Positions 1 through 64,000 of a DNA stretch of 64,000 nt are shown here, one piece after another; positions within the stretch are counted from its first letter, which is position 1; each line of letters opens with the position of its first letter. Position numbers and translations under genes: made by a program. A model generated the notes under the pieces. The model did no database searches and was not told the DNA's origin. It saw nothing but the letters and a program-made list of their open reading frames with translations. The stretch comes from Pseudomonadota bacterium (GTDB lineage: Bacteria; Pseudomonadota; Alphaproteobacteria; Acetobacterales; Acetobacteraceae), in contig JAKBBM010000001.1 in assembly GCA_021808545.1 (NCBI GenBank), positions 21,330-85,329 of the forward strand. The letters run 5' to 3'.

Positions 1-2
1 GG

Positions 3-251
3 GATCCGGAAGGAAAAGGCCAGCGCGGCAAGGCCGCCATTGCGGCTTTTTATGATATGTTCAAAGATTTTCAGGAATCGTTTGATTTCGAAATTCACCA
101 TCAAGAGCCGCGCGCCAACGAAGTCGCGGTCTTTGTGACAATGTATATCACGATGAAGGATGGTACCAAGTCTTCGACCAAGGCAATCAATATCTATAAA
201 CAGGGCTCGGATGGCCGCATTCAGTCGCTTCGCTCGTTCTGGAATGCCTGA
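3..251 (+). CDS. SnoaL/NTF2-like (ketosteroid isomerase-like) protein, 5'-truncated by window edge
   Basis: The frame is open from base 3 and reads DPEGKGQRGKAAIAAFYDMFKDF...INIYKQGSDGRIQSLRSFW. The DP.G...G.AAIAAFY start and GRI.SLR.FW end are typical of the KSI/SnoaL fold. Confidence 0.75.
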   Translation, partial: DPEGKGQRGKAAIAAFYDMFKDFQESFDFEIHHQEPRANEVAVFVTMYITMKDGTKSSTKAINIYKQGSDGRIQSLRSFWNA

Positions 252-382
252 TCTTTTATGGTGTCAAGCGGATAGCTAGCCTCTGGCCGCCGCCCGTTGT
301 CAAGGCCGCCATATCCGAGGGGCTTTAGCCGGAAAGCGGCGGGCTGATGCTGTTGTTTGTTTTGGGTAACGGCGGCCATGGC

Positions 383-1006
383 TTAGCGGCTGTGCCGCTG
401 CAGGAAGCTGTAAAGCTGTTCGGCGATCAGCCGGGGCGCGCCCTGGCCGGGATCTGGCGTGCGTCCATGCACGACAAAAAAGCAGGTCTGATCCATCTGC
501 CAAAGCAATAGGCGCGCGCGCAACCTTGCATCCGCATCGTGGGCGGCGGCGGCGAAGGCGGGATAGCGTGTGCCCAGATACGCGATCAGCGCGTCGCGCT
601 GGGCGGAAATCTCCTGGTATAGACGTTCCTCAAGACTGGTGACTTGCGTCAGCACCCCGCACACGGCCCGGTAATCTTGATGAAAGGCAAGGTAGCGGGT
701 GGCCCAGTCCTCAAGGGCGGCGAGGCTGGGTGTGCGCAGCGTTACAAGATGCGCGAACACAGGCCGCCAGGTCGGCTTGAACTCCTCGGCAATGGCGCAA
801 ATCAGCGCGAGCTTACTGTCGAAATGCGCGTAAAAGGCCGCGCGGCTAACAGCCGCCCGCGCTAGAATCGGCGCGATGCTGGTTTCACTATAGCCCCGCT
901 CATTGAACAATTCGGTCGCGGCGGCCAGAATCAGGGCGCGTGTGCGCTGCCTTTGTTCTGCCTGCAGCGCGTTGCGGCCGCGCCGGCCTATTACGCCATC
1001 CGCCAT
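383..1006 (-). CDS. TetR/AcrR family transcriptional regulator
   Basis: N-terminal HTH RTRALILAAATELFNERGYSETSI..I..RA.VSRAAFYAHFDSK; divergent from the flavin oxidoreductase. Confidence 0.93.
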   Translation of the reverse strand: MADGVIGRRGRNALQAEQRQRTRALILAAATELFNERGYSETSIAPILARAAVSRAAFYAHFDSKLALICAIAEEFKPTWRPVFAHLVTLRTPSLAALEDWATRYLAFHQDYRAVCGVLTQVTSLEERLYQEISAQRDALIAYLGTRYPAFAAAAHDADARLRARLLLWQMDQTCFFVVHGRTPDPGQGAPRLIAEQLYSFLQRHSR

Positions 1007-1020
1007 GGTCTGTTGCTCTT

Positions 1021-1052
1021 ATGTTGACAAGACAATTTGTATGGTCGAACAT
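1021..1052. promoter_or_regulatory. Imperfect inverted repeat (candidate TetR operator) overlapping a TTGACA -35 hexamer
   Basis: ATGTT-GAC-AAG-ACAA-T-TTGT-ATG-GTC-G-AACAT in the 76-bp divergent intergenic region; TTGACA at 1024-1029. Confidence 0.5.
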
Positions 1053-1082
1053 TATCCGTAAACAACCTCTATTTTCAGGGAA

Positions 1083-3242
1083 ATGGCCATGGCTGTCAGC
1101 AAGCCGGCGAACTCTGCCCCTTACGCCCACCTTTTGTCCCCTGGGCGTATTGGCACGCTCGAGGTGCGCAACCGGATTTTTGTTACGGCCATGGGGGTCA
1201 GCCTGGCGGAAGATGACGGCCAGTGCGGCGACCGGATCATCGCCTACCATGAAGAGCAGGCCAAGGGCGGTGCGGGGCTGATCATCACCGGCGTGATGGG
1301 CGTGGCCTGGCCGGTTGGGGCGGCTCAGCCCAACCAATCCGCGATTTCCGATGACCGGTTCCTGCCTGGCCTGCGCCGCCTTACCGATGCGGTGCATGCC
1401 CATGGCAGCAAGATCGCGGCACAACTGCATCATGGCGGGCTGGTGGCGACCTATTCCGCCAAGGACGGGCACCAGCTCTGGGGGCCCTCGTTGCCGCCGC
1501 CTTTCAAGGGCGATTTCCCCGATGCCTTCTTGCCTGAGGAAATGGCCGCCTTCGCGGGCGCCGTTGTTCCTCAAGTCAAGGTGCTCACGCGCGAGGATAT
1601 CGCCGTTGCGGTCAACCAATATGCGGCTGGCGCGGCGCGTGCCAAGGCGGCGGGCTTTGATGCGGTGGAGATCCATGGCGGCCATGGCTATCTGATCTCC
1701 TCCTTCATCTCGCCTTACACCAATAGGCGCGATGACGAGTATGGGGGGACGCTCGAAAACCGCACGCGCCTGATGCGCGAGGTGGTGAGCGCCGTGCGCG
1801 CGGCGGTGGGGCCTGAGTTTCCGGTTTGGATCAAGCTTGATTCCCGCGAGCTGGAGAAGACGCCCGGCATCACGCTGGAGGACGCCAAGCAAGCGGCGCA
1901 GATGGCCGAACGTGCTGGCGTGGATGCAGTAACGGTTTCGTCCTATCACGATGTGGGGAAGGGTAAGCTGCATTCGGCTTCCAATATCCCGCATGAGCCC
2001 GAGGCGAACATTCCCGCCGCTGCGGCGATCAAGGCGGTGCTGAAGGTGCCCGTGATTGCCTCTGGCCGGATCGAGCCCGACCGGGCCAACGCGAAAATCG
2101 GCGCGGGAGAGTTTGATTTTCTGGCCATGGGGCGCAAGCTGCTGGCGGATCCGCATCTGCCGCGCAAGCTGGCGGATGGGGACGCGGAGCGTGTGCGGCC
2201 GTGCATCTATTGTTATACTTGTGTCAGCACCGCCTATGTGCGCCAGCAGGTGCGCTGCGCGGTGAATTCCGAAACCGGCTTCGAATATCTGCGCGATCAA
2301 GCAGCCCCGCCTTCGGGGCGCCATTATGCCGTCATTGGCGGTGGACCGGGCGGCATGGAGGCCGCGCGGCGCCTGTCGGCGGCGGGCAACAAGGTCACGC
2401 TGATCGAGCGGGGAGAGCGGCTGGGCGGCACGTTGCGCTTCGCCTCTTTGGCCTATGAGCCAAATGAACGCTTGCTCAACTGGCTGCGCGGCGAAATCGC
2501 GGCCTCGGACGTCGATGTGCGGCTGAACACGGCCGCGACGCCTGACCTGCTCCGTAGCTTGCGGCCCGATCATGTGATCGTGGCAACGGGAGCGGTGCGT
2601 GATATGCCCCCCATCCCGGGAAACGATCTGCCGCATGTGTTCAGCGGCGATGATTTGCGCCATATGATGCTGGGCACGTCATCGCCCGCGCTGCGGCGCA
2701 AGACCGGCCTGTTCATTCGCCTCATGACCAAGCTTGGCGCTATGACCGGCCTGACCGCCAATCTTGCGTTCGTCCGCCAAGCCACCCAGCGCTGGATGCC
2801 GCTGGGCCGCCATATCGTGATTATCGGCGGCGAGCTGGTGGGCGTGGAGCTGGCCGAGTTCCTGACCGAGCGCGGCCGGCGGGTCACGGTCATCGAGGAA
2901 GGGCCGAAATTCGGCAAGGGTCTCACCTTGGTGCGGCGCATGCGGCTGATTCCGGAATTGCGTGAGCATGGTGTGTCGCTCTGTGCCGGGGTGAGCGATG
3001 TGCGGATCGGCGCGAAAGCCGTTACCTTCACCGATTCTGCCGGACAAGCCCATAGCGTCAGCGCCGATCATGTGATCGTTGCCCGTGGCGCGCGTGGTGA
3101 TTCGGCTCTGGCCGAGGCCCTGCGTGCCGCCGGCTTGGCCGTGACCGAGATCGGTGATGGCACCGGGGTTGGCTATATCGAAGGCGCCATGCGCGGGGCG
3201 GCGCGCGCCGTGCAGGGCGTGGCGGCCATTCCGCTCACATAA
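1083..3242 (+). CDS. Old yellow enzyme family NADH:flavin oxidoreductase (2,4-dienoyl-CoA reductase-like, FMN/4Fe-4S/FAD)
   Basis: LLSPGRIGTLEVRNRI, EIHGGHGYLISSFISP.TN.R.DEYGG, Fe-S motif CIYCYTC-x11-CAVN, FAD motif VIGGGPGGMEAA. Confidence 0.92.
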   Translation: MAMAVSKPANSAPYAHLLSPGRIGTLEVRNRIFVTAMGVSLAEDDGQCGDRIIAYHEEQAKGGAGLIITGVMGVAWPVGAAQPNQSAISDDRFLPGLRRLTDAVHAHGSKIAAQLHHGGLVATYSAKDGHQLWGPSLPPPFKGDFPDAFLPEEMAAFAGAVVPQVKVLTREDIAVAVNQYAAGAARAKAAGFDAVEIHGGHGYLISSFISPYTNRRDDEYGGTLENRTRLMREVVSAVRAAVGPEFPVWIKLDSRELEKTPGITLEDAKQAAQMAERAGVDAVTVSSYHDVGKGKLHSASNIPHEPEANIPAAAAIKAVLKVPVIASGRIEPDRANAKIGAGEFDFLAMGRKLLADPHLPRKLADGDAERVRPCIYCYTCVSTAYVRQQVRCAVNSETGFEYLRDQAAPPSGRHYAVIGGGPGGMEAARRLSAAGNKVTLIERGERLGGTLRFASLAYEPNERLLNWLRGEIAASDVDVRLNTAATPDLLRSLRPDHVIVATGAVRDMPPIPGNDLPHVFSGDDLRHMMLGTSSPALRRKTGLFIRLMTKLGAMTGLTANLAFVRQATQRWMPLGRHIVIIGGELVGVELAEFLTERGRRVTVIEEGPKFGKGLTLVRRMRLIPELREHGVSLCAGVSDVRIGAKAVTFTDSAGQAHSVSADHVIVARGARGDSALAEALRAAGLAVTEIGDGTGVGYIEGAMRGAARAVQGVAAIPLT

Positions 3243-3254
3243 GCCGCTGATATT

Positions 3255-3275
3255 GGCCCGCCTTATGGGCGGGCC
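3255..3275. terminator. Hairpin between convergent oxidoreductase and LysR genes
   Basis: GGCCCGCC-TTATG-GGCGGGCC 8-bp stem overlapping the LysR stop; no clear U-tract. Confidence 0.4.
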
Positions 3276-4198
3276 GGCATGGCCCCATGCCCGCGCGACC
3301 AGGGCGCGGCCGCGAAATGCGCCGCAAGATAATCGAGCAGTACGGTGACCTTGGCCGGGCGCAATGGGTTTGGCGGGGTCACGAGGTTGAGCGCGATGGG
3401 CGGCAATTCCCAGCCGGGCAGCATTTCCTCAAGCTGCCCCGCCGCCAGCTCCCGCCAGACCATGAATTCAGGCTGCAGCGCCATGCCCCGCCCAGCCAGC
3501 AGGGCGGGGTGGAGTGTGTCGGCATTATTCGTGCGCAGCCGCCCGCGCACGGGCACGGCATAATCGCCTTCATGCGGATGGTGAAAGCGCCACAGATCTG
3601 GTGTGGCCGTGTTGGTGTAGATCAGTGCCTCGTGCTGGCTTAGCTCGCGCGGATGTTGGGGGCGGCCGAAGCGATCAAGATAAGCAGGCGATGCCACCAG
3701 CGGCCGGCGCACCGCGCAAAGCCGCCGCCCGCGCAGGGATGAATCGGCCAAAGTGGCGATGCGCAGCGCCACATCGTACCCCTCCGCGACTAAATCAACC
3801 AGCGAATCGCTGACATGCAGGTCGATCTCCACATCCGGGTAGCGTTCCAGGAAGCCTGGCAAAATTGGCGCCAGATGCTTGATCCCAAAGGACATTGGCG
3901 CGGCGAAACGCACCAGCCCGCGCGGCGTGCCCGCCTCGGCCGAGGCTTGCGCCTCGGCGGCCTCACCCTCGGCCATGATCCGAGCGGCCCGCTCAAGCGC
4001 GCCGCGCCCGGTTTCGGTTAAGGATAGGCGCCGCGATGTCCGCTGGAGCAGCGCCGTGCCCAGCCGCCGCTCCAGCCGAGTGAGCGCCTTGGAAACAGTC
4101 GCTTTTGATAAATGCAACTCCTCCGCAGCGCGGGCAAAGGAGCCGCTTTGCGCCACTTTGGCGAAAATGGCCCAGGCCTCGAAATCGGGTAATGGCAT
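3263..4198 (-). CDS. LysR family transcriptional regulator (CrgA-like)
   Basis: [51 protein letters not shown]; [14 protein letters not shown]; [12 protein letters not shown]. Confidence 0.96.
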
Positions 4199-4322
4199 TA
4201 TATCAATTCCTGAAACGGTGAGTTTCTATCATTTCTGTTTTTATTACCGCGCCCAGGGCCTATCTCAAACCCGGAACAAGGCTCGGGGACAAAACCCAAA
4301 GGGCCGGCAAGGAGTGATAATC

Positions 4323-5021
4323 ATGATTGATCTTCGACCTTTCAGCGGCCTTGGCGGCGCTGACCATGGCTGGCTGAACGCCAAGCACCATTTTTCCTTT
4401 GCCTCGTATCATGATCCCGAAAGAATGGGTTGGGGGGCACTGCGTGTCTGGAATGACGACGCCATTGCCCCTGGCACCGGCTTTGCCCCGCACCCGCACC
4501 GGGATATGGAGATCATCACCTATGTCCGTGAAGGCGCGATCACGCATGAAGATAGTCTGGGCAATAAAGGCCGGACCGTGGCGGGGGATGTGCAGGTGAT
4601 GTCGGCGGGCACGGGCATCGTGCATAGCGAGTTCAACCGCGAGGATGAGACAACCCGGCTGTTTCAGATCTGGGTGCAGACCAATGCGCGCGGGCATGCG
4701 CCGGGCTGGGGCATGCGCCCGTTTCCCAAGGATGGCCGGGCCGGCCGGTTCGTGGTGCTGGCCTCGGGCTTCGCGGAGGATGCCGAGGCGCTGCCGATCC
4801 ATGCCGCGGCGCGGATTCTGGGGGCGACACTCAAAGCCGGGCAGAGTCTGACCTATGCGCTGGGCGGCGAGCGGCTTGGCTATCTGGTGCCGGCCATGGG
4901 GGCGGTAGAAGTTGAGGGCGTGCGGGTGAATACGCGTGATGGGGCCGCGATCAGCCAAGTCGAGAGTCTGAGCATCACCGCGCTGGAGGATGCGGAAATC
5001 GTCCTCGCCGACATTATCTAA
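4323..5021 (+). CDS. Pirin family protein (YhhW-like)
   Basis: ATG at 4323 after AAGGAG; GGADHGWLNAKHHFSFASY, GF..HPHRDMEIITYVREG.I.HEDS, SAGTGI.HSE.N, FQIW. The ORF track over-extends the start to 3879. Confidence 0.95.
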   Translation: MIDLRPFSGLGGADHGWLNAKHHFSFASYHDPERMGWGALRVWNDDAIAPGTGFAPHPHRDMEIITYVREGAITHEDSLGNKGRTVAGDVQVMSAGTGIVHSEFNREDETTRLFQIWVQTNARGHAPGWGMRPFPKDGRAGRFVVLASGFAEDAEALPIHAAARILGATLKAGQSLTYALGGERLGYLVPAMGAVEVEGVRVNTRDGAAISQVESLSITALEDAEIVLADII

Positions 5022-5069
5022 GCTTGTATCGTAACGTAATTTTTCACGTCAACGCCGAAGGAGGCAAGC

Positions 5070-5669
5070 ATGAGCAAGGTTCTGGTTCTGTATTATTCCA
5101 CCTATGGCCATATCGAGCAGATGGCCGAGGCGGTGGCCGCTGGCGCGCGCGAGGCCGGCGCCAATGTCGACATTAAGCGCGTGCCCGAAACAGCGCCCGA
5201 GGAGGTGGCGAAAGCCGCGCATTTCAAGCTCGACCAGAAGGCGCCGCTCGCCACTGTGGAGGAACTGGCCGATTATGACGCCATCATCATTGGCGCGCCC
5301 ACACGTTTTGGCCGCATGCCTTCGCAGATGGCGAGCTTTCTTGACCAGGCGGGCGGTTTGTGGATGCGCGGCGCGCTGAACGGCAAGGTTGGTTCGGCTT
5401 TTACCTCCACCGCCAGCCAGCATGGCGGCCAGGAAGCCACCTTGTTCTCTACCATTACCAACCTGCTGCATTTCGGCATGGTGGTCGTGGGCCTGCCTTA
5501 CAGCTTCCAGGGCCAACTGACGCTCGATGAGGTGAGCGGTGGCAGCCCTTATGGCGCCACCACCATTGCCGCCGGCGACGGCAGCCGCCAACCAAGCGAA
5601 AATGAGCTGGCCGGGGCCCGCTTCCAAGGCCGGCATGTGGCCGAGATCGCCAACAAGCTTTTTGGCTGA
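5070..5669 (+). CDS. wrbA: NAD(P)H:quinone oxidoreductase WrbA
   Basis: [48 protein letters not shown]; RBS AAGGAGG. Confidence 0.97.
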
Positions 5670-5683
5670 TAGACTTTGTTCGT

Positions 5684-5705
5684 AAACCGGGCCAAAGCCC
5701 GGTTT
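5684..5705 (+). terminator. Stem-loop after wrbA
   Basis: AAACCGGGC-CAAA-GCCCGGTTT 9-bp stem with a short U-run. Confidence 0.55.
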
Positions 5706-5740
5706 GCCGAAGCAGAATATCAAATCAAGGGGAGATTGTT

Positions 5741-6166
5741 ATGGCGACATCGGATTCTAGTTCTTTGCGTAACGAGGCGATTCTTGTAGCCCGTATCCTG
5801 CTGATGTTATTATTCGTGATTTTCGGTTGGCAGAAGCTCACCGGTTATTCCGGAACGGTGTCTTACATGGCGCATGTGGGCGCACCGCTGCCAAGCTTGG
5901 CCGCCTTGGTTGCCATTGTCATGGAATTCTTTGTGGGGCTGGCGCTTGTTTTTGGCCTGTACACACGTCCGCTGGCGCTGCTGATGCTGGTTTACACATT
6001 CGGCACGGCGGTGATCGGGCATCATTACTGGACCATGCATGGTATGGCGGCATTTGAAGCCAAGATCAATTTCTATAAGAATATCAGCATCATGGGCGGC
6101 TTATTGCTGCTTTATGTCACGGGGGCGGGGCGTTATTCGCTCGATCGCCTGTTCAAGCGGGGCTGA
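5741..6166 (+). CDS. DoxX family membrane protein
   Basis: LVARILLMLLFVIFGWQKL, G...RPLALLMLVYTFGTAVIGHHYW, NFYKNISIMGGLLLL...GAGRYSLD. Confidence 0.93.
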   Translation: MATSDSSSLRNEAILVARILLMLLFVIFGWQKLTGYSGTVSYMAHVGAPLPSLAALVAIVMEFFVGLALVFGLYTRPLALLMLVYTFGTAVIGHHYWTMHGMAAFEAKINFYKNISIMGGLLLLYVTGAGRYSLDRLFKRG

Positions 6167-6231
6167 TACGCAAGGCCGGTCAGTATCCTGGCTCGGGGCG
6201 GGGACAGAACCATCCCCGCCCCAGGCGCGCT

Positions 6232-7341
6232 TCAGGCTAAGGCCAGAACGCTGGCGAGGATGAAGCGGATCAGGTCGGCTTGGCCGCGCGCGCCCATTTT
6301 GGCGTAGATTTTTTTTGAATAATTACGGGCGGTTTCAACGGTCAGGCCAAGCGCGTCCGCGCCTTCCGCGATTGACATGCCCTGGCTCAAGACTAAGGCC
6401 AGTCGTGCTTCGCTAGGCAGCAAGCCAAACAAATCCGCGATCTGCTCATGCCGGTTGGAGGCGGTCTGGTTATCGCCTTGCACATAGGCGATCGCGACCT
6501 GGTGCGCGGGCGGCGTGTTTTGCGCCCCCCGGGCGGGAACGACCAGGATCTCGATCCAGGGGTCGCGGCTGATGGACAGCGCGCGCGGGCGCTCATGCGG
6601 GTTGGTGGCGCAGCGTTTTATGGCGTCGCTCAGCTCATAATCCAGCGCCTGGCGGGCCGCCACCAGACGGCCATGGCGGTCGCGGCGCAGCTCGCCGCAA
6701 TGCTGGAGCAGATGATCCGCATGCGGGCTGGTTTCGATAATCCGGGACGCGGCGTCCAGGCTGATCCAGCCAAAATTCAGGCGCTGCATCATCTCGGCGG
6801 CGATCCCTGAGCGGAACCGCTCCTGCTCAATCGTGACATAGGCGCGCAAGGCCCGCTGGGCGTGGGGGACGAGATTTCTGAGCAAGGCCGCATCGGCGCC
6901 GGTAAAATCGGACTTGTCGCGGGCGATGCTCAGCCACGCGCTGGTGCCCCCAGGCTCGACAATGCGCGCGATGCGCATATGGCGAAAGCCGTTGGATACG
7001 AATAACTCATTGTAAATATTGGCATGGGCCGGGTTGCTAAGCTCAAGCAGCTCGGCAATGGAATAGATCCGCTCCGGCCGTAAATTGAAGGCGGGAAAGC
7101 CAGGCTGTTGGTTCAGCGCGCCGCGGTAGAAGCCGCGCAGGGCCAGCGGCGAGGGCTCGCCGGTGCAAAATTCGGTGATCATATCGCCATGCAGGCAGGG
7201 CGGGCACAGCAAAATACCAGCATAATCAGCTTGCACGCGGGTGCGCAACCGATCCAGGAAAGACGCCCATAGTGGCTGCTCATAAAGCCCGTCATGCAGG
7301 GCGGTGAGGAGGTTTTGTTCGTCGGCGGTGCTGAGGGTCAT
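6232..7341 (-). CDS. LuxR-type HTH transcriptional regulator with N-terminal sensor/PAS-like region
   Basis: C-terminal [55 protein letters not shown]. Confidence 0.85.
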
Positions 7342-7465
7342 GGCATCAATATACTCCCATATGGGAGGTTACGACTTTGCTGGATCGTGTCAATCAAATG
7401 CATCATCCGCATTAGAAGCGGCCACCCAGCTTACGGAATGGAATAATGATACAGCGAGGAACAAA

Positions 7466-8374
7466 ATGAGTGCCGTAACCCTGACCCATTTGGAACGGCT
7501 TGAGGCTGAGTCCATCCAGATCATGCGCGAGGTTGTGTCCGAGGTCGAGAAGCCGGTGATGCTTTATTCCGTCGGCAAGGACTCGGCGGTGATGCTGCAT
7601 CTGGCGCGCAAGGCGTTTTACCCCAGCCCGCCGCCCTTTCCGCTGCTGCATGTCGACACGACCTGGAAGTTCAAGGCCATGTACGAAATGCGAGACCGCA
7701 TGGCCAAGGAAAGTGGCATGGAGCTGCTGGTTTATCAAAACCCCGAAGCCAAGGCGAAGGGTATTAATCCGTTCGACCATGGCGCCCTGCATACCGATAT
7801 GTGGAAGACCGAGGGGCTGAAGCAGGCGTTGGATAAATACGGGTTCGACGCGGCCTTTGGCGGCGCGCGCCGCGATGAGGAGAAGTCCCGTGCTAAGGAG
7901 CGGATTTTCTCGTTCCGATCGGCCAATCATCGCTGGGATCCGAAAAATCAGCGCCCGGAGCTGTGGAATCTTTACAACGCCCGCAAGGCCAAGGGCGAGA
8001 GCATACGCGTTTTCCCAATTTCGAACTGGACCGAGCTGGATATTTGGCAATATATCCATTTGGAAAAAATCGATATCGTGCCTTTATATTTCGCGGCCAA
8101 GCGGCCGACCGTGGAACGCGATGGGCTGCTGCTCATGGTCGATGACGACCGCTTCCCGCTGAAGCCGGGCGAAACGCCGGAAATGAGGTCGATCCGCTTC
8201 CGTACGCTGGGCTGCTATCCGCTCACCGGCGCCGTGGAGAGTGAAGCGACCACCTTGCCTGAGGTGATCCAGGAAATGCTGCTCACCACCACGTCCGAGC
8301 GCCAAGGCCGGGCGATTGATAAGGATGCTGGCGGGGCCAGCATGGAAAAGAAAAAGCAGGAGGGCTATTTCTAA
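7466..8374 (+). CDS. cysD: Sulfate adenylyltransferase subunit 2
   Basis: [68 protein letters not shown]; ATG at 7466 after GAGGA. Confidence 0.97.
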
Positions 8375-10284
8375 TGTCCGAGATCAAGGAAAGCTCCTAC
8401 AAAACCGATGAGCTGATCGCCAAGGATATCGATGCGTATCTGGAGCAGCATCAGCATAAATCGCTGCTGCGCTTTATTACCTGCGGCTCGGTGGATGACG
8501 GTAAATCCACTCTGATTGGACGGCTGCTCTACGATTCCAAGATGATTTTCGAGGATCAGCTCGCCGCACTCGAAGCCGATTCCAAAAAAGTCGGCACGCA
8601 GGGGCAGAATATCGATTTCGCGCTGCTGGTCGATGGCCTGGCCGCCGAGCGCGAACAGGGCATCACCATCGATGTGGCCTATCGGTTCTTCGCCACCGAG
8701 AAGCGTAAATTCATTGTCGCGGACACGCCCGGCCATGAACAATATACGCGCAACATGGTCACCGGCGCGTCCACGGCGGATCTTGCCGTGATCCTCATCG
8801 ATGCGCGCAAGGGCGTGCTGACACAAACGCGCCGCCATTCCTACCTGGCGCATCTCATCGGCATCCGCAACATCGTGCTGGCGGTGAACAAGATGGACCT
8901 GATCGATTACGATCAGGCGAAGTACGAGGCGATTGTCGCCGATTACAAGGCCTTCGCTGACAGTATCGGCATTAAGGGCTTCACGCCCATGCCGATCTCG
9001 GGCTTTATGGGTGATAACATCACCACCAAATCCACGAACACGCCTTGGTATCGGGGGCCGACCCTGATGGCGCATCTGGAAAGCGTGGAGCTGGACGTGA
9101 CGGCTGATCAGGCCAAGCCGTTCCGCATGGCGGTGCAATGGGTGAACCGGCCGAATTTGGATTTCCGTGGTTTCTCGGGCCAAATCGCGAGCGGCGTGGT
9201 CCGCCCGGGCGATGCCATCCGGGTTCTGCCTTCGGGCAAGACCTCCCAGGTTACCCGCATCGTTACCATGGATGGCGATCTGGAGCAGGCGGTGGCGGGG
9301 CAGTCCATCACGCTGTGCTTTGCCGATGAGATTGATTGCTCGCGCGGCGATGTGATCACCCTGTCGGACCAGCCGGTGCAGGTGGCCGATCAGTTCGAGG
9401 CGACCATCGTCTGGATGGCCGATGAGGCGCTGACTCCAGGCCGCGCCTATTGGCTCAAAATTGGTACGCAGACCGTCTCGGCCTCCATCCACGCGCCGAA
9501 ATACCAGGTGAACGTGAACACGATGGAGCATGTGGCGTCCAAGACGCTGGAGCTGAACGCGATCGGTGTCGCCAATATCGCCACCGACCGTGCCATTCCG
9601 TTCGAGGCGTACGAGAAGAACCATGCGCTGGGCGGCTTCATCCTCATCGACAAGATGAACAACGCCACTGTGGCGGCGGGGATGATCCATTTCGCGCTGC
9701 GCCGCTCGCAGAACGTGCATTGGCAGGCGCTCGATGTCTCGCGCGAGACGCATGCCAAGCTCAAGAATCAAAAGCCGGCGGTGCTATGGTTCACGGGGCT
9801 GTCGGGAGCAGGCAAGAGCACCATCGCCAATCTGGTCGAGAAGCGGCTGGTGCGCATGAACCGCCATACCTTCCTGCTGGATGGCGATAATGTCCGTCAT
9901 GGCCTCAACAAGGATCTCGGCTTTACCGAGACGGACCGGATCGAGAATATCCGCCGCGTCGGCGAGGTGGCCAAGCTGATGACCGATGCCGGGCTGATTG
10001 TGCTGACCGCCTTTATCTCGCCCTTCCGTTCGGAGCGCGACATGGTGCGGCAGATGATGCAGCCGGGCGAGTTCATCGAGATCTTCATCGACACGCCCTT
10101 GGCCGAGGCCGAGAAGCGTGACGTGAAGGGGCTGTATAAAAAGGCCCGTGCCGGGGAGCTGAAGAACTTCACCGGTATCGACAGCCCGTATGAGCCGCCG
10201 GAAGATCCCGAGCTGCATATCGACACGTCCAAACTCACACCCGAACAGGCGGCCGACCTGATCGTTGAAAGGCTGATCCCGTGA
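8374..10284 (+). CDS. cysNC: Bifunctional sulfate adenylyltransferase subunit 1 / adenylylsulfate kinase (CysNC/NodQ type)
   Basis: GTPase [22 protein letters not shown]; C-terminal APS kinase [33 protein letters not shown]. Confidence 0.97.
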
Positions 10285-11006
10285 CCGATTTGGAACTGGC
10301 GAAACATATCGCGGACACGGCGGGCACGCTGCTGCTCACCTTGCAGGAGTCTGGCCTGTTTTCGGAAAAGGCGCTGGGCAAGGCGGGGGACCGCGTGGCC
10401 AATGCCTTCATCATGGAGGCGCTGCGTCAGCAGCGCCCCGATGATGCGGTGCTCTCCGAGGAAGAGAAGGACAATGCGGCGCGGTTGCAGGCGGGCCGGG
10501 TGTGGATCGTGGATCCGCTGGATGGCACGCGTGAGTATGGCGAACGCCGGAGTGATTGGGCCGTGCATATCGCGCTCAGCATTGACGGCAAGCCGCAAGT
10601 GGGCGCCGTGGCGCTGCCTGGGTTGAAGCTTACCCTAACCTCCACGCCGCAAGCCCTGCCGCCGGTGGCGCCGAAGCTGCGCATGCTGGTTAGCCGCACG
10701 CGCCCCGCCAAGGAGGCGGTGGCGGTGGCGGAAGCGCTGGGCGCCGAGCTTGTGCCTATGGGCTCGGCTGGGGCCAAGGCCATGGCCGTGCTGCGCGGCG
10801 AGGCGGATATCTACCTGCATACGGGCGGGCAGTATGAGTGGGATAATTGCGCCCCCGCCGCCGTGGCGCTGGCCGCCGGGCTGCATGCCAGCCGGGTGGA
10901 TGGTAGCCCGCTCACCTATAATCACGAAAACCCGTATCTGCCGGATCTGCTGATCTGCCAGAAACACCTCGCCCCTCAGGTGATGCGGGCGCTCGCGGCC
11001 ATTTAG
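10281..11006 (+). CDS. cysQ: 3'(2'),5'-bisphosphate nucleotidase (inositol monophosphatase family)
   Basis: [36 protein letters not shown]; GTGA overlap with cysNC. Confidence 0.9.
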
Positions 11007-11070
11007 CCGCCCGGCTTGCGCTGTCCTGGGCGGTGGTCTACCTCGCCCGGGACAGCAGAGGAGCCAATAA

Positions 11071-12348
<1,278 letters not shown>

Positions 12349-12371
12349 GCCGGCGTTTCGCGCTCATGCAA

Positions 12372-12404
12372 GCCCCGGGGACCGCAAGGCCCCCGGGGTT
12401 TTTT
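12372..12404 (+). terminator. Rho-independent terminator after eno
   Basis: CCCCGGGGACC-GCAA-GGCCCCCGGGG-TTTTTT (GNRA loop plus U-tract). Confidence 0.85.
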
Positions 12405-12477
12405 GTGCGGCGAGGTGCTGGACGCCAGATTGGCCCTGGCGCGCGGGTTAATCAGAAAGAGCTATCCGGGAGCGGTG

Positions 12478-13035
12478 TCAGGGGGCAGAGTGAGAGGGAA
12501 CATGATATCGCCGCAACGCACGCGTGAGCGCGGCGATGGAAAGCCCGTCAGGCAGTACGGTCGCCAACTGGCCTGACGGGGACAGAATATAAATCAAACC
12601 GCTATGGGTGGGCTGCCCATTTGGTCCATTGGGCCATGAGACATAGGTATGGAAGGCGGTTATTGTATTCTGGATTTGTTGGGGGCTTCCGCCCAGCCCT
12701 TCAATGCGGGGCGAGAATAAAGAGGCGTAATGCGCGACGGTTTTGGGGCTGTCATGGCGCGGATCCACGGTGACGAAGATGGCATCGAATGTCTTATCGA
12801 GCGGATCAGCCGTTTTTATGGCCCGCGCGAGGCGAAAAAGCGTTGTTGGGCAAAGGTCCGCGCATCTCGTATAACCAAAGAACACCAAGAGATAGCGCCC
12901 ATGGAACTGGGCCTGTGTCACGGTCTTTCCGGCACCGTTCTGCAGGCTGAACGTGAAGGGTGGGGGTGTCTCCGCCGCGCAGATTGCTGGCCATAACAGC
13001 ATTCCAGCAAGAAGGGCCCGGCGTCTTGTCATCAT
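12478..13035 (-). CDS. SCO1/SenC family copper-binding thioredoxin-fold protein
   Basis: FFGYTRCADLCP (CxxxC), FVTVDP.HD, conserved His in QPTHSGLIYIL.P.G; N-terminal TRRRALL Tat-like leader. Confidence 0.92.
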   Translation of the reverse strand: MMTRRRALLAGMLLWPAICAAETPPPFTFSLQNGAGKTVTQAQFHGRYLLVFFGYTRCADLCPTTLFRLARAIKTADPLDKTFDAIFVTVDPRHDSPKTVAHYASLFSPRIEGLGGSPQQIQNTITAFHTYVSWPNGPNGQPTHSGLIYILSPSGQLATVLPDGLSIAALTRALRRYHVPSHSAP

Positions 13036-14645
13036 GCCATCTCTTTTATGAGTTTTGAATTGTCATCATATGAAGCGGCGGTGCCTTCGGCGGTAATGAA
13101 TCGTTTTTGAAGTGTTATCATGTGGCGTGCCTCCGCGAGAAGGCTGTTGGCCGCGGCGTTGGCCTCTTCCACCATGGCTGCATTTTGTTGGGTTACCTGG
13201 TCCATGTCGCCAACGGCCTGGCTGACCAGTTTAAGGGATGAATTCTGCTCTTGTGCGGTATCGCTGATGCGCCGGACCATCTTGTCGATCTCGTCAACCT
13301 GGGATGCGAGATTTGTGAGAACGGTGCCGGTTTTGTCGACATATTCAACACCCGATTTGACCTGGCTTTCGGACGTGGAAATCAACGTCCTGATCTCCTT
13401 GGCCGCCTCGGCGGTTCGTTGCGCGAGGGCCCGCACCTCTGAGGCGACCACGGCAAACCCCCGTCCAGCCTCGCCCGCGCGCGCGGCTTCCACACCGGCA
13501 TTCAAGGCCAATAGGTTAGTCTGGAAGGCAATATCGTTGATCACACCGATGATCTGTGCGATTTGCCGCGATGATTCATCGATCGCACTCATCGCGATCA
13601 TGGCTTCATGCATGACTTCGCTTGAGTTGTGCGCCATTTCATGCGCTTGGCCAGCCAGATCCCGGGTGCGGACGACATCGTTCAGGGTCTGACCAAGCCC
13701 CTGCGAGACCTCGGTAATTGTCGCTGCCGTTTTTTCAAGCGCGGCGGCTTGTCGTTCTGTCCGCTGGGCCATGTCTTCCACGGCTGTGGAAATCTCCGCA
13801 GAGCCATTTTCAACAGTTCCGGCCTGAGCTGCTAAATCGCGAATCACGTCGTTTAATTGTTGCGCTGTAGAATTGAAATCATGGCGCAGCACATCGTATT
13901 CCGGAGGAAAAGTATCATTCAGCCTCTTATTCAGTTTGCCCTGGGCGAGGCTGGATAATCCGCCGGCGAGCGCATCGATCACCTGTTGCAGGCGGGCCGC
14001 GTCTTGCGCGCGTGCTTTTGCCAGTGCTTCCTGTTCGGCTTCGCGGGCAGCCCGCTCAGCCTTGGCCTCCTGTTCCGCGCGTTCGGCTTCACGCTTGGCC
14101 AATTCTGCTTGTTTGATACTGAGCTCGCTTTCCCTGAAGAGACTATTGATCGAGTTTGACATCAGGATTAGCGCGCCGGCCTCGGCGACGAGGATCGAAG
14201 CGTGCAGGATAACCCGTCTGAAGTCGGCACCATCTGGAAACACCAAGGCAGGGGCAAGGAAATTCAGCAGGATATGATGAATCGCGACCGCAAGAGTGGC
14301 GATTATGATTGCATCGCGATCGCAATTTGCCGCAATGACGGCGATGGCGGCAAAATAATACATGTGCAGATCGATCTGCATTTCGCTGCCGCGCGCCGCG
14401 GCCACCATCACCGAAATGACGGCGACGAACGCAACCGCGGTGGTCAGGCGCGCGCTTTTGCCCAGGGGCGCTATTTTCCAGGTGATATGGGAAATGGCCG
14501 CGAGAACGGCGCCCATGATCAAGGGAGCCACCCAGCCATTTCCCGCGAGATATCCTGTGAGAGCGGCAAAACCGGCATTGGCCCACATCCAAATAACGAG
14601 CAGGCGGCTGATGGAGAGGCGCAATGCGCTGATCTTGTCATTCAT
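13032..14645 (-). CDS. Methyl-accepting chemotaxis protein with ~6-TM His-containing membrane sensor, HAMP and MA domains
   Basis: IAFQTNLLALNAGVEAARAGEAGRGFAVVASEVRALAQR; HAMP-like EYDVLRHDFN; hydrophobic N-terminus. Start 14645 is chosen after GAAGGA and overlaps the upstream gene. Confidence 0.93.
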   Translation of the reverse strand: MNDKISALRLSISRLLVIWMWANAGFAALTGYLAGNGWVAPLIMGAVLAAISHITWKIAPLGKSARLTTAVAFVAVISVMVAAARGSEMQIDLHMYYFAAIAVIAANCDRDAIIIATLAVAIHHILLNFLAPALVFPDGADFRRVILHASILVAEAGALILMSNSINSLFRESELSIKQAELAKREAERAEQEAKAERAAREAEQEALAKARAQDAARLQQVIDALAGGLSSLAQGKLNKRLNDTFPPEYDVLRHDFNSTAQQLNDVIRDLAAQAGTVENGSAEISTAVEDMAQRTERQAAALEKTAATITEVSQGLGQTLNDVVRTRDLAGQAHEMAHNSSEVMHEAMIAMSAIDESSRQIAQIIGVINDIAFQTNLLALNAGVEAARAGEAGRGFAVVASEVRALAQRTAEAAKEIRTLISTSESQVKSGVEYVDKTGTVLTNLASQVDEIDKMVRRISDTAQEQNSSLKLVSQAVGDMDQVTQQNAAMVEEANAAANSLLAEARHMITLQKRFITAEGTAASYDDNSKLIKEMA

Positions 14646-14961
14646 GATTTGTGTCCTTCGGCGGTAAGCTGGAACATCCGCCAAGATAACGCGGGTTGAG
14701 TACAGCCCAGGCGCCAGTTGAAAGGGGAGAGGGATCACCTGGTGTTGGCGCGAGGATGACGATATTTTGTGAGATTCCGAAGCGGACCACCGAACCGGCG
14801 CGCATGGCGGCAACAAAGATCTGCGTTGTGCTCCACCAGGGCGGATACAGCAGCGCAACAGTCTGGCTATCTGGGGCGGGCTGCAGCTCGAGCCAGACAC
14901 AGGCGACTGCCGATATGAAGATAAGGCCCAAACCGGGAAGCCATTGAGTGATATGAAACAT
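14638..14961 (-). CDS. Hypothetical membrane-anchored protein (YPPWW...LNPRYLGGC)
   Basis: N-terminal hydrophobic helix; stop overlaps the MCP start (coupled); no competing credible ORF. Confidence 0.7.
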   Translation of the reverse strand: MFHITQWLPGLGLIFISAVACVWLELQPAPDSQTVALLYPPWWSTTQIFVAAMRAGSVVRFGISQNIVILAPTPGDPSPLSTGAWAVLNPRYLGGCSSLPPKDTNHE

Positions 14962-15162
14962 CAGAGCAGCTAATAAGTCTAGAAATGCAATAAACGAGGG
15001 TGATTAATTTTGAGTGAATCGTATGTATGCTGCCCCTGCCGGACGTATCGGCACCATAAACCGCGCCTTCAGCAGCCGCTGGTGCCGGGTGGATTGCGCC
15101 GCCGGGCTCGATGGCGCGATTTTTTCAGGAAGGTCGGCCGCTTTATCAAGATGTCAGCTGAT

Positions 15163-15236
15163 TGGCTGGGGGACCTGGATTCGAACCAAGGCTGCCCGGG
15201 TCAGAGCCGGGAGTTCTACCGCTAAACTATCCCCCA
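15163..15236 (-). tRNA. tRNA-Gln(CUG)
   Basis: Reverse complement TGGGGGA...CCCGGCT-CTG-ACCCGGG...GGTTCGAATCC...TCCCCCAGCCA; 74 nt with encoded CCA. Confidence 0.97.
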
Positions 15237-15383
15237 GCGGCGCCGTGGCGGCCGCTTAGCACTGCTGGGCGCATGGGGCAAGCCTTATTGCCGTCATGTC
15301 CATGTCATAAAATCGCATGAACATGCGAACAGGCGGCGTTTGCGGCTTGCCGGGTGCGTCTAAAGCGCGAATATATAAAGACA

Positions 15384-16445
15384 ATGGGCAGTCAGATTTC
15401 CGCTTCGAACTATGCTGGGCCGGCTGATTCGCGGCGTGCGGGGCGGCGTCCGGTGTTTGGCGGCATCGATCTGGGCACGAATAATTGCCGCATGCTGGTT
15501 GGCACGCCGGCGCCGCAAGGCTTTTATGTGCTGGATAGTTTTTCGCGTGTCGTACGGCTGGGCGAGGGGTTGTATGAGACCGGGCGGCTCTCGCCCCACG
15601 CCATGGAACGGGCGATCGAGAGCCTGCGCATCTGCGCCGCGCGCGCGCGGCGCTGGAGTGGGGATGCCGAAACCGGCCCGATCCGGCTGCGTGCCATCGC
15701 CACGGAGGCCTGCCGTCAGGCCGAGAATGGGGCTGAATTCATCTCTCGTGCGCGGGAGGCAACGGGGCTGCCGCTTGAAATCATCAACCCTCGCGAGGAA
15801 GCGGAGCTGGCGGTGGAAAGCTGCGCGCCGCTCATTGCCAGGGCTGGCCGACGGGCCCTTTTGTTCGATATTGGCGGCGGCTCGACCGAGATCGCCTGGG
15901 TACGGATGAACGGTGCGTCGGCCCCGGCGCTGATTGGGTATTTGTCCGTGCCGGTGGGGGTGGTCACGCTGTCGGAACGCTGCGCCAATAGCTGCTATAC
16001 GGCCGAGGGCTTCCAGTGCCTGGTCGAGGATATCGCGGCCTTGCTGCGCCCGTTCGAGGCCGTGCACCGGATTGGCGAGGAAATTCGCCGAGGCGGGGTG
16101 CTGATGGTCGGCACGTCAGGCACGGTGACCACGCTGGCGGGCATGTCGCTGAAGCTTGACCGTTATCGGCGGGGATTGGTGGATGGCCTGACCCTAACCC
16201 GCCAGGCGGTGGATGCCGCCCTGGCCGAGGCGCGGGCCCTGGGGCGGGATGGGTTGCGCCAGCATCCGTGTATCGGCGCCGAGCGGGTGGATTTTGTGCT
16301 TCCAGGCTGCGCCATTTTCGCCGCTATTCACGAGCTGTGGCAGGTCCCGCGCCTGCTGGTGGCCGACCGGGGCTTGCGAGAGGGGATGTTGCTGCGGCTG
16401 ATGCGTGGCCCCCGCGCGCCACGAAAGGGAAGTATCCACGCATGA
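15384..16445 (+). CDS. Ppx/GppA family phosphatase
   Basis: GIDLGTNNCRMLV, AIATEACRQAENG, EEAEL, FDIGGGSTE, GTSGTVTT, ADRGLREG. Confidence 0.93.
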   Translation: MGSQISASNYAGPADSRRAGRRPVFGGIDLGTNNCRMLVGTPAPQGFYVLDSFSRVVRLGEGLYETGRLSPHAMERAIESLRICAARARRWSGDAETGPIRLRAIATEACRQAENGAEFISRAREATGLPLEIINPREEAELAVESCAPLIARAGRRALLFDIGGGSTEIAWVRMNGASAPALIGYLSVPVGVVTLSERCANSCYTAEGFQCLVEDIAALLRPFEAVHRIGEEIRRGGVLMVGTSGTVTTLAGMSLKLDRYRRGLVDGLTLTRQAVDAALAEARALGRDGLRQHPCIGAERVDFVLPGCAIFAAIHELWQVPRLLVADRGLREGMLLRLMRGPRAPRKGSIHA

Positions 16446-17125
16446 GCAAAACCACCTCTTTACCGCCGCGCCGCGAGGCGGTGCGGCTCAAAAACGCGCG
16501 TAAATTATCCACATCCTCGCAGCGTTGGCTGCAGCGCCAGCTGAACGACCCCTACGTCGCCGCGGCCAAGGCGCAAGGCTGGCGCTCGCGCGCGGCATTC
16601 AAGCTCATTGAGCTAGATGAGAAATACAAGCTGATCGCCAAGGGGAACCGTGTGGTCGATCTGGGCGCGGCGCCTGGCGGCTGGGCGCAGGTGGCGCTGG
16701 CGCGCGGTGCCGTGCATGTGGTGGGGGTGGATCTGCTGCCCATAGATCCGGTTTCGGGGGCCGAGTTCATTCAAGGTGACTTCCTGGAAGAAGGCATGGA
16801 AGCCCGGCTGACCGGCCTTCTGGGCGGCAAGGCCGATCTTGTGCTCTCCGACATGGCGCCCAATACTTCCGGCCATGTCGCCACAGATCATCTGCGCATC
16901 ATGGCCCTGGCCGAGACGGCGCTGGCTTTTGCCTGCGATATTCTGGCCCCTGGCGGTGCCTTTGTCTGCAAGCTGTTCCAGGGTGGTGCCGAGCGTGAGA
17001 TGTTGGCCAAGCTCAAGGCGCGTTTTCGCACCGTGCGCCATGCCAAGCCGCCCGCCAGCCGCAAGGATTCAAAGGAGATGTATGTGGTGGCCACCGGTTT
17101 TCGCCCGGCCGAGAAAGAGGCGTAA
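16442..17125 (+). CDS. rlmE: 23S rRNA (U2552-2'-O)-methyltransferase RlmE/FtsJ
   Basis: WLQRQLNDPYV, RSRAAFKLIELD, VDLGAAPGGW, VLSDMAPN.SG, KPPASRKDSKEMY; ATGA overlap with ppx. Confidence 0.96.
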   Translation: MSKTTSLPPRREAVRLKNARKLSTSSQRWLQRQLNDPYVAAAKAQGWRSRAAFKLIELDEKYKLIAKGNRVVDLGAAPGGWAQVALARGAVHVVGVDLLPIDPVSGAEFIQGDFLEEGMEARLTGLLGGKADLVLSDMAPNTSGHVATDHLRIMALAETALAFACDILAPGGAFVCKLFQGGAEREMLAKLKARFRTVRHAKPPASRKDSKEMYVVATGFRPAEKEA

Positions 17126-17324
17126 CACCTGTTTAAATTTAAATAATTATTCGCGCATGCCTTTTTAAAGAATCACTATGACATAAATGCGGTGCCGGGT
17201 TTGTATCTGTGCCCGGCCTGGCAAAGTGGTTCTTAATAAAAGGCATTGGTATGCGGCACGTGTTTGGCAATCGCCATGGTATAACGAGCCCACAGCGGGC
17301 CATGGGGGGCGCGTGAGATCGCCT

Positions 17325-20173
<2,849 letters not shown>

Positions 20174-20259
20174 GGCTGTCCGTCCCGCCGCCGGATGGCG
20201 TCTTGCCGGGCCTGCCGCAAAATTCTAACGTTTTTTATAAACGTCTGACGGATTGGGAC

Positions 20260-21024
20260 ATGCGGGGATATTGGCGGGCGGAGCCGGACCAGCAGGACGG
20301 GCTGGCGCTGGCCGTGCGGGGCTTGAGCAAATCCTTTGGCCGTCAAGTGGTCGAGGGGCTGGACCTTAGTGTGCGTCCTGGTGAGTTTTATGCTCTGCTT
20401 GGCCCCAACGGGGCCGGCAAAACCACCAGCCTGCGCATGATCGCCGGGCTGATGCGCCCGGATGAGGGGCGGATCAGCGTGTTTGGGCATGATGTGCTGG
20501 CCAACCCTTTGGCCGCCAAATTGATTATGGCCTGGGTGCCCGACGAGCCTTTGCTGTATGACCGTTTGAGCCCGTTGGAATATCTGGCCTTCATTGCCGG
20601 ATTGTGGCGGATGCAGGCCCGCGCTGCCGAGGCCCGCGCTGCCGAATTGTTGGAAATTTTGGGGTTATGGCCGCATCGGCATGAGCGTTGCGAGGGGTTT
20701 TCCCGCGGGATGAAGCAAAAAACCGTGTTGGCCGGCGCTTTGCTGCATAATCCGCGGCTGCTGCTGCTCGATGAACCGCTCACCGGGCTGGATGCCGCCG
20801 CCGCGCGCCAGGTGAAGACGCTGCTGCAGGCCCATGTGGAAACCGGCGCGGCGATTATTCTGACGACCCATATTCTCGAGGTTGCCGAGCGGCTGGCGAC
20901 ACGTATAGGTATTCTCTCCGGTGGCGCGTTGCTGGCCGAGGATGATCTGGCGGGCCTGCGCGCCCGGGTTGGGTTTGTCGCCGGCTCGCTCGAGGATGTG
21001 TTTTTGCACCTGACAGCGCCTTAA
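20260..21024 (+). CDS. ABC transporter ATP-binding protein (exporter type)
   Basis: Walker A GPNGAGKT, FSRGMKQK signature, LLLLDEP, TTH. Confidence 0.93.
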   Translation: MRGYWRAEPDQQDGLALAVRGLSKSFGRQVVEGLDLSVRPGEFYALLGPNGAGKTTSLRMIAGLMRPDEGRISVFGHDVLANPLAAKLIMAWVPDEPLLYDRLSPLEYLAFIAGLWRMQARAAEARAAELLEILGLWPHRHERCEGFSRGMKQKTVLAGALLHNPRLLLLDEPLTGLDAAAARQVKTLLQAHVETGAAIILTTHILEVAERLATRIGILSGGALLAEDDLAGLRARVGFVAGSLEDVFLHLTAP

Positions 21025-22469
21025 TGTTGTTCGCGCCTGCAAGCTTTCCTTGGTTGCTGCGTCATGAGCTGCGTTTGCTGTGGCGTGGCTCGGTGCTGCT
21101 GCGCACGCGCCGCGCGGTGCTGGTGCCGGTGGCACTGGTGGGCGGCTTGTTCCAGCTCGTAGCCCTGCTGCTCGCGGGGCAGATCCTGCATCATCCGCTG
21201 GCCCCAGCCCAGATGCTGCTGGCGGCCAATATCAATGTCGTGTTTTTGGCGGCGCTGATGTTTTCGCGCGCGATCACGGCGAGCATCGACGTGCTTTACG
21301 CCCGTGGCGATGTGGATTTTCTGCTGGCCTCGCCCTTGCCGCCCGGGCGGGTGTTGGCGGTGCGTATATTGGGGGTGGCTTTTAGCATTGCCGCGCCCTG
21401 GCTGCTGCTGGGCGGGGTGCTGGCCAACGCGTTGGCCATGCGCGGGCAAGGATGGGCGCTGGCCATCTACCCCATGGTGCTGGCCGAGGCGCTGGTGGTT
21501 GCGGCCATTGCCTTTGCCGTCACGGTGGCGCTGCTGATGCGGATCAGCCCGCAGGCGGCGCGCCGGGTGGGGCATGGGCTGGCGCTGGCGGTCGGTGTTG
21601 GCATTTTCATCCTTGGCCAGGCGCCGCGTTTTGTTTCCGCCCCGCATTTGGCCGCGTTCTGGGCCGCCATGTTGCCGGGGCCGCATGGCGGCGGACTGGC
21701 GTTTTTGTTCGCACGCGGCTTGTTGGGGCAGGGGGGGGCGCTCATTGCCAGCCTTGGGGTCGCGCTGGCTGTGTTTGGCGCCATCTGGGGCGGGCTTGCC
21801 AAGTCTTTTGCTGAAGGCGCCATCAGCGCCGCCGCGGCGCGCCCGCGTGGACGTGTCCGTGGCCAGGGGGGCACGTTCCGGGCCAGCGCCCTGGCTGCGC
21901 TGTGCGGGCGGGATATGCGTTTGCTGTTGCGGTTTCCTGGTTTGGTCTCGCAGGTTGCTTACCGTTCGCTTGCCCTGGTGCCGGTGCTTATGATTTTGGC
22001 CGGGAAATTTCGGACTGGCGATGGCTTTGTCGTGGCTGTGCCGCTGCTGGTATTCTTGGGCGGGCAATTGGCGTTGTTTTTCGTATCGGTTTTATCGGGC
22101 AGCGATACGGCGCCAGATCTTGCCGCCAGCGCCCCGGTTACGGCGGCGCTCATCCGCCGTGCCCGTATCGCCACCGCCGCCTATGCCACGGTGCTGGTAC
22201 TGGCCGTGCCGCTGCTGGGCGTACTGGCGCGCGCGCCCGCCTTGCTGGAGCCGCTGCTGCTGGGGCTGGCCGGGGTGATGTTGTGTAACCTGATCTTGGG
22301 GTTGCGCCTGCCCATGCCGCTGACACGCGCGGCATTTGGTAAGGTGCAGCACGGCACATTGCTGGGGTTGGTTCTGGGGCTTGCGGTCAGCAGTTTTTGG
22401 GCGTTCATCATCTGGCTGATGGTAGCACCCGACCCGCTGATCTGGCTGCGCCCGGCCGCGGGCGGCTGA
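21024..22469 (+). CDS. Putative ABC exporter permease (multi-TM)
   Basis: Highly hydrophobic; LLRHELRLLWR, D.DFLLASPLP; TAATG coupling to the ATPase gene. Confidence 0.8.
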   Translation: MLFAPASFPWLLRHELRLLWRGSVLLRTRRAVLVPVALVGGLFQLVALLLAGQILHHPLAPAQMLLAANINVVFLAALMFSRAITASIDVLYARGDVDFLLASPLPPGRVLAVRILGVAFSIAAPWLLLGGVLANALAMRGQGWALAIYPMVLAEALVVAAIAFAVTVALLMRISPQAARRVGHGLALAVGVGIFILGQAPRFVSAPHLAAFWAAMLPGPHGGGLAFLFARGLLGQGGALIASLGVALAVFGAIWGGLAKSFAEGAISAAAARPRGRVRGQGGTFRASALAALCGRDMRLLLRFPGLVSQVAYRSLALVPVLMILAGKFRTGDGFVVAVPLLVFLGGQLALFFVSVLSGSDTAPDLAASAPVTAALIRRARIATAAYATVLVLAVPLLGVLARAPALLEPLLLGLAGVMLCNLILGLRLPMPLTRAAFGKVQHGTLLGLVLGLAVSSFWAFIIWLMVAPDPLIWLRPAAGG

Positions 22470-22474
22470 ACCAT

Positions 22475-23299
22475 TCAGCCGACCGGCAAATTATCTAACA
22501 GGCGGACATGGCCAAGCTTGGCCGCCGCGATCAGCCGTGCCGGATGCACTAGGCCCGAAACCGCCTCCAGCGATTGCGCGTGCACCAGCGCCACATAATC
22601 GGGCACCATGCCGGCCTGGGCCAGTTCGTGGCGGGCATGATGCAGGGTCGCGGCCACTTCCTTGCCGGCGACGATCTCTTGCGCGGCATGGGTCAGCGTG
22701 GCGTAGAGCCGCGGCGCGGCGCGGCGTTCCTCGGCAGTCAGGTAGCGGTTGCGCGACGACAAGGCGAGCCCGTCCGCCTCACGCACGGTTGGTACCGGCA
22801 CAATCTCAACCGGCAGCACCAGATCCGCTACCATGCGCGAGACAACCTGCACCTGCTGCCAATCCTTCTCGCCAAAATAGGCGGCTTGTGGGCGTAGCTG
22901 TCCAAACAGCTTGGCCACCACGGTGGCCACGCCGTTAAAATGCCCGGGCCGGGAAGCCCCTTCCCAATGCAAGGCAGGGCCGGCCATCTGAATATGGGTG
23001 GAATCGTGCGGCGGATACATGATGTCGGCCGTTGGCAGCCAGGCCAGGGCGCAGCCGGCTTCCTCAAGCTTGGCGAGATCTCCGGCCTCATCGCGCGGGT
23101 AGCGAGCGAAATCCTCGCGCGGGCCAAATTGCGTGGGGTTGACGAAAATGCTGGCGGCAACTGGCAGGCCCGCGGTTTTCGCGGCCTCGATGAGCGAGAG
23201 ATGCCCTTCATGCAGCGCGCCCATGGTCGGCACAAAGCCGATGGAGCCAAGTGTGGCGCGGGCGGCGCGCAATTCCTCGAATGTTCTGGCGATGATCAT
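22475..23299 (-). CDS. panC: Pantoate--beta-alanine ligase
   Basis: FVPTMGALHEGH, SIFVNPTQF, RPGHFNGVATVV, FGEKDWQQ, READGLALSSRN, VRLLDN. Confidence 0.97.
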   Translation of the reverse strand: MIIARTFEELRAARATLGSIGFVPTMGALHEGHLSLIEAAKTAGLPVAASIFVNPTQFGPREDFARYPRDEAGDLAKLEEAGCALAWLPTADIMYPPHDSTHIQMAGPALHWEGASRPGHFNGVATVVAKLFGQLRPQAAYFGEKDWQQVQVVSRMVADLVLPVEIVPVPTVREADGLALSSRNRYLTAEERRAAPRLYATLTHAAQEIVAGKEVAATLHHARHELAQAGMVPDYVALVHAQSLEAVSGLVHPARLIAAAKLGHVRLLDNLPVG

Positions 23300-23377
23300 T
23301 GTGCCCCCGGTTTTGACGATTTTGCGCGTTCCGTCCAGCCCCTGGGCAAGAGGGCTTTGGGTGGTTAGAAGGGTGGC

Positions 23378-25066
23378 ATGAGCAGGCAAACGAAGCCGTG
23401 GATCAAGGCGGAACAGAAGCTTGGGTTCCGCGCGGCAAGGCTACCTGTGGCGCTGGGCGCTGTGCAGGTGGTGTTCGGGATTGTGCAGGCGGGGTGTGCT
23501 GCGCGGCTATTGGCCGCGGTGCTGCACCTGGCGCGCGGCGGCGGAACGGCGCTGCTCTACGGTGTTTTATTCGCTGCCGCGGCTCTGGCCCGCGCCTATA
23601 CGCAAATGCAGGCGGAGCGCCAGAATTTTGAGCTGGGGGCTGCGGCGCGGCGGCGGTTGCGCGGCAATGTGCTGAGCGTGCTGCTGGCGCTGGGGCCGGC
23701 TGGCTTGCGCGGGCGCCATTCGGCCGATCTCGCCGCCACGGCGGTGGACCGGGTGGAGGCGATGGATGGGTTTCATGCCCGCTGGATCCCGGCAACACAG
23801 ATGGCGCTGATTGGCCCGGCCCTGGTTGGGCTTGTGGCACTCTTGGTGGATTGGCGCAGCGGGCTGATCTTGCTGGTGGCGGGCATGTTCGTGCCGTTTG
23901 CCATGGCGGTGGCTGGCATTGGCGCGGGCGTTGCGGCCAAGCGGCAATTTGTCGCCATGACCCGGCTGCAAGTCCGCTTTCTGGACCGTATTCGTGGTAT
24001 TTCCACCATTGTTCTGGCGGGCCGTGCGGCCGATGAAGCGCGCGCCCTGGGTGCGGCCGCGAAGGAATTGCGCGAGCGCACCATGCGGGTGCTGCGCGTG
24101 GCGTTTTTGTCTTCCACCGCGCTCGATCTTGCCGCCGCCGCCGCCCTTATCTTCATTGTTTTGCGCTTTGTGCCGGTGATGCATGGCGCGCTGGGCCTAG
24201 CGCCGGTGGCGCTGTTCATGGTGTTGCTGGTGCCGGAATTCTTTGCCCCCTTGCGCGGATTTGCCGTCGTGTATGGCGATCGTATGGCGGTGGAGGCCGT
24301 GGCCGACGAATTCTCTGCCCTGCCGCCAGCGCCAGAGGATGTGCCACCGGCCGATATTCGCGCCGTGGCCGCGCATGGCGTGACACTGGCGTTCGAGAAT
24401 GTCGGTTTTGCCTGGGATGAGACACGCGCGCCCGTGCTGCGGGATCTGTCTTTTAAGGTCGGGCGCGGCGAGATCTTGCTGCTGACCGGCGCCTCGGGGG
24501 CGGGAAAATCCACCATCATGGACCTCATTTTGGGCTTCATCGCGCCGCAGGATGGGCGGGTGACGATTAACGGTGCCGCGTTGGAAACCTTGGTGCCGGC
24601 GGCGCGCACCCGTATGCTGGGCTGGATCGGTCAGAAACCGGTGATTTTCGCGGGCTCGATCGAGGAGAATATCCGTTTTGCCCGTCCCTCCGCCAGCGAG
24701 GAGGAGCTGTGGGATGCGGTGCGCCATGCGCACCTGGAAGAGCTGGTCAACACCCTGCCGCAAGGGTTGAAAACGCCGCTGGGTGAGGGTGGGTTTGGCT
24801 TGTCTGGCGGTCAGGCGCAGCGCGTCGCCATTGCCCGCGCCTTCCTGAAGGACGCGCCGCTATTGCTGCTCGATGAGCCGACCGCGCATCTCGACCCCGC
24901 GGTGGAGCGCGATGTGCTGGAAAGCCTGAAGCATCTGGCCGCCGGGCGTACCGTGGTGCTGGCCACCCATTCCACCATGGCCATGGATTTTGCCAAGAGT
25001 GCGGGGGCGCGGCGGGTGGATTTGGATGCGTTGCGTTATGCCAGCTGGCGGAGTGTACCGGTATGA
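23378..25066 (+). CDS. cydD: Thiol reductant ABC exporter subunit CydD
   Basis: RMRVLRVAFLSS-like TMRVLRVAFLSSTALD, PEFFAPLR, GASGAGKST, LSGGQAQRVAIARAFLKDAPLLLLDEPTAHLD. Confidence 0.9.
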   Translation: MSRQTKPWIKAEQKLGFRAARLPVALGAVQVVFGIVQAGCAARLLAAVLHLARGGGTALLYGVLFAAAALARAYTQMQAERQNFELGAAARRRLRGNVLSVLLALGPAGLRGRHSADLAATAVDRVEAMDGFHARWIPATQMALIGPALVGLVALLVDWRSGLILLVAGMFVPFAMAVAGIGAGVAAKRQFVAMTRLQVRFLDRIRGISTIVLAGRAADEARALGAAAKELRERTMRVLRVAFLSSTALDLAAAAALIFIVLRFVPVMHGALGLAPVALFMVLLVPEFFAPLRGFAVVYGDRMAVEAVADEFSALPPAPEDVPPADIRAVAAHGVTLAFENVGFAWDETRAPVLRDLSFKVGRGEILLLTGASGAGKSTIMDLILGFIAPQDGRVTINGAALETLVPAARTRMLGWIGQKPVIFAGSIEENIRFARPSASEEELWDAVRHAHLEELVNTLPQGLKTPLGEGGFGLSGGQAQRVAIARAFLKDAPLLLLDEPTAHLDPAVERDVLESLKHLAAGRTVVLATHSTMAMDFAKSAGARRVDLDALRYASWRSVPV

Positions 25067-26691
25067 ACCCGATGATCCGTATTGTCTCCTTGTGGCTGCG
25101 CGAGGCGGGCTGGTTGCTGCTGGCCCTGCTGCTTGCATTGTCCGCCCTGGTGGCCGGTGTGGCGCTGATGGGCCTGTCTGGCCATTATCTAGCGCTTTCG
25201 CTGCTTGGCATCGCCGCTGCCGTGCCGGCCCTGCTGCCCTTTACCGGCACGGCGCGGGTGGTGCTGCGCTATCTGGAACGGGTGATGTCACACGAGGCGA
25301 TTTTCCGCGCCCTGGCCGATTTGCGGGTCTGGCTGTTCCGGGGGCTGGCCGCCAGTGCCGCCGGGGGGCTTGGCTTCCGCCGCGCGGGCGATGCGCTGGC
25401 CCGGCTGGTGAATGATGTGGACGTGCTGGATGGCGTGTTCCTGCGCGTGTTCGTGCCGCTGCTGGGGGGCGTGTTGCTGTTGCCCATTCTGGCCTGGGTT
25501 CTGGCGCGTGAATCCCTCCCCGCCTTGCTGGTATTGCTGCCGTTCCTGGCCGTGGCGTTCATCCTGCCTTGGCGGGCGGCCCGTGCCGCCCGGGCCAACG
25601 CCGCGCGCGCCGGGCTTGCCATGGCCAGCCTGCGCTCGGCCTCGCTCGATGCGTTGCATGGGCTGCGCGAGGTCAAGATCTTCGCCGCCGAAGGGCGGAT
25701 GCTGGCCGAGGTGCAGGCGCGCGAGGCAGACCTGCTGGCCGCGCAGCGCGATCTGGTCTGGCGGGGCAGCGCGCTCAATGCCTGGGCGTTTATTCTGGCG
25801 CAGGGCGGCATATTGCTCGCCATCGGGTGCGGGTTTTTTGGCGCGCCGGTGGCCGCCATCGTTGCCGTGCTGGTGCTGGTGACATCGTTTGAGACCGTGC
25901 TGGGCCTGCCGCGCGCGGGGCTGCTTTATGGCCAGTCCGCCGCCGCCGCCCAGCGTGTTGTGCGCGCGGCCGAGGCCGGGCCGCCAGTGCCCGATCCAGC
26001 CAAGCCCGCCGCCATGCCGGCGCGTAATAATATTGTCTTCGAGCATGTGGCCTTCCGCTATGCCGAGGACCGGCCCTTTGTGTTTGAGAATCTCTCCCTG
26101 CAATTGCCCGAAGGCTCGCGCACGGCGATTCTTGGGCCGTCGGGGGCGGGTAAATCCACCATCGCGGCCTTGCTGCTCAAGCTCATCGCCCCGGTGCGCG
26201 GCCAGATTCGCCTGGGTGGGGTGGATATTTCCACTCTGCCGGCCGAGGCGTTGCGCCATCGCATCGCCTATCTGGGTCAGACCACGCATCTGTTCGCCGA
26301 TACGATCCGCAACAACCTGCTGCTGGGCGACCCGGCGGCGGATGAGGCACGGCTCTGGGCGGCGCTGGAGGCAGCCCAGGTGGCCGATGTGGTGCGTGCT
26401 CTGCCCGAGGGGCTGGATTCTTGGTTGGGCGAAGGCGGGGCGACATTGTCCGGCGGGCAGGGGCGGCGCTTGGCGCTGGCCCGCACGCTGCTGATGGATG
26501 CGCCGATCCTGCTGCTGGACGAGCCCTGCGCCGGGCTGGATGCGGCAACCGAGATGGAGTTCTTCCGCGTGCTGAACAGCGCCACGGAAGGGCGGACCGT
26601 GTTGCTGATTTTGCACCGGCTGACCGGGGTTGAGCAGCTCGACCGTATCTGGCGCTTAACCGGCGGCGCGCTGGTGGCGGCGGCGGGGTAA
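25063..26691 (+). CDS. cydC: Thiol reductant ABC exporter subunit CydC
   Basis: RVVLRYLERVMSHEAIFRALADLRVWLF, RLVNDVDVLD, GPSGAGKST, LSGGQGRRLALAR.LL; ATGA overlap with cydD. Confidence 0.9.
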   Translation: MNPMIRIVSLWLREAGWLLLALLLALSALVAGVALMGLSGHYLALSLLGIAAAVPALLPFTGTARVVLRYLERVMSHEAIFRALADLRVWLFRGLAASAAGGLGFRRAGDALARLVNDVDVLDGVFLRVFVPLLGGVLLLPILAWVLARESLPALLVLLPFLAVAFILPWRAARAARANAARAGLAMASLRSASLDALHGLREVKIFAAEGRMLAEVQAREADLLAAQRDLVWRGSALNAWAFILAQGGILLAIGCGFFGAPVAAIVAVLVLVTSFETVLGLPRAGLLYGQSAAAAQRVVRAAEAGPPVPDPAKPAAMPARNNIVFEHVAFRYAEDRPFVFENLSLQLPEGSRTAILGPSGAGKSTIAALLLKLIAPVRGQIRLGGVDISTLPAEALRHRIAYLGQTTHLFADTIRNNLLLGDPAADEARLWAALEAAQVADVVRALPEGLDSWLGEGGATLSGGQGRRLALARTLLMDAPILLLDEPCAGLDAATEMEFFRVLNSATEGRTVLLILHRLTGVEQLDRIWRLTGGALVAAAG

Positions 26692-26693
26692 GC

Positions 26694-27353
26694 TCAACGC
26701 ACGACGAACTGACCGAACATGCCTTTTTCGGCATGTTCGGGCGTGGGGCAGACATACCAGTACGTGCCCGGCGTGCTGGCGGTGAAGCTCTGGCCCAGGG
26801 CAGCGTAATGGGCGGCTTGCGCATTCTTTTCGCTGCGCCAGGGAAGTTCCGGCATGGGAGGGACCATGGGTGGGCCCAGATACATCATCGTCATATAGGG
26901 ATAAGGCGGCGGCACGGTCACGATTTCCACCGTGTGGTCCATTTTGTCGCCATAATCCATGTTGAGCAGGTTAAGTTGGATTATTGCGCCCTGGGGCACG
27001 ATGATGGTGGGGTTAACCAGCCCGTGCAGCTCGAATGTCTGGTCATCGAACCCGGGCTGCACGGCGACGAGATTAATGATGATATGATGGCCCGTGAAGG
27101 TGACGCTGTTTGCCTTGGTGTCCGCCGCCCCGTGCGCGTTGCCATAGGCGATATAGGCCAGCGCCGCGGTGTGGTTTAGAATCCGTCCGCCCCAGCCGGG
27201 GGTTACGGGCCGGTTTTGCGCGCCAGCCCCCATCATGCCGCCACCGCCCATCATGCCAGGGCCCATCCAGCCGCCCCGGGCTGGTTGTGCCGCGGCGGCC
27301 GGGCCCATGGCCAGAAAGGCGGACATGGCCATGAGCAACGCCTTTGTCGACAT
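26694..27353 (-). CDS. Rusticyanin-like type-1 blue copper protein (cupredoxin), secreted
   Basis: ATG at 27353 after GAAGGAG; signal peptide; AVQPGF..QTFELHGLVNPTIIVPQGA; ligand set DH...GTYWYVCPTPEHAEKGMFGQFVV. Confidence 0.85.
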   Translation of the reverse strand: MSTKALLMAMSAFLAMGPAAAAQPARGGWMGPGMMGGGGMMGAGAQNRPVTPGWGGRILNHTAALAYIAYGNAHGAADTKANSVTFTGHHIIINLVAVQPGFDDQTFELHGLVNPTIIVPQGAIIQLNLLNMDYGDKMDHTVEIVTVPPPYPYMTMMYLGPPMVPPMPELPWRSEKNAQAAHYAALGQSFTASTPGTYWYVCPTPEHAEKGMFGQFVVR

Positions 27354-27448
27354 GAAATCTCCTTCGTTTAAGCCGTGGCAAACCAAGCAAATATGGGGGA
27401 GGGTGGCATTGAGCGAGATCATGCCAATGCTCAGTGCTTTGTTTTTTT

Positions 27449-27476
27449 CTTGAAGCGGCAGAAGAAATTCCTATAA
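27449..27476 (+). promoter_or_regulatory. RpoH (sigma-32) promoter of small heat shock gene
   Basis: CTTGAA-N15-CCTATAA upstream of the Hsp20 gene matches the alphaproteobacterial RpoH consensus. Confidence 0.7.
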
Positions 27477-27482
27477 TACCCA

Positions 27483-27597
27483 GTGCCGGGTTGCCTCGAT
27501 GAGGGATCTGGCACCCGCTCATCCCGCCGGTACGGGGGATGGAGGGGCTTTATTAAGACTGTCAAAATACCTTGCTATATCAGGAGGTTATATCATG
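27483..27597 (+). promoter_or_regulatory. ROSE-type RNA thermometer in 5' UTR
   Basis: 3' hairpin CCTTGCT-ATATC-AGGAGG (27570-27587) pairs the U(U/C)GCU motif with the SD and leaves a bulged G; two upstream hairpins; precedes Hsp20. Confidence 0.75.
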
Positions 27598-28041
27598 AAT
27601 TACGATTTCGCGCCGCTGTTTCGCACCGCCATTGGGTTCGACCGTCTGGCTCGCCTGGTGGATACGCTGCCGCAGGAAGCGGCTGGTTATCCGCCCTATA
27701 ATATCGAGAAGACCGGCGAGGATGCGTATCGCGTCACCCTCGCGGTGGCGGGCTTCTCGGCCGATGATATCGAGCTGACGGTGAAGGATAACGCCTTGCT
27801 CGTCTCCGGCAAGACCGCAGATGATGAGAAGGGCGAGTTCCTGCATCGGGGCATTGCCGCGCGGGCCTTTTCGCGCCGGTTCGTGCTGGCCGACCATATG
27901 GTGGTGGAAGGGGCCGAGATGGTGAATGGCCTATTGCATGTGGCCATCCGCCGCGAGGTGCCGGATTCAGCCAAGCCGCGCCGCATCGCCATCAGCACGG
28001 CGGGCACAAGGGCCGTGCCCGAACTGCCGCAAGCGGCGTAA
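27595..28041 (+). CDS. ibpA: Small heat shock protein, Hsp20/IbpA family
   Basis: FAPLFRTAIGFDRL, GYPPYNIEK, LAVAGF, FLHRGIAARAFSRRFVLADH, NGLLH. Confidence 0.95.
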   Translation: MNYDFAPLFRTAIGFDRLARLVDTLPQEAAGYPPYNIEKTGEDAYRVTLAVAGFSADDIELTVKDNALLVSGKTADDEKGEFLHRGIAARAFSRRFVLADHMVVEGAEMVNGLLHVAIRREVPDSAKPRRIAISTAGTRAVPELPQAA

Positions 28042-28052
28042 TCGCCAAGCAG

Positions 28053-28079
28053 AAAGGGGAGCGTTAAGCTCCCCTTTTT
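28053..28079. terminator. Bidirectional Rho-independent terminator
   Basis: AAAGGGGAGC-GTTAA-GCTCCCCTTTTT between convergent ibpA and the GT39 gene. Confidence 0.85.
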
Positions 28080-29548
28080 CATGGGCGGGGTGGGGCTTGC
28101 AAATCCGTGCCGATCAGGGTCGGGATTACGAGCAGCAGCTTGTTGCCGGTGCTCACAGTCAGCGCTGGGCCGGGCCGCAAGGATTTGAAATAGGGCGTGT
28201 ATTTGGCGCGAATTTTGGAAATATCGCCAGGCATGGCGGTGAGCAGCACGGTCTTGCCAATGAACGCGACGGGCGGGGCGGTGATGCCAAATTCATGCGC
28301 GTTGCCGCCGAACACGGTGACCGGAATATGGTCGCCATCGCGCAGCAGCCCATAACCGATTTTGCCGGCATCAAACCAGCGCAGCGTGGCAATGGCCTGC
28401 ACGTGCGGCGGGATTTGGCGGGCAAGGCCCGTCCAGTCCACCGCCTGCAGCACGGGCGATTTGCCGGGTGGCGAGAGCCGGGCAAAGCGCCCAGCCAGGC
28501 CAGATGAGACCGTGACCGCCATGAACAAGGCGGCCAGGGCGAGCAAGGTGGCCGAGGCTGCCGCCACGAGGTTGCGCGGGCGCGGGGCGATGCGCGTGGC
28601 CCAATCCCCCAACAGCGGAAAAAGCATGAGATAGCCCGGCATCGCCCAATGGTAGAGAATACGGGTGGAGGACCACAGCCCGACCACGGAAAACAGGACG
28701 ACGGGAATGATGGCGCTTGTGCCCAGCAGCCAGCCGCGCCGTTCGGCAGGGCCGCCTGCCAGCGCGCCGGCCAGCAGCCAGACCATGGGTGCGAAGATCC
28801 AGGGCAGGAGGTAGAGCGCTTCGCCGCCCCAGATGCTCAGCGGCATCAAGGGGCGTAGATGCAGGCCCGCAGCACGGTCGCCCTGATAGGCGAACGAGAC
28901 CCAGTGATGCGCCGCGTTCCAGGCCAGAACGGGGGTAAACAGTACACAGGCCAGAAGCACCGCAAGCCACGGGCCAGGGCGGCGCAATTCCCGCCGGCCC
29001 ACCGGGTCGGCCAGCACGCCAAGGGCGGCACCCAGCAGCACCAGCCCGGCATTATATTTGGAGAGCAGCGCCAGCCCGCCAAACAGCCCCACCGCCAGCC
29101 ACCAGCGCGGGGCGGGTTTAGCCTCGGGCAGACCCAGCGCGCGGATGATGGCGTAAAGAAAGGCGAGCAGGGCGGTGTTCAGCGGCCCGTCGGGCAATAC
29201 CCAGCAGCCGAAAGCCAGTGAGAAGACGGGCGAGATGCTGTACGCCACCACCGCCCAGAACCCGGCTTTTTCGCCATAAAGCCGCTTGGTGATGAGATAG
29301 AGCAGCCAGGAGGATACGCCCGAGAGGACCACGAAAGGCAGGCGGACCATAATGGGTGCCGCCGTGCCGGTGAGGGCCCGCATGGCCAGCTCCAGCCACC
29401 AGGAGGCGAGCGGATGGTCGAAATAAGACGCGGCGAAATGGTTTGAGGCCGCGACCATGTAGCTTTCATCTATGCCAAGCCCGGTAAAGCCGGCGAGGAT
29501 AAGCCGCAGGGCGATGGCGGCGATGACAACCCAGGTTGCTGCGTTCAT
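28079..29548 (-). CDS. Glycosyltransferase family 39/83 (ArnT/PMT-like, GT-C)
   Basis: GLGIDESYM, SYFDHPPLASW-like YFDHPLASW, VRLPFV, LPDGPL, LLSKYNA, P..AWNAAHHWVSF.YQ. Start 29548. Confidence 0.85.
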   Translation of the reverse strand: MNAATWVVIAAIALRLILAGFTGLGIDESYMVAASNHFAASYFDHPLASWWLELAMRALTGTAAPIMVRLPFVVLSGVSSWLLYLITKRLYGEKAGFWAVVAYSISPVFSLAFGCWVLPDGPLNTALLAFLYAIIRALGLPEAKPAPRWWLAVGLFGGLALLSKYNAGLVLLGAALGVLADPVGRRELRRPGPWLAVLLACVLFTPVLAWNAAHHWVSFAYQGDRAAGLHLRPLMPLSIWGGEALYLLPWIFAPMVWLLAGALAGGPAERRGWLLGTSAIIPVVLFSVVGLWSSTRILYHWAMPGYLMLFPLLGDWATRIAPRPRNLVAAASATLLALAALFMAVTVSSGLAGRFARLSPPGKSPVLQAVDWTGLARQIPPHVQAIATLRWFDAGKIGYGLLRDGDHIPVTVFGGNAHEFGITAPPVAFIGKTVLLTAMPGDISKIRAKYTPYFKSLRPGPALTVSTGNKLLLVIPTLIGTDLQAPPRP

Positions 29549-29579
29549 GCCGTTGCAATGGCCCGGGGGCGCGTATTCA

Positions 29580-30287
29580 TCAAGAGCCTGAGAACCAGTT
29601 ATAGCCCTGATCCGCCCAATAACCGCCGGGATAAATATTGGTGACGGCCAGTTGCACAATGGATTTGGGGTTTTTGAAGCCGAGTTTGGTGGGAATACGC
29701 AGCCGCACCGGCGCGCCAAAGGGCGGGGTAAGCGGTGCGCCCAGAAAATCGAGGGCGAGGATGGTTTGCGGGTGCAGGGCGGAGGGCATGTCGATGGAGG
29801 TGTAATACCCATCGGCGCAGCGAAAGGAGACATAGCGGCAGCGCAGATCCGCGCCGATATGTTTTAAGAACAGCCCCAGCCGCACACCGCTCCATTGGCC
29901 GATAACCCGCCAGCCCTCGACGCAGATGAAGCGCGTGATCTGGCTTTTCTGCGGCAGGGCGCGCAATTGCGCGAGGCTCCAGGGGGTTTTGTCCTGGATC
30001 TGCCCGCCCAGCGCCAGCCTGTAGGTGGCTTCGTCCACCACCGGGGCTTGCGAGGCCGGGTAGAAAGCGTTGAAGCGCGGCGGGCGGGTGATCTGGTCTG
30101 GCCGGAAGGTGGGGGCAAGCGTGTTGGGGTCGAACAGGGCCGCCTGCACCCGGTCGTTCCAGGTGGACATGGCGTGCAGGAACCGGTCTGCCAGGTCGGG
30201 ATGCTCTGGATCGTCGAAATTGCAGCCGGCAAGGTCGGGCAGAAGCCCAAAGGCGGCGGCGCGCAGGAGCAGGGCGCGGCGGTTCAT
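29580..30287 (-). CDS. Molybdopterin-dependent oxidoreductase (sulfite oxidase/MsrP-like), Tat lipoprotein
   Basis: MNRRALL...LAGC leader; RFICVEGW Mo-Cys; ALHPQTILA, GAPVRLRIPTKLGFKNPK, GGYW.DQGY.WF. Confidence 0.9.
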   Translation of the reverse strand: MNRRALLLRAAAFGLLPDLAGCNFDDPEHPDLADRFLHAMSTWNDRVQAALFDPNTLAPTFRPDQITRPPRFNAFYPASQAPVVDEATYRLALGGQIQDKTPWSLAQLRALPQKSQITRFICVEGWRVIGQWSGVRLGLFLKHIGADLRCRYVSFRCADGYYTSIDMPSALHPQTILALDFLGAPLTPPFGAPVRLRIPTKLGFKNPKSIVQLAVTNIYPGGYWADQGYNWFSGS

Positions 30288-30880
30288 GGCAGGCGCCCGC
30301 CCGTGATCATGGGTGGCAATACTTTGGGCACCAATGCCACCAGGATGAGATGCACGGCGATGAACAGGGCAATTGCGCTCATCGCGAAAAAATGCACATA
30401 GCGCGCCACCACATAGCCGCCGAACAGATCGCAGAGCGGCCAGAGCTGCACCGGCTTCCAGATGGCGAGGCCCGAGAGCACGATGACCACCCCCGCCGCC
30501 AGAACGCCGAGATAAAGCAGCTTCTGCACCGCGTTATAGACCCCTTTTTCGTGACGCAGCCGCAAGGTGAGGGCGGCGATAAGGTCGCGCCCGACATCGC
30601 CCGGGCGGAGCGGCAGAAATTTGCGGTAATGGCCGCTGGTAAGGCTCCAGATCACATAAAGCAGGCCGTTGGCGACCAAAAACCACATCGCCGCCAGATG
30701 CCAGGCAATCGCCCCCCCCAGCCATTGGCCGATTGTGTAGGGAAAGACAAAGCCAAAGAGCGGCGAGGCATTATAAATCTGCCAGCCGCTGCCGATCATG
30801 ATGATGATGGCCACGGCGTTGAACCAATGCATCAGCCGCAAGGGCAAAGGGTGGATTGGTTTGGCCTGTTTGGGGGGCAT
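30284..30880 (-). CDS. Cytochrome b/b6-domain membrane partner of the Mo-oxidoreductase
   Basis: IHPLPLRLMHW, AWHLAAMW, YNAVQKLLY, ARYVHF, VHLILV; ATGA overlap. Confidence 0.88.
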   Translation of the reverse strand: MPPKQAKPIHPLPLRLMHWFNAVAIIIMIGSGWQIYNASPLFGFVFPYTIGQWLGGAIAWHLAAMWFLVANGLLYVIWSLTSGHYRKFLPLRPGDVGRDLIAALTLRLRHEKGVYNAVQKLLYLGVLAAGVVIVLSGLAIWKPVQLWPLCDLFGGYVVARYVHFFAMSAIALFIAVHLILVALVPKVLPPMITGGRLP

Positions 30881-31037
30881 GGCGTTCCTCGTGGGTGGGG
30901 TGCTTCCTTGTCGTTATAAGGCGGATGGCAAGACATGATTATCATGAGAGATCGTGCGGACGTGATGTTTTTCTTGCCCCCAGCCTGGCCATGCGGGTCG
31001 TTTCCCTTAGGCGCGGCTTTGGGTTAATCTTTTCCGC

Positions 31038-33407
31038 ATGAACGAGATGCGGCCGCTTGCCCATGGCGTGGATAAGCTTGAGATGCTGGCCGGGATCGAG
31101 CGCAAGCTGGTCTGGCTCGCATCCTGGATGATTCATTACGCCAACCATGAATGTCCGAACCCCGATGGCATGAAGGTGGGCGGGCATCAGGCCTCGTGCG
31201 CGTCCGTCGCGGGCATTATGACCGCGCTTTATTTCGATGCGCTGCGCCCTGTGGACCGGGTGGCGGTCAAACCCCATGCCGGGCCTGTGCTGCACGCCAT
31301 TAATTACTTGCTCGGCCGGCAGAATTTGGAAATGCTGAAAGGCTTTCGGCAGTTTCGCGGTGCGCAGGCTTATCCCTCCCGCACGCGCGATGGCGATGAG
31401 ATCGATTTTTCCACCGGCTCCGTCGGGCTGGGCGTGGCGCTGACCAGTTTTACCGCCCTGATCCAGGATTACATACATGTGCGCGGCATGGCGCCCGCCC
31501 ACGCGCCACGCGGGCGCAGCATCGCCATTGCCGGCGATGCCGAGATGGATGAGGGCAATATTTACGAAGCCCTGCTGGAGGGCTGGAAGCACGATGTGCG
31601 CGATGTCTGGTGGATTGTGGATTACAACCGCCAGAGCCTCGATTCGGTGATGCCGGACCGGCTGTTTGGCCGCGTCGAGGGGCTGTTTCGCGATACAGGC
31701 TGGAAGATCGTGCCGCTGAAATATGGCCGCAAGCTGGAGGCGGCCTTTGCCAGGCCCGGCGGCGCTTCTCTGCGCGGCTGGCTGGATGAGTGCCCCAACA
31801 CCGATTATTCCGCCCTGACCTTTCAAGGCGGGGCTACCTGGCGCGAGGCGATTCTCGCTGACATGCGCAAGAGCCGCGGCGTGCGCGCGATCATCGACCC
31901 GCTGTCCGACGATGAGCTGGCGGCGCTGATGACCAATCTTGCCGGGCACGATCTGGGCGTGCTGACCGAGGCGTTTGCCGCCGCCGGGCGGAGCGATCAG
32001 CCGACCTTGTTTCTGGCCTACACGATCAAGGGCCATGGCCTGCCCTTTGCCGGACATAAGGATAATCATGCCGGGCTGATGACGGTCGAGCAGATGTACG
32101 CCTTCAGGGCCGCTTGCCACGTGCGCCCGGGGCATGAGTGGGACCGGTTGGAAGGGGTAGAGGCGCCGCAGCGCATGGAACGGTTCATCCAGTCCGTTCC
32201 CTATGCCGCGCCGCTCACCCCCAAGGGGCGAAATATGGGCGCGCCGTGCGTGCCCGTGCCAGCCGTGCTGCCGCAGACGCGCACCACTGGCCGGCGGATG
32301 AGTACGCAGACCGGTTTTGGCGAGACGATGGCCGAGATTGGGCGCGGGCAGGGCGATTGCGCGGCGCTGGCACAACAGATTGTGACCACCAGCCCGGATG
32401 TGGCGGTATCCACCAATCTTGGCCCGTGGATTAACCGGCGCGGCGTGTTCGCCCGGCAGATGCGCGAGGATGTGTTTCGCAACGGCAGCCTTGCCAGCGC
32501 GCAGCGCTGGGGCACAAACCCGCAAGGCCAGCATATAGAGCTTGGTATCGCCGAGCAGAATTTGTTTCTGCTGCTGGGCGCGGCGGGGCTTGCGCATGAT
32601 TTATACGGCGCGCGGCTGCTGCCCGTGGGCACGGTGTATGATCCGTTTGTCAATCGCGGCCATGACGCGCTGTTTTACGCCTGTTACCAGGATGCGCGGT
32701 TTTTGCTCGTCTCCACGCCATCGGGCATTACGCTCGCCCGTGAGGGCGGACAGCACCAGGCCACCAACACGCCGCTGCTGGCCTTGGTGCAGGACCGGCT
32801 GGCGAGCTTTGAGCCTGCTTATTGCGACGAGCTGGCGCTGCTGATGCGCCATGCGTTTGAACATATGCAAAAGCCGGATGGCTCGGCCGTGTGGCTGCGC
32901 CTGTCCAACCTGCCGCTGCACCAGACTGAGCGCGTGCTCGATCCCGCACAGGTGATCGCGGGCGCGCATTGGGTGACGCCGCCAGCCAAAGGCGCGCCGA
33001 TCGCCATTGCCTACCAAGGGCCGGTGGCGCACGAGGCGGAAAAGGCCTTTGCGATATTGCGCGAGGATGTGCCCGAGGCCGGGCTGCTCGCCATTACCAG
33101 CCCCGACCGGCTTTATGCTGGCTGGCGCGCGGCCCAGCGCGCGCGCCGCGCGGGGCAAGTGGCGCAGGCGCATGTGGAGACAATTCTGGCCCCACTGGCG
33201 CCGGGGGCAGCGCTGGTTTCGGTGCTGGATGGCCACCCGGCCGCGCATGCCTGGCTGGGGGCCGTACGCGGCCAGCGCGTTATGGCGCTGGGACCGGACC
33301 GGTTTGGCCAGTCAGGCGATGTCGCCAGCCTGTTCCAGGCGTATGAGATGGATTGCGCTGCGATTCTGGATGCCTGCGCCGAGGCGTTGCTGCCTTGTAA
33401 GGATTGA
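31038..33407 (+). CDS. Single-chain ThDP enzyme, AceE-like pyruvate dehydrogenase E1 / transketolase-like
   Basis: KVGGHQASCAS, VKPHAGP, AYPSRT.D..E.DFSTGSVGLG, GDAEMDEGN...DYNRQSLD, HIELGIAEQN, EGGQHQ. Confidence 0.85.
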   Translation: MNEMRPLAHGVDKLEMLAGIERKLVWLASWMIHYANHECPNPDGMKVGGHQASCASVAGIMTALYFDALRPVDRVAVKPHAGPVLHAINYLLGRQNLEMLKGFRQFRGAQAYPSRTRDGDEIDFSTGSVGLGVALTSFTALIQDYIHVRGMAPAHAPRGRSIAIAGDAEMDEGNIYEALLEGWKHDVRDVWWIVDYNRQSLDSVMPDRLFGRVEGLFRDTGWKIVPLKYGRKLEAAFARPGGASLRGWLDECPNTDYSALTFQGGATWREAILADMRKSRGVRAIIDPLSDDELAALMTNLAGHDLGVLTEAFAAAGRSDQPTLFLAYTIKGHGLPFAGHKDNHAGLMTVEQMYAFRAACHVRPGHEWDRLEGVEAPQRMERFIQSVPYAAPLTPKGRNMGAPCVPVPAVLPQTRTTGRRMSTQTGFGETMAEIGRGQGDCAALAQQIVTTSPDVAVSTNLGPWINRRGVFARQMREDVFRNGSLASAQRWGTNPQGQHIELGIAEQNLFLLLGAAGLAHDLYGARLLPVGTVYDPFVNRGHDALFYACYQDARFLLVSTPSGITLAREGGQHQATNTPLLALVQDRLASFEPAYCDELALLMRHAFEHMQKPDGSAVWLRLSNLPLHQTERVLDPAQVIAGAHWVTPPAKGAPIAIAYQGPVAHEAEKAFAILREDVPEAGLLAITSPDRLYAGWRAAQRARRAGQVAQAHVETILAPLAPGAALVSVLDGHPAAHAWLGAVRGQRVMALGPDRFGQSGDVASLFQAYEMDCAAILDACAEALLPCKD

Positions 33408-33425
33408 AGCCAAGGCGGGTCTGGC

Positions 33426-34916
33426 TCAGCAATGCGTGGTAACGGCCAGAACCTGTCTCAGCACCGCCATTGTGCCGTCCTGCTCCATGGCCGCGCGCAG
33501 CTTCAGGAAAGACTCCGCGAAGGCGCCTTGCGGCTCAATCCCGCATAGGCTGAGAAAGGACATGCGCAGCGCATCGCGCGGCTCGGGGCTAAGGGCCAGC
33601 GCCAGATCGTCGGCCTGCAGGTTTGGCTCACGCGGGGCGAAGCGGTGGCCCTGATCATCCACCCCCGCGAGGTAGCGCACGAAACAGGCCAGTAGAAAGG
33701 CCAGCCGGATATGCGGGGCGCCATGCGAGAGCACCGCCGCGAACGTGCCGCCTAAAAAGACGGGCAGTTTCACCGCGCCGTCGGCCGTGATCCGGCGGAG
33801 CTGGTCGCTGACCGTGGGATTGGCAAAACGCGCCAGCAGGCTTTCCTTATAGGCGTGTAGGTCAACGCCCGGCGGGGCGCAGAGATAGGGGGTCACATCC
33901 TGTTCCATGAAATCATCGAGCAGGGTTCTGAGCATCGGCTCGGCCATGGCTTCGTCCACCCGCTCCAGCCCCGCCAGCTGCGCCGGATAGGCGAGCACGG
34001 AATGCGAGCCATTGAGCATGCGCACTTTGGCCATCTCATAGGTATGCACATCATCGACCATCTGCACCCCGGCCAGCTCAAAGCTTGGCCGGCCATTGCA
34101 GAAACGATCCTCGATGACCCATTGCGCGAAGGCCTCGCAATAAACCGGCAGGCGATCCTCGATTCCGCTGCGCGCATTCAGGCGCGCGGCTTCTTCCGGG
34201 CTGACCGCCGGGGTAATGCGGTCCACCATGCTGCTGGGAAAAGCGACATGGGTATTGATCCAGCCGGCCAGCATTGGGTCCAGTGCCGCCGCATGGGTGA
34301 GAGCGGCGCGGCGCGCGACTTCGCCATTGCCGCGCAGATTGTCGCAGGACAGCACGGTAAAAGGCGCAATCCCGGCATCGCGGCGGCGGCGCAGCGCTTC
34401 GACGATAAAGCCAAACGCGGTGCGCGGGTGCGCGGGCGCGGCCAGTTCCGCGGCCACTTCGGGTGTGTCCAGCCGGTACAGGCCCAGCCGGTCCAGATTA
34501 TAGCCGCCTTCGGTGATGGTGAGCGTGACAAGCCGTGTTTGCGGACTGGCCAGCCGCGCGAGCACCGTGTCTGTTGTTTCGGATGCGGATATATATTCGA
34601 TGATCGAGCCGACAACCTGGGTTTGCGGCGTGCCATCGGGGGGGAATTGGGTTAATGTGTAGAGATTGTCCTGGGCTTGCATGGCCGCGATTTTCTCGCG
34701 TTCGGATTCGTCGTCGAGCACGCTAACGCCACAAATGCCCCAGCCCTCATGCCCGGGTAGCGCCAGGAGCTGGTCGATAAACCACGCCTGATGCGCGCGG
34801 TGGAAATTACCCACGCTCATATGCACAATGCCGGGCTTGACGGCATGGCGCTCATAAGCACGCCAGCGCACATCTTTTGGCAAAGTCTGGACTGTGCTGT
34901 CGTTCAATTGGATCAT
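33426..34916 (-). CDS. Mannitol dehydrogenase family (polyol-specific long-chain dehydrogenase)
   Basis: GIVHMSVGNFHRAHQA, TITEGGY, SCDNLRGNG, FPSSMVDRITP, QWVIED, KVRMLNGSH, RFANP. Confidence 0.93.
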   Translation of the reverse strand: MIQLNDSTVQTLPKDVRWRAYERHAVKPGIVHMSVGNFHRAHQAWFIDQLLALPGHEGWGICGVSVLDDESEREKIAAMQAQDNLYTLTQFPPDGTPQTQVVGSIIEYISASETTDTVLARLASPQTRLVTLTITEGGYNLDRLGLYRLDTPEVAAELAAPAHPRTAFGFIVEALRRRRDAGIAPFTVLSCDNLRGNGEVARRAALTHAAALDPMLAGWINTHVAFPSSMVDRITPAVSPEEAARLNARSGIEDRLPVYCEAFAQWVIEDRFCNGRPSFELAGVQMVDDVHTYEMAKVRMLNGSHSVLAYPAQLAGLERVDEAMAEPMLRTLLDDFMEQDVTPYLCAPPGVDLHAYKESLLARFANPTVSDQLRRITADGAVKLPVFLGGTFAAVLSHGAPHIRLAFLLACFVRYLAGVDDQGHRFAPREPNLQADDLALALSPEPRDALRMSFLSLCGIEPQGAFAESFLKLRAAMEQDGTMAVLRQVLAVTTHC

Positions 34917-35032
34917 CGTCACTCCCCCGGCCACCCTTCATTGCCCGTATCTTGAACATAGGGGCGAATGGTAGCTGAATTATGGCGGAGCTTTGAGAAT
35001 TCCCGTTCGCAGCCTTGCAAAATACCGGACGC

Positions 35033-36460
35033 TTAGCCGTGGCGATGGCCGCTTAAGCTGGCCCCGGCATTGGCGGGCAGGCGCGCGGCCAGCGGCGCGC
35101 CGATAAGGGCGATGAGCCCCACCACCAGAAAGGCCAGCGTATAGTCCGAGGCCAGCGCCGTGGGGTGGTGGCGCAGCCCGGATGCGACTTCCAGGATGAT
35201 GGCGCCGACCACAATGCCCATGGTGAGCGAGAGTTGCTGGATGGTGGAATAGAAACTGGTGGCGGCGGACATGCGGGCGCGGGGAATATCGCCATAGGCG
35301 ATGGCGTTGAAGGCGGTGAATTGCAATGAGCGGAACAACCCGCCGATGAACAAGACGGCATCGAGGGTCAAGGGCGGCCAAGCCTGGGTGAAGCTGGCGC
35401 AGACCGCGATCATGCCGGCCGCCAGCACGCCGTTCCAGACCAAGACAGTGCGGAACCCAAATTTTTGCAGGATGGGCTTGGCCATCGGCTTCATGAACAG
35501 CGCGCCGGCGGCGGCGGCAAAGGTGATCAGCCCGCTGCGCAGCGGCGTGTCGCCAAAGCCAAGTTGCAGCATGAGCGGCAGCAAAAAGGGCAGCGCGCCC
35601 ACCGCGATACGAAACAGGCTGCCCGCCAGCATGGAATTGGCGAAGGTGGGAATGCGCAGCAAGGACAGGTCGAGCACGGGCTGTGCGGCATGGCGGGCAT
35701 GGCGTATATAAAGTGCGCCGGCGCCCAGCCCGATGGCGAAGCTGCCCAGCGTCCAGGAGAGCGGGATCAGGTGGCGGCCATAGGTTTCCAGCCCGATCAT
35801 GTTCATGGCCATCGCCAAGCCCGAGAGTATGAGCCCGCGCGCATCGAGCCCGCCGCCGCGCCCGGGGACCTTTATGTCGGGAATGAACAGGCCAACGGCG
35901 ATGAACCCAAGGCAGCCAATGGGTACGTTAATGCCAAACACCCAACGCCAGGACACGTAAGACACGATCAACCCGCCCAAGGGCGGGCCCAGAATGGGGC
36001 CAAGCAGGGCCGGCATGGTAAGCCAGGACATGGCCGAGACCATTTGCTCGCGCGAGACCGAGCGCAGCAGCACCAGCCTGCCCACGGGCAGCATCATGGC
36101 GCCGCCCAGCCCCTGTATGATGCGCGCGGCCACCAGCCCGCCCAGGCTGGGGGCCAAGCCGCATAATACCGAGCCGAGCGTGAACACGATGATGGCCGCG
36201 CGAAACACGGCGCGCGCGCCGAATCGATCGGCCACCCAGCCGCTGGCGGGAATGAAAACCGAAAGGCTGATGAGATAAGATGTGAGGGCCACGCTCATAT
36301 GCAGCGGCGGCTCGTGGAAGGCGCGCGCCATGGCGGGCAGCGCGGTGGTGATGATGGTGGAATCCAGGTTCTGCATGAACAGGGCGCTGGCGATGATGAG
36401 CGCCGTAAACCGCATGCGCGATTCGGAAATTTGCGGCTCCTGCTCCTCTGCGTCCGTCAT
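35033..36460 (-). CDS. MFS transporter, DHA2 family (14-TM drug/H+ antiporter-like)
   Basis: ASALFMQNLDSTIITTALP, GW.ADRFGAR, ARIIQGLGGAMM.PVGR, P.LGPILGPPLGG, WRWVF.INVP; start 36460 after AGGAG. Confidence 0.92.
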   Translation of the reverse strand: MTDAEEQEPQISESRMRFTALIIASALFMQNLDSTIITTALPAMARAFHEPPLHMSVALTSYLISLSVFIPASGWVADRFGARAVFRAAIIVFTLGSVLCGLAPSLGGLVAARIIQGLGGAMMLPVGRLVLLRSVSREQMVSAMSWLTMPALLGPILGPPLGGLIVSYVSWRWVFGINVPIGCLGFIAVGLFIPDIKVPGRGGGLDARGLILSGLAMAMNMIGLETYGRHLIPLSWTLGSFAIGLGAGALYIRHARHAAQPVLDLSLLRIPTFANSMLAGSLFRIAVGALPFLLPLMLQLGFGDTPLRSGLITFAAAAGALFMKPMAKPILQKFGFRTVLVWNGVLAAGMIAVCASFTQAWPPLTLDAVLFIGGLFRSLQFTAFNAIAYGDIPRARMSAATSFYSTIQQLSLTMGIVVGAIILEVASGLRHHPTALASDYTLAFLVVGLIALIGAPLAARLPANAGASLSGHRHG

Positions 36461-36468
36461 ACTCCTAC

Positions 36469-36804
36469 TCATTCCCGGCTAAGTCCGGCTTGCTCTAGCC
36501 GGTGCAGATAGCGCCGCCAGCGTATGCGGTATTCGCGCCCCAGATCGCGCAGATAGGTCCAGGAATAAACACCTGTCTCGAACCCGTCGGAAAAGCGCAG
36601 GCGCAGCGCGTAATTGCCGGTGGGTTCGGCCGCGCGAATGCCAACCAGCCGCTTGCCCGCGATGAGCGGTGCCGTCGTGCCAGGCGGAACCGGATAATGC
36701 ACGCGTAAGAACTCCGCCGGTAATGCCAGCGCGCTGCCATCCTCATACTCCAGCTCCAGGCGGCGCAGGCCATGGCGGATGCGGATATGGGTGGGCGCGT
36801 TCAT
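36469..36804 (-). CDS. DUF971 / GBBH-like N-terminal domain protein
   Basis: LELEYEDG...[10 protein letters not shown]...[23 protein letters not shown]; the His-Asp/Thr region is divergent from the typical HDTG. Confidence 0.8.
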
Positions 36805-36995
36805 GGCGCCAGCGGGCGCGCGTCCTCCACCAGCATGACGGGGATGCCGTTGCGGATGGGATAGGCGAGCCCGGCCTTGGGGCTGATCAGCTCGTTGTGG
36901 TCCCGGTCGTAAATCAGCGGGCCGCGGGTGAGCGGGCAGACCAGCATTTCCAGCAAGCGCGGATCGGGCGCGGTGGGGGAAGGGGGATGGTTCAT
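36801..36995 (-). CDS. Trm112 family protein
   Basis: [19 protein letters not shown]...[20 protein letters not shown]. Confidence 0.92.
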
Positions 36996-36997
36996 GC

Positions 36998-37672
36998 TCA
37001 GCTCGCTTTCGGCGGGGAATCATCGCCATGGCCGGAATCAAAGGAATCGATTTCCAGCAGCGCGCGCAACGCCTCGGCGCGGGCCACGCCATCGCGCGCT
37101 TCCAGCAGGGCCTGTTTTTCCTCGGTCCCGAACGGGCAGGCCATGCTGAGCGCGGTCACGAGGGCGGTGTCGTCGAGCGTGGCGATCGCGTCCCAGTTCG
37201 CATCCATGCCGGTGGCGTTGAAATAGCGGCGCAGGGCCGCCAGCAGTAAATCGCGCGGGAAGGGCAGCAGCAGCGCCTCGGGCGCGCGCAGATCGGCCGC
37301 GAATCCGGCCAGCCCCGCATGCACCCGCCGGTAGCCGCGGCGCATCTCCAGCTCCTCGGCGATTGTAAAACGGATCAGGCCGGTGAGGGTAATGAGATAA
37401 CGCCCATCCTCGGTCTCATCGAAGCTGGAAATCCGCCCCAGACAGCCGATCCGGTACAGGCCGGGGCCATGATCGCCAGCGGGCAGGCGCCTGTCTGGCT
37501 GGACCATGCCAAAATACCGGCCCGCGGCCAGCGCATCCTCCACCAGGGCTAGGTAGCGCGGCTCGAAGATGTTGAGCGGCAGCCGGCCGCCGGGCAGAAG
37601 CAGGGCGCCGGCGAGCGGAAAGACCGGAAATTCCTCTGGCAGATCCTCAAACGCCGCGGAGAAGGCTTGCAT
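36998..37672 (-). CDS. LON peptidase substrate-binding domain protein
   Basis: [56 protein letters not shown]. Confidence 0.92.
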
Positions 37673-37677
37673 GCGGC

Positions 37678-38613
37678 TTAACTGAACAGCAGGGCTGAGA
37701 GTTTGCGCCGCGCGGCCATGGTGGCCGGATCGTCCATGCCCCAGGCCTCGAAGAATTTCACCAGCTGGCGGCGCGCGCCATCCTCGTTCCAGGTGCGGTC
37801 GCGCTGGACGATATCGAGCAAGGCCGCCGCGGCCTCGGTCCGGGCACCGGTCGCGTTCAGCGCGGTGGCCAGCTCGTAGCGCGCCTCGTGATCGTTAGGA
37901 TTGGCGGCCAGCCGCGCTTCCAGCCCAGCCATGGCGCCTTGCGCGCGCCGCCCCTCGGCGGCCAGCGCCAGGGCCGCGCGGGCCCCCGCGATCTCGGGAT
38001 GTTCGGCGAGTTTGGCCGGCACCTGCGCGAGCAGCTCATTTGCCTGATGTTCATCGCCCAGCGCCAGCAGCGCGCGGACAAGTCCGCCCCAGGCCTCGGG
38101 TTTGTCCTGGTCCTCTTGCAGCGCCCCGGCGAAATATTGCGCCGCCTGCTCGGCTTGCCCCTGCTCCAGCAAGGTGCGTCCCTGGGTGATGAGATCCATC
38201 GCCGGGGGGTTGGAGCCGGCCAGCTTCAGCAGTGCCTCGACGAATCGCTTCACTTCGCTCTCGGGCAGGGCGCCGGAGAAGGTATCGGCGATCTGCCCCT
38301 GCCAGAAGGCGACGACGGTGGGCACGGATTGCATGGGCAGGCCCATGCGCGTGAGCTGGGTGACAAGTTCACGATTCTTGTCGACATCGATTTTAACGAG
38401 CCTGACTCGTCCGCCCTGGGCACTGACGACTTTTTCAAGAATCGGGGTGAGGGTTTTGCACGGGCCGCACCAGGTGGCCCAGAAATCGACCAGAATCGGG
38501 CATAGCTGCGAGGCCTCGATAACCTCGGCCATGAAATTCGCCTGGCTGCCGTCGATAATCGAAGCCTGTGATTCGGGACGCGCTGCCGGCGCCGCATTGA
38601 GAAAATCGTTCAT
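37678..38613 (-). CDS. cnoX: Thioredoxin-TPR chaperedoxin (YbbN/CnoX family)
   Basis: VDFWATWCGPCKTLTP, QSVPTV, C-terminal TPR with ARRQLVKFF...RRKLSALLFS. Confidence 0.9.
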   Translation of the reverse strand: MNDFLNAAPAARPESQASIIDGSQANFMAEVIEASQLCPILVDFWATWCGPCKTLTPILEKVVSAQGGRVRLVKIDVDKNRELVTQLTRMGLPMQSVPTVVAFWQGQIADTFSGALPESEVKRFVEALLKLAGSNPPAMDLITQGRTLLEQGQAEQAAQYFAGALQEDQDKPEAWGGLVRALLALGDEHQANELLAQVPAKLAEHPEIAGARAALALAAEGRRAQGAMAGLEARLAANPNDHEARYELATALNATGARTEAAAALLDIVQRDRTWNEDGARRQLVKFFEAWGMDDPATMAARRKLSALLFS

Positions 38614-38745
38614 AATCCCCGTCCGCATGAGTTTCAGGCCATTATATAGTAACGGACCCGGCTCTCACAGCCCCGCGAGAAAAGCGCGCGGGGGGTGCTT
38701 GCAATCCGTCGCGGCTCTGTTTAAAGAGCCTCCACCACGCCGTGA

Positions 38746-38820
38746 GCGGGCGTAGCTCAGGGGTAGAGCACAACCTTGCCAAGGTTGGGGTCGAGGGTTC
38801 GAATCCCTTCGCCCGCTCCA
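38746..38820 (+). tRNA. tRNA-Gly(GCC)
   Basis: GCGGGCG-TAGCTCAG...CAACC-TTGCCAA-GGTTG...GGTTCGAATCC...CGCCCGCTCCA; 75 nt. Confidence 0.98.
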
Positions 38821-38927
38821 ATTTTCCTTACTTACCTTTTATTTTTCCCGTAAAATCTCCGATTGTACGGATGCCTTGTCTGTACCGGCCCCTTGCTCGT
38901 TGCGGCCGCGCATGGTGCAATCGGCCC

Positions 38928-39494
38928 ATGGTGAAATTAGACAAAATCTACACGCGCGGCGGTGATCAGGGCGAAACCTCGTTGGGCGACGGTACGCGCT
39001 TGCCCAAATCCTCGGCCAGGGTCATGGCGCTGGGTGAGGTGGATGAAGCCAATGCGGCTTTGGGGCTGGCCCGGCTGCACGCCGATGAGGGCATGGATGA
39101 GATGCTGGCCCGCTTGCAGAATGATCTGTTCGATCTCGGTGCCGATTTGTGCATGCCAATCCATGAAGGGGCATCGCCCGCTCTGCGCGTAACGGATCAA
39201 CAGGTGGCCTGGCTGGAAGCGCGGATCGACACGGTGAATGCGGGCTTGGCGCCGTTAACCTCCTTTATATTGCCGGCTGGCACGCCGCTTGCCGCCAATC
39301 TGCATCTGGCGCGCGCGGTGGTGCGCCGGGCCGAGCGTGCCGTGGTGCATTTGCTCGAAGCGCCCGACGAGGCGGTGAACCGGCTGGTGCTCGTTTATCT
39401 TAACCGCCTGTCGGATCTGCTGTTCGTGCTGGCCCGGGCGGCCAATGGCGGTGAAGATATATTGTGGCGGCCTGCGGGCGGGGCGAAGGGCTAA
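38928..39494 (+). CDS. Cob(I)alamin adenosyltransferase, PduO type
   Basis: KIYTRGGDQGETSLGDG, GEVDEAN, QNDLFDLG, FILPAG, ARAVVRRAER, YLNRLSDLLF. Confidence 0.94.
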   Translation: MVKLDKIYTRGGDQGETSLGDGTRLPKSSARVMALGEVDEANAALGLARLHADEGMDEMLARLQNDLFDLGADLCMPIHEGASPALRVTDQQVAWLEARIDTVNAGLAPLTSFILPAGTPLAANLHLARAVVRRAERAVVHLLEAPDEAVNRLVLVYLNRLSDLLFVLARAANGGEDILWRPAGGAKG

Positions 39495-39554
39495 GCCGCA
39501 CGCGGCGGGCCCGCGCCGCTTTTCCGCGCGCGTAACCTCGTCTAGGAGCATGGC

Positions 39555-40415
39555 ATGTCCAAAGCTCAGTTCGTTCTTACCCTGTCCTGCCAGAATCGCC
39601 CCGGCATTGTTGCCGCCGTCTCCACCTATTTGTTCGAGCATGGCGCCGATATCCGTGAGGCGCAGCAATTTGACGATGTCGAGACCGGCAAATTCTTCGC
39701 CCGGATCGGCTTCGACCTGCGCGCGGATGCGGGCATCGCGCCGCTGCGCGAGGGGTTTGCCGCCATTGCCGCGCCGTTCGGCTTCAACTGGGCCATTGCC
39801 GACCATGCCGCGCCGCGCCGCGTGCTGCTCATGGTCTCCAAGTTTGATCATTGTTTGGCGGATTTGCTCTATCGCTGGCGTATTGGCGAATTATTCATGA
39901 CCCCGGTTGGCATCGTCTCTAACCATGGGCTTGAACATTATGCCGGGTTGGATTTTGCCGGGGTGCCGTTCCACCATTTGCCTGTCACGCGCGAGACCAA
40001 AATGGAGCAGGAGGCGCAGATCTGGGCGCTGGTGAAGGAAACGGGCGCGGAGCTGGTGGTGCTGGCGCGCTACATGCAGGTGCTCTCCGATGCGCTTGCG
40101 CACAAGCTCGCGGGGCGGTGCATTAATATCCACCATTCCTTCCTGCCCGGCTTCAAGGGCGCCAAGCCCTATCATCAGGCGCATGGGCGCGGGGTGAAGC
40201 TGATTGGCGCCACGGCGCATTACGTCACCGCCGATTTGGATGAGGGGCCGATCATCGAACAGGATGTCGAGCGCATCACCCATGCCGACATGCCAGATGA
40301 CCTGGTGCGCAAGGGGCGCGATATAGAGCGCCGGGTGCTGGCGCGCGCCGTGCGCTACCATCTGGAGGATCGGGTGATCCTGAACGGTAAGAAGACCGTG
40401 GTGTTCGCGAGTTGA
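39555..40415 (+). CDS. purU: Formyltetrahydrofolate deformylase
   Basis: [75 protein letters not shown]. Confidence 0.97.
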
Positions 40416-40458
40416 AAATTGCGCCCCCATCCGGCAATGGGGGGCAGACGATAAGGGG

Positions 40459-41325
40459 ATGAGAGAATTGGCCGAAATCATCGATGGCAAAGCTTTCGCC
40501 GCCCGCCTGCGCGCCGCCATCGCGGCGGAGGTGGCGGACCTTCCCGCCCAGCCGGGCCTGGCCGTGGTGCTGGTGGGGGATGATCCGGCCTCGAAAGTCT
40601 ATGTCGCCAACAAGGCGAAGCAGACCGTGAAGGTGGGCATGCGCTCGTTTGAGCACCGTCTGCCCGCCGCCACCACGCAAGATGAGCTGCTCGCCCTGGT
40701 GCGCGGGCTGAATGCCGATCCCGCCGTGCATGGTATTTTGGTGCAGTTGCCGCTGCCTTCGCATCTGAACGCGGATGAGGTGATCGCCGCGATTTCGCCC
40801 GACAAGGATGTGGACGGGCTGACCGTGACCAATGCCGGGCGGTTGATGGCCGGGCTGCCGGGGCTAATCCCCTGCACGCCGCTGGGCTGCCTGCTGCTGC
40901 TGCAAGACAAAATCCCCGATATGACCGGCCTGCACGCCGTGGTTATTGGCCGTTCCAACTTGGTTGGCAAGCCGATTGCGCAGCTTTTGTTGCAGCAAAA
41001 CTGCACCGTGACCATGGCGCACTCCAAAACGCGCGACCTGCCCGCCTTGTGCCGCACGGCGGATATTCTGGTGGCCGCCGTGGGCCGGCCGGAAATGGTG
41101 CGCGGCGATTGGATCAAGCCTGGGGCTGCGGTCATCGATGTCGGGATCAACCGCGTGCCGGGGGAGGGAGGCAAGAGTCGTCTCGTCGGCGATGTCGCCT
41201 TTGCCGAGGCGGTGGAATTGGCGGGCTTGATTACCCCCGTGCCGGGCGGTGTGGGGCCCATGACCATTGCCTGCCTGCTGCGCAACACACTAACAGCATG
41301 GAAGCGCGCGGCGGGCGCGGGGTGA
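40459..41325 (+). CDS. folD: Methylenetetrahydrofolate dehydrogenase/cyclohydrolase
   Basis: [50 protein letters not shown]. Confidence 0.98.
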
Positions 41326-41393
41326 TGTCCCCGCGGCCGCTTACTCCAAAAGCAGAATAATTTAACCGCGCGCTGCCAGGCCCGCTTCGCGCT

Positions 41394-42350
41394 TCACCCC
41401 GCGCCGATGAGCACGCCCGTGGCGAAGACGAGCGCACCGCCAAGGGCAACCTGCAGGGTCGCGCGCAGGGGCGAAGTATCCATATAGCGCCAGCGGATCC
41501 AGGAGATTATGCCCAGCTCCACGGCCACCACGCAGAAGGCGACGATGAGCGCCATGCGCAGGTTGGGGATAAGGAAGGGTAATGTATGGCCAAGCCCGCC
41601 CAGCGTGGTCATCAGCCCGGTCACGATGCCGCGTATATAAGGCGTGCCGCGCCCGGTCAGGCTGCCATCGTCCGACAGGGCCTCGGCGAAACCCATGGAA
41701 ATACCCGCCCCCAGCGACGCGGCGGCGCCGACCAGAAAGGCGTCGAACGGCCGGCCGGTGGAAAAGGCGGCGGCGAAAATCGGCGCCAGGGTCGAGACCG
41801 AGCCATCCATGAGCCCCACCAGCCCGGGCTGGATATATTGCAGCATGAACAGGCGCTCAGCATGCTTGTCTTCGTGCAGGCGGATATCGGCGGTCAGGTT
41901 TTTGCTCGAGAGTTCATCCGCGCGGACCTCGTGCTCTTGCTCGGCCTCGGCCAGATCGCCGAGTAATTTGCGGATCGATACATCCGTGGTGCGCGAAGCG
42001 GCCAGGCGGTAAAACCGCTTGGTCTCGGTCTCCATGCTTTCGGCGAGATTGCGCACTTCCTCAATGCTGGGCGAAGGCAATTGCCAGACCGGCTTACGCT
42101 TCAGAAAGCCGCGTACATCCTGGCGGCGGATCAAGGGAATGTGATCGCCGAATTTCTCGCGATACAAATCGAGCAGGCGGCGGCGATGATCGCCCTCTTC
42201 TTGCGCCATTTCGGTAAAGATCTGCGCGGAGGCGGGAAATTCCTCACGCAGACGCTCGGCCAGATCGTTGTAGATGCGGCCATCCTCTTCCTCGGCGCCA
42301 ATGGCCAGGGCCAGAACTTCGCGCTCGGAGAGTTGAGAAAAATCGCGCAC
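41394..42350 (-). CDS. mbfA: Iron exporter MbfA (rubrerythrin-like ferritin domain + VIT1/CCC1 membrane domain)
   Basis: [65 protein letters not shown] start 42350 preferred; alternative ATG 42380. Confidence 0.9.
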
Positions 42351-42536
42351 TGTCAAAACTCCTTGGATTTCAGCAGCCATGTGGCGCGCGCAACCATTTT
42401 GGTCAAGCCGACTATATCTTTATAAGAATGATTTTCAAATGCATTTAGCGTGGCGCTTGCGGCGTTGCCGGCAAACGCAAAGATTGTATTATGCGTGAGA
42501 AAACCACTTTAAAATGCACCAGCAAGGGGGCTTGGA

Positions 42537-44369
42537 TTGACGATTGGCTTATGCTCATGCGGAAGCGGTCTACGAGCCGTGCGCTGTTGCGAGATGGCCG
42601 AACAGGCATGGCCGCTGCAGGATCATACCGTTTTACTGGATGATCAGGCGGCCGCGGCCACGAAATATTTCAACGAAAAGAAATATGCCGAGGCCGAGGC
42701 GCTGGCGCTGAAAATCCTCGATCTCGCGCCGAATCAACGCATGGCGCTGCGCGTGCTGTATGAAGTGCGCAAGGCGCAAAATCAGGTGCCGGCGGCATTG
42801 GCGCTGGCCCGGCGCTTGGCGGCATTGCCGGGGGGCGCGCCGCAGCGTGCCGCCGCCCATGCGCAGCTGGCGCATTATCTGGTGGGGCTTGGCCGCCATG
42901 CGGAGGCTTTGCCAGCGGCGGCGGCGGCGCTGAAGGCAACCCCGCGCGATGCCACGGCCCAGCATGTGATGGGTGTGGTATTGACTGAGACTGGGGATTT
43001 CCTGGCTGGCGAGCGGCATTACCGCCAAGCCTTGGCCCGGCTGGGGCGGGAAGACGGGTTGGTGCTGGCGAATCTGGCCTGGAATCTGAAGCAGCAAGGG
43101 CGGCTGGCGGAAGCCAAGACGCTGTATGACCAAGCCCTGGCTCTGCGGGGCGATAATCCACGCGGCATTGGCGGGGCGGCACAGGTGGCGTTCGCACGCG
43201 GTGAGCGGGCGCGTGCCGAGGCCCTGCTAGACGATGCGCTGCGTCGCTGGCCCGAAGACCGCCCATTGCGGCTGCTGCGCGCATTGGCGGATTTGGCGCA
43301 GGACCGAGCGCAAGCGGTGCTGGACCGGCTGAGCCCGGTGGAGAGACTGATCGCGCCGGAATTTCTGGCGCGCGGCCAAGCACAGGACCGGCTGGGCCAG
43401 TTGCGGGAGGCGGTAACCAGCTTTGCCACGGCGCGGCGGATACAGCGCGAGCGCGCCGGGCTGACCTACCAACCCGCGCCGCTCACCGCGCGGGCGGCGG
43501 CTTATCAATCTTACTTCACCGCCGATCGTGTGCAGCCCTTGCCGCGCGCGGCAGCCGGGCCGTTCACGCCGGTATTTCTGCTTGGCTTTGCGCGTGCCGG
43601 CACCGGGTTGCTGGAGCAGCTTTTGGCGCAGGTGCCCGGCTTTGCCGTGGGCGATGCGGCCGGATCGTTTGAGGGTTTGGCGGATGCCGTGCCGCGTCTG
43701 GCCGCAAGCGAACACCCCTACCCAGAGGCGCTGGATGATCTGCTGGTGGGCGACAACCAGCAACTGCCTGAACAGCTGCGCCAAATGTATGAGGAACAGC
43801 GCGCCCGGCTTGGCCTGCTGCGCCCCTATATACGCTTCATCACCGACAGGGCGGTCGGCAATGCCTGGCATCTCGGGTTGATCAATCTGTTGTATCCCGA
43901 AGCGCCCATCATCCATGTGCTGCGCCACCCGTATGATCTGATGCTCGCTAACATCGCCCAGGACCGCAAGTTGGAAGGCAACGCCCATGCCGGCCTGCCG
44001 GCGCTGGCCCATTATTACGGGCTGCATGCGGAAATGATCCGCCATTATCGCGGCCAGCTCACGCTGCGTTATCTGCCCGTGCGGTATGAGGATCTGGTGG
44101 CCGACCCGGCGGCGGTGCTGGCCGAAATTCTGGCTTTTATCGGCGGCACAGCCCCTGTGCCCGCGGCCGAGATTTTGCGCGCGAATGCGGGGCCGCTGCC
44201 CGAGCCGCAGCCCGCGCATTTCATTTTCCGCGAGCCGGTGCATACGCGCGCCGCGGGGCGGTATCGGGCCTATTTGGCCGCCATGCCACAGCTTTTCGCC
44301 GAGGTGCAGGCTGAACTCGCCCCCTGGATCGAGCGCTTGGGCTACACGGTTGAGGAGGCGAGGGCATGA
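42537..44369 (+). CDS. SEC-C motif + TPR + sulfotransferase-family protein
   Basis: TTG start after AAGGGGG; CSCGSGLRAVRCC; several TPR-like helical repeats; PVFLLGFARAGTGLLEQLL; LINLLYPEAPIIHVLRHPYD; VRYEDLVADP. Confidence 0.85.
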   Translation: MTIGLCSCGSGLRAVRCCEMAEQAWPLQDHTVLLDDQAAAATKYFNEKKYAEAEALALKILDLAPNQRMALRVLYEVRKAQNQVPAALALARRLAALPGGAPQRAAAHAQLAHYLVGLGRHAEALPAAAAALKATPRDATAQHVMGVVLTETGDFLAGERHYRQALARLGREDGLVLANLAWNLKQQGRLAEAKTLYDQALALRGDNPRGIGGAAQVAFARGERARAEALLDDALRRWPEDRPLRLLRALADLAQDRAQAVLDRLSPVERLIAPEFLARGQAQDRLGQLREAVTSFATARRIQRERAGLTYQPAPLTARAAAYQSYFTADRVQPLPRAAAGPFTPVFLLGFARAGTGLLEQLLAQVPGFAVGDAAGSFEGLADAVPRLAASEHPYPEALDDLLVGDNQQLPEQLRQMYEEQRARLGLLRPYIRFITDRAVGNAWHLGLINLLYPEAPIIHVLRHPYDLMLANIAQDRKLEGNAHAGLPALAHYYGLHAEMIRHYRGQLTLRYLPVRYEDLVADPAAVLAEILAFIGGTAPVPAAEILRANAGPLPEPQPAHFIFREPVHTRAAGRYRAYLAAMPQLFAEVQAELAPWIERLGYTVEEARA

Positions 44370-45739
44370 GCGACGCACAGGCAGCGGGTAAGCAGGTGGT
44401 GCCGCTTGCGGTGGCGCTGGAGAAGTTGAGCCGTCTGGAGCAGGAGAACAAGCTGGCAGAGGCGGATGATCTGGCCAACCGCATGCTGGAGGCGATGCCC
44501 AAACATCCGCATATCCTGCATCTGGCGGGGATCATCGCCTACCGCAACGGGCGTATCGCCCAGGCGGTTGAGCGTATGGAGACCGCGCAGGCGCTGGCGC
44601 CGGATGTTGCTCTTTATCCGCGCAATATGTGTGAGGTGTATCGCGGCGCGGGCCAGTTGGACGATGCGCTGCGCGCGGGGCGGCGCGCGGTAGAATTGGC
44701 GCCAAATGAAGCCCGTGCGCATTTCAACTTGGCGCTGATTCATTATGAGCGTCTGGAGCTGGACGAGGCCGTGCGCGTGGCTGAGCGCGCCATAGAGCTT
44801 GATCCCGAATTCGCCGAGGCGCATTTTGAGAAGGCCGAGGCGCAGCTGCTCGCGGGCCGGATGAAAGACGGCTGGGAGAGCTATGAATGGCGCTTTCGGC
44901 TGAAACAGGCCGAGGGCATGCTGCCCAAGACCGACAAGCCGCAATGGGATGGCGCGCCTCTGCCGCCTGGGCGGCTGTTGATCATCGGCGATCAGGGGTT
45001 TGGCGACTGCATCCAGTTTAGCCGGCTGATCCCGTGGGTGGCGTCGCTCTGTCCGCAACCTGTACTGGCCTGTTCGGGTGAGCTCACGCCGATTCTCAGG
45101 CAGATTCCAGGGGTGGGGCGGATGGTCACACGCTGGGAGGATACGGGTGATTACGATGTCTATATCCCGCTCTCGGGTTTGCCGCGCCTGGCCGGAATCG
45201 ACACGGACAATGTGCCGCCGGCTGGCTATCTTACGCCCGATCCGGCCCTGGTGGAACAATGGGGCGCGCGGTTGAACCGGCTGCTGCCAGAAGGCAAGAA
45301 GCGCATTGGCCTGGTTTGGGCTGGGCGGCCCACCCATAAGAATGACAAGAAGCGCACGCTCAAACTGGCCCAGTTCGCGCCTTTGTTTGCGCGCGATGAT
45401 GTTGTGATCGTGACCGTGCAGAAGGGTGAGCAGATTGCCCAGGTCGGCGATTATTACGCCCACGCGCCGCTGATCAATCTCGGCCCCGAAATTGGCGATT
45501 TTCTCGATACCATGGCGATTCTGAAGAATATCGACCATCTGGTGACGATCGACACCTCGGTCGTGCATCTGGCGGGGGCTATTGGCGTGTCGGCTTCGCT
45601 GGTGCTGCCCTACGCGCCAGATTGGCGCTGGCTTCTGGGGCGTGAGGATTCACCCTGGTATCCCTCGGTTCGGCTTTACCGGCAGGATAAACCCTATGAT
45701 TGGAGCGGGGTGATCGAGCGCGTGGCCGCAGCGCTTTAG
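44366..45739 (+). CDS. TPR + GT-B (family 9-like) glycosyltransferase
   Basis: N-terminal TPRs (HPHILHLAG, EARAHFNLA, FAEAHFEKA); QWDG.PL, GDQGFGDCIQFSR, IGLVWAG.P.H.ND, D.LVTIDTSVVHLAGA.G, WRWL..R.DSPWYP; ATGA overlap. Confidence 0.88.
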   Translation: MSDAQAAGKQVVPLAVALEKLSRLEQENKLAEADDLANRMLEAMPKHPHILHLAGIIAYRNGRIAQAVERMETAQALAPDVALYPRNMCEVYRGAGQLDDALRAGRRAVELAPNEARAHFNLALIHYERLELDEAVRVAERAIELDPEFAEAHFEKAEAQLLAGRMKDGWESYEWRFRLKQAEGMLPKTDKPQWDGAPLPPGRLLIIGDQGFGDCIQFSRLIPWVASLCPQPVLACSGELTPILRQIPGVGRMVTRWEDTGDYDVYIPLSGLPRLAGIDTDNVPPAGYLTPDPALVEQWGARLNRLLPEGKKRIGLVWAGRPTHKNDKKRTLKLAQFAPLFARDDVVIVTVQKGEQIAQVGDYYAHAPLINLGPEIGDFLDTMAILKNIDHLVTIDTSVVHLAGAIGVSASLVLPYAPDWRWLLGREDSPWYPSVRLYRQDKPYDWSGVIERVAAAL

Positions 45740-45842
45740 AGCCTTTAGCTTTTAGCTCAAGGCTCTCGCTTTATGTTTGAACGAGCAATTTCATGCGGTT
45801 AGCTTGTCCCTTGAGGGTCAACCTAAACGCATATTGCTCTAG
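45737..45842. mobile_element. ~105-bp double-hairpin MITE-like palindromic element
   Basis: Terminal inverted TAGAGC...GCTCTA; hairpin 1 at 45738-45766; central TTTGAA spacer; hairpin 2 at 45783-45839. Its first TAG is the stop codon of the upstream gene. Confidence 0.65.
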
Positions 45843-45849
45843 GGCTGGC

Positions 45850-46047
45850 TCAGCCGAAATGACGCGGCTGGGTCAGGCTTGATGTATGGGTGGCGAACAG
45901 GTTTTGCACGGCATTCACCGCTACATCGGAGGTTTGGGTGATTAGCGTCTCGGCCGATAAGGTGGCCCGGTGCAGCGACCATCCATAAGTCTGCACATAG
46001 GCCAGCAGGGGAGAGATCAGGATGAATGTCCAGATGAGCCTGCGCAT
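45850..46047 (-). CDS. Small hypothetical protein with N-terminal hydrophobic segment
   Basis: GGAG SD before ATG; MRRLIWTFILISPLLAYV leader; fills an otherwise empty gap. Confidence 0.5.
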   Translation of the reverse strand: MRRLIWTFILISPLLAYVQTYGWSLHRATLSAETLITQTSDVAVNAVQNLFATHTSSLTQPRHFG

Positions 46048-46194
46048 GTGGGACTCCGGGTGAATGATACGATTCTAAGATGGCGCATCGATGCGCCGGT
46101 TTTGTGACGCACTCAGGTTGGAAATGTTAAGAAAGATTTCCGCCGCGCGGGGGCTTGCCGGAGGCGGCCGCATGCCCCCTCCGGCGCATGGGTC

Positions 46195-46431
46195 TTAGTT
46201 CTTCTTGGCGGTCTCGGCCTTCTTGGCGGCCTTATGCTCAACCTTCTTATGCTCAACCTTCTTATGCACGATTTTCTTGTGCGCGGCCGGCTTCACTTCC
46301 TTGGTCGCCTTGGCGGGGGCGGACATGGTGGCGGCGGGCTTGGCCGGCGCTTGCATGGTGTTGGTCTGGGCCAGGGCCGGGGCGGCCAGGGCAGCCGTGG
46401 TAACGGCAGTCAGAATGATACGACGAATCAT
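46195..46431 (-). CDS. Small secreted Lys/His/Ala-rich protein (Asr-like acid-shock protein)
   Basis: Signal peptide MIRRIILTAVTTAALAAPALA; tail HKKIVHKKVEHKKVEHKAAKKAETAKKN; SD GGGAAG. Confidence 0.8.
   Translation of the reverse strand: MIRRIILTAVTTAALAAPALAQTNTMQAPAKPAATMSAPAKATKEVKPAAHKKIVHKKVEHKKVEHKAAKKAETAKKN
46231..46275. repeat. 15-bp tandem repeat encoding HKKxx units
   Basis: CTTATGCTCAACCTT x2 followed by the variant CTTATGCACGATTTT. Confidence 0.85.
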
Positions 46432-46655
46432 GGTCTTCCCTGTTTGTTCAGCGGCGGCACAGTGCCGTCGCAGACCAGAACAGAGCCCGGATTTTATGTC
46501 CAAATTGGGGCGCAGGGGAGCGGCGTGTCCGCCTTATAAGTAACAAATCTTTTCATCCTCCGTATTGTTTCTGAGAGGTAAAAAAACAGCATGCACGCGC
46601 GGGCCGCGTGGTTGCGGAGATGAATTTTAAAGGGGCGGGGGTGGCTTGGCCAAAT

Positions 46656-46729
46656 TGGAGGTCCGGGCGGGAATCGAACCCACATTCGCGGATTTGCAGT
46701 CCGCTGCATCACCACTCTGCCACCGGACC
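46656..46729 (-). tRNA. tRNA-Cys(GCA)
   Basis: Reverse complement GGTCCGG-TGGCAGAGTGGTGATGC-AGCGGA-CTGCAAA-TCCGC...GGTTCGATTCCC..CCGGACC-T-CCA; 74 nt. Confidence 0.97.
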
Positions 46730-46865
46730 GTGGGGTGAGGGCCCCTATATCCCCGGCGCGGCCGTGCCGGTCAAGTCATCCGCGGATGCTTTTCGCGCGC
46801 GCAGTTGAGTTATCTGCCACCGGGCCGCTATAAAGGTGCTAGATCAGCGAGACAGAAGGGGTTTC

Positions 46866-47522
46866 ATGCCAGATCAGACCGCCCGGAACATTGCGCGCGA
46901 CCATATGGTGGATTCCCAGGTCCGCGCCGACCACGTGCATGATACGCGGATCATCGCCGCGATGCGGGCGCTGCCGCGGGAGGATTTCGCACCGCCGGGC
47001 GGCCTAGTCTATGCCGATGCCGACCTGCCGCTGGGCCAGGGGCGCTATCTGCTTAAACCGGCGCTTGCGGCGCGCCTGGCCCAGCTGGTTCTGGCGGGCA
47101 TGCCGGCTCATGTGCTGGTGGTGGGGGCTGGCAGCGGGTATCTGGCCGCGGTTTTGGCCGCGGCGGGGGTGCATGTGGTGGCGCTGGAGGAAGAACGCCG
47201 CCTGGATACGGGCGCGCTCGCGCGCCACGCCCCGCAGGTTGAGGCCGCACACGGCCCGCTTGCCGCCGGCTGGCCGGCCAGCGGCCCGTATGACGCGATT
47301 GTGATCGAGGGGGCCGTGCCCGAGATTCCGCCGCAATTCGCCGCCCAGCTCACGCCGGGTGGGCGTGTTATCACGATTTTAGCCGAATCCGGTGAGAATG
47401 GCGGCCTGGGCCGCGCCGCCACCGCCGCCGCGGTGGAAGGCGGTTTTGCCGTGGTCATGGCGTTTGATTGTACATCCCGGCCGCTGCCGCAATTTAGCCG
47501 CGCCCCAGCCTTCAGCTTTTGA
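46866..47522 (+). CDS. pcm: Protein-L-isoaspartate O-methyltransferase family
   Basis: ARDHMVDSQVR, AMRALPREDF, VLVVGAGSGYLAA, GPYDAIVIEGAV, QLTPGGR. Confidence 0.9.
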   Translation: MPDQTARNIARDHMVDSQVRADHVHDTRIIAAMRALPREDFAPPGGLVYADADLPLGQGRYLLKPALAARLAQLVLAGMPAHVLVVGAGSGYLAAVLAAAGVHVVALEEERRLDTGALARHAPQVEAAHGPLAAGWPASGPYDAIVIEGAVPEIPPQFAAQLTPGGRVITILAESGENGGLGRAATAAAVEGGFAVVMAFDCTSRPLPQFSRAPAFSF

Positions 47523-47524
47523 CT

Positions 47525-49018
47525 ATGAGTGGAAATTCATCCATGCGCCGCATTTTATTCGTTGGCACCGCCGGCATTGCTACTTTGTCAGCCCTGCCTG
47601 CCCTGGCCAGCCGCCCGGCAACGCTCACCCAGGCTTTGGTCTTGGCCTATTACAATAATGCCACCTTGCAGCAGCAGCGCGCGGCTCTGCGCCAAGCCGA
47701 TGAGGGGGTGCCGGCGGCGCTGTCGGGCTGGCGCCCAACCGTTGAGCTAAGCGGCGAGATTGGCCATCTCTATGGCCGGGAAACCACGCCGATCTATAGC
47801 GGTAGCCCGCTCACCACGAAAATCGGCCAGACCCGGACCGAAACGGTTGGCCAGGCCACGATCACCGAGCCGCTCTATAAAGGCGGTAAGACCATCGCCT
47901 CCACCCGCCAGGCGAAGAATAGTGTTTATGCCGCGCGCGCGCAGCTGCTGGCGCAAGAGCAGACGGTGTTCCAGAATGTCGTGCAGGCCTATGTCACGGT
48001 CATGACGGACCGGCGCATCCTGGAGCTGGACCGCAGCAATGAGCAGGTGTTGCAACAGCAACTGCATGACACCAAGGCGCAGTTTGGCGTTGGCGAGATC
48101 ACCATGACTTCGGTGGCTCAGGCCCAGGCCTCGCTGTCTCAGGCGCAGGCGGCCGTGGAGGTGGCACAAGGCAATGTGCGCATCGCGCGGGAGAATTTCC
48201 GCCAACTCGTGGGCGAGGAGCCGGCAGATAAGCTGGCGCCGCCACAACCATTGGCACTGCCGGTTGACAGTAAAGACGCCGCCGCCAAGGCGGCCTTGCG
48301 CAATAATCCCAATGTGATCGCGGCCGAATTCACCGACGCCGCCGCCAAGGATGCGGTCGATGTCGCGTTTTCCGCGCTGATGCCGCAAGTCTCCGTGCAG
48401 GCTTCGGCCTATAGCGAGGACGGCCAGGCCGGGCCGCATACCAAGCTGACCGGCGGCTCGGTGATCGGGCAATTGACGGTGCCGCTTTATCAGGGCGGGC
48501 AAGAATATGCGACCATACGCCAGGCACGCGCCAAGGAACAGCAGGATTTTGGCGGGATTTTACAGGCGCAGCGCACCGCTTATGCCAACGCGACCCAGGC
48601 ATGGGAAGGCTTGCGCGCGGCGCGCGCGGCGATTGTCTCGACCAATGAGGCGATCAAGGCCAATGCCATTGCCCTGGATGGCACCGAGCGCGAGGAACTG
48701 GTGGGTACGCGGACCACGCTTGATGTGTTGAACGCGCAACAAGCCCTGCTGAACGCCCAGGTACAGCAGGTACAAAACATTTCGACAATGGTTACAAATT
48801 CGTATAATGTGGCAGCGGCCATAGGCCGGTTGACGGCGCGGGATCTTGGGTTGCCTGTGCATGAATATGACGACAAAAAATATTACGAGGCCGTCAAATA
48901 TGCCGGATTCGGTACGGGTGAGGCCGCGGATGAAGCGGCTGGTATTGCCAGCGATGGTGCCTTGCTCGATGCAAGCGCTGTGTCTGGCGCAGCGGGGAGC
49001 AGCGCGTCTGGCCCCTGA
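47525..49018 (+). CDS. tolC: TolC family outer membrane efflux protein
   Basis: TLTQALVLAYYNN.TL, PLYKGG, PLYQGG, EELVGTRTTLDVLNAQQ; located in the pcm-tolC-popZ-valS context. Confidence 0.92.
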   Translation: MSGNSSMRRILFVGTAGIATLSALPALASRPATLTQALVLAYYNNATLQQQRAALRQADEGVPAALSGWRPTVELSGEIGHLYGRETTPIYSGSPLTTKIGQTRTETVGQATITEPLYKGGKTIASTRQAKNSVYAARAQLLAQEQTVFQNVVQAYVTVMTDRRILELDRSNEQVLQQQLHDTKAQFGVGEITMTSVAQAQASLSQAQAAVEVAQGNVRIARENFRQLVGEEPADKLAPPQPLALPVDSKDAAAKAALRNNPNVIAAEFTDAAAKDAVDVAFSALMPQVSVQASAYSEDGQAGPHTKLTGGSVIGQLTVPLYQGGQEYATIRQARAKEQQDFGGILQAQRTAYANATQAWEGLRAARAAIVSTNEAIKANAIALDGTEREELVGTRTTLDVLNAQQALLNAQVQQVQNISTMVTNSYNVAAAIGRLTARDLGLPVHEYDDKKYYEAVKYAGFGTGEAADEAAGIASDGALLDASAVSGAAGSSASGP

Positions 49019-49030
49019 AAGGAGGCGGAT

Positions 49031-49714
49031 ATGAGCGACGATAAAAAAATTTCCAATCAATCGGGCCCCGCCAGTGCGGCGGAACCTTCCATGGAGGAAA
49101 TTCTCGCCTCGATCCGCCAGATCCTGATGGAAGAGGAAAATGAGCGCGCCGCCACCGCAACGGACGATGCGGATGAGGATGAGGATGAGGATGAGGATGA
49201 GGATGAGGTGGTGCTGGGGCCAGGCATGCAGGCCCCCCGGCATGATGATCTGCCTGGTTTTTCCCAGCCGCCTCCGCCCGCGCCAGATTCCGCAATCACA
49301 CCCGAGTCAGCCCATTTCAGCCCGGAATCCAGGCTTGAGATGGAACGCGGATATAGTGAGGCGGATGATGGGTTAGAGACTTATATCCCCGCCGCCATGG
49401 TTGATCCCAATTCGCAACAGCTTCATTCTTCCCAGCCGCTGAAAAAGGAAAACGAGATGGACGATCAGGTACAATCCCCGGAAGGTCTGGTCAGTGAGCA
49501 GGCGGCCCAGGAAATCGCGAGCAAGGTTGGCTCCTTGGTACGCAGTGTCAGCGCCGAGCGCGCGGTCATGGTGGGCCGTGGCGGCATCACCATCGAGGAT
49601 TTGATTCGCGAGGAAGTTAGGCCTGTGCTGAAAGCTTGGCTGGACACGCATTTGCCGAGCCTGGTGGAGCGCGTGGTCCGCGCCGAGATTGGCCGTGTAA
49701 TCGACCGTATGTAA
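49031..49714 (+). CDS. popZ: Polar organizing protein PopZ-like (DUF2497)
   Basis: EPSMEEILASIRQIL helix 1; acidic Pro-rich linker; TIEDLIREEVRPVLKAWLDTHLPSLVERVVRAEI. Confidence 0.92.
   Translation: MSDDKKISNQSGPASAAEPSMEEILASIRQILMEEENERAATATDDADEDEDEDEDEDEVVLGPGMQAPRHDDLPGFSQPPPPAPDSAITPESAHFSPESRLEMERGYSEADDGLETYIPAAMVDPNSQQLHSSQPLKKENEMDDQVQSPEGLVSEQAAQEIASKVGSLVRSVSAERAVMVGRGGITIEDLIREEVRPVLKAWLDTHLPSLVERVVRAEIGRVIDRM
49172..49207 (+). repeat. Perfect hexanucleotide tandem repeat (GATGAG)x6, in frame, encoding (DE)6
   Basis: Directly visible in the sequence. Confidence 0.97.
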
Positions 49715-49796
49715 TTCATCCCCGGCGCGGCTTAAGCGCGGCGCCTTTTCGCTCCCTTGCAAAGCGCGCCCGGCAGATCAGGGCGCGGAGGTTTAC

Positions 49797-52442
49797 GTGA
49801 CCAGTCTAGAGAAGAATTTCGAGCCGGCCTCGGCGGAGGCCCGGCTTTATCGCGGTTGGGAAGAAACGGGCGCGTTCGCCGCCCATCCCGAGAGCAACGC
49901 CACCCCCTACAGCATCATGATCCCGCCGCCCAATGTCACGGGCAGCCTGCATGTGGGCCACGCGTTGACCATGACCTTGCAGGACATCTTTACCCGCTAC
50001 CGGCGCATGACGGGGCGCGATGTGCTCTGGCAGCCGGGCACGGACCATGCCGGCATTGCCACGCAAATGGTGGTGGAGCGGCTGTTGGATAAGGAAGGTG
50101 TGTCGCGCAAGCAGCTGGGGCGTGAGACGTTTCTCTCGCGCGTATGGCAATGGAAGGCGGAATCGGGCGGGGCCATCACGCAGCAGCTGCGCCGGCTTGG
50201 CGCTTCGCCGGATTGGTCGCGCGAGCGTTTCACCATGGATGAAGGCCTCTCCACCGCCGTGCGCGAAGTGTTCGTGCGGTTATATGAGGAAGGGCTGATC
50301 TACCAGGATAAACGCTTGGTGAACTGGGACACGGTGCTGCAGACCGCGATCTCTGACCTTGAGGTGGAGGCGCGCGAGACCAAGGGCCATATGTGGCATA
50401 TCCGCTATCCGGTGGAAGGCGGCGAGGAGATTATCGTTGCCACCACCCGGCCGGAGACCATGCTGGCGGATACCGCCGTGGCGGTGCACCCGGAGAATGA
50501 AAAGTTCAAACATCTCATCGGCCGGCATGTGGTGTTGCCGCTGACGGAGCGGAAAATTCCCATCATCGCGGATGACTATGCCGACCCCGAAAAAGGCACG
50601 GGGGCGGTCAAAATCACGCCCGCGCATGATTTCAACGATTTCGAGGTGGGCAAGCGCCATGGCTTGCCCATGCCCTCCATGCTCGACCGCCAGGGCCGGG
50701 TTAGCTTGGCCGAGTTGGGCGACGACCTGCCGGATTTCGTGCGCGCGCTCGAGGGCGATGACCGTTTCGTGGCGCGCAAGAAAATCGTGGCCGAGCTGGA
50801 GGTGCTGGAGCTGCTGGTGGAGGTGAAGCCGCACCCGCATACCGTGCCGCATGGCGACCGTTCGGGCTCGGTCATCGAGCCGCTGCTGACCACCCAATGG
50901 TATTGCAATGCCTGGGTGCTGGCGCAGCCCGCGATCAAGGCCGTCGAGGAAGGCCGCATTAAATTCGTGCCCCAGCAATGGGAGAATACGTTCTTTGCCT
51001 GGATGCGCGACATCCAGCCTTGGTGCATCTCGCGCCAGCTTTGGTGGGGGCACCGGATTCCCGCCTGGTACGATGAGTCGGGCAAGGTTTATGTCGCCCG
51101 CACGGCGGAAGAAGCGCAAGCCCAGGCCCAGGGGGCGGCGCTGACCCAGGATGAGGATGTGCTGGATACCTGGTTCTCCTCTGCCCTCTGGCCGTTTTCC
51201 ACCCTTGGCTGGCCCGCGCAGACGCCCGAATTGGCAAAATATTATCCCACCGACACGCTGGTAACCGGGTTTGACATCATCTTTTTCTGGGTCGCCCGGA
51301 TGATGATGATGGGCCTGCATTTTATGGGCGATGTGCCCTTCCGCACCGTGTATATTCATGGGCTGGTGCGCGATGAGAAGGGCCAGAAAATGTCCAAATC
51401 CAAGGGCAATGTGCTGGATCCGCTCACCCTCATCGATGATTACGGCGCCGATGCGCTACGCTATTCCGTGGCGGCTGCCGCGGGCCAAGGGCGTGATGTG
51501 AAGCTGGGCGCCAAGATTGTCGAGAGCAATCGTGGCTTCATCACCAAGATCTGGAATGCTGCGCGTTTCCTCGAAATGAACGGGGTCAAGCCAAATCCGG
51601 ACTTCAAGCCCGAAACCGCCCGCTTGCCGCTTTGCCGCTGGATCCTCGCCCGCGCGAACGAGGCGATTGAAGCGGCGACGGCGGGGTTGGATGCATTCCG
51701 CCCGAACGATTATGCGAATGCCTGCTACCGTTTCGCCTGGGGCGATGTATGTGATTGGTTCATCGAATTCGCCAAACCCGGCTTTGCCGGGGAGGATGCG
51801 GCCGAAATCCGTGATACCGCCGCTCATGTTCTAGGAATTTTGCTGCGCCTGATGCACCCGCTCATCCCCTTCGTGACGGAAGAGTTATGGGATCATTTTG
51901 GCTATGGCGAAGCCTGTTCGCTGATCACGGCGCCCTGGCCACGGGCAGAGGCGGTAAGCGATGCTGACGCGGCGGCGGATGAGGTGAATTGGGTCATCGC
52001 CCTGATTTCCGAAATCCGCACCGTGCGTTCGGAGATGAACGTGCCTCCGGCCCAGAAATCGCCCGTGCTGCTGCAGGATGCATCGCCCGAAACGCTTGCC
52101 CGCGCACAAGACTGGTTCGAGGCGCTCTCACGCATGGCGCGCGTTTCGGAAATTGGCCCGCTCACCGGCCCCGCGCCCAAAAACGCTGCCCAGGCGGTGC
52201 TGGGCGAGGCAACGATCATCTTGCCGCTGGAAGGGCTGATCGACCTTGAAGTGGAGAAAAAACGCCTCGCCGCCGCCCTGGCCAAGGCGCAAGCCGAGCT
52301 GGGGAAGGTAACGCAAAAACTCGCCAATGCGGATTTCACCGCCCGCGCGCCCGAAACGGTGCTGGAAGAGCATCGCGAGCGTGAGCGGAATTTTACCGGC
52401 GAGGTCACGCGCTTATCCGCCGCCCTGGCCCGGATTTTCTGA
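49797..52442 (+). CDS. valS: Valine--tRNA ligase
   Basis: PPPNVTGSLHVGH (HIGH), DHAGIATQ, WCISRQLWWGHRIP, QKMSKSKGN (KMSKS), C-terminal coiled coil. Confidence 0.99.
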   Translation: MTSLEKNFEPASAEARLYRGWEETGAFAAHPESNATPYSIMIPPPNVTGSLHVGHALTMTLQDIFTRYRRMTGRDVLWQPGTDHAGIATQMVVERLLDKEGVSRKQLGRETFLSRVWQWKAESGGAITQQLRRLGASPDWSRERFTMDEGLSTAVREVFVRLYEEGLIYQDKRLVNWDTVLQTAISDLEVEARETKGHMWHIRYPVEGGEEIIVATTRPETMLADTAVAVHPENEKFKHLIGRHVVLPLTERKIPIIADDYADPEKGTGAVKITPAHDFNDFEVGKRHGLPMPSMLDRQGRVSLAELGDDLPDFVRALEGDDRFVARKKIVAELEVLELLVEVKPHPHTVPHGDRSGSVIEPLLTTQWYCNAWVLAQPAIKAVEEGRIKFVPQQWENTFFAWMRDIQPWCISRQLWWGHRIPAWYDESGKVYVARTAEEAQAQAQGAALTQDEDVLDTWFSSALWPFSTLGWPAQTPELAKYYPTDTLVTGFDIIFFWVARMMMMGLHFMGDVPFRTVYIHGLVRDEKGQKMSKSKGNVLDPLTLIDDYGADALRYSVAAAAGQGRDVKLGAKIVESNRGFITKIWNAARFLEMNGVKPNPDFKPETARLPLCRWILARANEAIEAATAGLDAFRPNDYANACYRFAWGDVCDWFIEFAKPGFAGEDAAEIRDTAAHVLGILLRLMHPLIPFVTEELWDHFGYGEACSLITAPWPRAEAVSDADAAADEVNWVIALISEIRTVRSEMNVPPAQKSPVLLQDASPETLARAQDWFEALSRMARVSEIGPLTGPAPKNAAQAVLGEATIILPLEGLIDLEVEKKRLAAALAKAQAELGKVTQKLANADFTARAPETVLEEHRERERNFTGEVTRLSAALARIF

Positions 52443-52455
52443 CGTCGGTACGGTG

Positions 52456-53478
52456 ATGCGCCTCCTGCTGATCAGCCATGAATTCACGATCACGGGGGCA
52501 AGCACGGTGCTCTTGCGCTTGGCCACATATTTTCAAGGCCAGGGGCATGAGGTCTCGGTTTTTCCCGTGAACCCGGCGGATGGGCCGGTCCGCCAGCGCT
52601 ACGCGGCGCTGGAGATTCCGATCCTCTCCGAACTCGCGGCGGATGGGTTTGACCTAGCCATCGGCAATGGCATTTGTGCGGCGCCAGCGTTGCTAAAACT
52701 GCCGCCCGGTCTTCCCGCCTTGTGGATCGTGCATGAGGCGGAAATCGCCCTCAATCTGCTGCTGCGCAATCCGGGATGGATCGAGGCCTTCAAGCGCGCC
52801 GATGCGGTGGTTTACCAGACAAATTTTCAGCAGGATGTATTCCGCTCTTTCACCTGGCGGCTTCCGCCAGATAAATTCCATATCGTGCCCAACGGGGTGG
52901 AAGTGGCGCTGGATAAGTTGGCACGCGATAAGGTACCGGCCAAAACCAGGCGCTGGCGGGCTATTCAGGTTGGCACCATGGAGCCACGCAAGCGTCCGGG
53001 CGATTTTATCCGCGCCGTGGCAATGAGCGGGCTGGATATGGAGGCCGTGATCTGCGGTAAATTCTTCGCCATGGATAAGACCGTCCTGGAGCTCACCCGG
53101 ACCGAGCCGGAGAAATACCGGCTTTTGGAAAATCTGCCGGATGAGGAGCTGCTTGCCTGGGTAGAATCGGCGGATATGTTCTGCCTTGCCTCGGTCAGCG
53201 AGACGCAGGGTCTGTCGGTTTATGAGGCGGCTTTGCTCGCCCGCCCGCTGCTGCTCTCTGATCTGCCTTGTTACCGGGATATTTTTCGCCACGGGCATCA
53301 TTGCCTGATGTTTCCGCCCGGCCATGTACCCTTACTGGCCCTTTCCATGCGGAATTTGGCTATGAGTGAGGCGCTGCGTACACAATTGGGTGAGGGGGCA
53401 CGGCAAGTGGCCCGCTCTTTTACCAATGAACGGTTTTTTCGCCATTTTCAGATGATTATCGACGCTCTATACGCCTGA
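52456..53478 (+). CDS. Glycosyltransferase family 4 (GT-B)
   Basis: LLISHEF..TGA, IVPNGV, VGTMEPRKRP, ETQGLSVYEAA (E-x7-E). Confidence 0.85.
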   Translation: MRLLLISHEFTITGASTVLLRLATYFQGQGHEVSVFPVNPADGPVRQRYAALEIPILSELAADGFDLAIGNGICAAPALLKLPPGLPALWIVHEAEIALNLLLRNPGWIEAFKRADAVVYQTNFQQDVFRSFTWRLPPDKFHIVPNGVEVALDKLARDKVPAKTRRWRAIQVGTMEPRKRPGDFIRAVAMSGLDMEAVICGKFFAMDKTVLELTRTEPEKYRLLENLPDEELLAWVESADMFCLASVSETQGLSVYEAALLARPLLLSDLPCYRDIFRHGHHCLMFPPGHVPLLALSMRNLAMSEALRTQLGEGARQVARSFTNERFFRHFQMIIDALYA

Positions 53479-53527
53479 AAACGGCGTGCCGCGTGGGCGT
53501 GTGTGGGGCAGGGTGTGTGCGGGCATG

Positions 53528-53562
53528 AAAAAAGGCGCGGACCGTTTCCAGCCCGCGCCTTT
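53528..53562 (-). terminator. Rho-independent terminator of the cyo operon
   Basis: AAAGGCGCGG...CCGCGCCTTT stem; on the minus strand it is followed by a 6-U tract. Confidence 0.8.
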
Positions 53563-53580
53563 CATGAGGATAATCTAGGG

Positions 53581-54009
53581 TTACTGCAACAGGGTCGGCT
53601 GCGAGGGCGCGCCCATCGGGCCCATCCCCGGTACGGCGGGGGCGGACATGCCCGGCTGTGTCACGCCTGACGGAGGCAGCATCGTGCGCTCATAAAGCGA
53701 GGAAAAGGCCCACACGGTCAGCCCGACCGAGATGATGAAGAGCGGCACGGTCAGCACCAAGGAGACGCTTTTCCAGATCTGCGCGCGCGAGATATCGAGC
53801 CCGAAGAACAAGGCGGCCTGCGAGAGCAGGGCGATGAGGGTGAGTGCTACCACGAGTGCGGCGTAATGCAGGAAGGGCAGTTTCAGCTGCACCGCCAGCA
53901 TCGCCGCCCCCATGCAGAGCGCGGAAATGATAAAAGCGACAATATAGCGCAGCACCGTGCCTTGGCGGATTTCCGCATGGTCCAGTGGGTTGGCGTGATG
54001 CGTGGACAT
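53581..54009 (-). CDS. cyoD: Ubiquinol oxidase subunit IV (divergent, with Pro/Met-rich tail)
   Basis: YIVAFIISAL, three TM helices, FFGLD motif position, last gene of the cyo cluster; TGATG coupling to cyoC. Confidence 0.75.
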   Translation of the reverse strand: MSTHHANPLDHAEIRQGTVLRYIVAFIISALCMGAAMLAVQLKLPFLHYAALVVALTLIALLSQAALFFGLDISRAQIWKSVSLVLTVPLFIISVGLTVWAFSSLYERTMLPPSGVTQPGMSAPAVPGMGPMGAPSQPTLLQ

Positions 54010-54635
54010 CAATAAGCTCCCATCAGATAGACATAGGCATAGATCAGCACCCAGACCGTCGCCTGGAACTGCCAGAACATGCGCAGATTAAGCAGGCGCG
54101 CGACCACATCGGCGGTGAAGCCAAAGCGGGCGATCTGCACCAGCATCACCAGCATCCACAGTAGGCCAAAAATCATGTGCAGGCCGTGCGTGGCAATAAG
54201 GGTGAAGAACATGGAGAGATAGGCGGAACGGTCCGGCCCGTTGCCAGCGGCCATCAGCCCGCCGAGGTCATGCAGACCAAAGCCCAGGAAGGCTGCGGCA
54301 AAGCCCATGGCCACCACAATGCCAAGCGCCACGCCCCCTTTATTGCCCGCCTTCAGCGCCACGGAGGCAAGGCTGTAAGACAAGACGCTACCCAGGATGA
54401 GCAGGGTCTGCCAGAAGCCTTCGGTGATATTCACCACCTGGGCGGGGCCGGGGCCGCCGGCCAGGTTCATCGGCGTGCTCAGCACCGCGTAAGAGGCGAA
54501 CAGACCGGTGAAGATCAGCGCGTCGCTCAGCATATAGAGCCAGAAGCCGAAGGTCCGCGCCGAGATGCTGTCGTGCTCGTCGGCCTCGGGGTTCCAGAGC
54601 CGGGTGTCGGGCCCGGCTTTTGTCATGGTCGCCAT
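54009..54635 (-). CDS. cyoC: Ubiquinol oxidase subunit III
   Basis: FGFWLYMLSDALIFTGLFASY, RSAYLSMFFTLIATHGLH, RMFWQF. Confidence 0.93.
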   Translation of the reverse strand: MATMTKAGPDTRLWNPEADEHDSISARTFGFWLYMLSDALIFTGLFASYAVLSTPMNLAGGPGPAQVVNITEGFWQTLLILGSVLSYSLASVALKAGNKGGVALGIVVAMGFAAAFLGFGLHDLGGLMAAGNGPDRSAYLSMFFTLIATHGLHMIFGLLWMLVMLVQIARFGFTADVVARLLNLRMFWQFQATVWVLIYAYVYLMGAY

Positions 54636-56698
54636 TAATGTGCCTCCACTTCAGAGAGCGGCAGCCGCTTGGGCTGCTCGGCGATCACGCTCGCCGTCTC
54701 GATCTTGTTTTCCATCGCCTCGATTTCCGCGGCGGTGAGGATGTAGCCTTCGTTCTTATTGAAGGAACGGATGATGACCAGGACCATGATGGCGAGCAGC
54801 GAGACGCCCGACAGCCACCAGATACGCCAGATCAGGCCAAACCCAAAGGCTGCGGCAAGCAGGCCGATGATAACAGGCACCCCGGTATTGGAGGGCATGT
54901 GGATCGGCACATAGCGGTCTGGCTTTGCCTCTTCCAGCCCGTTGGCGCGGCGCCACGCCAGCTCATCGCGGGAGTGAACCTGCGGTGTGACGGCGAAGTT
55001 ATAGAAAGGTACGGGCGTATGGGTCATCCATTCCAGCGTGCGGCCCGTTTCCCAGGCATCGCCCTTGGCTGGCACGCGGTCGCGCAAGGAGACATAAAGC
55101 ATGCGCAGGAAGAACAGAACCGAGAGGAAATAGAAGCCAATCCCGACCTCCTCTGCAATCAGCAGCGGCATCCATTGCGGATCATAGAGATAGTCGAGGC
55201 GGCGCGTCTCGCCAGCCAGGCCCAGGCCGAACATGGGGACGAAGACCAGGACGCTGCCGATGACGAAGGCCCAATAGAAGGCAAGGCCGTTGCGCTCATC
55301 TAGCTTGAAGCCGAAGACTTTTGGCCACCAATAGACGACGGCGGAGAAAATCCCGGCGCTGATGGCAAGCACCATGCAGTGGAAATGCGCCACCACGAAC
55401 ACGCTGTTATGCACCGTGTAGTCGATGGCCGGGGCCGAGAGCATCATGCCGGTCAGGCCGCCGACCAGCAGCAGGACAATGCCGGTGATGGACCAGAGCA
55501 TCGGCGTGGTGATCGTCAACCGGCCGCGATACATGGTGAACAGCCAGTTAAACGCCTTAACGCCGGTGGGAATACCGACCAACATGGTCGCGGCGCTGAA
55601 AAAAGCGATCGAGTTTGGCGCCAGACCCATGGTGAAGAAATGGTGCGCCCACACCGACCAGCCAATGCCGGCGATGGCGAAGGTGGCGGCCACCATGGTG
55701 ATGTAACCAAAGAGCGGCTTCTCGGAGAAGGTGGGGATCACCTCAGAGAACACGCCAAAGGCCGGCAGCATCAGGAAGTACACCTCAGGATGGCCCCAGA
55801 TCCAGAACAGATCGATATAGAGCATGAAGTTGCCACCCAACCCGGCGGTGAAGAAATGCGTGCCGAGATAGCGGTCAGCCCCCAGCAGCGCCAACGCCAC
55901 GGTCAGCACGGGGAAGGCGGTGAGGCCGATAATGTTGGTGGAGAGCATGGTCCAGGTGAAGACCGGCAGGCGAAACCAGCCCATGCCAGGCGCGCGCATC
56001 TTCACGATGGTTACGATGATGTTGATGGCATTGAAGGTGGTGCCGATACTGGCGATCTGCAGGGCCCACATCCAGTAATCGACGCCAACGCCAGGATTAT
56101 AGGGCAGCTCGGCCAGCGGCATTAGCCCGACCCAGGCGGCATTGGAGAAATCGCCGACAAACAGCGAGACCATGACCAGCGCAGCACCCGCCACGGTCAG
56201 CCACAGGCTGACGGCGTTGAGGTAGGGGAAGGCCATGTCGCGCGCGCCGATCTGCAGCGGCACGATAATGTTGCCAAGCCCGGCCAGAATCGGCGTGACG
56301 GCGAAGATCAGCATGATCGTGCCGTGCGCCGAATAGACCTGGTCAAAATGGTAGGGCGGCAGATAGCCATGCGCCGCCCCCAGATAGCCCGCCGAATGCG
56401 GACCATCGGCCAGCACCTGCTGGGTACGCATCATCACGCCGTCGATAAAGCCGCGGAAGAGCATGACGAGGCCGACCAGAATATACATCACGCCGATCTT
56501 CTTATGATCGACGGTGGTCAGCCACTCGCGCCACAAATAGGGCAGTTTGCGGAAATAGAGCACCGTTCCCACAACGATCAGCGCGATCGTGGCGGCGAAA
56601 ATGAAGGTGCCGATCAGGATCGGGTTGGTATAGGGGATCGCGCCCAGCGTAAGTCGCCCGAGCAGCGGCGACCAGGGGCCTTGAAGATCAACGTGCAC
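54635..56698 (-). CDS. cyoB: Heme-copper ubiquinol oxidase subunit I (bo3/ba3 type)
   Basis: FRGFIDGVMMR (quinol-site R/D), SAHGTIM, GARD, WGHPEVY, WAHHFF, PTGVK, AHFH. Confidence 0.96.
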   Translation of the reverse strand: MHVDLQGPWSPLLGRLTLGAIPYTNPILIGTFIFAATIALIVVGTVLYFRKLPYLWREWLTTVDHKKIGVMYILVGLVMLFRGFIDGVMMRTQQVLADGPHSAGYLGAAHGYLPPYHFDQVYSAHGTIMLIFAVTPILAGLGNIIVPLQIGARDMAFPYLNAVSLWLTVAGAALVMVSLFVGDFSNAAWVGLMPLAELPYNPGVGVDYWMWALQIASIGTTFNAINIIVTIVKMRAPGMGWFRLPVFTWTMLSTNIIGLTAFPVLTVALALLGADRYLGTHFFTAGLGGNFMLYIDLFWIWGHPEVYFLMLPAFGVFSEVIPTFSEKPLFGYITMVAATFAIAGIGWSVWAHHFFTMGLAPNSIAFFSAATMLVGIPTGVKAFNWLFTMYRGRLTITTPMLWSITGIVLLLVGGLTGMMLSAPAIDYTVHNSVFVVAHFHCMVLAISAGIFSAVVYWWPKVFGFKLDERNGLAFYWAFVIGSVLVFVPMFGLGLAGETRRLDYLYDPQWMPLLIAEEVGIGFYFLSVLFFLRMLYVSLRDRVPAKGDAWETGRTLEWMTHTPVPFYNFAVTPQVHSRDELAWRRANGLEEAKPDRYVPIHMPSNTGVPVIIGLLAAAFGFGLIWRIWWLSGVSLLAIMVLVIIRSFNKNEGYILTAAEIEAMENKIETASVIAEQPKRLPLSEVEAH

Positions 56699-56721
56699 TG
56701 TGCAGACCTTTCTTCAGAATT

Positions 56722-57672
56722 TCACGAATGGGCGGGGGCTTTGGCCCCGGCTTTGCCTTCGTCGTCCGCCACACCCTTGGTCAGGGAGTCCGGAACATTA
56801 TAGACTACGCCGTGCATCGCGGCTTGGACCACCTTGTCGAACAGGCCGGGTGCGACATGCGAGAAATAAGACGGCTTGGCGCCGATATTCACGGTGGGCT
56901 GCGCCAGTTTCTGGAAGGCGGTATAGTCGAGCTGTTTGGGGCTGGCCTGCACCTGATTCACCCAATTCTCGAAATCTGCCGTTGGTACCACGCGGGTAGC
57001 GAAATGCATCCAGGAGAAGCCGGCACCGGAGAATTCACCCGAAAAGCCGGTGAAGGTGCCGGGTTTGTTCACCAGGAAAGCATCCTTGGTATACATGGCG
57101 GGCATGGCATCCATCATTGCCGCGACCTGCGGGATATAGAAGGCGTTCATCACGCTGGTCGAGGTTAGGCGCAGATCGACGCGCCGGCCCGCCGGCACCA
57201 CCAGATCGTCGATCGTGGCGATATGCTGGTCGGGATAGATGAACAGCCATTGCCAGTCGGTCGAGATAACATCAACCTTCAGCGGGGCCGTGGCGGTGCT
57301 GGCGGCGGAGTCCAGGATTTTCGGATTATACGGGTTCACCGCATAGATGCCGTTGAAGGAATAATAAATCAGCACCGCGGTGATGAGGAAGGGAACGCCC
57401 CAGGCCGCGATTTCAATGCCGAGTGAATGCGACCAGTCCGGCGCATAGGCGGCCTTGCGCGCTTTGCGATAACGCAGCGGGAAGATGATGGTCAGTGCCA
57501 AGGTGGGCAGGATGATCAGCATCATCACGCCGACCAGGATCAGCGTATATCTGTATTCCGCGTCGGCGACGGGACCGGTGGGGTGAAAGAGACGGAATAC
57601 ATCCGTCGAGCAACCGCCGAGCATCAGCAACGGGGCGCACAAGCCGAAATAGCGCAAGAACCGCAAGTTCAT
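56722..57672 (-). CDS. cyoA: Ubiquinol oxidase subunit II (lipoprotein, no CuA)
   Basis: Lipobox LGGC, YAPDWSHSLGIEIAAWGVP, STDWQWLFIYP, TSTSVMNAFYIP, GAGFSWMHF; lacks the CuA Cys pair. Confidence 0.94.
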   Translation of the reverse strand: MNLRFLRYFGLCAPLLMLGGCSTDVFRLFHPTGPVADAEYRYTLILVGVMMLIILPTLALTIIFPLRYRKARKAAYAPDWSHSLGIEIAAWGVPFLITAVLIYYSFNGIYAVNPYNPKILDSAASTATAPLKVDVISTDWQWLFIYPDQHIATIDDLVVPAGRRVDLRLTSTSVMNAFYIPQVAAMMDAMPAMYTKDAFLVNKPGTFTGFSGEFSGAGFSWMHFATRVVPTADFENWVNQVQASPKQLDYTAFQKLAQPTVNIGAKPSYFSHVAPGLFDKVVQAAMHGVVYNVPDSLTKGVADDEGKAGAKAPAHS

Positions 57673-57846
57673 CGTCCTCCTGCTCAGATTAGTTTTCTGA
57701 GACGTCTAAAGCCGAAACCGCCACCACCCGGGCCCGAACGCTTCACGGTCTATGGTACAAGATTGCGCCGTTGCGAGGGGACTTGAGCTTGGCTGTTAGG
57801 ACGATTTTCAGGGCTTTGCAACACGCATGGACAATGCGCAATAATG

Positions 57847-57877
57847 CCGCACCTTCCGCGCGGGGCGGAAGGTGCGG
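57847..57877 (-). terminator. 13-bp stem-loop between the DUF2189-like gene and cyoA
   Basis: CCGCACCTTCCGC-GCGGG-GCGGAAGGTGCGG; only a weak U-tract (AUUAUU) on the minus strand. Confidence 0.6.
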
Positions 57878-57929
57878 TTCTGTAAACCTTATTTTTACCA
57901 ATAGGGTGCGCGCGCTTTGGCGCCGCGTC

Positions 57930-58721
57930 CTAGTCGAAGGTACGGCGATAGACATGCCATGTGGCATGGCCCAGCACCGGCATCACCAGCGTCAGACCCA
58001 GCAGGGCGGGCAACACGCCCACCCCCAGCGCCACGGTGACAAGCGCGCCCCAGCCCAGCGCGAAGGGCAGATTATGCCCCAGTGCGCGCAGCGCGGCGCT
58101 CATGGCCTCGAACGTGCCGACATCGCGGTCCAGCGCCAGGGGAAAGGCGAACAACCCCATGGCCAGGGCGAGCAGCGCCAAAACCGCGCCGGCCAGCGTG
58201 CCAAGGCCGATCATCGACCAGCCTGCACTGGTGGTGAACATGCGCACGAAGAGGGGCTGGCTGGAGTCGATGCTGGCGAGGGTGCCCTCATAAATCCCCC
58301 AGGCAATCGCGATCCAGGCCACGAACAAGGCCACGGTGATCATGCCAAGGCGCTGTATGGTCAGGCGGCGCGGTGTGTCGAACATGGCGGCGGCGTCTTC
58401 CATGGTCGCGTCGGCATCACGCGCGTGGGCACGGCTCAGGGCGGTGAACCATAAGGTGGCGGCTGGCCCTAGCAGGGCAAAGCCGGCGCAAATCGGCAGC
58501 AGGAACGGGACAAAATGCGGCGCGGCGACAACGGCGCCCACGAACATGGCCGCCAGCGGCAGGACGAAGGCAAGTGTTACGCCGTCGGTCCGGCAGGCGC
58601 GCCAATCCTCGAATCCGGCCCGCAAGGCGGCCTGCGCATCGTGCAAGCCAAGTTTATGGATATGGAGCGGCGCGTGTCCGGCCTGTTTTGTACCCAATGC
58701 GCCTGTCGAAATAGCGGTCAT
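57930..58721 (-). CDS. DUF2189-like integral membrane protein
   Basis: L.DA.AAL.AGFED, LLPICAGFALLGPAA, FAFPLALDRDV...AMSAA, VMPVLGHATWHVYRR; SD GGGGAG. Confidence 0.85.
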   Translation of the reverse strand: MTAISTGALGTKQAGHAPLHIHKLGLHDAQAALRAGFEDWRACRTDGVTLAFVLPLAAMFVGAVVAAPHFVPFLLPICAGFALLGPAATLWFTALSRAHARDADATMEDAAAMFDTPRRLTIQRLGMITVALFVAWIAIAWGIYEGTLASIDSSQPLFVRMFTTSAGWSMIGLGTLAGAVLALLALAMGLFAFPLALDRDVGTFEAMSAALRALGHNLPFALGWGALVTVALGVGVLPALLGLTLVMPVLGHATWHVYRRTFD

Positions 58722-58910
58722 GGTTTCTCCCCTTTTTCTTGCGTCTTGGAAGTCTTGCGTCTTGGCGTTCCAGCGCCAGCATATCCCGGCCCGGGGCTTT
58801 ATTCTGAGCATGCAGGCCCGCATTACGTTGCGGCCGGCGGTGAAATTGTCAGGCTTTTTGCTTTGGTTTTTCTCGATATAGTCGTTTCGCCCGAGAAATT
58901 CCAGCTATTT

Positions 58911-60179
58911 TCACAAAAGCAGGAGCACGTAGCCAAGCGAGAGCAGCATGGAGAGGGCGAGCCAGGTGGCGGCAGGCAGCATGGCCCGGCTGCGTGAGAA
59001 GCTTAGCGCATAAACCGCCTTGAGCAGGTTGTTGCTGGCGCTGGCGATGAGCACGGCACCGACAATGGCCGATGCCCCGACCTGGAATTTGCCATCCAGT
59101 AGCGAGAGGATGAACGGGTCGATATCGGAAAAGCCGACGACGAAGCTGAGCACATGCAGCCCGGCGGCGCCAAAACGCGCAGTGACCGCGTTGGTCAGTG
59201 CGGCGAAGACAACGAACAGGAGGGCGAATAGCAGGGCAACGGGCAGGTCGAGCGGGTTGGGGCTAACCGTGCTGTGCGCGGCACTCGCCGCGCCGCGTAC
59301 GCGCCAGGCCAAAATCCCGCCGATGGCGAAGGAGACCAGACACAAAACGCCAAAGGGCAGGGCCAGCGCCAGCGCGGCATCTTGGTGGCCAAGCAACAAG
59401 ATGACGCAGAACAGGCGAATATACATCATCGCCGTGGCGATGATGACAGCGGCGGGGACAAAGGTGGCATCGGCTGGGGCGGCGCGCAGCGCGCGGGCCA
59501 GCACCACCGTAGCGGCGGTTGAGGAATACAGCCCGCCCAGCACGCCGGTCAGCAACGTGCCGGCTCTCGGAAACACATAGCGATGCATGAGATAGCCGAA
59601 ATAGGAAATGCCCGAGATGACCAGAACCGCCATCCACACCTTGGTGTAGGTGATCCCGGCCAGATACGGGATCGCTGCGTTGGGCAAGAGCGGGTAGATG
59701 ATGCCGGCAAGAATGAAGAATTTCGCCAAGGTCACGCCTTCGCGTGCGGGGAAGGCGTCGGACAGGCGGCGGATTTGCGCCTGCTCGCCCAGCGCGAACA
59801 GGATCAGGATGACAAAGGCGGCCAGCACCGCGAGCGGCATTTGCAGCACCACGGGCCCCAGCGAATAAGCCAGCAACCCCACGACCGTGGGCAGCAGCGA
59901 GGTATCGCCCCCCTTTAGCCGCTTGCGGTAATCCAGCAGCAGCATCAGGCCGAGCACACCTAGCCCAACGCAAAACGGCACCACCGGGGCAATGGACCAT
60001 AATATAAACCCAAGGGCGGCCAGCAATGTAACGGTACGGGTGGTGCCAAAGCCCAGCGCTTCGGGCAGCAGGGCGCCGGTATCGCGCCTTCGGTAGGCAT
60101 GCAGCTCCAACCCAATGATGAAGGCCAGCCCCACCGTGCCTAAAAAACCGGTCAGTAACGGGGGGAAACCCGCGCTCAT
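58911..60179 (-). CDS. MgtC/SapB + DUF4010 membrane protein
   Basis: LAFIIGLE, GFGTTRT, ILAGIIYPLLPN, W.AVLVISGISY.GY, GVLGGLYSSTAAT, GFSDIDP, ASNNLLK. Confidence 0.85.
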   Translation of the reverse strand: MSAGFPPLLTGFLGTVGLAFIIGLELHAYRRRDTGALLPEALGFGTTRTVTLLAALGFILWSIAPVVPFCVGLGVLGLMLLLDYRKRLKGGDTSLLPTVVGLLAYSLGPVVLQMPLAVLAAFVILILFALGEQAQIRRLSDAFPAREGVTLAKFFILAGIIYPLLPNAAIPYLAGITYTKVWMAVLVISGISYFGYLMHRYVFPRAGTLLTGVLGGLYSSTAATVVLARALRAAPADATFVPAAVIIATAMMYIRLFCVILLLGHQDAALALALPFGVLCLVSFAIGGILAWRVRGAASAAHSTVSPNPLDLPVALLFALLFVVFAALTNAVTARFGAAGLHVLSFVVGFSDIDPFILSLLDGKFQVGASAIVGAVLIASASNNLLKAVYALSFSRSRAMLPAATWLALSMLLSLGYVLLLL

Positions 60180-61354
60180 GCGCCGCGCAGTACGGCCAGA
60201 CCTTGGTCCAAATCTTCGATCAGGTCGTCGGGATTCTCGAGCCCGACATGAAAACGGGCAAGCTCACCCTCGAACACGCCCGTGCCGGCTGAGCGGTGGA
60301 TGGTGCCCGTGGTTGGCAGTACCAGGCTTTCATACCCGCCCCAGCTCGCGCCGATGCCGAATAATTGCAGCGCGTCGATCATGCGCACGATATCTTCGGC
60401 CGAAAATTGCGGCCGGAACACGACGCCAAACAGGCCGCACGCGCCGGTGAAATCGCGCTGGAAGAATTCATGTCCCGGGCAGGAGGGCAGGGCTGGATGC
60501 AGCACCCGTGCGACTTCCGGCCGGGCCGCGAACCAGGTGGCGATGCGCCGCCCCGCCTCATCCTGCGCGCGCAGCCGCACCAGCAATGTGCGCAAGCCCC
60601 GCAGGGCCAGCCAGCAATCATCGGGGCTGGCGTAATTGCCCAGCTCCAGCGCACCCCGGCGCAGCCAGTGCCAATCCTCGTCCGTGTTCACGGTTATGGC
60701 GCCCAGAATAATGTCGGAATGGCCGCCCGCATATTTGGTCAGGGCCTGAATGGAGACATCGACCCCATGCTGGAAGGGCTGGAAATGGTGCAGGCCCCAG
60801 GTATTGTCCATAAAAACCTTGGCCCCGCGCGCATGCGCAACGCGGGCGAGCATGGGAATATCTTGCACTTCGAACGTATGGCTGCCGGGGCTTTCGGTGA
60901 ACAGCACGCGGGTTTGCGGGCGGAACAGCGCGGCAATACCCGGCTCGTCCAGCATGGGGTCGTAATAGCTGGTTTCAACCCCAAAGCGGCGCAGCACATT
61001 GTCGCAAAAGGTACGGCTTGGCCCATAGACCGAATCGGGCATCAGCAGATGATCCCCAGCGTTCAGATACGCCAGCAGCGGCACGGTAATGGCCGACAGG
61101 CCCGAGCCGGTAATCTGGCAATGGCGTCCGCCCTCTATGGTGGCGATGGCGTTTTCCAGCGCGAAATGCGTCTCGTTGCCGCAGAGGCCATAAATCTCGA
61201 CCGGTTCCAGAATATGCCGGCCGGTCTCGCGCTTGGCCGCCATGCTGGGGAACAGCACGGTGGAGCCGCGTTTGAGCGGCGGGTTGACCAAGCCCTGCTG
61301 CTTTACCGGCTGGCGGCCGGCCTGGACCATCGCCGTCTCGATCTTTTTTGCCAT
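60176..61354 (-). CDS. metC: Cystathionine beta-lyase (PLP)
   Basis: VNPPLKRGSTVLF, YGLCG, SGLSAI, ESPGSHTFE.QDIP, DNTW, ALTKYAGGHSD (PLP Lys), GASWGGYESL, RFHVGLE. Confidence 0.93.
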   Translation of the reverse strand: MAKKIETAMVQAGRQPVKQQGLVNPPLKRGSTVLFPSMAAKRETGRHILEPVEIYGLCGNETHFALENAIATIEGGRHCQITGSGLSAITVPLLAYLNAGDHLLMPDSVYGPSRTFCDNVLRRFGVETSYYDPMLDEPGIAALFRPQTRVLFTESPGSHTFEVQDIPMLARVAHARGAKVFMDNTWGLHHFQPFQHGVDVSIQALTKYAGGHSDIILGAITVNTDEDWHWLRRGALELGNYASPDDCWLALRGLRTLLVRLRAQDEAGRRIATWFAARPEVARVLHPALPSCPGHEFFQRDFTGACGLFGVVFRPQFSAEDIVRMIDALQLFGIGASWGGYESLVLPTTGTIHRSAGTGVFEGELARFHVGLENPDDLIEDLDQGLAVLRGA

Positions 61355-62191
61355 CTATACCTCGATGGGCGTATCGTTCCTGCCGCCCCATTCCGCCCAA
61401 GAGCCATCATAAATCGCGGCGTCCGGCAAGCCCGCGAGGCACAGCCCCAGAGCGAGAACGCAGGCCGTGATGCCCGAGCCGCAACTGGCGATGACAGGCC
61501 GGGTTGGCGAGATCCCGGCGGCGGTAAAGCGCGCGCGCAAATCTGGCGGGGGCAGAAACCGACCATTTTCGAGAAGCTCGCCAAAAGGCAGGTTGGTCGC
61601 ACCCGGAATATGCCCACTTTTCATGCCAGGGCGCGGCTCGGGCACGGTGCCGGCAAAGCGGGGGGCTGCGCGGGCATCAAGCACCAAGGCTGTTTTGGTG
61701 GTCAGGTTTTGGCGCAGATCATCCAGCCCACGCACCATCTCGGGCCGGAAGCGGGCGGTGAAGCGGCTTGGTTGGGCTGGCGGCGGCGCGCCTTGTTCCA
61801 CGGCGCCGCCCGCCGCGATCCAGGCCGGCAGGCCGCCATCGAGCACGCGCACATTGTCATGTCCGAACACGCGGAACATCCACCACAGGCGCGGCGCCGA
61901 GAAAATGCCTCGCTGGTCGTACACCACAACGCGGGTTGTCGCGCCAATACCAAGGAGGCTGGCGGCGGCGGCGAAATCGGCGGCGCTGGGCAGCATGTGC
62001 GGCAAAGAGGAGGTGCGGTCGCACACCTGGTCGAGATTGAAAAACCGCGCGCCGGGCAGATGCGCCTGCGTGAACAGGGCGGCGGCGTCCTGATTCTCGT
62101 TGGGTAGATAATAGGTGGCGTCCAGTACAGCCAGTCCGGGTGTGCCGGACTGCTTGATCAATTCTCCGGCGCCGATGAGGGGGGTGGGCAA
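61355..62191 (-). CDS. sseA: 3-mercaptopyruvate/thiosulfate sulfurtransferase (two-domain rhodanese)
   Basis: HLPGARFF, RLWWMFRVFGH, LDGGLPAW, GHIPGA, catalytic CGSGITAC, YDGSWAEW; TTG start 62191 inferred. Confidence 0.93.
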   Translation of the reverse strand: MPTPLIGAGELIKQSGTPGLAVLDATYYLPNENQDAAALFTQAHLPGARFFNLDQVCDRTSSLPHMLPSAADFAAAASLLGIGATTRVVVYDQRGIFSAPRLWWMFRVFGHDNVRVLDGGLPAWIAAGGAVEQGAPPPAQPSRFTARFRPEMVRGLDDLRQNLTTKTALVLDARAAPRFAGTVPEPRPGMKSGHIPGATNLPFGELLENGRFLPPPDLRARFTAAGISPTRPVIASCGSGITACVLALGLCLAGLPDAAIYDGSWAEWGGRNDTPIEV

Positions 62192-62195
62192 ACGC

Positions 62196-63074
62196 TCAGC
62201 CGTGCGCGGCCGCGGCCAGGGCGCGGACACGCTCAGCCGCCGCCGCACCTTTCACCGCGTCGCGCCAGGCCAGTTCGGAGACGCGCTGATGCGCGGCCAC
62301 GGCATCCTCGGCACTGGTGATCATGGCGGCGCCAGACTGCATGTCGGGCAGCGCATCGGATGGGAAGGGGTTGATGGCCAGCGTTGCGCGCTCGCGCGAG
62401 CGCAGCAAGGTGAAGGGGCCGTTTGGCTCGCCCTGGGCCATCAGCCCGAGTTGCAGGCCGATCGGCTCGCTCTCCATCAGGTTGGCGACCAGCTCGATCT
62501 CGCGCAGCGCCACTTCGCGCGCGGCGGCGCGCAGCCGGTCGCTGACTTGGGCCGCCGGCGCGATGCCTTCGGCCAGAAAGCGCTGGATGGAGGCGGTGGT
62601 AAGAATGCCAATGATGGAGGGTTTGCGCATTGCATACATGCGTTTGCGCGCGATCATCACGCTCATCAGCTGTTCGGCAGCGGCCCGCGCGGCCAGATGC
62701 TCAACCCCTTGTGCCTGGGCATGCTCCTCGAACATCTGTGCCAGGATGGAATCATACTGGTCCGAGGTAATGAGATAGCAGGTGGGGCCGAAAACCTGGA
62801 GGATCTGGTCCGATGTTTCCTCAATCTGGCGCAGCCGTTCGGCATAGCCCACTGGCTTGGTGTAATATTCCACCCCGATGCCAAGCAGGGTCAGCGGCGA
62901 GATCTGCAGCAGCTCGGCCAGGCGGTTGACCGTGTCGAGCTTGATGACCTCGCCTTTTTCGTAACGGTACAGGGCCGCGCGCGAAACGCCGAGCCGGGCG
63001 GAAATCTCCTCCGCCTTCAGGCCGGATTCCATGCGGTAGGCGCGCAATTGCTGCCCAATTTCATTAAAACGCAT
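62196..63074 (-). CDS. XRE-family HTH regulator with uncharacterised C-terminal domain
   Basis: IGQQLRAYRMESGLKAEEISARLGVSRAALYRYEKG...LAELL. Confidence 0.85.
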   Translation of the reverse strand: MRFNEIGQQLRAYRMESGLKAEEISARLGVSRAALYRYEKGEVIKLDTVNRLAELLQISPLTLLGIGVEYYTKPVGYAERLRQIEETSDQILQVFGPTCYLITSDQYDSILAQMFEEHAQAQGVEHLAARAAAEQLMSVMIARKRMYAMRKPSIIGILTTASIQRFLAEGIAPAAQVSDRLRAAAREVALREIELVANLMESEPIGLQLGLMAQGEPNGPFTLLRSRERATLAINPFPSDALPDMQSGAAMITSAEDAVAAHQRVSELAWRDAVKGAAAAERVRALAAAAHG

Positions 63075-63125
63075 CTATAAACCTCTTACCACACCTCAAA
63101 ACCATAGGCATGTATCTATATTGTG

Positions 63126-63138
63126 TGAGATAATCTCA
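63126..63138. promoter_or_regulatory. Perfect inverted repeat TGAGAT-A-ATCTCA (candidate operator)
   Basis: Lies in an AT-rich divergent promoter region ~50 bp upstream of the XRE gene. Confidence 0.45.
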
Positions 63139-63266
63139 AGAAACAAGGCACTTCACCAATGAAAACGCCGGATGCCGGGATTAACAACGGCGCCCGCCGC
63201 GTGAGCATGAGGGGCGGATATGGCGCCGCTCTTGCTGCCGGCCATGAACCCCGGCATCAGTGAGGC

Positions 63267-64000
63267 ATGAAACCCGACCGGATCATTTTTCTGTCCCTGG
63301 CCGTGGCCCTTGGGTTGGGCTGCGCGCTGATCTTGCGCCCCTTCCTGCCCGCCATGCTGTGGGCGGCTATTCTGGTTTATTGCCTGTGGCCGGTTTATGC
63401 TTGGCTGTGCCGGCATATCAGGCCCTCGATCGCGGCTCTGGCCGTGACGCTGGTGGTGGCCGCCGTGGTGCTGGTGCCGCTGGCGCATTTGGGGCTGGTT
63501 GCGGCCAAGGAGGCGCAGAATGGCCGTCTCTGGCTGCAAGGGGTGCTGCAAAATGGGTTGCCGCCCGCGCCGCCCTTTTTACAGAAAATTCCGCTAATCG
63601 GCAGCCTGCTCACGGATTTTTGGAATAATTCGGCGAATGATCTGGGGGGCGCTGCAAGCACGTTGCAGCCCGTGCTGGGCACGGTGGCGCAGTCGGGCAT
63701 TCATCTGCTCCTGCGTATCACGCATGGGCTGGTCAGTACCGTGGTGGCGCTGTGTATCTCTTATTTCTTTTTCCTGTCTGGTGCCGTGATCGTGGCGCGG
63801 ATGCGCTTACTGCTCGCCCGTATCATCAACGTGACCAAGGTGGATGAATTGTTCACGCTGGTCGCCGCGACCGTGCGCGGCGTGGTGTTTGGCATTCTCG
63901 GCACGGCGGCGTTCCAGGGCGTGCTGTATGCGGTGGGGTTCGAGATCGCGCGCGCGCCCAAGGCCCTGCTCCTGGCCAGTCTCGCCGGTCTGGTCTCCAT
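63267..64000 (+). CDS. AI-2E (UPF0118) family transporter, 3'-truncated by window edge
   Basis: My translation from ATG 63267 (absent from the ORF track because there is no stop): MKPDRIIFLSL...LRPFLPAMLWAAILVYCLWPVY...TVRGVVFGILGTAAFQGVL. Confidence 0.85.
   Translation, partial: MKPDRIIFLSLAVALGLGCALILRPFLPAMLWAAILVYCLWPVYAWLCRHIRPSIAALAVTLVVAAVVLVPLAHLGLVAAKEAQNGRLWLQGVLQNGLPPAPPFLQKIPLIGSLLTDFWNNSANDLGGAASTLQPVLGTVAQSGIHLLLRITHGLVSTVVALCISYFFFLSGAVIVARMRLLLARIINVTKVDELFTLVAATVRGVVFGILGTAAFQGVLYAVGFEIARAPKALLLASLAGLVS

Follow-up and report, generated by a model that had tools for sequence, protein, structure and literature searches.

A three-gene operon from a mine-drainage bacterium very probably encodes a bipartite sensor, in which a chemoreceptor with an intramembrane input domain is paired with a small Cys-bearing membrane protein, with an SCO protein added as a clade-specific accessory. 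As the overall explanation we propose a two-part, membrane-embedded chemoreceptor that holds a metal, most likely copper, and is served by a lineage-specific SCO maturation factor; taken as a whole, we give this somewhat less than an even chance. That the sensor binds some metal or cofactor is slightly favoured on its own, and the assignment of this metal to copper specifically is tentative and falls further short of even. All positions refer to the window, i.e. the entire stretch of 64,000 nucleotides that was analyzed.

The operon consists of three minus-strand open reading frames (ORFs) whose overlapping starts and stops, read from the sequence and the ORF list, indicate translational coupling. 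The first gene (14638..14961, minus strand) encodes a single-pass membrane protein of 107 aa, the obligate partner of the receptor, and overlaps the second by 8 nt (ATGAATGA). The second (13032..14645, minus strand) encodes an MCP without a periplasmic domain, 537 aa from its ATG (MNDKIS...), and shares 4 nt (ATGA) with the third gene (12478..13035, minus strand), which encodes an SCO1/SenC protein of 185 aa. These ORFs match exactly the three overlapping genes given by the first-pass annotation, and all motifs that it had singled out (DLHMYYF, AIHHIL, ILHAS, YPPWW, LGGC and the CxxxC, here CADLC, plus His of the SCO protein) were found in the translations. Upstream, an intergenic region of 201 nt (14962..15162, minus strand), by its position the presumed promoter site, extends to a tRNA-Gln(CTG) gene (15163..15236, minus strand; tRNA call), which forms the upstream boundary of the operon. 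Within these 201 nt, a promoter scan found no sigma-70 consensus, and there is no FNR/FixK box. On the other side, the operon converges with an enolase ORF (11071-12348, plus strand). A GC-rich hairpin between them (CCCCGGGG...CCCCGGGG; 12373..12404, no strand assigned), read directly from the sequence and followed by a T-run on the plus strand, serves as the enolase terminator and likely also forms the 3' boundary of the operon; it is absent from the terminator-scan output for the same region. The operon itself contains no che genes. Contigs of an independent mine-drainage assembly (run X1) cover the entire operon, including a single unbroken contig of 1,956 bp that spans the SCO gene and its junction with the MCP gene and extends about 1.1 kb into the latter. 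In the metatranscriptomes of the same mine-drainage study the operon is absent, i.e. no transcript was seen.

The receptor ends in a typical signalling domain (aa 329-485; 13191..13661, minus strand), which matches PF00015 over the full profile length (3.2e-49) and aligns with the signalling regions of Aer2, Tar, Tsr and Tap. Ahead of it lie a charged coiled coil and a HAMP-like segment (aa 224-266), the latter matching the HAMP profile weakly (E 0.018; 15.8 bits versus a gathering score of 25 bits). At the N-terminus, conservation, AF2 modelling and topology delimit a sensor domain of six transmembrane (TM) helices with a conserved polar cluster (aa 1-165; 14151..14645, minus strand). The AF2 model of aa 1-182 (mean pLDDT 77.8) contains six long helices, one of which is kinked at residue 95. 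Because no periplasmic loop exceeds 13 residues, the receptor lacks a periplasmic ligand domain, and the first description of an MCP with about six TM helices and no such domain agrees with the model.

Conservation was evaluated over 153 receptor representatives clustered at 50% identity. D92, H94, H124, R144 and H148 occur in every one of them (153/153), closely followed by H123 and Q90 (149 each), M95 (146) and E155 (145). N128 and C108-D109 are also nearly invariant, and H53 (SHITW) is not conserved. A few receptors, among them that of the SCO-linked locus L008, have Q or D in place of H123. The TM His residues, whose conservation had been put forward for checking, thus proved to be invariant (H94, H124, H148) or nearly so (H123). 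They lie at similar depth close to the periplasmic face. According to positive-inside counts and the signal peptide of the SCO protein, the His cluster, the Cys domain of the small protein and the SCO domain all face the periplasm. The TM domain gave no Pfam match at E ≤ 10 over 27 members and no NCBIfam match; its profile found no match among PDB sequences at E ≤ 10, cytochrome oxidase subunit I included, and a Foldseek search of its AF2 model against the PDB returned nothing significant (best E 0.57). Among known copper and heme families the domain has no match, an observation that counts against a copper or metal reading.

An alternative without any metal, which we regard as unlikely, takes the Q/D/H/R/E cluster for a quinone/quinol site or a proton/pH network that would support energy taxis as in RegB/PrrB. 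The SCO protein would then pass on a signal of respiratory or copper status, a role that has been proposed for PrrC/SenC, and the small protein would act as a subunit with a structural or regulatory function. Conserved Gln, Asp, His, Arg, Glu and Tyr are indeed typical of quinone sites such as the QH site of cytochrome bo3, the window encodes a ubiquinol oxidase (cyoABC), and RegB binds ubiquinone with its six membrane helices and has senC invariably co-transcribed (PMC9147068). However, the GGxxNPF motif of RegB is not in the receptor TM domain, the cluster lies on the periplasmic side, and three to four invariant His together with a Met and the partner Cys exceed the needs of a quinone site.

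The small protein consists of a TM helix (about aa 8-25) followed by a domain of about 70 aa, which the AF2 model (pLDDT 82.9) folds as beta-alpha-beta-beta-alpha-beta and which is predicted to be periplasmic. The positive-inside counts (K+R 1.98 before the helix versus 0.98 after it) indicate an N-in/C-out orientation. The domain carries Y37-PPWW and, near the C-terminus, the invariant C96. The protein has no Pfam or NCBIfam family, its profile yielded only noise against PDB sequences, and Foldseek of its model against the PDB gave nothing significant, with RRM, MerP and CopP (ferredoxin-like) as best matches (E 0.14-0.3). We considered an HMA metallochaperone: the modelled secondary structure is compatible with that fold, although the MerP and CopP matches fall short of significance (E 0.14-0.3). 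The MxCxxC loop that should follow beta1 is absent, however; the small protein reads [FY]PPWW there and has C96 as its sole conserved Cys.

A homologue of the small protein was found in 85/85 loci examined, and in 84 of them its gene immediately precedes that of the receptor; since the companion is present in every locus, the pairing goes far beyond chance. The equivalent of C96 is kept in all 83 homologues (83/83). A Cys-bearing partner for the receptor had been suggested by the first-pass annotation, and it turned out to be a more constant companion than was guessed there. Within the LGGC motif only the Cys is invariant, and FPPWW is missing from distant members. The tail reads LGGC(S/G)(S/G) in the Acetobacteraceae clade, which resembles the GGCGG arm of SoxY, and this likeness, together with the invariant Cys, could suggest a carrier of the SoxY type whose C-terminus forms a flexible Gly-Gly-Cys arm. 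In such a scheme, the arm would become persulfidated or otherwise S-modified and deliver oxidants or sulfur species to the receptor, and the SCO protein would recycle the thiol. We consider this highly improbable: most family members have A-A-C-F/L rather than GGC at this position, no sox genes lie nearby, and neither sequence nor fold similarity to SoxY was found.

The gene pair is conserved across Alphaproteobacteria, with carriers including Bradyrhizobium, Rhodopseudomonas, Magnetospirillum, Rhizobium, Acidiphilium and Komagataeibacter. An exhaustive HMM search recovered 575 receptor clusters at E < 1e-30 and 1,827 at E < 1e-10 (clusters at 50% identity), and a genome scan located at least 594 loci in species-representative genomes. 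The 85 loci mentioned above were examined closely, the small-protein and SCO genes being located by targeted HMM searches over all their ORFs. On plasmids of Sphingomonas and Haematobacter, the pair also heads HisKA-HATPase-REC-REC-Hpt hybrid kinases (TM domain 3e-63 and 3e-55, partner 2e-25 and 6e-13, respectively; 4-nt overlap), in which E155 is changed to Q and N128 to E or L. Because the same pair is placed in front of hybrid histidine kinases, it can be regarded as a portable sensory input module. With respect to the flanking genes, Rrf2 and hybrid-cluster protein genes neighbour the pair in one locus (L004), an MHYT-LytTR gene adjoins it in L016 and related Bradyrhizobium-type loci, and msrA as well as COX3/COX4 are found next to Magnetospirillum-type loci. 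A scan for FNR/FixK boxes, which would point to O2 regulation, detected one upstream in only three of the 85 loci.

The third gene encodes a canonical SCO protein. It matches SCO1-SenC (PF02630) with 8e-35 at aa 28-156, covering profile positions 3-133 of 134, and has an N-terminal export signal (MMTRRRALLAGMLLWPAICAA). Its best solved relative is ScoI of B. japonicum (4WBJ, 7e-28), and by alignment with FGYTHCPDVCP and DHT of ScoI, the copper-ligand set is complete, comprising C58-x3-C62 (C58-ADL-C62) and H144. An SCO gene is present in 11/85 loci, all of which belong to one Acidocella/Acidiphilium-type Acetobacteraceae clade and group as a single clade in a rough neighbour-joining tree; in all 11, the CxxxC and His are kept. 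The remaining 74 loci (about 70 Bradyrhizobium-type, Magnetospirillum-type and others) have none, and among those without it is Komagataeibacter (L007), a nested member of the clade. As the SCO gene is absent from 74/85 loci, it is not required for module function. The earlier proposal, which had relied on both conserved TM His and a recurrent SCO linkage in other genomes, therefore stands with respect to the His residues, whereas its assumption that SCO is tied to this receptor class does not hold beyond a single clade.

Within this clade, the association is tight. The SCO start codons lie -4 to +7 nt from the MCP stop codon in the SCO-linked loci, apart from the rearranged L008. The flanking genes differ between these loci, the receptor TM domains show 39-59% identity to that of the window, and the SCO proteins show 37-71% identity to the SCO of the window. 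In L008, the receptor gene is 4.4 kb away, and the small gene and the SCO gene are still joined by an ATGA overlap, which points to the small Cys protein as the SCO client. The SCO gene joined the receptor/small-protein pair once, in the Acidocella/Acidiphilium lineage, and then stayed translationally coupled.

One could argue that an ordinary oxidase assembly factor landed by chance downstream of a receptor gene in one lineage and has no link to the sensor. Such a protein would be expected to look canonical, as this one does with its best match to the CuA assembly factor ScoI, and both the lack of SCO in most family loci and the SCO-free Komagataeibacter locus nested in the clade fit this idea. 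Nevertheless, it appears quite improbable, given that the overlapping or near-touching adjacency has been kept in 11/11 loci despite diverged SCO sequences and different flanks, and that in L008 the rearrangement left the SCO gene and the small-protein gene fused. Moreover, no cox genes occur within about 8 kb of any SCO-linked locus, and the sole oxidase within the window, the ubiquinol oxidase cyoABC about 39 kb from the operon, is CuA-less. We also considered that the operon SCO might offset a missing housekeeping SCO in CuA-less Acetobacteraceae.

A further possibility is a receptor that directly senses O2, NO or redox state like HtrVIII and uses heme b or a metal other than copper (Fe, Zn or Ni) as its cofactor. 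The SCO protein would then be no more than a thiol-disulfide oxidoreductase, keeping the partner Cys in the reduced form so that it could serve, for example, as an axial ligand or redox switch. The invariant receptor His and partner Cys would suit such a site, the redox/NO-type neighbours (Rrf2 with the hybrid-cluster protein, MHYT-LytTR, msrA, COX3/COX4) would fit its signal, and a thioredoxin-like activity is known for SCO proteins (PMC9147068). Six TM helices joined to an MCP without a periplasmic domain are likewise described for HtrVIII (PMC13401364). On the other hand, the His residues lie near the periplasmic face at similar depth and do not form bis-His heme pairs spaced i/i+13-14, the operon SCO retains its full set of copper ligands, every neighbour hint is limited to one clade, and an FNR/FixK box precedes just 3/85 loci. 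Overall, we judge this alternative to be unlikely as well.

Returning to the preferred explanation of a two-part receptor with a membrane-held metal, the receptor may work via such a metal because a copper-handling SCO has been added to its operon. In the mechanism we envisage, H94, H124, H148 and H123 together with M95, D92, N128 and E155 would sit in the periplasmic half of TM4-TM6 and hold a redox-active metal, most likely copper, with Cys96 of the partner possibly supplied in trans. We purely infer the contact between this Cys and the receptor. Occupancy, oxidation state or the binding of a small ligand (O2, NO or similar) at this centre could shift TM6. As this helix would lead directly into the coiled coil and the signalling domain in the cytoplasm, the shift would modulate CheA and the swimming direction. 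The periplasmic SCO may insert Cu into the site and/or keep the partner Cys reduced, a service that can be likened to the one SCO proteins render to cytochrome oxidase at its CuA site (Cys/His/Met). Where the operon has no SCO, the site might be loaded by a housekeeping SCO or spontaneously. The origin of the organism in mine drainage and the precedents of the MHYT domain, the Cu(I) site of ETR1 and CuA maturation by SCO speak for this explanation, whereas the exchanges at H123, E155 and N128, the lack of SCO in most loci and the lack of transcripts speak against it. The most far-reaching version of this idea is doubtful. It would see a widespread and hitherto unrecognized intermolecular copper centre, type-1 or CuA-like, at the periplasmic membrane face, built from receptor His/Met and partner Cys, as the sensing element of alphaproteobacterial chemoreceptors and kinases, and the acidophilic Acetobacteraceae, with an SCO metallochaperone of their own, would provide the first SCO that matures a sensor instead of an oxidase.

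To our knowledge, most bacterial chemoreceptors with a wholly intramembrane input region have no known signal. The family described here offers a testable signature, consisting of three to four invariant intramembrane His, an obligate single-pass partner with one invariant Cys predicted to be periplasmic, and reuse on kinases, and both members of the pair are without relatives in Pfam, NCBIfam and the PDB. A biochemical handle comes from the clade-specific SCO, which points to copper or thiol redox chemistry. If the copper site is true, SCO function would extend from oxidase assembly to sensor maturation, and the receptors would represent a new class of membrane metal-cofactor sensors, of relevance to taxis in the rhizosphere and in acid mine waters rich in metals. 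Should the cofactor idea prove wrong, the module of two genes would still merit a family definition and a search for its signal.

Our literature search found no description of a chemoreceptor with an SCO accessory, in agreement with what the first-pass annotation had stated; the precedent for an SCO together with a six-TM redox sensor is RegB/PrrB with SenC/PrrC (PMC9147068). In the alphaproteobacterial RegB/PrrB-SenC/PrrC-RegA/PrrA system of Rhodobacter, a six-TM signalling protein without a periplasmic domain likewise shares a transcription unit with a periplasmic copper protein of the SCO family (PMC9147068). RegB has a redox-related role, binds ubiquinone through its six membrane helices, and its senC gene, encoding the SCO homologue, is invariably co-transcribed (PMC9147068). 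Here, the corresponding coupling takes the form of the 4-nt MCP-SCO overlap and is confined to one clade of the family. In contrast to the operon described here, RegB is a histidine kinase rather than an MCP and has no small Cys partner protein, and the main proven role of SenC, assembly of the cbb3 oxidase, sets it apart from the operon SCO. A RegB-type quinone heptapeptide (GGxxNPF) was sought in aa 1-185 of the receptor and is absent, with only ...LLNFLAP... present.

Two further systems share features with the receptor itself. HtrVIII (Htr8) of Halobacterium salinarum, compared here by its description, also lacks a periplasmic domain, its six TM segments being fused straight to an MCP domain, and it is proposed to sense O2 directly through a cofactor bound by intramembrane His (PMC13401364). 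Unlike our receptor, it is archaeal and was proposed to resemble the heme sites of cytochrome oxidase subunit I, and neither a partner protein nor an SCO has been reported for it. McpR of Caulobacter (Louis et al. 2023, PMC10579534, cited in PMC12617631) is also an MCP of an alphaproteobacterium and is linked to copper taxis. However, McpR is a soluble, cytoplasmic copper chemoreceptor without a TM His cluster, partner protein or SCO.

Like our receptors, MHYT proteins have a six-TM N-terminal sensor module with conserved residues near the outer face. The MHYT domain (PF03707), reportedly introduced by Galperin in 2001, bears Met, His and Tyr near the outer face, with predicted copper binding and sensing of O2, CO or NO; it is fused to varied outputs and is built as a triple repeat of two-helix units. 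Homology was rejected (no Pfam match at E ≤ 10 over 27 members; hhalign probability of 0.1 against an MHYT-LytTR protein), and our family differs in that its conserved residues are concentrated in TM4-6 and in having an obligate partner protein. ScoI/Sco1 matures the CuA centre of CoxB, and the operon SCO is close to ScoI; the proposed client site would resemble CuA in offering Cys, His and Met at the periplasmic face, whereas the proposed client is a sensor, with ligands from two polypeptides and no cupredoxin fold. Finally, the ethylene-binding domain of ETR1 holds a Cu(I) cofactor in the membrane within three TM helices (Cys65/His69) and is supplied with copper by a P-type ATPase from the cytoplasmic side. 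Although ETR1 belongs to an unrelated sequence family, it combines membrane-embedded copper sensing with a dedicated delivery route, as we propose for the receptor, its small partner and the SCO protein.

The three open reading frames were found on the minus strand exactly where the first-pass annotation had placed them: gene 1 (107 aa, 14961-14638), gene 2 (an MCP of 537 aa, 14645-13032, read from the ATG of MNDKIS) and gene 3 (SCO, 185 aa, 13035-12478). A longer reading frame for gene 2 from a GTG start would overlap gene 1. Genes 1 and 2 overlap by 8 nt (ATGAATGA) and genes 2 and 3 by 4 nt (ATGA), which is the classic layout of translational coupling. Upstream, 201 nt of intergenic DNA separate gene 1 from tRNA-Gln(CTG) (15163-15236), and a GC-rich hairpin (about 12373-12398) lies downstream, between the operon and the convergent enolase gene. 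Contigs of an independent mine-drainage assembly span the whole operon, with one 1,956-bp piece crossing the SCO-MCP junction; no transcripts of the operon were found in the metatranscriptomes of the same study. Based on Pfam, gene 2 carries MCPsignal (3.2e-49) and a weak match to HAMP and gene 3 is SCO1-SenC (8e-35), whereas gene 1 matched no Pfam or NCBIfam family. Both the MCP and the SCO are ordinary representatives of their respective families.

Residues 1-165 of the receptor form six long helices in the AF2 model (mean pLDDT 77.8). Positive-inside counts across 153 family members favour an N-in, six-TM, C-in topology, with mean K+R of 1.66, 1.62 and 0.83 for the N-terminus, loop 2-3 and loop 4-5, and of 0.25, 0.43 and 1.0 for loops 1-2, 3-4 and 5-6. 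As its periplasmic loops comprise at most 13 residues each, the membrane domain is the sole candidate sensor. This domain matched no Pfam or NCBIfam model, had no PDB sequence relative at E<=10 and gave no significant fold match in Foldseek (best E 0.57); identity with the MHYT domain was rejected (hhalign probability 0.1). An exhaustive profile search returned 4,054 clusters (50% identity) at E<=1e-3, 1,827 at E<=1e-10 and 575 at E<=1e-30, the majority being MCPs of about 485 aa, and we prefer the stricter counts because the Ala/Glu-rich profile tail may inflate the lowest-scoring matches.

Conservation was read from the best 150 hits plus seeds (153 sequences). D92, H94, H124, R144, H148 and L159 are present in 153/153, and Q90 (149), M95 (146), H123 (149), E155 (145), C108 (141), D109 (142) and N128 (140) are near-invariant, as are F98, P132, P137 and G139; H53 varies. 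According to the inferred topology, H94 starts TM4 on the periplasmic side, H123 and H124 sit two-thirds up TM5, and H148 lies one turn below the periplasmic end of TM6, with E155 on the same face two turns deeper. All three His motifs to which the first-pass annotation had drawn attention in the TM helices are thus genuine signatures of the family.

Word-index searches with the small protein gave two close homologues only; tblastn together with an HMM built from five seeds identified a homologue in all 85 loci compared (the window, 4 metagenome contigs and 80 GTDB genome loci). In 84 of them its gene immediately precedes that of the receptor, in the same orientation and at a gap of -2 to 174 nt, the exception being the Acidocella MAG locus L008, where 4.4 kb intervene. 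The same gene order recurs on additional contigs and plasmids, and the proposal of a Cys-bearing partner for the receptor is borne out by these loci. Only C96 (83/83), G83 and A84 are invariant in the small protein; [FY]PPWW is present in most members and missing in those of Magnetospirillum type. The AF2 model (pLDDT 82.9) shows a TM helix (residues 8-25) followed by a beta-alpha-beta-beta-alpha-beta domain with C96 immediately past the last strand, for which Foldseek returned generic ferredoxin-like folds only (RRM, MerP, CopP; E 0.14-0.3). Mean K+R is 1.98 before the helix versus 0.98 after it, with an N-side excess in 59 loci versus 7 (ORF starts uncurated), and these counts would make the N-terminus cytoplasmic and the Cys domain periplasmic. 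A role as a SoxY-like sulfur-carrier arm appears very improbable, since GGC is not general in the small-protein family.

The six-TM domain is also found at the N-terminal end of hybrid histidine kinases encoded on plasmids of Sphingomonas paeninsulae (3e-63; L090, 3507-6796) and Haematobacter massiliensis (3e-55; L091, 3627-6487), where it is followed by HisKA-HATPase_c-REC-REC-Hpt; a Shinella homologue is annotated with an extra PAS domain. Each plasmid kinase gene is preceded, with a 4-nt overlap, by a small-protein homologue (2e-25 in L090, 6e-13 in L091). The kinase versions carry Q for E155 and E or L for N128, and retain H94, H123, H124 and H148. Since the pair heads hybrid kinases as well as MCPs, it behaves as a two-polypeptide sensory input module with various outputs. 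A diguanylate cyclase gene directly follows the kinase gene in L090. In a Bradyrhizobium MAG (L044, 6078-9452) the six-TM MCP gene occurs in two tandem copies (489 and 483 aa), with a small-protein match recorded for just one. Two loci bear actinobacterial labels (L018, Frankia sp. RB7; L082, a Solirubrobacterales MAG) on alphaproteobacterial-looking sequences and neighbours, and probably reflect contamination or mis-binning rather than a true spread beyond Alphaproteobacteria.

SCO has a far narrower distribution. Searching all ORFs by tblastn and three-round jackhmmer, we found it in 11/85 loci (the window, L001, L002, L003, L005 from Acidocella, L006, the Acidocella MAG L008, L011, and L012, L015 and L027 from Acidiphilium), and not in about 70 loci of Bradyrhizobium, Rhodopseudomonas, Magnetospirillum and other types. 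A neighbour-joining tree computed from the TM domains, rough at 190 residues, places the SCO-linked loci in one clade, whose receptors have greater length (530-565 aa). Nested within this clade is Komagataeibacter L007, without SCO, and L009 and L010 are neighbours, the L010 contig being too short to judge SCO. SCO is therefore not the general partner of the receptor class that had been supposed; it is an addition to the pair specific to one acidophilic clade.

Within this clade SCO starts -4 to +7 nt from the receptor stop codon, except in L008 (3244-9692), where it abuts the small gene through an ATGA overlap. The cognate receptor gene of L008 follows 4.4 kb downstream, beyond a 760-aa MCP gene and a 213-aa ORF (Sel1-like repeats by eye only), and its product has Q in place of H123. 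Flanking genes vary (MFS transporter, lipoprotein, NCS1 transporter, formate-THF ligase, phosphoglucomutase, rhamnose genes, enolase), and the receptor TM domains are as little as 39% identical to that of the window. Taken together, the tight spacing, the varied flanks, this divergence and the L008 joint make the link look selected, not accidental. Mere co-location of SCO with the pair is improbable; the L008 arrangement speaks against it, as does the coupling retained across diverged genomes. The L008 joint suggests that the direct client of SCO is the small Cys protein.

The FGYTxCxDxCP motif and a distal His are kept in 11/11 operon SCOs. The best alignment of the window SCO is to ScoI of B. 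japonicum (4WBJ, 7e-28), C58, C62 and H144 falling on the ScoI copper ligands, and the N-terminus of the window SCO, MMTRRRALLAGMLLWPAICAA, looks like an export signal. In none of the SCO-linked loci do cox genes occur within about 8 kb of the pair. The sole heme-copper oxidase seen in the window is a cytochrome o/bo3 ubiquinol oxidase without CuA, encoded by a cyoABC-type operon about 39 kb away (54009-57672, minus strand; subunit II 56722-57672, subunit I 54635-56698, subunit III 54009-54635); this oxidase needs no SCO for a CuA site, given that the 64-kb window contains no CuA motif. An ABC-transporter gene region (23378-26691 and 20203-22469, plus strand) comprises two adjoining fused genes (ABC_membrane + ABC_tran) in a CydDC-like heterodimer layout, an ABC ATPase gene and a gene for a 481-aa membrane protein without family match; the hydrophobic genes at 20-26 kb account for the strongly negative AT skew there.

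Scattered neighbouring genes in other clades hint at redox or NO biology, each of them in a single clade. In L004 (2504-6145) the pair lies beside an Rrf2-family regulator and a divergent hybrid-cluster protein (Prismane), a neighbourhood typical of nitrosative stress; a stop codon interrupts the L004 receptor ORF behind aa 195, so that the assembly is wrong or the gene is split. In one Bradyrhizobium-like clade (L016, 9579-11000, and the downstream genes of L019, L023, L024, L052, L074 and L078) the pair is directly followed by a gene for a LytTR regulator with an MHYT domain (motifs TMHFVG, SMHYVG, GMHYTA), which places a predicted Cu/gas sensor beside the new module. In Magnetospirillum/Rhodospirillales-type loci (L030 4932-5645, L063 4319-4954, L086 4280-8655, L087), msrA (methionine sulfoxide reductase) is immediately upstream on the same strand; L086 and L087 carry REC-Hpt protein and COX3 (subunit III) genes downstream, followed in L086 by COX4_pro (subunit IV). 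An FNR/FixK-type box precedes the small gene in 3/85 loci (L011, L041, L048; for example TTGATCTGGATCAA at -175 in L048 and TTGACCTGAATCAA at -82 in L011), above background (0.003 per 330 nt) yet far from general.

We are confident that the architecture is a bipartite membrane sensor with a clade-specific SCO accessory. Its conserved chemistry lies at the periplasmic face (3-4 His, Met, Asp, Asn and Glu of the receptor, Cys of the partner), and one lineage has added SCO to the pair, a thioredoxin-fold protein predicted to be periplasmic and to bind copper. These residues may well hold some cofactor, tentatively copper, which we prefer because the ligand set is His/Met/Cys, the site is periplasmic, known SCO clients are CuA sites with Cys/His/Met ligands, and membrane-held copper has precedents in sensors (predicted for MHYT; ETR1). 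The receptor residues and partner Cys would hold a metal, most likely copper, whose state would pass via TM6 to the coiled coil and MCP tip, and SCO would load the metal and/or hold C96 reduced. The signal conveyed by such a centre could be copper supply itself, redox state or a gas. The interpretation first proposed, a metal- or heme-site receptor with Cys partner and SCO, is partly supported: its His motifs and partner are borne out, and its SCO link is confined to one clade.

In the family libraries and literature searched, we found no description of the six-TM domain, the small partner or the SCO linkage, nor, as had been claimed, any chemoreceptor with an SCO accessory. The object of interest is broader than first supposed, a widespread two-gene sensor module, and the SCO link narrower, belonging to one acidophilic clade. 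Among described systems, RegB/PrrB with SenC/PrrC, HtrVIII and the MHYT domain come closest. RegB/PrrB is a six-TM redox sensor with an SCO, SenC/PrrC, in the same transcript (PMC9147068), and a comparable metal-free quinone, proton or pH site, its signal relayed by SCO, is unlikely here, as the GGxxNPF motif of RegB is missing from the receptor membrane domain. HtrVIII is an aerotaxis MCP with six TM helices (PMC13401364), a layout that the module shares; an HtrVIII-like binding of heme or another metal, with SCO as thiol reductase, we likewise consider unlikely beside the copper site. The six-TM domain does not match the defining model of MHYT. McpR, the Caulobacter copper chemoreceptor, is cytoplasmic (cited in PMC12617631) and unrelated in architecture to the window receptor. 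The module belongs neither to RegB/SenC nor to MHYT, and probably not to HtrVIII.

Follow-up and report, generated by a model that had tools for sequence, protein, structure and literature searches.

A rusticyanin-like cupredoxin family with a methionine/glycine arm is distinct from rusticyanin and is often encoded in copper islands

Rusticyanin of Acidithiobacillus ferrooxidans (Rus; TIGR03095; PDB 1RCY, 2CAK) is a periplasmic cupredoxin encoded in the rus operon together with cyc2, cyc1 and cox. Sulfocyanin (SoxE, TIGR03094) and AcoP, like the protein described here, are cupredoxins of acidophiles, and both sit in respiratory clusters. Rusticyanin and AcoP have themselves been implicated in copper tolerance (PMC5328820; PMC7463520). 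Copper tolerance is also associated with CopI (Rubrivivax gelatinosus and others), a one-domain cupredoxin with a His-Cys-His-Met site of the green type-1.5 kind, flexible disordered metal-binding segments and an internal conserved Met-containing segment, for which a mechanism of capture followed by oxidation has been proposed (PMC13308877). CueO and laccase-type cuprous oxidases detoxify periplasmic Cu(I), and the substrate-copper ligands of CueO, M441 and D439, lie at positions -2 and -4 from the type-1 (T1) ligand His443 (PMC6155172, PMC12723717).

In a 64-kb window, by which we mean the whole stretch of DNA that was analysed, we describe a 219-aa protein of Acidocella whose closest known relative, as judged by sequence comparison, is rusticyanin, yet which is not rusticyanin proper. 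It belongs to a rusticyanin-like family with a Met/Gly arm that is distinct from rusticyanin, sister to it and uncharacterised; no experimental study of any member was found in the searched literature. Family genes accompany copper-efflux genes in many bacteria; the family's most likely task is therefore the handling of toxic periplasmic copper and not the transport of electrons from iron. By analogy with CopI, the protein probably captures periplasmic Cu(I) and either oxidises it or hands it on. The distinction matters for annotation. Family proteins are labelled 'rusticyanin', 'sulfocyanin-like copper-binding protein' or 'hypothetical' in databases, and pipelines that apply the first label invite wrong iron-oxidation inferences in metagenomes from acid mine drainage, soil and sediment; the association of the family with copper-efflux islands corrects these. 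The features of the gene and its product are as follows.

26694-27353, minus strand: coding sequence of the 219-aa rusticyanin-like cupredoxin, stop codon 26694-26696 (ORF list, GC3, TIGR03095 match).
27359-27364, minus strand: strong Shine-Dalgarno sequence AAGGAG, with a 5-nt spacer to the ATG at 27353 (read from the sequence).
27288-27353, minus strand: predicted Sec-type signal peptide, residues 1-22, with cleavage between AAA and Q (n/h/c-region pattern; pLDDT <50).
27216-27287, minus strand: disordered Met/Gly arm, residues 23-46, QPARGGWMGPGMMGGGGMMGAGAQ (pLDDT, family composition).
26697-27215, minus strand: rusticyanin-fold cupredoxin core, residues 47-219 (AlphaFold2, Foldseek, family profile against the PDB).
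26934-26963, minus strand: N131-M-D-Y-G-D-K-M138-D-H140, the first His ligand and the Asn/Asp/Met cluster preceding it (family alignment).
26880-26909, minus strand: P149-P-Y-P-Y-M-T-M156-M157-Y loop with the second Met cluster (family alignment, AlphaFold2).
26718-26750, minus strand: C-terminal ligand loop C202-x4-H207-x4-M212 (regex match at 26712-26750; rusticyanin spacing).

The public gene call (P0001) gives an identical 219-aa product, and the GC3 of the coding sequence (0.75) is typical for coding DNA of this genome. The full minus-strand ORF spans 26694 to 27422, and the original prediction placed the start at the ATG at 27353. The longer start at 27422 was rejected because of the Shine-Dalgarno sequence, the public gene calls and the N-termini of homologues; its extension carries a spurious in-frame CLVCH that mimics a haem-binding motif. 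The N-terminus reads MSTKALLMAMSAFLAMGPAAAA followed by Q, which has the n/h/c pattern of a signal peptide, and A22 is near-invariant in the family (at least 90% conserved). Cleavage of the predicted signal peptide between AAA and Q would place the protein in the periplasm, as with rusticyanin.

The core, modelled by AlphaFold2 with pLDDT >90 from about residue 50, has the rusticyanin fold, including the N-terminal extension that rusticyanin and the family share. When Foldseek was run with this model, the top nine matches were all rusticyanin (E ~2e-14; 163-172 aligned columns), with target TM scores of 0.75-0.91 for the nine and 0.82-0.91 for the eight crystal structures among them. The family profile matched rusticyanin in the PDB at 97 bits and the next best entry at 44 bits; the window protein itself matched PDB rusticyanin at E about 1e-15, the solved protein being ~28% identical, and the NCBI rusticyanin model TIGR03095 at E = 1.2e-26 (93.6 bits). 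The likeness to rusticyanin claimed in the original prediction is therefore real, and the other elements that it had read from the sequence, namely the signal peptide (as a prediction), the Met/Gly segment, the rusticyanin-like core, the YMTMMY patch (residues 153-158) and the copper ligands, are all present. C202-PTPE-H207-AEKG-M212 and H140-T141 make up the complete type-1 ligand set H...C-x4-H-x4-M, with the loop spacing of rusticyanin C138-H143-M148 in the PDB alignment; the two proteins also share the PPY motif and a C-terminal HAxxGM[FY]GK[FI]VV. In an alignment of 76 family members, on which all conservation counts given here are based, the first His is invariant and the loop ligands Cys, His and Met are kept in 74, 74 and 75 members. 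The window protein thus has the fold of rusticyanin and a complete His-Cys-His-Met site. Its matches to Cu-oxidase Pfam families stay below threshold and cover no more than the C-terminal ligand loop, and identity as a multicopper oxidase (MCO) was excluded: the protein is a single 219-aa domain, whereas such oxidases build a trinuclear cluster from the HxH motifs of several cupredoxin domains.

The first His is followed by Thr141 in the window protein, by Ser86 in rusticyanin and by Thr in sulfocyanin (PMC10654088). The original prediction had appealed to a Ser in place of Asn at this position, a feature linked to high potential and acid stability in rusticyanin. Rusticyanin and the window protein do both lack Asn here; the argument nonetheless fails to transfer, as the position is Gly in 53 members, Thr in 16, Ala in 4, Ser in 2 and Asn in 1, and a residue so varied says little on potential or acid stability.

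With such a core, the protein might be a rusticyanin-type respiratory carrier between a Cyc2-like outer-membrane cytochrome and the inner-membrane chain, allowing Acidocella to oxidise Fe(II) or reduce Fe(III). No other solved structure is nearly as close as rusticyanin, whose ligand spacing is identical; the T1 site of the family is nearly invariant, and the first His is not followed by Asn. Cyc2 and Cyc1 homologues have been reported elsewhere in Acidocella and Acidiphilium genomes (PMC10654088), and one family member comes from the iron oxidiser Acidihalobacter ferrooxydans. Against this, the curated equivalog cutoff of TIGR03095 (146.7 bits) is missed by the window protein and reached by none of the 76 members, all of which match the model (best E 6e-34). 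Identity to rusticyanin is only ~28-40%, and the tree places rusticyanin on a long branch apart from the family. In the 64-kb window, credible ORFs hold no CxxCH motif and there is no oxidase gene, in agreement with the earlier observation that neither Cyc2/Cyc1 nor a rus operon is nearby, and the 25 commonest neighbour families across 40 homologous loci include no cytochrome c or oxidase (COX) family. Among the hosts are many, such as Paraburkholderia, Tistlia and Jiella, that are not known to oxidise iron, and the only groups placed with true Rus in a sequence similarity network (SSN) study are Acidiferrobacter, Acidihalobacter and Bacillales (PMC10654088). We therefore consider an iron-respiratory role improbable. 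Of the two functions that the original prediction had offered, the Fe(II)/Fe(III) carrier is disfavoured by neighbours, cutoff and hosts, while Cu(I) handling gains support from copper islands and a CopD fusion, as set out below. Assignment to other acidophile cupredoxins fares no better, the sulfocyanin model TIGR03094 scoring 18.9 bits where its cutoff is 168.4 and AcoP being absent among the PDB matches listed.

The family was defined by a signal peptide and Met/Gly arm, N-M-D-[YF]-G-x-x-M-x-H, PPY-x-x-M-x-M-M, L-P-W-R-S and C-x4-H-x4-M, and the window protein carries every one of these motifs. It comprises 891 clusters at 50% identity, with hosts in the Alpha-, Beta- and Gammaproteobacteria and in more distant lineages. 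A single 90%-identity cluster covers Thiomonas, Pandoraea and Acidiphilium, a distribution consistent with carriage on mobile islands. A plasmid collection gave one match, on a Burkholderia thailandensis plasmid, and therefore plasmids are no major reservoir in that collection; a single-protein scan of a genome collection gave two loci.

What sets the family apart from rusticyanin is its methionine. Rusticyanin has neither the Met/Gly arm nor the invariant Met/Asp cluster near the first His: its first-His segment reads N-T-N-K-G-F-G-H where the family has N-M-D-Y-G-x-x-M-x-H, and its PPY loop reads PPYAVMPVI against PPYxxMxMM. In the window protein, residues 27-42 of the arm read GGWMGPGMMGGGGMMG, and residues 24-32 and 37-44 are modelled with pLDDT <50. 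Across the family, Gly and Met make up 39% and 17% of the arm, and His (0.4%) and Cys (0.3%) are almost absent; the arm is built of GPGMMGG-type repeats, and MMG/GMM motifs occur in the arm segment of 75 of the 76 homologues, so the arm is not a product of chance. It is a family-wide hallmark and not peculiar to this lineage. N131, D133, M138 and H140 are invariant and M132 is kept in 75 members, while in the loop P149, P150 and Y151 are at least 96% conserved and M154, M156 and M157 occur in 64, 73 and 71 members, the latter two within a short helix (residues 155-158) of locally lower pLDDT in the AlphaFold2 model. Among 208 full-length members of the wider superfamily, the arm and MM after PPY are each found in 144 and Met-x-His in 149.

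These elements invite comparison with the cuprous oxidases. M138-D-H140 matches CueO M441-L-H443 in having Met at -2 of the first T1 His, and the sequence would also provide a conserved Asp nearby and a Met-rich flexible element by the T1 site. A CueO-like site was taken to consist of Met at -2 and Asp at -4, together with another Met/Asp pair contributed by a Met-rich insert, within ~7-8 Å of T1. The invariant Asp of the family lies at -7 (D133) and not at -4, where Asp or Asn is found in 46 of 76 members. Moreover, as a single cupredoxin domain without a trinuclear cluster, the window protein cannot reduce O2 alone. CopI resembles it in the one-domain architecture, the His-Cys-His-Met site, the putative flexible metal-binding segment and the conserved internal Met-containing segment; in the family, however, that internal segment is Met-rich without His, and the arm is almost devoid of His. 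No relationship to CopI surfaced in the profile and PDB searches, whose matches were rusticyanin and then sulfocyanin and nitrite-reductase domains, and CopI is compared by description only.

The fully conserved redox-type T1 site speaks against copper handling, in that it suggests electron transfer. The protein could accordingly be a general periplasmic electron-transfer cupredoxin for another partner, such as an MCO or a cytochrome, with the Met cluster as a hydrophobic docking patch and the arm as a tether or spacer. In azurin, Met44 stands at -2 of the first His and is part of the hydrophobic patch used for docking, and therefore the Met cluster here could dock a partner and bind no metal. 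MCO genes are present in 8 loci, and the Paraburkholderia copy adjoins a cytochrome c. We nevertheless regard this role as quite unlikely. An arm with its Met content is unlike generic linkers, and in one lineage (P0176) it has grown to ~150 Met-rich residues; SHOCT and LTXXQ proteins encoded beside family genes in copper islands share the GPGMMGG motif; the strictness of the Met positions (71-76 of 76, with little Leu, Ile or Val) is atypical of a purely hydrophobic patch; and the CopD fusion points to metal trafficking.

The genomic context of the homologues argues for copper handling. Rusticyanin belongs to the rus operon, whereas the family occurs in copper-efflux and resistance islands, from the Alpha-, Beta- and Gammaproteobacteria to more distant lineages, and lacks any rus-operon context. 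A census of 40 non-redundant homologous loci with a length of 5 kb or more found copper-island genes (Cu-ATPase, CsoR, MCO, YHS, DUF302, CusRS) in 29, a core copper marker in 21 and a SHOCT gene in 18; roughly one in four of these loci has no copper marker. In the closest subfamily, 10 of 12 loci carry a copper-island marker, and an unbiased Pfam census returned P-type ATPase, SHOCT, DUF302, YHS and HMBD as the top neighbour families. The Acidocella aminolytica locus holds DUF302, a YHS/HMBD P-type ATPase, CsoR, MCO and SHOCT, and the Thiomonas locus CusRS, SHOCT, DsbA, an ATPase, DUF302 and YHS; the Tistlia copy and the B. thailandensis plasmid copy both lie in copper-efflux/resistance islands. 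In a distant member (P0083) the order is csoR-copA-grx-SHOCT-cupredoxin, where the start of the cupredoxin gene overlaps the stop of the SHOCT gene, and the closest relative (L001) has an ATPase and LTXXQ upstream and SHOCT downstream. LTXXQ proteins recur beside family genes, and the neighbouring SHOCT membrane proteins bear a Met/Gly tail of their own. SHOCT domains, whose function is unknown, are widespread, and membrane proteins with such a domain and a Met/Gly tail hereby gain a testable functional context.

One member is fused to CopD immediately after copC, on two independent contigs that represent one fusion lineage. This raises a further alternative, in which the protein would be a chaperone that serves copper uptake or the maturation of cuproenzymes, paired in the manner of CopC with CopD-type importers, and would not act in detoxification; the solo placement of the window copy in housekeeping DNA would fit such constitutive supply. 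The neighbourhoods, however, are mostly efflux or resistance modules (CsoR-controlled CopA, CusRS, MCO), and the fusion is limited to its single lineage. CopC sites are not Cys-containing T1 sites, which also counts against a chaperone of this kind, and we hold it to be very improbable.

For the favoured role in periplasmic Cu(I) capture, the following scheme may be considered. The thioether-only arm and the Met cluster would capture periplasmic Cu(I) and bring it beside the type-1 centre. The centre would then either convert it to Cu(II), the less toxic form, or hold the copper and pass it on, in a manner resembling the CopI model and the CueO substrate-copper site. A point against the scheme is that a one-electron protein would need an acceptor to be catalytic. 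Thioether binding should be pH-independent and would suit an acidophile; Met/Gly elements should still work at low pH, where His-based sites protonate. The family would then represent a second copper-tolerance cupredoxin lineage beside CopI, unrelated to it as far as the profile and PDB searches show, with putative capture by thioethers only.

A bolder and, in our estimate, unlikely version holds that the family is a self-contained one-domain cuprous oxidase, in which the Met/Asp cluster would bind substrate Cu(I) in electronic contact with the type-1 copper, as it is bound in CueO, the arm and the SHOCT and LTXXQ tails would form a thioether relay collecting Cu(I) from the adjacent P1B ATPase, and rusticyanin would have arisen from an ancestral cupredoxin of copper detoxification by loss of the Met features. 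It would offer a plausible evolutionary origin for rusticyanin.

The role of the window copy itself is extrapolated from the family. This copy is solo and diverged. It lies in housekeeping DNA with cydDC and an ibpA-like hsp20 beside it, and its neighbours also include a glycosyltransferase and a Mo-oxidoreductase/cytochrome b pair; none of the copper-island markers (Cu-ATPase, CsoR, SHOCT, LTXXQ, DUF302, YHS, MCO) occurs in the 64-kb window. Adjacency to cydDC was rejected as a functional link, the genes being convergent and the arrangement absent from other family loci. In the 241-bp divergent region between the cupredoxin gene and hsp20 the sole match is one sigma-70-like site facing hsp20; scans for inverted repeats and for Rfam families above threshold gave none. 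Metatranscriptomes of the mine-drainage study gave no contigs on the cupredoxin gene and only short fragments of ~90% identity on the conserved hsp20 of related organisms, and are uninformative. The window enolase is 91-93% identical to that of Acidocella species and the source DNA occurs in mine-drainage metagenomes, which bears out the heterotrophic acidophile proposed at the outset. The nearest relatives of the cupredoxin, island-borne Acidocella copies included, are 66-72% identical; given this difference from the enolase, the window copy may have diverged in function.

The window cupredoxin, a 219-aa rusticyanin-like protein, is encoded within a minus-strand ORF spanning 26694-27422, whose GC3 of 0.75 fits coding sequence in a window of ~63% GC. 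Translation from ATG 27353, as in the original prediction, is backed by a strong Shine-Dalgarno site, the N-termini of homologues and an identical 219-aa public gene call (P0001); the longer ORF from ATG 27422 was rejected on the Shine-Dalgarno site and the homologues. Because these place the start downstream, CLVCH, which an erroneous annotation of the longer ORF would present as a haem c-binding motif, is part of the untranslated leader.

27359-27364, minus strand: Shine-Dalgarno AAGGAG, 5-nt spacer to ATG 27353
27375-27389, minus strand: CLVCH, in frame, upstream of ATG 27353 in the longer ORF that starts at ATG 27422

The features first read from the sequence were confirmed in the window cupredoxin, including a Sec-type signal-like N-terminus ending AAA/Q, a Met/Gly segment (GGWMGPGMMGGGGMMG, residues 27-42), a YMTMMY patch (residues 153-158), and the ligands H140-T141 and C202-x4-H207-x4-M212. 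Pfam gave only sub-threshold matches, confined to the C-terminal ligand loop, and the NCBI rusticyanin equivalog model matched residues 79-219 at E = 1.2e-26, its 93.6 bits falling short of the 146.7-bit cutoff. Solved rusticyanins matched at E about 1e-15 in a PDB search. An AlphaFold2 model, with a 76-sequence family alignment as input, has pLDDT above 90 over residues ~50-219, and arm residues 24-44 are disordered. With this model, the best nine Foldseek matches are all rusticyanin (E about 2e-14, identity ~28%), with a target-normalised TM of 0.82-0.91 across the eight crystal structures among them and of 0.75 with the NMR model, followed by auracyanin and other cupredoxin domains at E 1e-7 or weaker. 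When the family profile was searched against the PDB, rusticyanin scored 97 bits and the runner-up, a nitrite-reductase cupredoxin domain, 44 bits. Therefore, the window cupredoxin is a genuine and specific rusticyanin relative, including the N-terminal extension, but it is not a rusticyanin equivalog and is not to be filed as rusticyanin.

Homology search yielded 93 relatives, whose named hosts include Acidocella, Acidiphilium, Tistlia, Dongiaceae, Jiella, Rhodopila, Thiomonas, Paraburkholderia, a Burkholderia thailandensis plasmid, Acidihalobacter and, more distantly, the archaeon Vulcanisaeta. Searching 1.84 billion representatives with a profile retrieved 891 clusters at E ≤ 1e-3, or 83 at the stricter E ≤ 1e-30. 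All 236 proteins collected are at most 40% identical to A. ferrooxidans rusticyanin, which sits on a long branch of the distance tree, about equidistant from every member; the rusticyanin model is matched by all 76 aligned members, none of them near its cutoff. The Met/Gly-arm proteins form a distinct, uncharacterised sister family of rusticyanin. Their arm, which follows the signal peptide, is 39% Gly and 17% Met, with His, Cys, Lys and acidic residues nearly absent, and MMG/GMM motifs occur in 75 of 76 members. Before the first His, the family has an invariant Met/Asp cluster, N131-M132-D133-[YF]-G-x-x-M138-x-H140, whereas rusticyanin has N-T-N-K-G-F-G-H; the loop reads P-P-Y-x-x-M-x-M156-M157 in place of PPYAVMPVI. 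An L-P-W-R-S motif is a further hallmark in the 76-member alignment and, like the arm, the pre-His motif and the Met-rich loop, is lacking in rusticyanin. Every family-invariant residue is kept in the window cupredoxin. The hallmark methionines stay Met in 71-76 of 76 members, with few Leu, Ile or Val replacements, a pattern that fits metal ligands better than packing residues. Across the wider superfamily (208 full-length members), Met-x-His is found in 149, MM after PPY in 144 and the arm in 144. The proposed significance of a Ser/Thr after the first His does not hold as a family property, since this residue varies among the 76 members (Gly 53, Thr 16, Ala 4, Ser 2, Asn 1).

Around family members, the annotated genes are mostly those of copper and metal islands.

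Acidocella aminolytica: DUF302, YHS/HMBD P-type ATPase, CsoR, multicopper oxidase, SHOCT
Tistlia: YHS, DUF5676, DUF3141, P-type ATPase, SHOCT, CDF, DsbD
Thiomonas: CusRS, SHOCT, DsbA, HMBD ATPase, DUF302, YHS
B. thailandensis plasmid: SHOCT, YHS, MCO, NfeD, P-type ATPases
Homologue P0083 (41% identical): csoR-copA(HMA)-glutaredoxin-SHOCT-cupredoxin, the SHOCT stop overlapping the cupredoxin start

A metagenome scan added 79 further loci. Reference neighbour proteins were run as tblastn queries against 40 non-redundant loci, each 5 kb or longer. One or more island markers turned up in 29 of them, a core copper marker (Cu-type ATPase, CsoR, MCO, YHS or CusS) in 21 and a SHOCT gene in 18; for relatives at least 50% identical, a marker was present at 10 of 12 loci. 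By our own estimate, a 12-16 kb stretch of a genome with a few such genes would meet one in ~1% of cases. When the two nearest genes per side (145 ORFs, crude gene calling) were surveyed in an unbiased Pfam census, P-type ATPase domains, SHOCT, DUF302, YHS and HMBD came first. Its top 25 contain no cytochrome c or haem-copper oxidase family, which disfavours the suggested role as an iron redox carrier. Of the two roles originally proposed, Cu(I) handling is the better supported, by the copper-island association and by a fusion to CopD: P0100 (533 aa; L095:6001-7602) has a CopD membrane domain at its N-terminus (PF05425, E = 2.5e-17) and a family domain at its C-terminus, and this fusion lies immediately downstream of copC on two independent contigs.

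Two further kinds of protein adjoin family members.

SHOCT membrane proteins: L010:6888-7151, L013:7661-7909, L005:14203-14487, L015:7759-8004, L001:8830-9258
LTXXQ (CpxP/Spy/ZraP-like) periplasmic proteins: L010:7461-7877, L001:7004-7816

In the small SHOCT proteins, a Met/Gly-rich N-terminal tail (e.g. MMWYGQPGGWGYGMMGG) leads into a transmembrane segment, with the SHOCT domain at the C-terminus; at L015, the stop codon of the SHOCT gene overlaps the start of the cupredoxin gene. Tails and adjacency together suggest a copper-related role for this class. The LTXXQ gene immediately precedes the cupredoxin gene in Thiomonas (L010) and in the Acidocella MAG locus L001, which holds the closest relative, and the Thiomonas protein carries GPGMMGG repeats. 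Given the likeness of arm, tails and repeats, the Met/Gly module decorates at least three protein types in copper islands. Within the family, the arm has grown to ~150 aa and is Met/Asn/Gln-rich in the P0176 lineage, and P0108 has a tandemly duplicated family domain with Ser/Thr-rich linkers. One 90%-identity cluster (P0036) covers Thiomonas, Pandoraea and Acidiphilium, genera of different proteobacterial classes, and therefore indicates that the island carrying the family gene moved horizontally in recent times.

As for mechanism, the arm and Met cluster may bind Cu(I) via thioethers and bring it to the type-1 centre, where it would be oxidised or handed on; an acceptor would be required, the window cupredoxin being a one-electron protein. 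According to the model proposed for CopI, a copper-tolerance cupredoxin, Cu(I) bound by a flexible His/Met segment is transferred to the cupredoxin centre (PMC13308877), and the substrate-copper ligands of CueO include M441 and D439 (PMC6155172, PMC12723717). Our check of the CueO sequence placed M441 at -2 and D439 at -4 from the T1 ligand H443; M138 of the window cupredoxin is likewise at -2. A caveat is that azurin also has a Met at -2, there part of a docking patch. The family most probably works in the manner of CopI or of the substrate site of CueO. Rusticyanin and AcoP, too, have been linked to copper tolerance (PMC5328820, PMC7463520). At the family level, the Met/Gly-bearing SHOCT and LTXXQ partners, the CopD fusion and a possible origin of rusticyanin are of more interest than the window copy.

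The source organism is an Acidocella: the window's enolase is 91-93% identical to that of named Acidocella species, and the window DNA was found in mine-drainage metagenomes. The 64-kb window is housekeeping DNA (cysNC, enolase, IMPDH, panC, ValRS, MbfA and others), and neither copper markers nor SHOCT genes, P1B ATPases or c-type cytochromes were found in it. An ibpA-like hsp20 is divergent from the cupredoxin gene, and cydDC is convergent with it, ending 3 nt from its stop codon, with no adjoining cydAB.

23378-26691, plus strand: cydD and cydC, thiol-reductant ABC exporter, both above NCBIfam cutoffs

The window cupredoxin is only 66-72% identical to island-borne Acidocella copies, far below the housekeeping genes; these identities suggest a solo paralogue or xenologue that has diverged, an orphan member of the family.

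Several other features of the window were observed.

29580-30880, minus strand: 235-aa molybdopterin oxidoreductase with a lipoprotein-like LAGC signal, overlapping a cytochrome b561-type membrane protein
41394-42380, minus strand: MbfA-type iron exporter, rubrerythrin-VIT fusion (499 bits, cutoff 450)
21024-22469, plus strand: 481-aa ORF with good coding statistics and no Pfam or NCBIfam match
28474-28541, minus strand: SorX-like Rfam match inside a glycosyltransferase ORF

The oxidoreductase is weakly MsrP-like (75.9 bits, cutoff 207), and the pair, 2.2 kb from the Met-rich cupredoxin, might speculatively mend oxidised periplasmic methionines. The MbfA-type exporter fits an organism of iron-rich acid water. 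The 481-aa ORF, which overlaps at its start with the stop of an ABC ATPase gene (20203-21024), probably encodes an uncharacterised permease partner. The SorX-like match is weak (20.3 bits, gathering score 46.6, E = 0.11) and most likely due to chance.

Follow-up and report, generated by a model that had tools for sequence, protein, structure and literature searches.

Two adjoining genes in the window (the whole stretch of 64,000 nucleotides that was analysed, from an Acidocella genome) encode a TPR-sulfotransferase (ORF A, gene ST) and a TPR-glycosyltransferase (ORF B, gene GT), and this pair probably decorates surface proteins before export, because related bacteria keep it beside genes whose products are exported surface proteins. 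A classical autotransporter gene (AT) adjoins the pair, or ST alone, in at least five lineages, an association that is new. We see about an even chance that, guided by their TPRs, ORF A and ORF B sulfate and glycosylate an outer-membrane or surface protein in the cytoplasm, ahead of its export. This reading is built on the domain content of the pair, its gene coupling, conservation, fusion and fold, and its neighbourhoods in relatives, all of which were observed. A literature search for the ST–GT cassette found no paper, and no activity is reported in the literature for any member of the ST or GT families.

A coupled gene pair

The locus comprises the following features:

42465..42492, + strand: sigma-70-like promoter of the ST–GT operon, TTGCCG-16-TATTAT (consensus scan)
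42537..44369, + strand: ORF A, 610 aa, TTG start, with a SecA-like metal-binding motif, TPRs and a PAPS-type sulfotransferase domain
42552..42590, + strand: CxCx8CC motif of ORF A, C6 S C8 G S G L R A V R C17 C18, SecA-MBD/SEC-C type
42669..43436, + strand: TPR array of ORF A, about residues 45-300 (Pfam TPR_2, TPR_14, TPR_12, TPR_19 and others)
43569..44366, + strand: sulfotransferase domain of ORF A, residues 345-610 (PF13469; TPST/CurM/OLS profile matches)
44366..44369, + strand: ATGA start/stop overlap of ORF A and ORF B, translational coupling
44366..45739, + strand: ORF B, 457 aa, ATG start, TPR and GT-B glycosyltransferase-like protein
44405..44899, + strand: TPR array of ORF B, ten helices, residues 14-178 (Pfam TPR families; AlphaFold secondary structure)
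44906..45736, + strand: GT-B domain of ORF B, residues 181-457, from a very large family without a Pfam model, remotely GT9-like

Judged from its sequence, the locus is an operon of two translationally coupled genes under a promoter of their own. Both ORFs were confirmed as the original prediction had described them, namely as ATGA-overlapping genes with TPRs and no signal peptide; the hydropathy analysis revealed neither a signal peptide nor a transmembrane segment in ORF A or ORF B (maxima over 19 residues of 0.87 and 0.71, respectively, within the first 40 residues). A GCGTTGCCG...TGTAnnAT promoter element is kept 5' of ST in most Acidocella loci, and most of the 70 loci in the comparison have a start codon 4 nt ahead of the ST stop.

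ST is followed by GT in 62 of the 65 orthologous Acetobacteraceae loci, mostly with a 4-nt overlap, and two of the remaining three are interrupted by a contig end. The pair recurs in Azospirillum, in Ralstonia and on enterobacterial plasmids, and is also found in an Asaia-labelled MAG and other Acetobacteraceae (with Azospirillum, 33-36% ST identity). A single Methylovirgula protein of 1263 aa combines the GT and ST domains in a fusion. The suggested check of co-occurrence and neighbourhood was thereby run, with the pair linked in Acetobacteraceae and in distant proteobacteria, and the near-constant pairing, conserved overlap, distant recurrence and fusion uphold the earlier claim that the two enzymes are functionally coupled.

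Two putative protein-modifying enzymes

In the N-terminal motif of ORF A, C6, C8, S10, C17 and C18 are invariant across the homologue alignment. Most homologues with a gene call that extends far enough have the motif, as do the distant relatives L053-L078; gene callers place the start of ORF A at an ATG located 57 nt downstream (591 aa), so that the motif is cut off. The family to which it is likened is defined as CXCX8C[HC] with a conserved Ser, and the SecA metal-binding domain, of the CXCX8CC form, binds SecB and ribosomes, while the N-terminal copy of YchJ is said to be without the SecB-binding residues (bioRxiv 10.1101/613315). A SEC-C-like Zn motif had been predicted here: the CxCx8CC spacing of the SecA-MBD and its conservation stand, but the Pfam SEC-C model does not match the short motif peptide. 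A SecA-type motif on ORF A would fit access to Sec substrates. The TPR array that follows matches OGT and consensus TPRs in a PDB sequence search.

ORF A is most likely a PAPS-dependent sulfotransferase of the TPST/CurM branch. Sulfotransfer_3 (PF13469) covers residues 345-536 (E 1.4e-23, 84.7 bits for a cut-off of 27), and the ST family profile retrieves from the PDB, first, TPST1/2 (E 1.4e-24 to 2.5e-21, with the full domain aligned), then the CurM/OLS sulfotransferases (4e-20 and 6e-17), with carbohydrate and small-molecule sulfotransferases at E>=1e-7. A profile made from the Acetobacteraceae clade only gives OLS (4gox) at 3e-13, CurM (4gbm) at 8e-8 and TPST at 2e-6. The nucleotide-binding motifs comprise the 5'-PSB loop GFARAGTGLLEQ and the 3'-PB motif RHPYDLMLA.

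ORF A deviates from the TPST pattern of catalytic residues: position 374, which aligns with Glu99 of TPST2, is occupied by Glu or Asp in 103 of the 120 clade members and by Ala in ORF A; Ala also replaces the Ser of RSGT and the 3'-PB Ser, and His561 replaces the RTAS serine in the whole clade. There is a slim chance that the ORF A of the present genome is catalytically impaired and serves only as a TPR/MBD adaptor for ORF B, as might be expected from an Ala that is unique in the clade at the position of a catalytic Glu and from the loss of two PAPS-contacting serines. However, the adjoining Asp373, conserved in 115 of the 120 members, could act as the base, a further 16 members likewise have a non-acidic residue at 374, the remaining nucleotide-binding motifs are intact in a full-length ORF, and the identical sequence is found on four contigs.

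With regard to the sulfate donor, the window carries three relevant genes:

7304-8374, + strand: cysD (PAPS_reduct)
8374-10284, + strand: cysNC (GTP_EFTU and APS_kinase)
10281-11006, + strand: cysQ (Inositol_P)

Through PAPS synthesis and PAP removal, cysD-cysNC-cysQ plausibly ensure donor supply for ORF A. The presence of CysNC and CysQ in the window, invoked in the original prediction, is thus correct, but the genes lie 32 kb from the pair and are unlinked to it.

In ORF B, Pfam TPR families match residues 1-175, and the C-terminal 277 aa have no significant match in Pfam or NCBIfam. GT9 (PF01075) remains below significance (E 0.19, 11.4 bits for a cut-off of 22), and the GT-domain profile places GT9 heptosyltransferases WaaF/WaaC in the top four PDB positions at E about 0.1. 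The family of this domain amounts to 37,986 representative clusters at E<=1e-3, with the conserved motifs GDxxQF, D-T-x3-H-L-A-G and DWRW...PWYP...RLFRQ. An AlphaFold model computed with an alignment (pLDDT 93.2) displays two Rossmann-like alpha/beta lobes, and its top Foldseek matches are SPINDLY, human and Drosophila OGT, XcOGT and TtOGT (E 1e-12 to 6e-9), with alignments of 420-550 columns that are partly TPR-driven and TM-scores of about 0.35. The two-lobed model and the matches to TPR + GT-B enzymes confirm the GT-B assignment, whereas the GT9 likeness put forward with it is reduced to a remote resemblance below significance thresholds. The architecture resembles that of protein glycosyltransferases, as had been anticipated, and this OGT/SPINDLY-like ORF B, together with an ST domain nearest to protein-tyrosine sulfotransferases, speaks for protein-directed enzymes.

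Gene neighbourhoods and candidate clients

Outside the orthologous Acetobacteraceae loci, the pair or ST is found in the following arrangements, the adjoining autotransporters matching Pfam PF03797 with E 1e-55 to 2e-61:

A. soli (L078): ST, GT, AT
Arenibaculum (L068): ST, AT, without GT
Azospirillum (L072, L074, L076): AT divergent from the pair
Azospirillum plasmids (L081, L083): AT convergent
Ralstonia megaplasmid (L082): AT, TPR-ST, TPR-GT, with a 4-nt overlap
Enterobacter sp. 638 conjugative plasmid (L084): ST, GT, AT
Thalassospira (L087): AT, ST, with GT nearby
Comamonas: giant cadherin-domain protein, TPR-ST, T1SS genes and cysC, without GT

In four further lineages, a gene for a TonB-dependent receptor precedes ST. 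Autotransporter, TonB-dependent receptor or adhesin genes lie beside the pair in none of the 65 Acetobacteraceae loci; tblastn of the window with the Azospirillum, Ralstonia, Enterobacter and Thalassospira autotransporters gave no homologue, Pfam scans of 34 window ORFs gave no autotransporter domain, and none of the best 120 relatives of the Azospirillum autotransporter is named Acidocella or Acidiphilium. In Acidocella, the client gene is not beside the pair.

In the mechanism that we propose, ORF A and ORF B would be two soluble cytoplasmic enzymes modifying the same protein client; their activity, the protein acceptor, the order and site of modification and the identity of the client are what we infer. 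ORF A would sulfate the client directly, on Tyr or another hydroxyl, and ORF B, as an inverting-type GT-B of OGT/SPINDLY/FlmG-like architecture, would glycosylate it with a soluble nucleotide sugar as donor. Going by the loci of relatives, the clients would be Sec-exported outer-membrane or surface proteins, above all classical autotransporters, modified before export.

The original prediction had ORF B glycosylating the protein and ORF A then sulfating the sugar, to yield a sulfated O-glycan. Strict pairing, translational coupling and the GT–ST fusion would fit consecutive steps on one substrate; however, ST accompanies an autotransporter in Arenibaculum and a T1SS adhesin in Comamonas, both times without GT, and stands alone after the TonB-dependent receptor genes. 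Its nearest relatives act on tyrosine (TPST) or an ACP-bound hydroxyacyl (CurM/OLS), not on sugars, and this order of events is considered unlikely.

Sulfation of LPS and of Nod factors occurs in alphaproteobacteria (LpsS, NodH), which lends some credit to a pair that would modify a non-protein glycoconjugate (LPS core or lipid A, capsule, glycolipid) at the inner membrane face, with TPRs for assembly or scaffolding. The LPS heptosyltransferases WaaC/WaaF are, moreover, the sole PDB sequence relatives of the GT domain, and some TPR-GT and TPR-ST relatives belong to glycan-type clusters that also carry genes for methyltransferases, deacetylases and GT2 or GT-A enzymes, the wider TPR-GT family being also found in such islands with methyltransferases and GT2 genes. 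We nonetheless regard this as quite unlikely: the WaaC/WaaF matches are at E about 0.1, polysaccharide or LPS genes adjoin the pair in 0 of 65 orthologous loci, the ST is TPST/CurM-like, fold and architecture match protein O-glycosyltransferases, and the recurrent linkage is to genes for exported proteins.

With a chemoreceptor encoded in the window, the organism may be motile. A motile host, as well as the shared two-domain TPR + GT-B logic of FlmG, whose TPR binds flagellin, would suit an FlmG-like system glycosylating flagellin (or an S-layer protein or pilin). This is very improbable, since flagellar, nonulosonic-acid, S-layer and pilin or pilus genes are absent from the vicinity of the pair in the roughly 90 loci examined, and FlmG-type enzymes are reported as limited to Caulobacterales. 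Flagellin, S-layer and pilin, the clients first suggested, thus give way to autotransporters, TonB-dependent receptors and a T1SS adhesin as recurrent neighbours, and the suggested stabilisation at low pH loses its ground with a pair that is also present in the neutrophiles Azospirillum, Ralstonia and Enterobacter.

In Acetobacteraceae themselves, the only conserved neighbour is the following gene, present at 60 of the 61 orthologous loci with an available flank, the other flanks being variable:

41394..42380, - strand: mbfA-like gene, rubrerythrin/erythrin and VIT1 (Pfam), divergent neighbour of the pair

The client in this family might consequently be a cytoplasmic or inner-membrane, iron-related protein, most simply MbfA through its cytoplasmic ferritin-like N-domain, with the pair tuning iron export. 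The autotransporter of Azospirillum L072, L074 and L076 occupies the same divergent position, SecA-like CxCx8C[HC] domains bind iron in vivo (bioRxiv 10.1101/613315), and a Fur-box-like palindrome lies in the intergenic region shared by mbfA and ST. But this palindrome lies on the mbfA promoter and ST has its own conserved promoter, the pair occurs without mbfA outside Acetobacteraceae, and adjacency alone, in one family, could be inherited synteny; we grant an MbfA client little probability.

Comparison with known systems

Animal TPST1/2 share the Sulfotransfer_3 branch of Pfam with ORF A and are the best full-domain PDB matches of the family profile. ORF A retains the TPST-type 5'-PSB loop and the R-x-P-x-D 3'-PB motif, whereas the Acetobacteraceae clade varies at E99 (Ala in ORF A) and has Arg for K158 and His for S285. 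TPSTs are Golgi-lumenal, while ORF A is predicted to be cytoplasmic and carries a TPR arm and a SecA-like motif in the same chain. A bacterial protein-tyrosine sulfotransferase, RaxST of Xanthomonas, sulfates RaxX and is without TPR. The 'activating' sulfotransferase domains of CurM/OLS, the best PDB matches of the Acetobacteraceae-clade profile, act within PKS modules on a carrier-protein-tethered substrate, beta-hydroxyacyl-ACP; ORF A has no PKS context.

The GT41 enzymes OGT, SPINDLY and XcOGT, in which a TPR superhelix runs into a GT-B domain, are the best structural matches to ORF B. However, ORF B has no catalytic-domain sequence similarity to them and no PF13844 match, and its conserved motifs belong to a separate, GT9-leaning family. 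HMW1C-type enzymes are cytoplasmic N-glycosyltransferases of adhesins. FlmG of Caulobacter and Brevundimonas, likened to ORF B by architecture, is a soluble protein O-glycosyltransferase using a soluble nucleotide sugar, with an N-terminal TPR for acceptor binding and a C-terminal GT-B for donor specificity (eLife 2020, PMC7591256); this precedent of flagellin O-glycosylation had been correctly cited. FlmG goes with genes for flagellin and for pseudaminic/legionaminic acid, a linkage that the pair does not have, and ORF B has a sulfotransferase partner.

The CXCX8CC spacing of ORF A is common to the C-terminal MBD of SecA and to the YecA/AscA and YchJ copies, domains that take up Zn or Fe and associate with SecB and ribosomes (bioRxiv 10.1101/613315; 10.1101/2020.07.21.215244). 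The conserved Ser after the second Cys is also shared, whereas the motif of ORF A is N-terminal and without the conserved aromatic residue (SecA Tyr893).

Lastly, the bacterial autotransporter heptosyltransferases (BAHTs) AAH/AIDA-I, TibC/TibA and BimC are cytoplasmic GT-B enzymes with WaaC-type relatives (eLife 2014, PMC4358343). ORF B differs by its TPR arm, and neither it nor its family profile has a sequence match to TibC; BAHTs have no known sulfotransferase partner, and the window pair has no adjoining autotransporter. The heptosyltransferases AAH and TibC modify AIDA-I and TibA before export (PMC4358343), and a BAHT gene adjoins that of the autotransporter whose passenger is so modified, a gene logic that the Azospirillum, Ralstonia, Enterobacter and Thalassospira relatives of the pair share.

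Sequence and predicted structure of the two putative enzymes

The pair consists of a gene for a putative TPR-sulfotransferase (ORF A, ST) directly followed by one for a putative TPR-glycosyltransferase of predicted GT-B fold (ORF B, GT), the stop codon of the first and the start codon of the second overlapping in an ATGA. An N-terminal hydrophobic segment was found in neither product.

Coding sequences of the pair
42537-44369, plus strand: ORF A, 610 aa from a TTG start, TPR repeats and Sulfotransfer_3 domain
44366-45739, plus strand: ORF B, 457 aa, about five TPRs and a 277-residue C-terminal domain

Gene callers begin ORF A at an ATG located 57 nt downstream (591 aa). The first 18 residues of the longer reading hold C-S-C-G-S-G-L-R-A-V-R-C-C, of which C6-x-C8-G-S10-x6-C17-C18 is invariant in the ST alignment (A2). 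Since this motif is kept in nearly all homologues whose calls are long enough, and many shortened calls open inside it ('MRCC...', 'VRCC...'), the 610-aa TTG reading is taken as the real start. The motif conforms to CXCX8C[HC] with a Ser after the second Cys, and the CxCx8CC spacing together with this Ser is of the SecA metal-binding domain type, SecA's own motif binding SecB and ribosomes (bioRxiv 10.1101/613315). The aromatic position of the SecA motif is occupied by Ala or Val, and SEC-C (PF02810) gave no Pfam match on the 48-aa N-terminus of ORF A, this model being very short and HMMER filters discarding weak matches.

With regard to the catalytic domain of ORF A, the Pfam profile Sulfotransfer_3 (PF13469) covers residues 345-536 (E 1.4e-23, 84.7 bits against a cut-off of 27). 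The PAPS-binding loops, sought as the 5'-phosphosulfate-binding loop G-x-P-R-S-G-T-T/S-L and the 3'-phosphate motif R-x-P-x-D-x3-S, are recognisable as GFARAGTGLLEQ and RHPYDLMLA, respectively. Within them, R353, G355, E360, Q361, R463, P465 and D467 are invariant in the alignment of the clade (120 Acetobacteraceae ST members), and the two serines are replaced by Ala in the window, as in 26-29 of the 120 members. A family profile built from 16 diverse ST domains and run against PDB sequences matched protein-tyrosine sulfotransferases (TPSTs) across the whole domain (E 1.4e-24 to 2.5e-21), followed by the PKS sulfotransferases OLS (4e-20) and CurM (6e-17), the matches to cytosolic and carbohydrate sulfotransferases being far weaker (E at least 1e-7). 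A profile restricted to the Acetobacteraceae clade ranked OLS (3e-13), CurM (8e-8) and TPST (2e-6) in that order. In the profile alignment, the equivalents of TPST2 E99, K158 and S285 are Ala374, Arg438 and His561, the TPST catalytic Glu/Lys/Ser set being absent from ORF A at the three positions examined. Position 374 is Glu in 72 clade members, Asp in 31 and another residue in 17, and the window is the sole bearer of Ala among the 120; Arg438 is present in 119, His561 in all 120, and Asp373, adjacent to position 374, in 115. At what is probably a catalytic site, this ST copy carries Ala, a residue unusual there.

The C-terminal 277 residues of ORF B gave nothing significant in Pfam or NCBIfam, where no model exists for this domain; GT9 (PF01075) stayed at E 0.19, its 11.4 bits falling short of the cut-off of 22. 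Searched alone against PDB sequences, ORF B retrieved TPR matches only, those to OGT and SPY being confined to residues 25-156. With a profile of 27 diverse copies of the domain, the four best PDB sequence matches were the LPS heptosyltransferases WaaF/WaaC at an E of only 0.08-0.1, the matched region taking in the D-T-x3-H-L-A-G nucleotide-sugar motif and, weakly, an N-terminal G-D motif. In these weak HMMER alignments, the WaaF/WaaC motifs line up with G213-D214 and D396-T397...H401, residues of at least 90% conservation or full invariance, which may play the same roles. On sequence grounds, the catalytic domain appears to be a separate family leaning towards GT9.

The single-sequence AlphaFold model of ORF B was unusable (pLDDT 44), and a 70-sequence alignment was used instead, giving a pLDDT of 93.2 and a pTM of 0.88. 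This model begins with ten TPR helices, continues with two alpha/beta lobes and ends in a short extension, with alternating strand-helix units at residues 204-306 and 312-414 forming two Rossmann-like lobes. Its best Foldseek matches in the PDB were SPINDLY and the OGTs of human, Drosophila, Xanthomonas and Thermobaculum (E 1e-12 to 6e-9, 420-550 aligned columns, TM about 0.35, probability 1.0 for OGT, SPY and XcOGT). The predicted fold is thus GT-B, and the model and its Foldseek matches point to a TPR+GT-B protein with the build of known protein O-glycosyltransferases.

The GT domain belongs to a very large family: a representative search with window 44906-45736 retrieved 37,986 clusters (50% identity) with the limit set to E<=1e-3, and 14,454 with a limit of E<=1e-30. 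Its members (P0241-P0390) include proteins 1,000-3,140 aa long in which the TPR+GT module is present in two to six tandem copies, and no sulfotransferase domain was found in the 150 best multi-module TPR-GT proteins. The wider family also occurs in other surroundings, such as A. lipoferum islands with methyltransferases and GT2 genes.

Conservation of the pair and its surroundings

A scan of 185,579 species genomes with an ST alignment yielded 78 loci. Among the 65 with an ST identity of at least 42%, which belong to Acidocella, Acidiphilium, Rhodovastum and other Acetobacteraceae, GT is located immediately downstream of ST in 62, and a start codon lies 4 nt before the ST stop in most loci; the three loci without GT comprise two at a contig edge and one that is atypical and truncated. 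Isolates bearing the pair include Acidocella facilis ATCC 35904 (L021), A. aminolytica DSM 11237 (L048), A. aromatica DSM 27026 (L031), A. aquatica NBRC 112502 (L025) and Acidiphilium rubrum (L057). Among distant ST relatives of the same CxCx8CC+TPR+ST architecture (28-37% identity), seven loci have GT next to ST and six lack it. In Methylovirgula sp. HY1, plasmid pHY1 (L086 5935-9726) codes for a single 1263-aa protein that is a natural GT-ST fusion, with TPR and GT domain (residues 254-523) followed by TPR and sulfotransferase domain (residues 1013-1261). As side observations, the Acidocella chromosome OZ240683.1, which bears a canonical pair (L038), also carries a second CxCx8CC-TPR-sulfotransferase paralogue (L065, 37% identical) without GT, and Rhizomicrobium (L079) has two ST genes in tandem. 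The window comes from the chromosome of an Acidocella-like Acetobacteraceae member, the closest proteins carrying the name Acidocella, and DNA near-identical to the locus was found in four mine-drainage DNA metagenome runs only and in no RNA-seq run.

The divergent neighbour of ST, mbfA (erythrin and VIT1 domains), is present in 60 of 61 orthologous loci, unlike folD/purU and pcm/tolC, which vary from one locus to another. The place taken by mbfA is the one that the autotransporter holds in three Azospirillum loci, which we do not take as evidence.

Sites between mbfA and ST
42465-42492, plus strand: conserved promoter-like sequence for ST-GT, TTGCCG-16-TATTAT
42411-42445: Fur-box-like 7-1-7 palindrome AAGAATGATTTTCAAATGC, overlapping the minus-strand promoter-like site of mbfA

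The palindrome is kept as TGAGAATGAnTnGCA in most Acidocella loci.

Other genes around the pair vary. The 65-aa and 78-aa ORFs downstream of GT were dropped as candidate clients because they are not conserved in other loci; the 78-aa one (46195-46431, minus strand), which has a signal peptide and, behind it, a tail rich in Ala, Pro and Lys that contains HKK(V/I)(E/V) repeats, is confined among the compared loci to contigs of its own organism. The upstream operon of A. soli, devoted to glycerol-3-phosphate and ABC-transport metabolism, was set aside as unrelated. In Acidiphilium, GT is followed by genes for a solute-binding protein, an enoyl-CoA hydratase/3-hydroxyacyl-CoA dehydrogenase and an AMP-ligase, for which no clear link to the pair was found. 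Enoyl-CoA hydratase and AMP-dependent ligase genes recur beside ST or GT in Azospirillum, Acidiphilium-like and Burkholderia loci (L081, L083, L070, L060, L053 and L092), as do genes for iron ABC transporters or solute-binding proteins.

Elsewhere in the window, the longest ORF for a PduO-type cobalamin adenosyltransferase (38742-39494) overlaps a tRNA-Gly (38746-38820); this long start is spurious, since the gene call on the same contig begins later, at about window position 38928. AT skew is strongly negative (to -0.33) at 20001-26000, over a run of ABC-transporter genes (20203-26691), and turns to +0.22 at 28-30 kb, where a PMT_2/ArnT-like glycosyltransferase is encoded on the minus strand, a swing that probably reflects the T-rich coding strands of membrane proteins.

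Exported-protein genes beside relatives of the pair

Outside the orthologous clade, ST relatives are found next to genes for exported proteins. Among about 22 distinct loci, a convenience sample and no census, an autotransporter gene is located beside ST in nine, a TonB-dependent receptor gene in four and a T1SS adhesin gene in one. Autotransporters represent a small fraction of any genome, and the linkage persists despite altered gene order and spans Alpha-, Beta- and Gammaproteobacteria. In Azospirillum sp. TSH58 and A. argentinense Az39, ST-GT runs, in convergent orientation, towards an 'invasion associated locus B' gene and that of an autotransporter of about 1,240-1,280 aa, and tblastn with the Azospirillum autotransporter found a copy beside ST in five loci of the scan.

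Arrangements of ST with exported-protein genes
A. soli (L078): ST, GT, autotransporter
Arenibaculum (L068): ST, autotransporter; no GT
Azospirillum (L072, L074, L076): autotransporter divergent from ST-GT
Ralstonia solanacearum megaplasmid: autotransporter of 985 aa (PF03797, E 2e-61), TPR-sulfotransferase of 705 aa (PF13469, E 2e-45), TPR-GT of 387 aa overlapping the preceding gene by 4 nt
Enterobacter sp. 638, conjugative IncF plasmid pENTE01: TPR-ST, GT (4-nt overlap), autotransporter; related plasmids in Kluyvera and Lelliottia
Thalassospira marina: autotransporter, then TPR-ST; TPR-GT two genes away
Comamonas endophytica plasmid (L089, 7483-15355): giant cadherin-domain protein, TPR-ST, TolC/ABC/HlyD, cysC
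Pseudoalteromonas (L093), Asticcacaulis (L094), Novosphingobium (L095) and Komagataeibacter (L088), plasmids: ST directly after a TonB-dependent receptor gene

Judged by its gene content, the Comamonas operon looks like a self-contained unit to sulfate an adhesin and export it. The Asticcacaulis locus additionally contains an Asp/Asn beta-hydroxylase gene and two more sulfotransferase genes.

In the window, tblastn detected no homologue of the four autotransporters of Azospirillum, Ralstonia, Enterobacter and Thalassospira, and Pfam scans of 34 window ORFs revealed no autotransporter domain. Likewise, no autotransporter gene lies beside the pair in any orthologous Acetobacteraceae locus, and no Acidocella- or Acidiphilium-named protein figures among the best 120 relatives of the Azospirillum autotransporter.

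Taken together, the findings are most simply explained if the pair serves as a module that modifies proteins, which supports the general idea of the original prediction, namely, a coupled, cytoplasmic, protein-targeted pair for sulfation and glycosylation. Two cytoplasmic enzymes would act on one client, ST adding sulfate and GT adding a sugar, and each would reach the acceptor through its own TPR arm; in the relatives, this client would be a protein exported to the outer membrane or surface, chiefly an autotransporter. By analogy with SecA, we infer only that the N-terminal motif could bring ST to SecB or ribosomes. The clients first proposed, namely, flagellin, S-layer protein or pilin, find no support, no flagellar or Pse/Leg genes being present near the pair in any locus examined, and neither does the suggested benefit for stability at low pH. 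The cysNC and cysQ genes, invoked as the PAPS supply, do lie inside the window, together with cysD, at 32 kb upstream of the pair, and their relevance is not borne out. As for the order of events, glycosylation followed by sulfation is not upheld: in Arenibaculum (L068) and in Comamonas, ST stands beside a client gene while GT is missing, and ST relatives act on tyrosine or carrier-bound hydroxyls, which makes the protein itself a likelier sulfate acceptor than its glycan.

A more specific proposal, which we consider rather improbable as a whole, is that the pair is a bacterial system, so far undescribed, that combines TPST-like sulfation in the cytoplasm with glycosylation of Sec-exported outer-membrane proteins (autotransporters, TonB-dependent receptors), where ST would be led to unfolded or nascent pre-proteins by its SecA-type motif docking on SecB or the ribosome, and where the Acetobacteraceae module would have been re-targeted to a client encoded elsewhere, possibly the iron exporter MbfA. 

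Protein modification by the pair, if confirmed, would constitute a new post-translational chemistry on bacterial surface proteins. It would also offer a first way to study the function of two very large families that lack annotation, of which that of the GT domain comprises about 38,000 clusters and has no Pfam model. The putative TPR-guided ST and GT are conserved across a whole family of acidophiles and packaged with an autotransporter in Azospirillum, Ralstonia and conjugative enterobacterial plasmids; since the Enterobacter sp. 638 plasmid carries all three genes as one cassette, the idea lends itself to a direct test in E. coli.

Comparison with known systems

ORF B differs from the GT9 (PF01075) heptosyltransferases in having no significant match to their profile. 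With GT41 (OGT/SPINDLY) it shares architecture and predicted fold, whereas its catalytic domain is not recognisable as GT41 by sequence, the GT41 Pfam family giving no match. The FlmG class has the TPR + GT-B architecture in common with ORF B and is set apart by its linkage to flagellin or nonulosonic-acid genes and by its reported distribution, which is Caulobacterales.

The BAHT systems (AAH/TibC) have their gene adjacent to that of the client, which is not so in the window or in any Acetobacteraceae locus; such adjacency to an autotransporter gene is met in relatives of the pair from Azospirillum, Arenibaculum, Thalassospira, Ralstonia and Enterobacter. [quoted passage not shown] In contrast, the N-domain of ORF B is made of TPR helices, the protein lacks a Cys cluster, and TibC is absent from the PDB matches obtained at E<=10 with both ORF B and the GT family profile. 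The window encodes a further GT9-like protein, unrelated to ORF B (17187-18581, plus strand; PF01075 E 4e-8), which bears, directly behind an 11-residue motif, a C-terminal C-x2-C-x10-C-x8-C cluster whose position recalls the TibC-type iron finger, with no sequence match to TibC; it was ruled out as an ORF B paralogue, the match being limited to a 39-residue motif.

To our knowledge, cytoplasmic glycosylation of autotransporters is known so far for the BAHT and HMW1C types only, and bacterial protein sulfation is essentially unknown, RaxST excepted. The literature searched contained no description of a TPR-sulfotransferase linked to an autotransporter, to a TonB-dependent receptor or to a TPR-glycosyltransferase, or occurring in alphaproteobacteria. 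The association of the pair with an autotransporter in its relatives parallels aah-aidA and tibC-tibA. The pair is akin both to cytoplasmic, TPR-guided glycosyltransferases that modify proteins, as in the FlmG/OGT type, and to adhesin modifiers of the BAHT type, with a TPST-like partner in addition.
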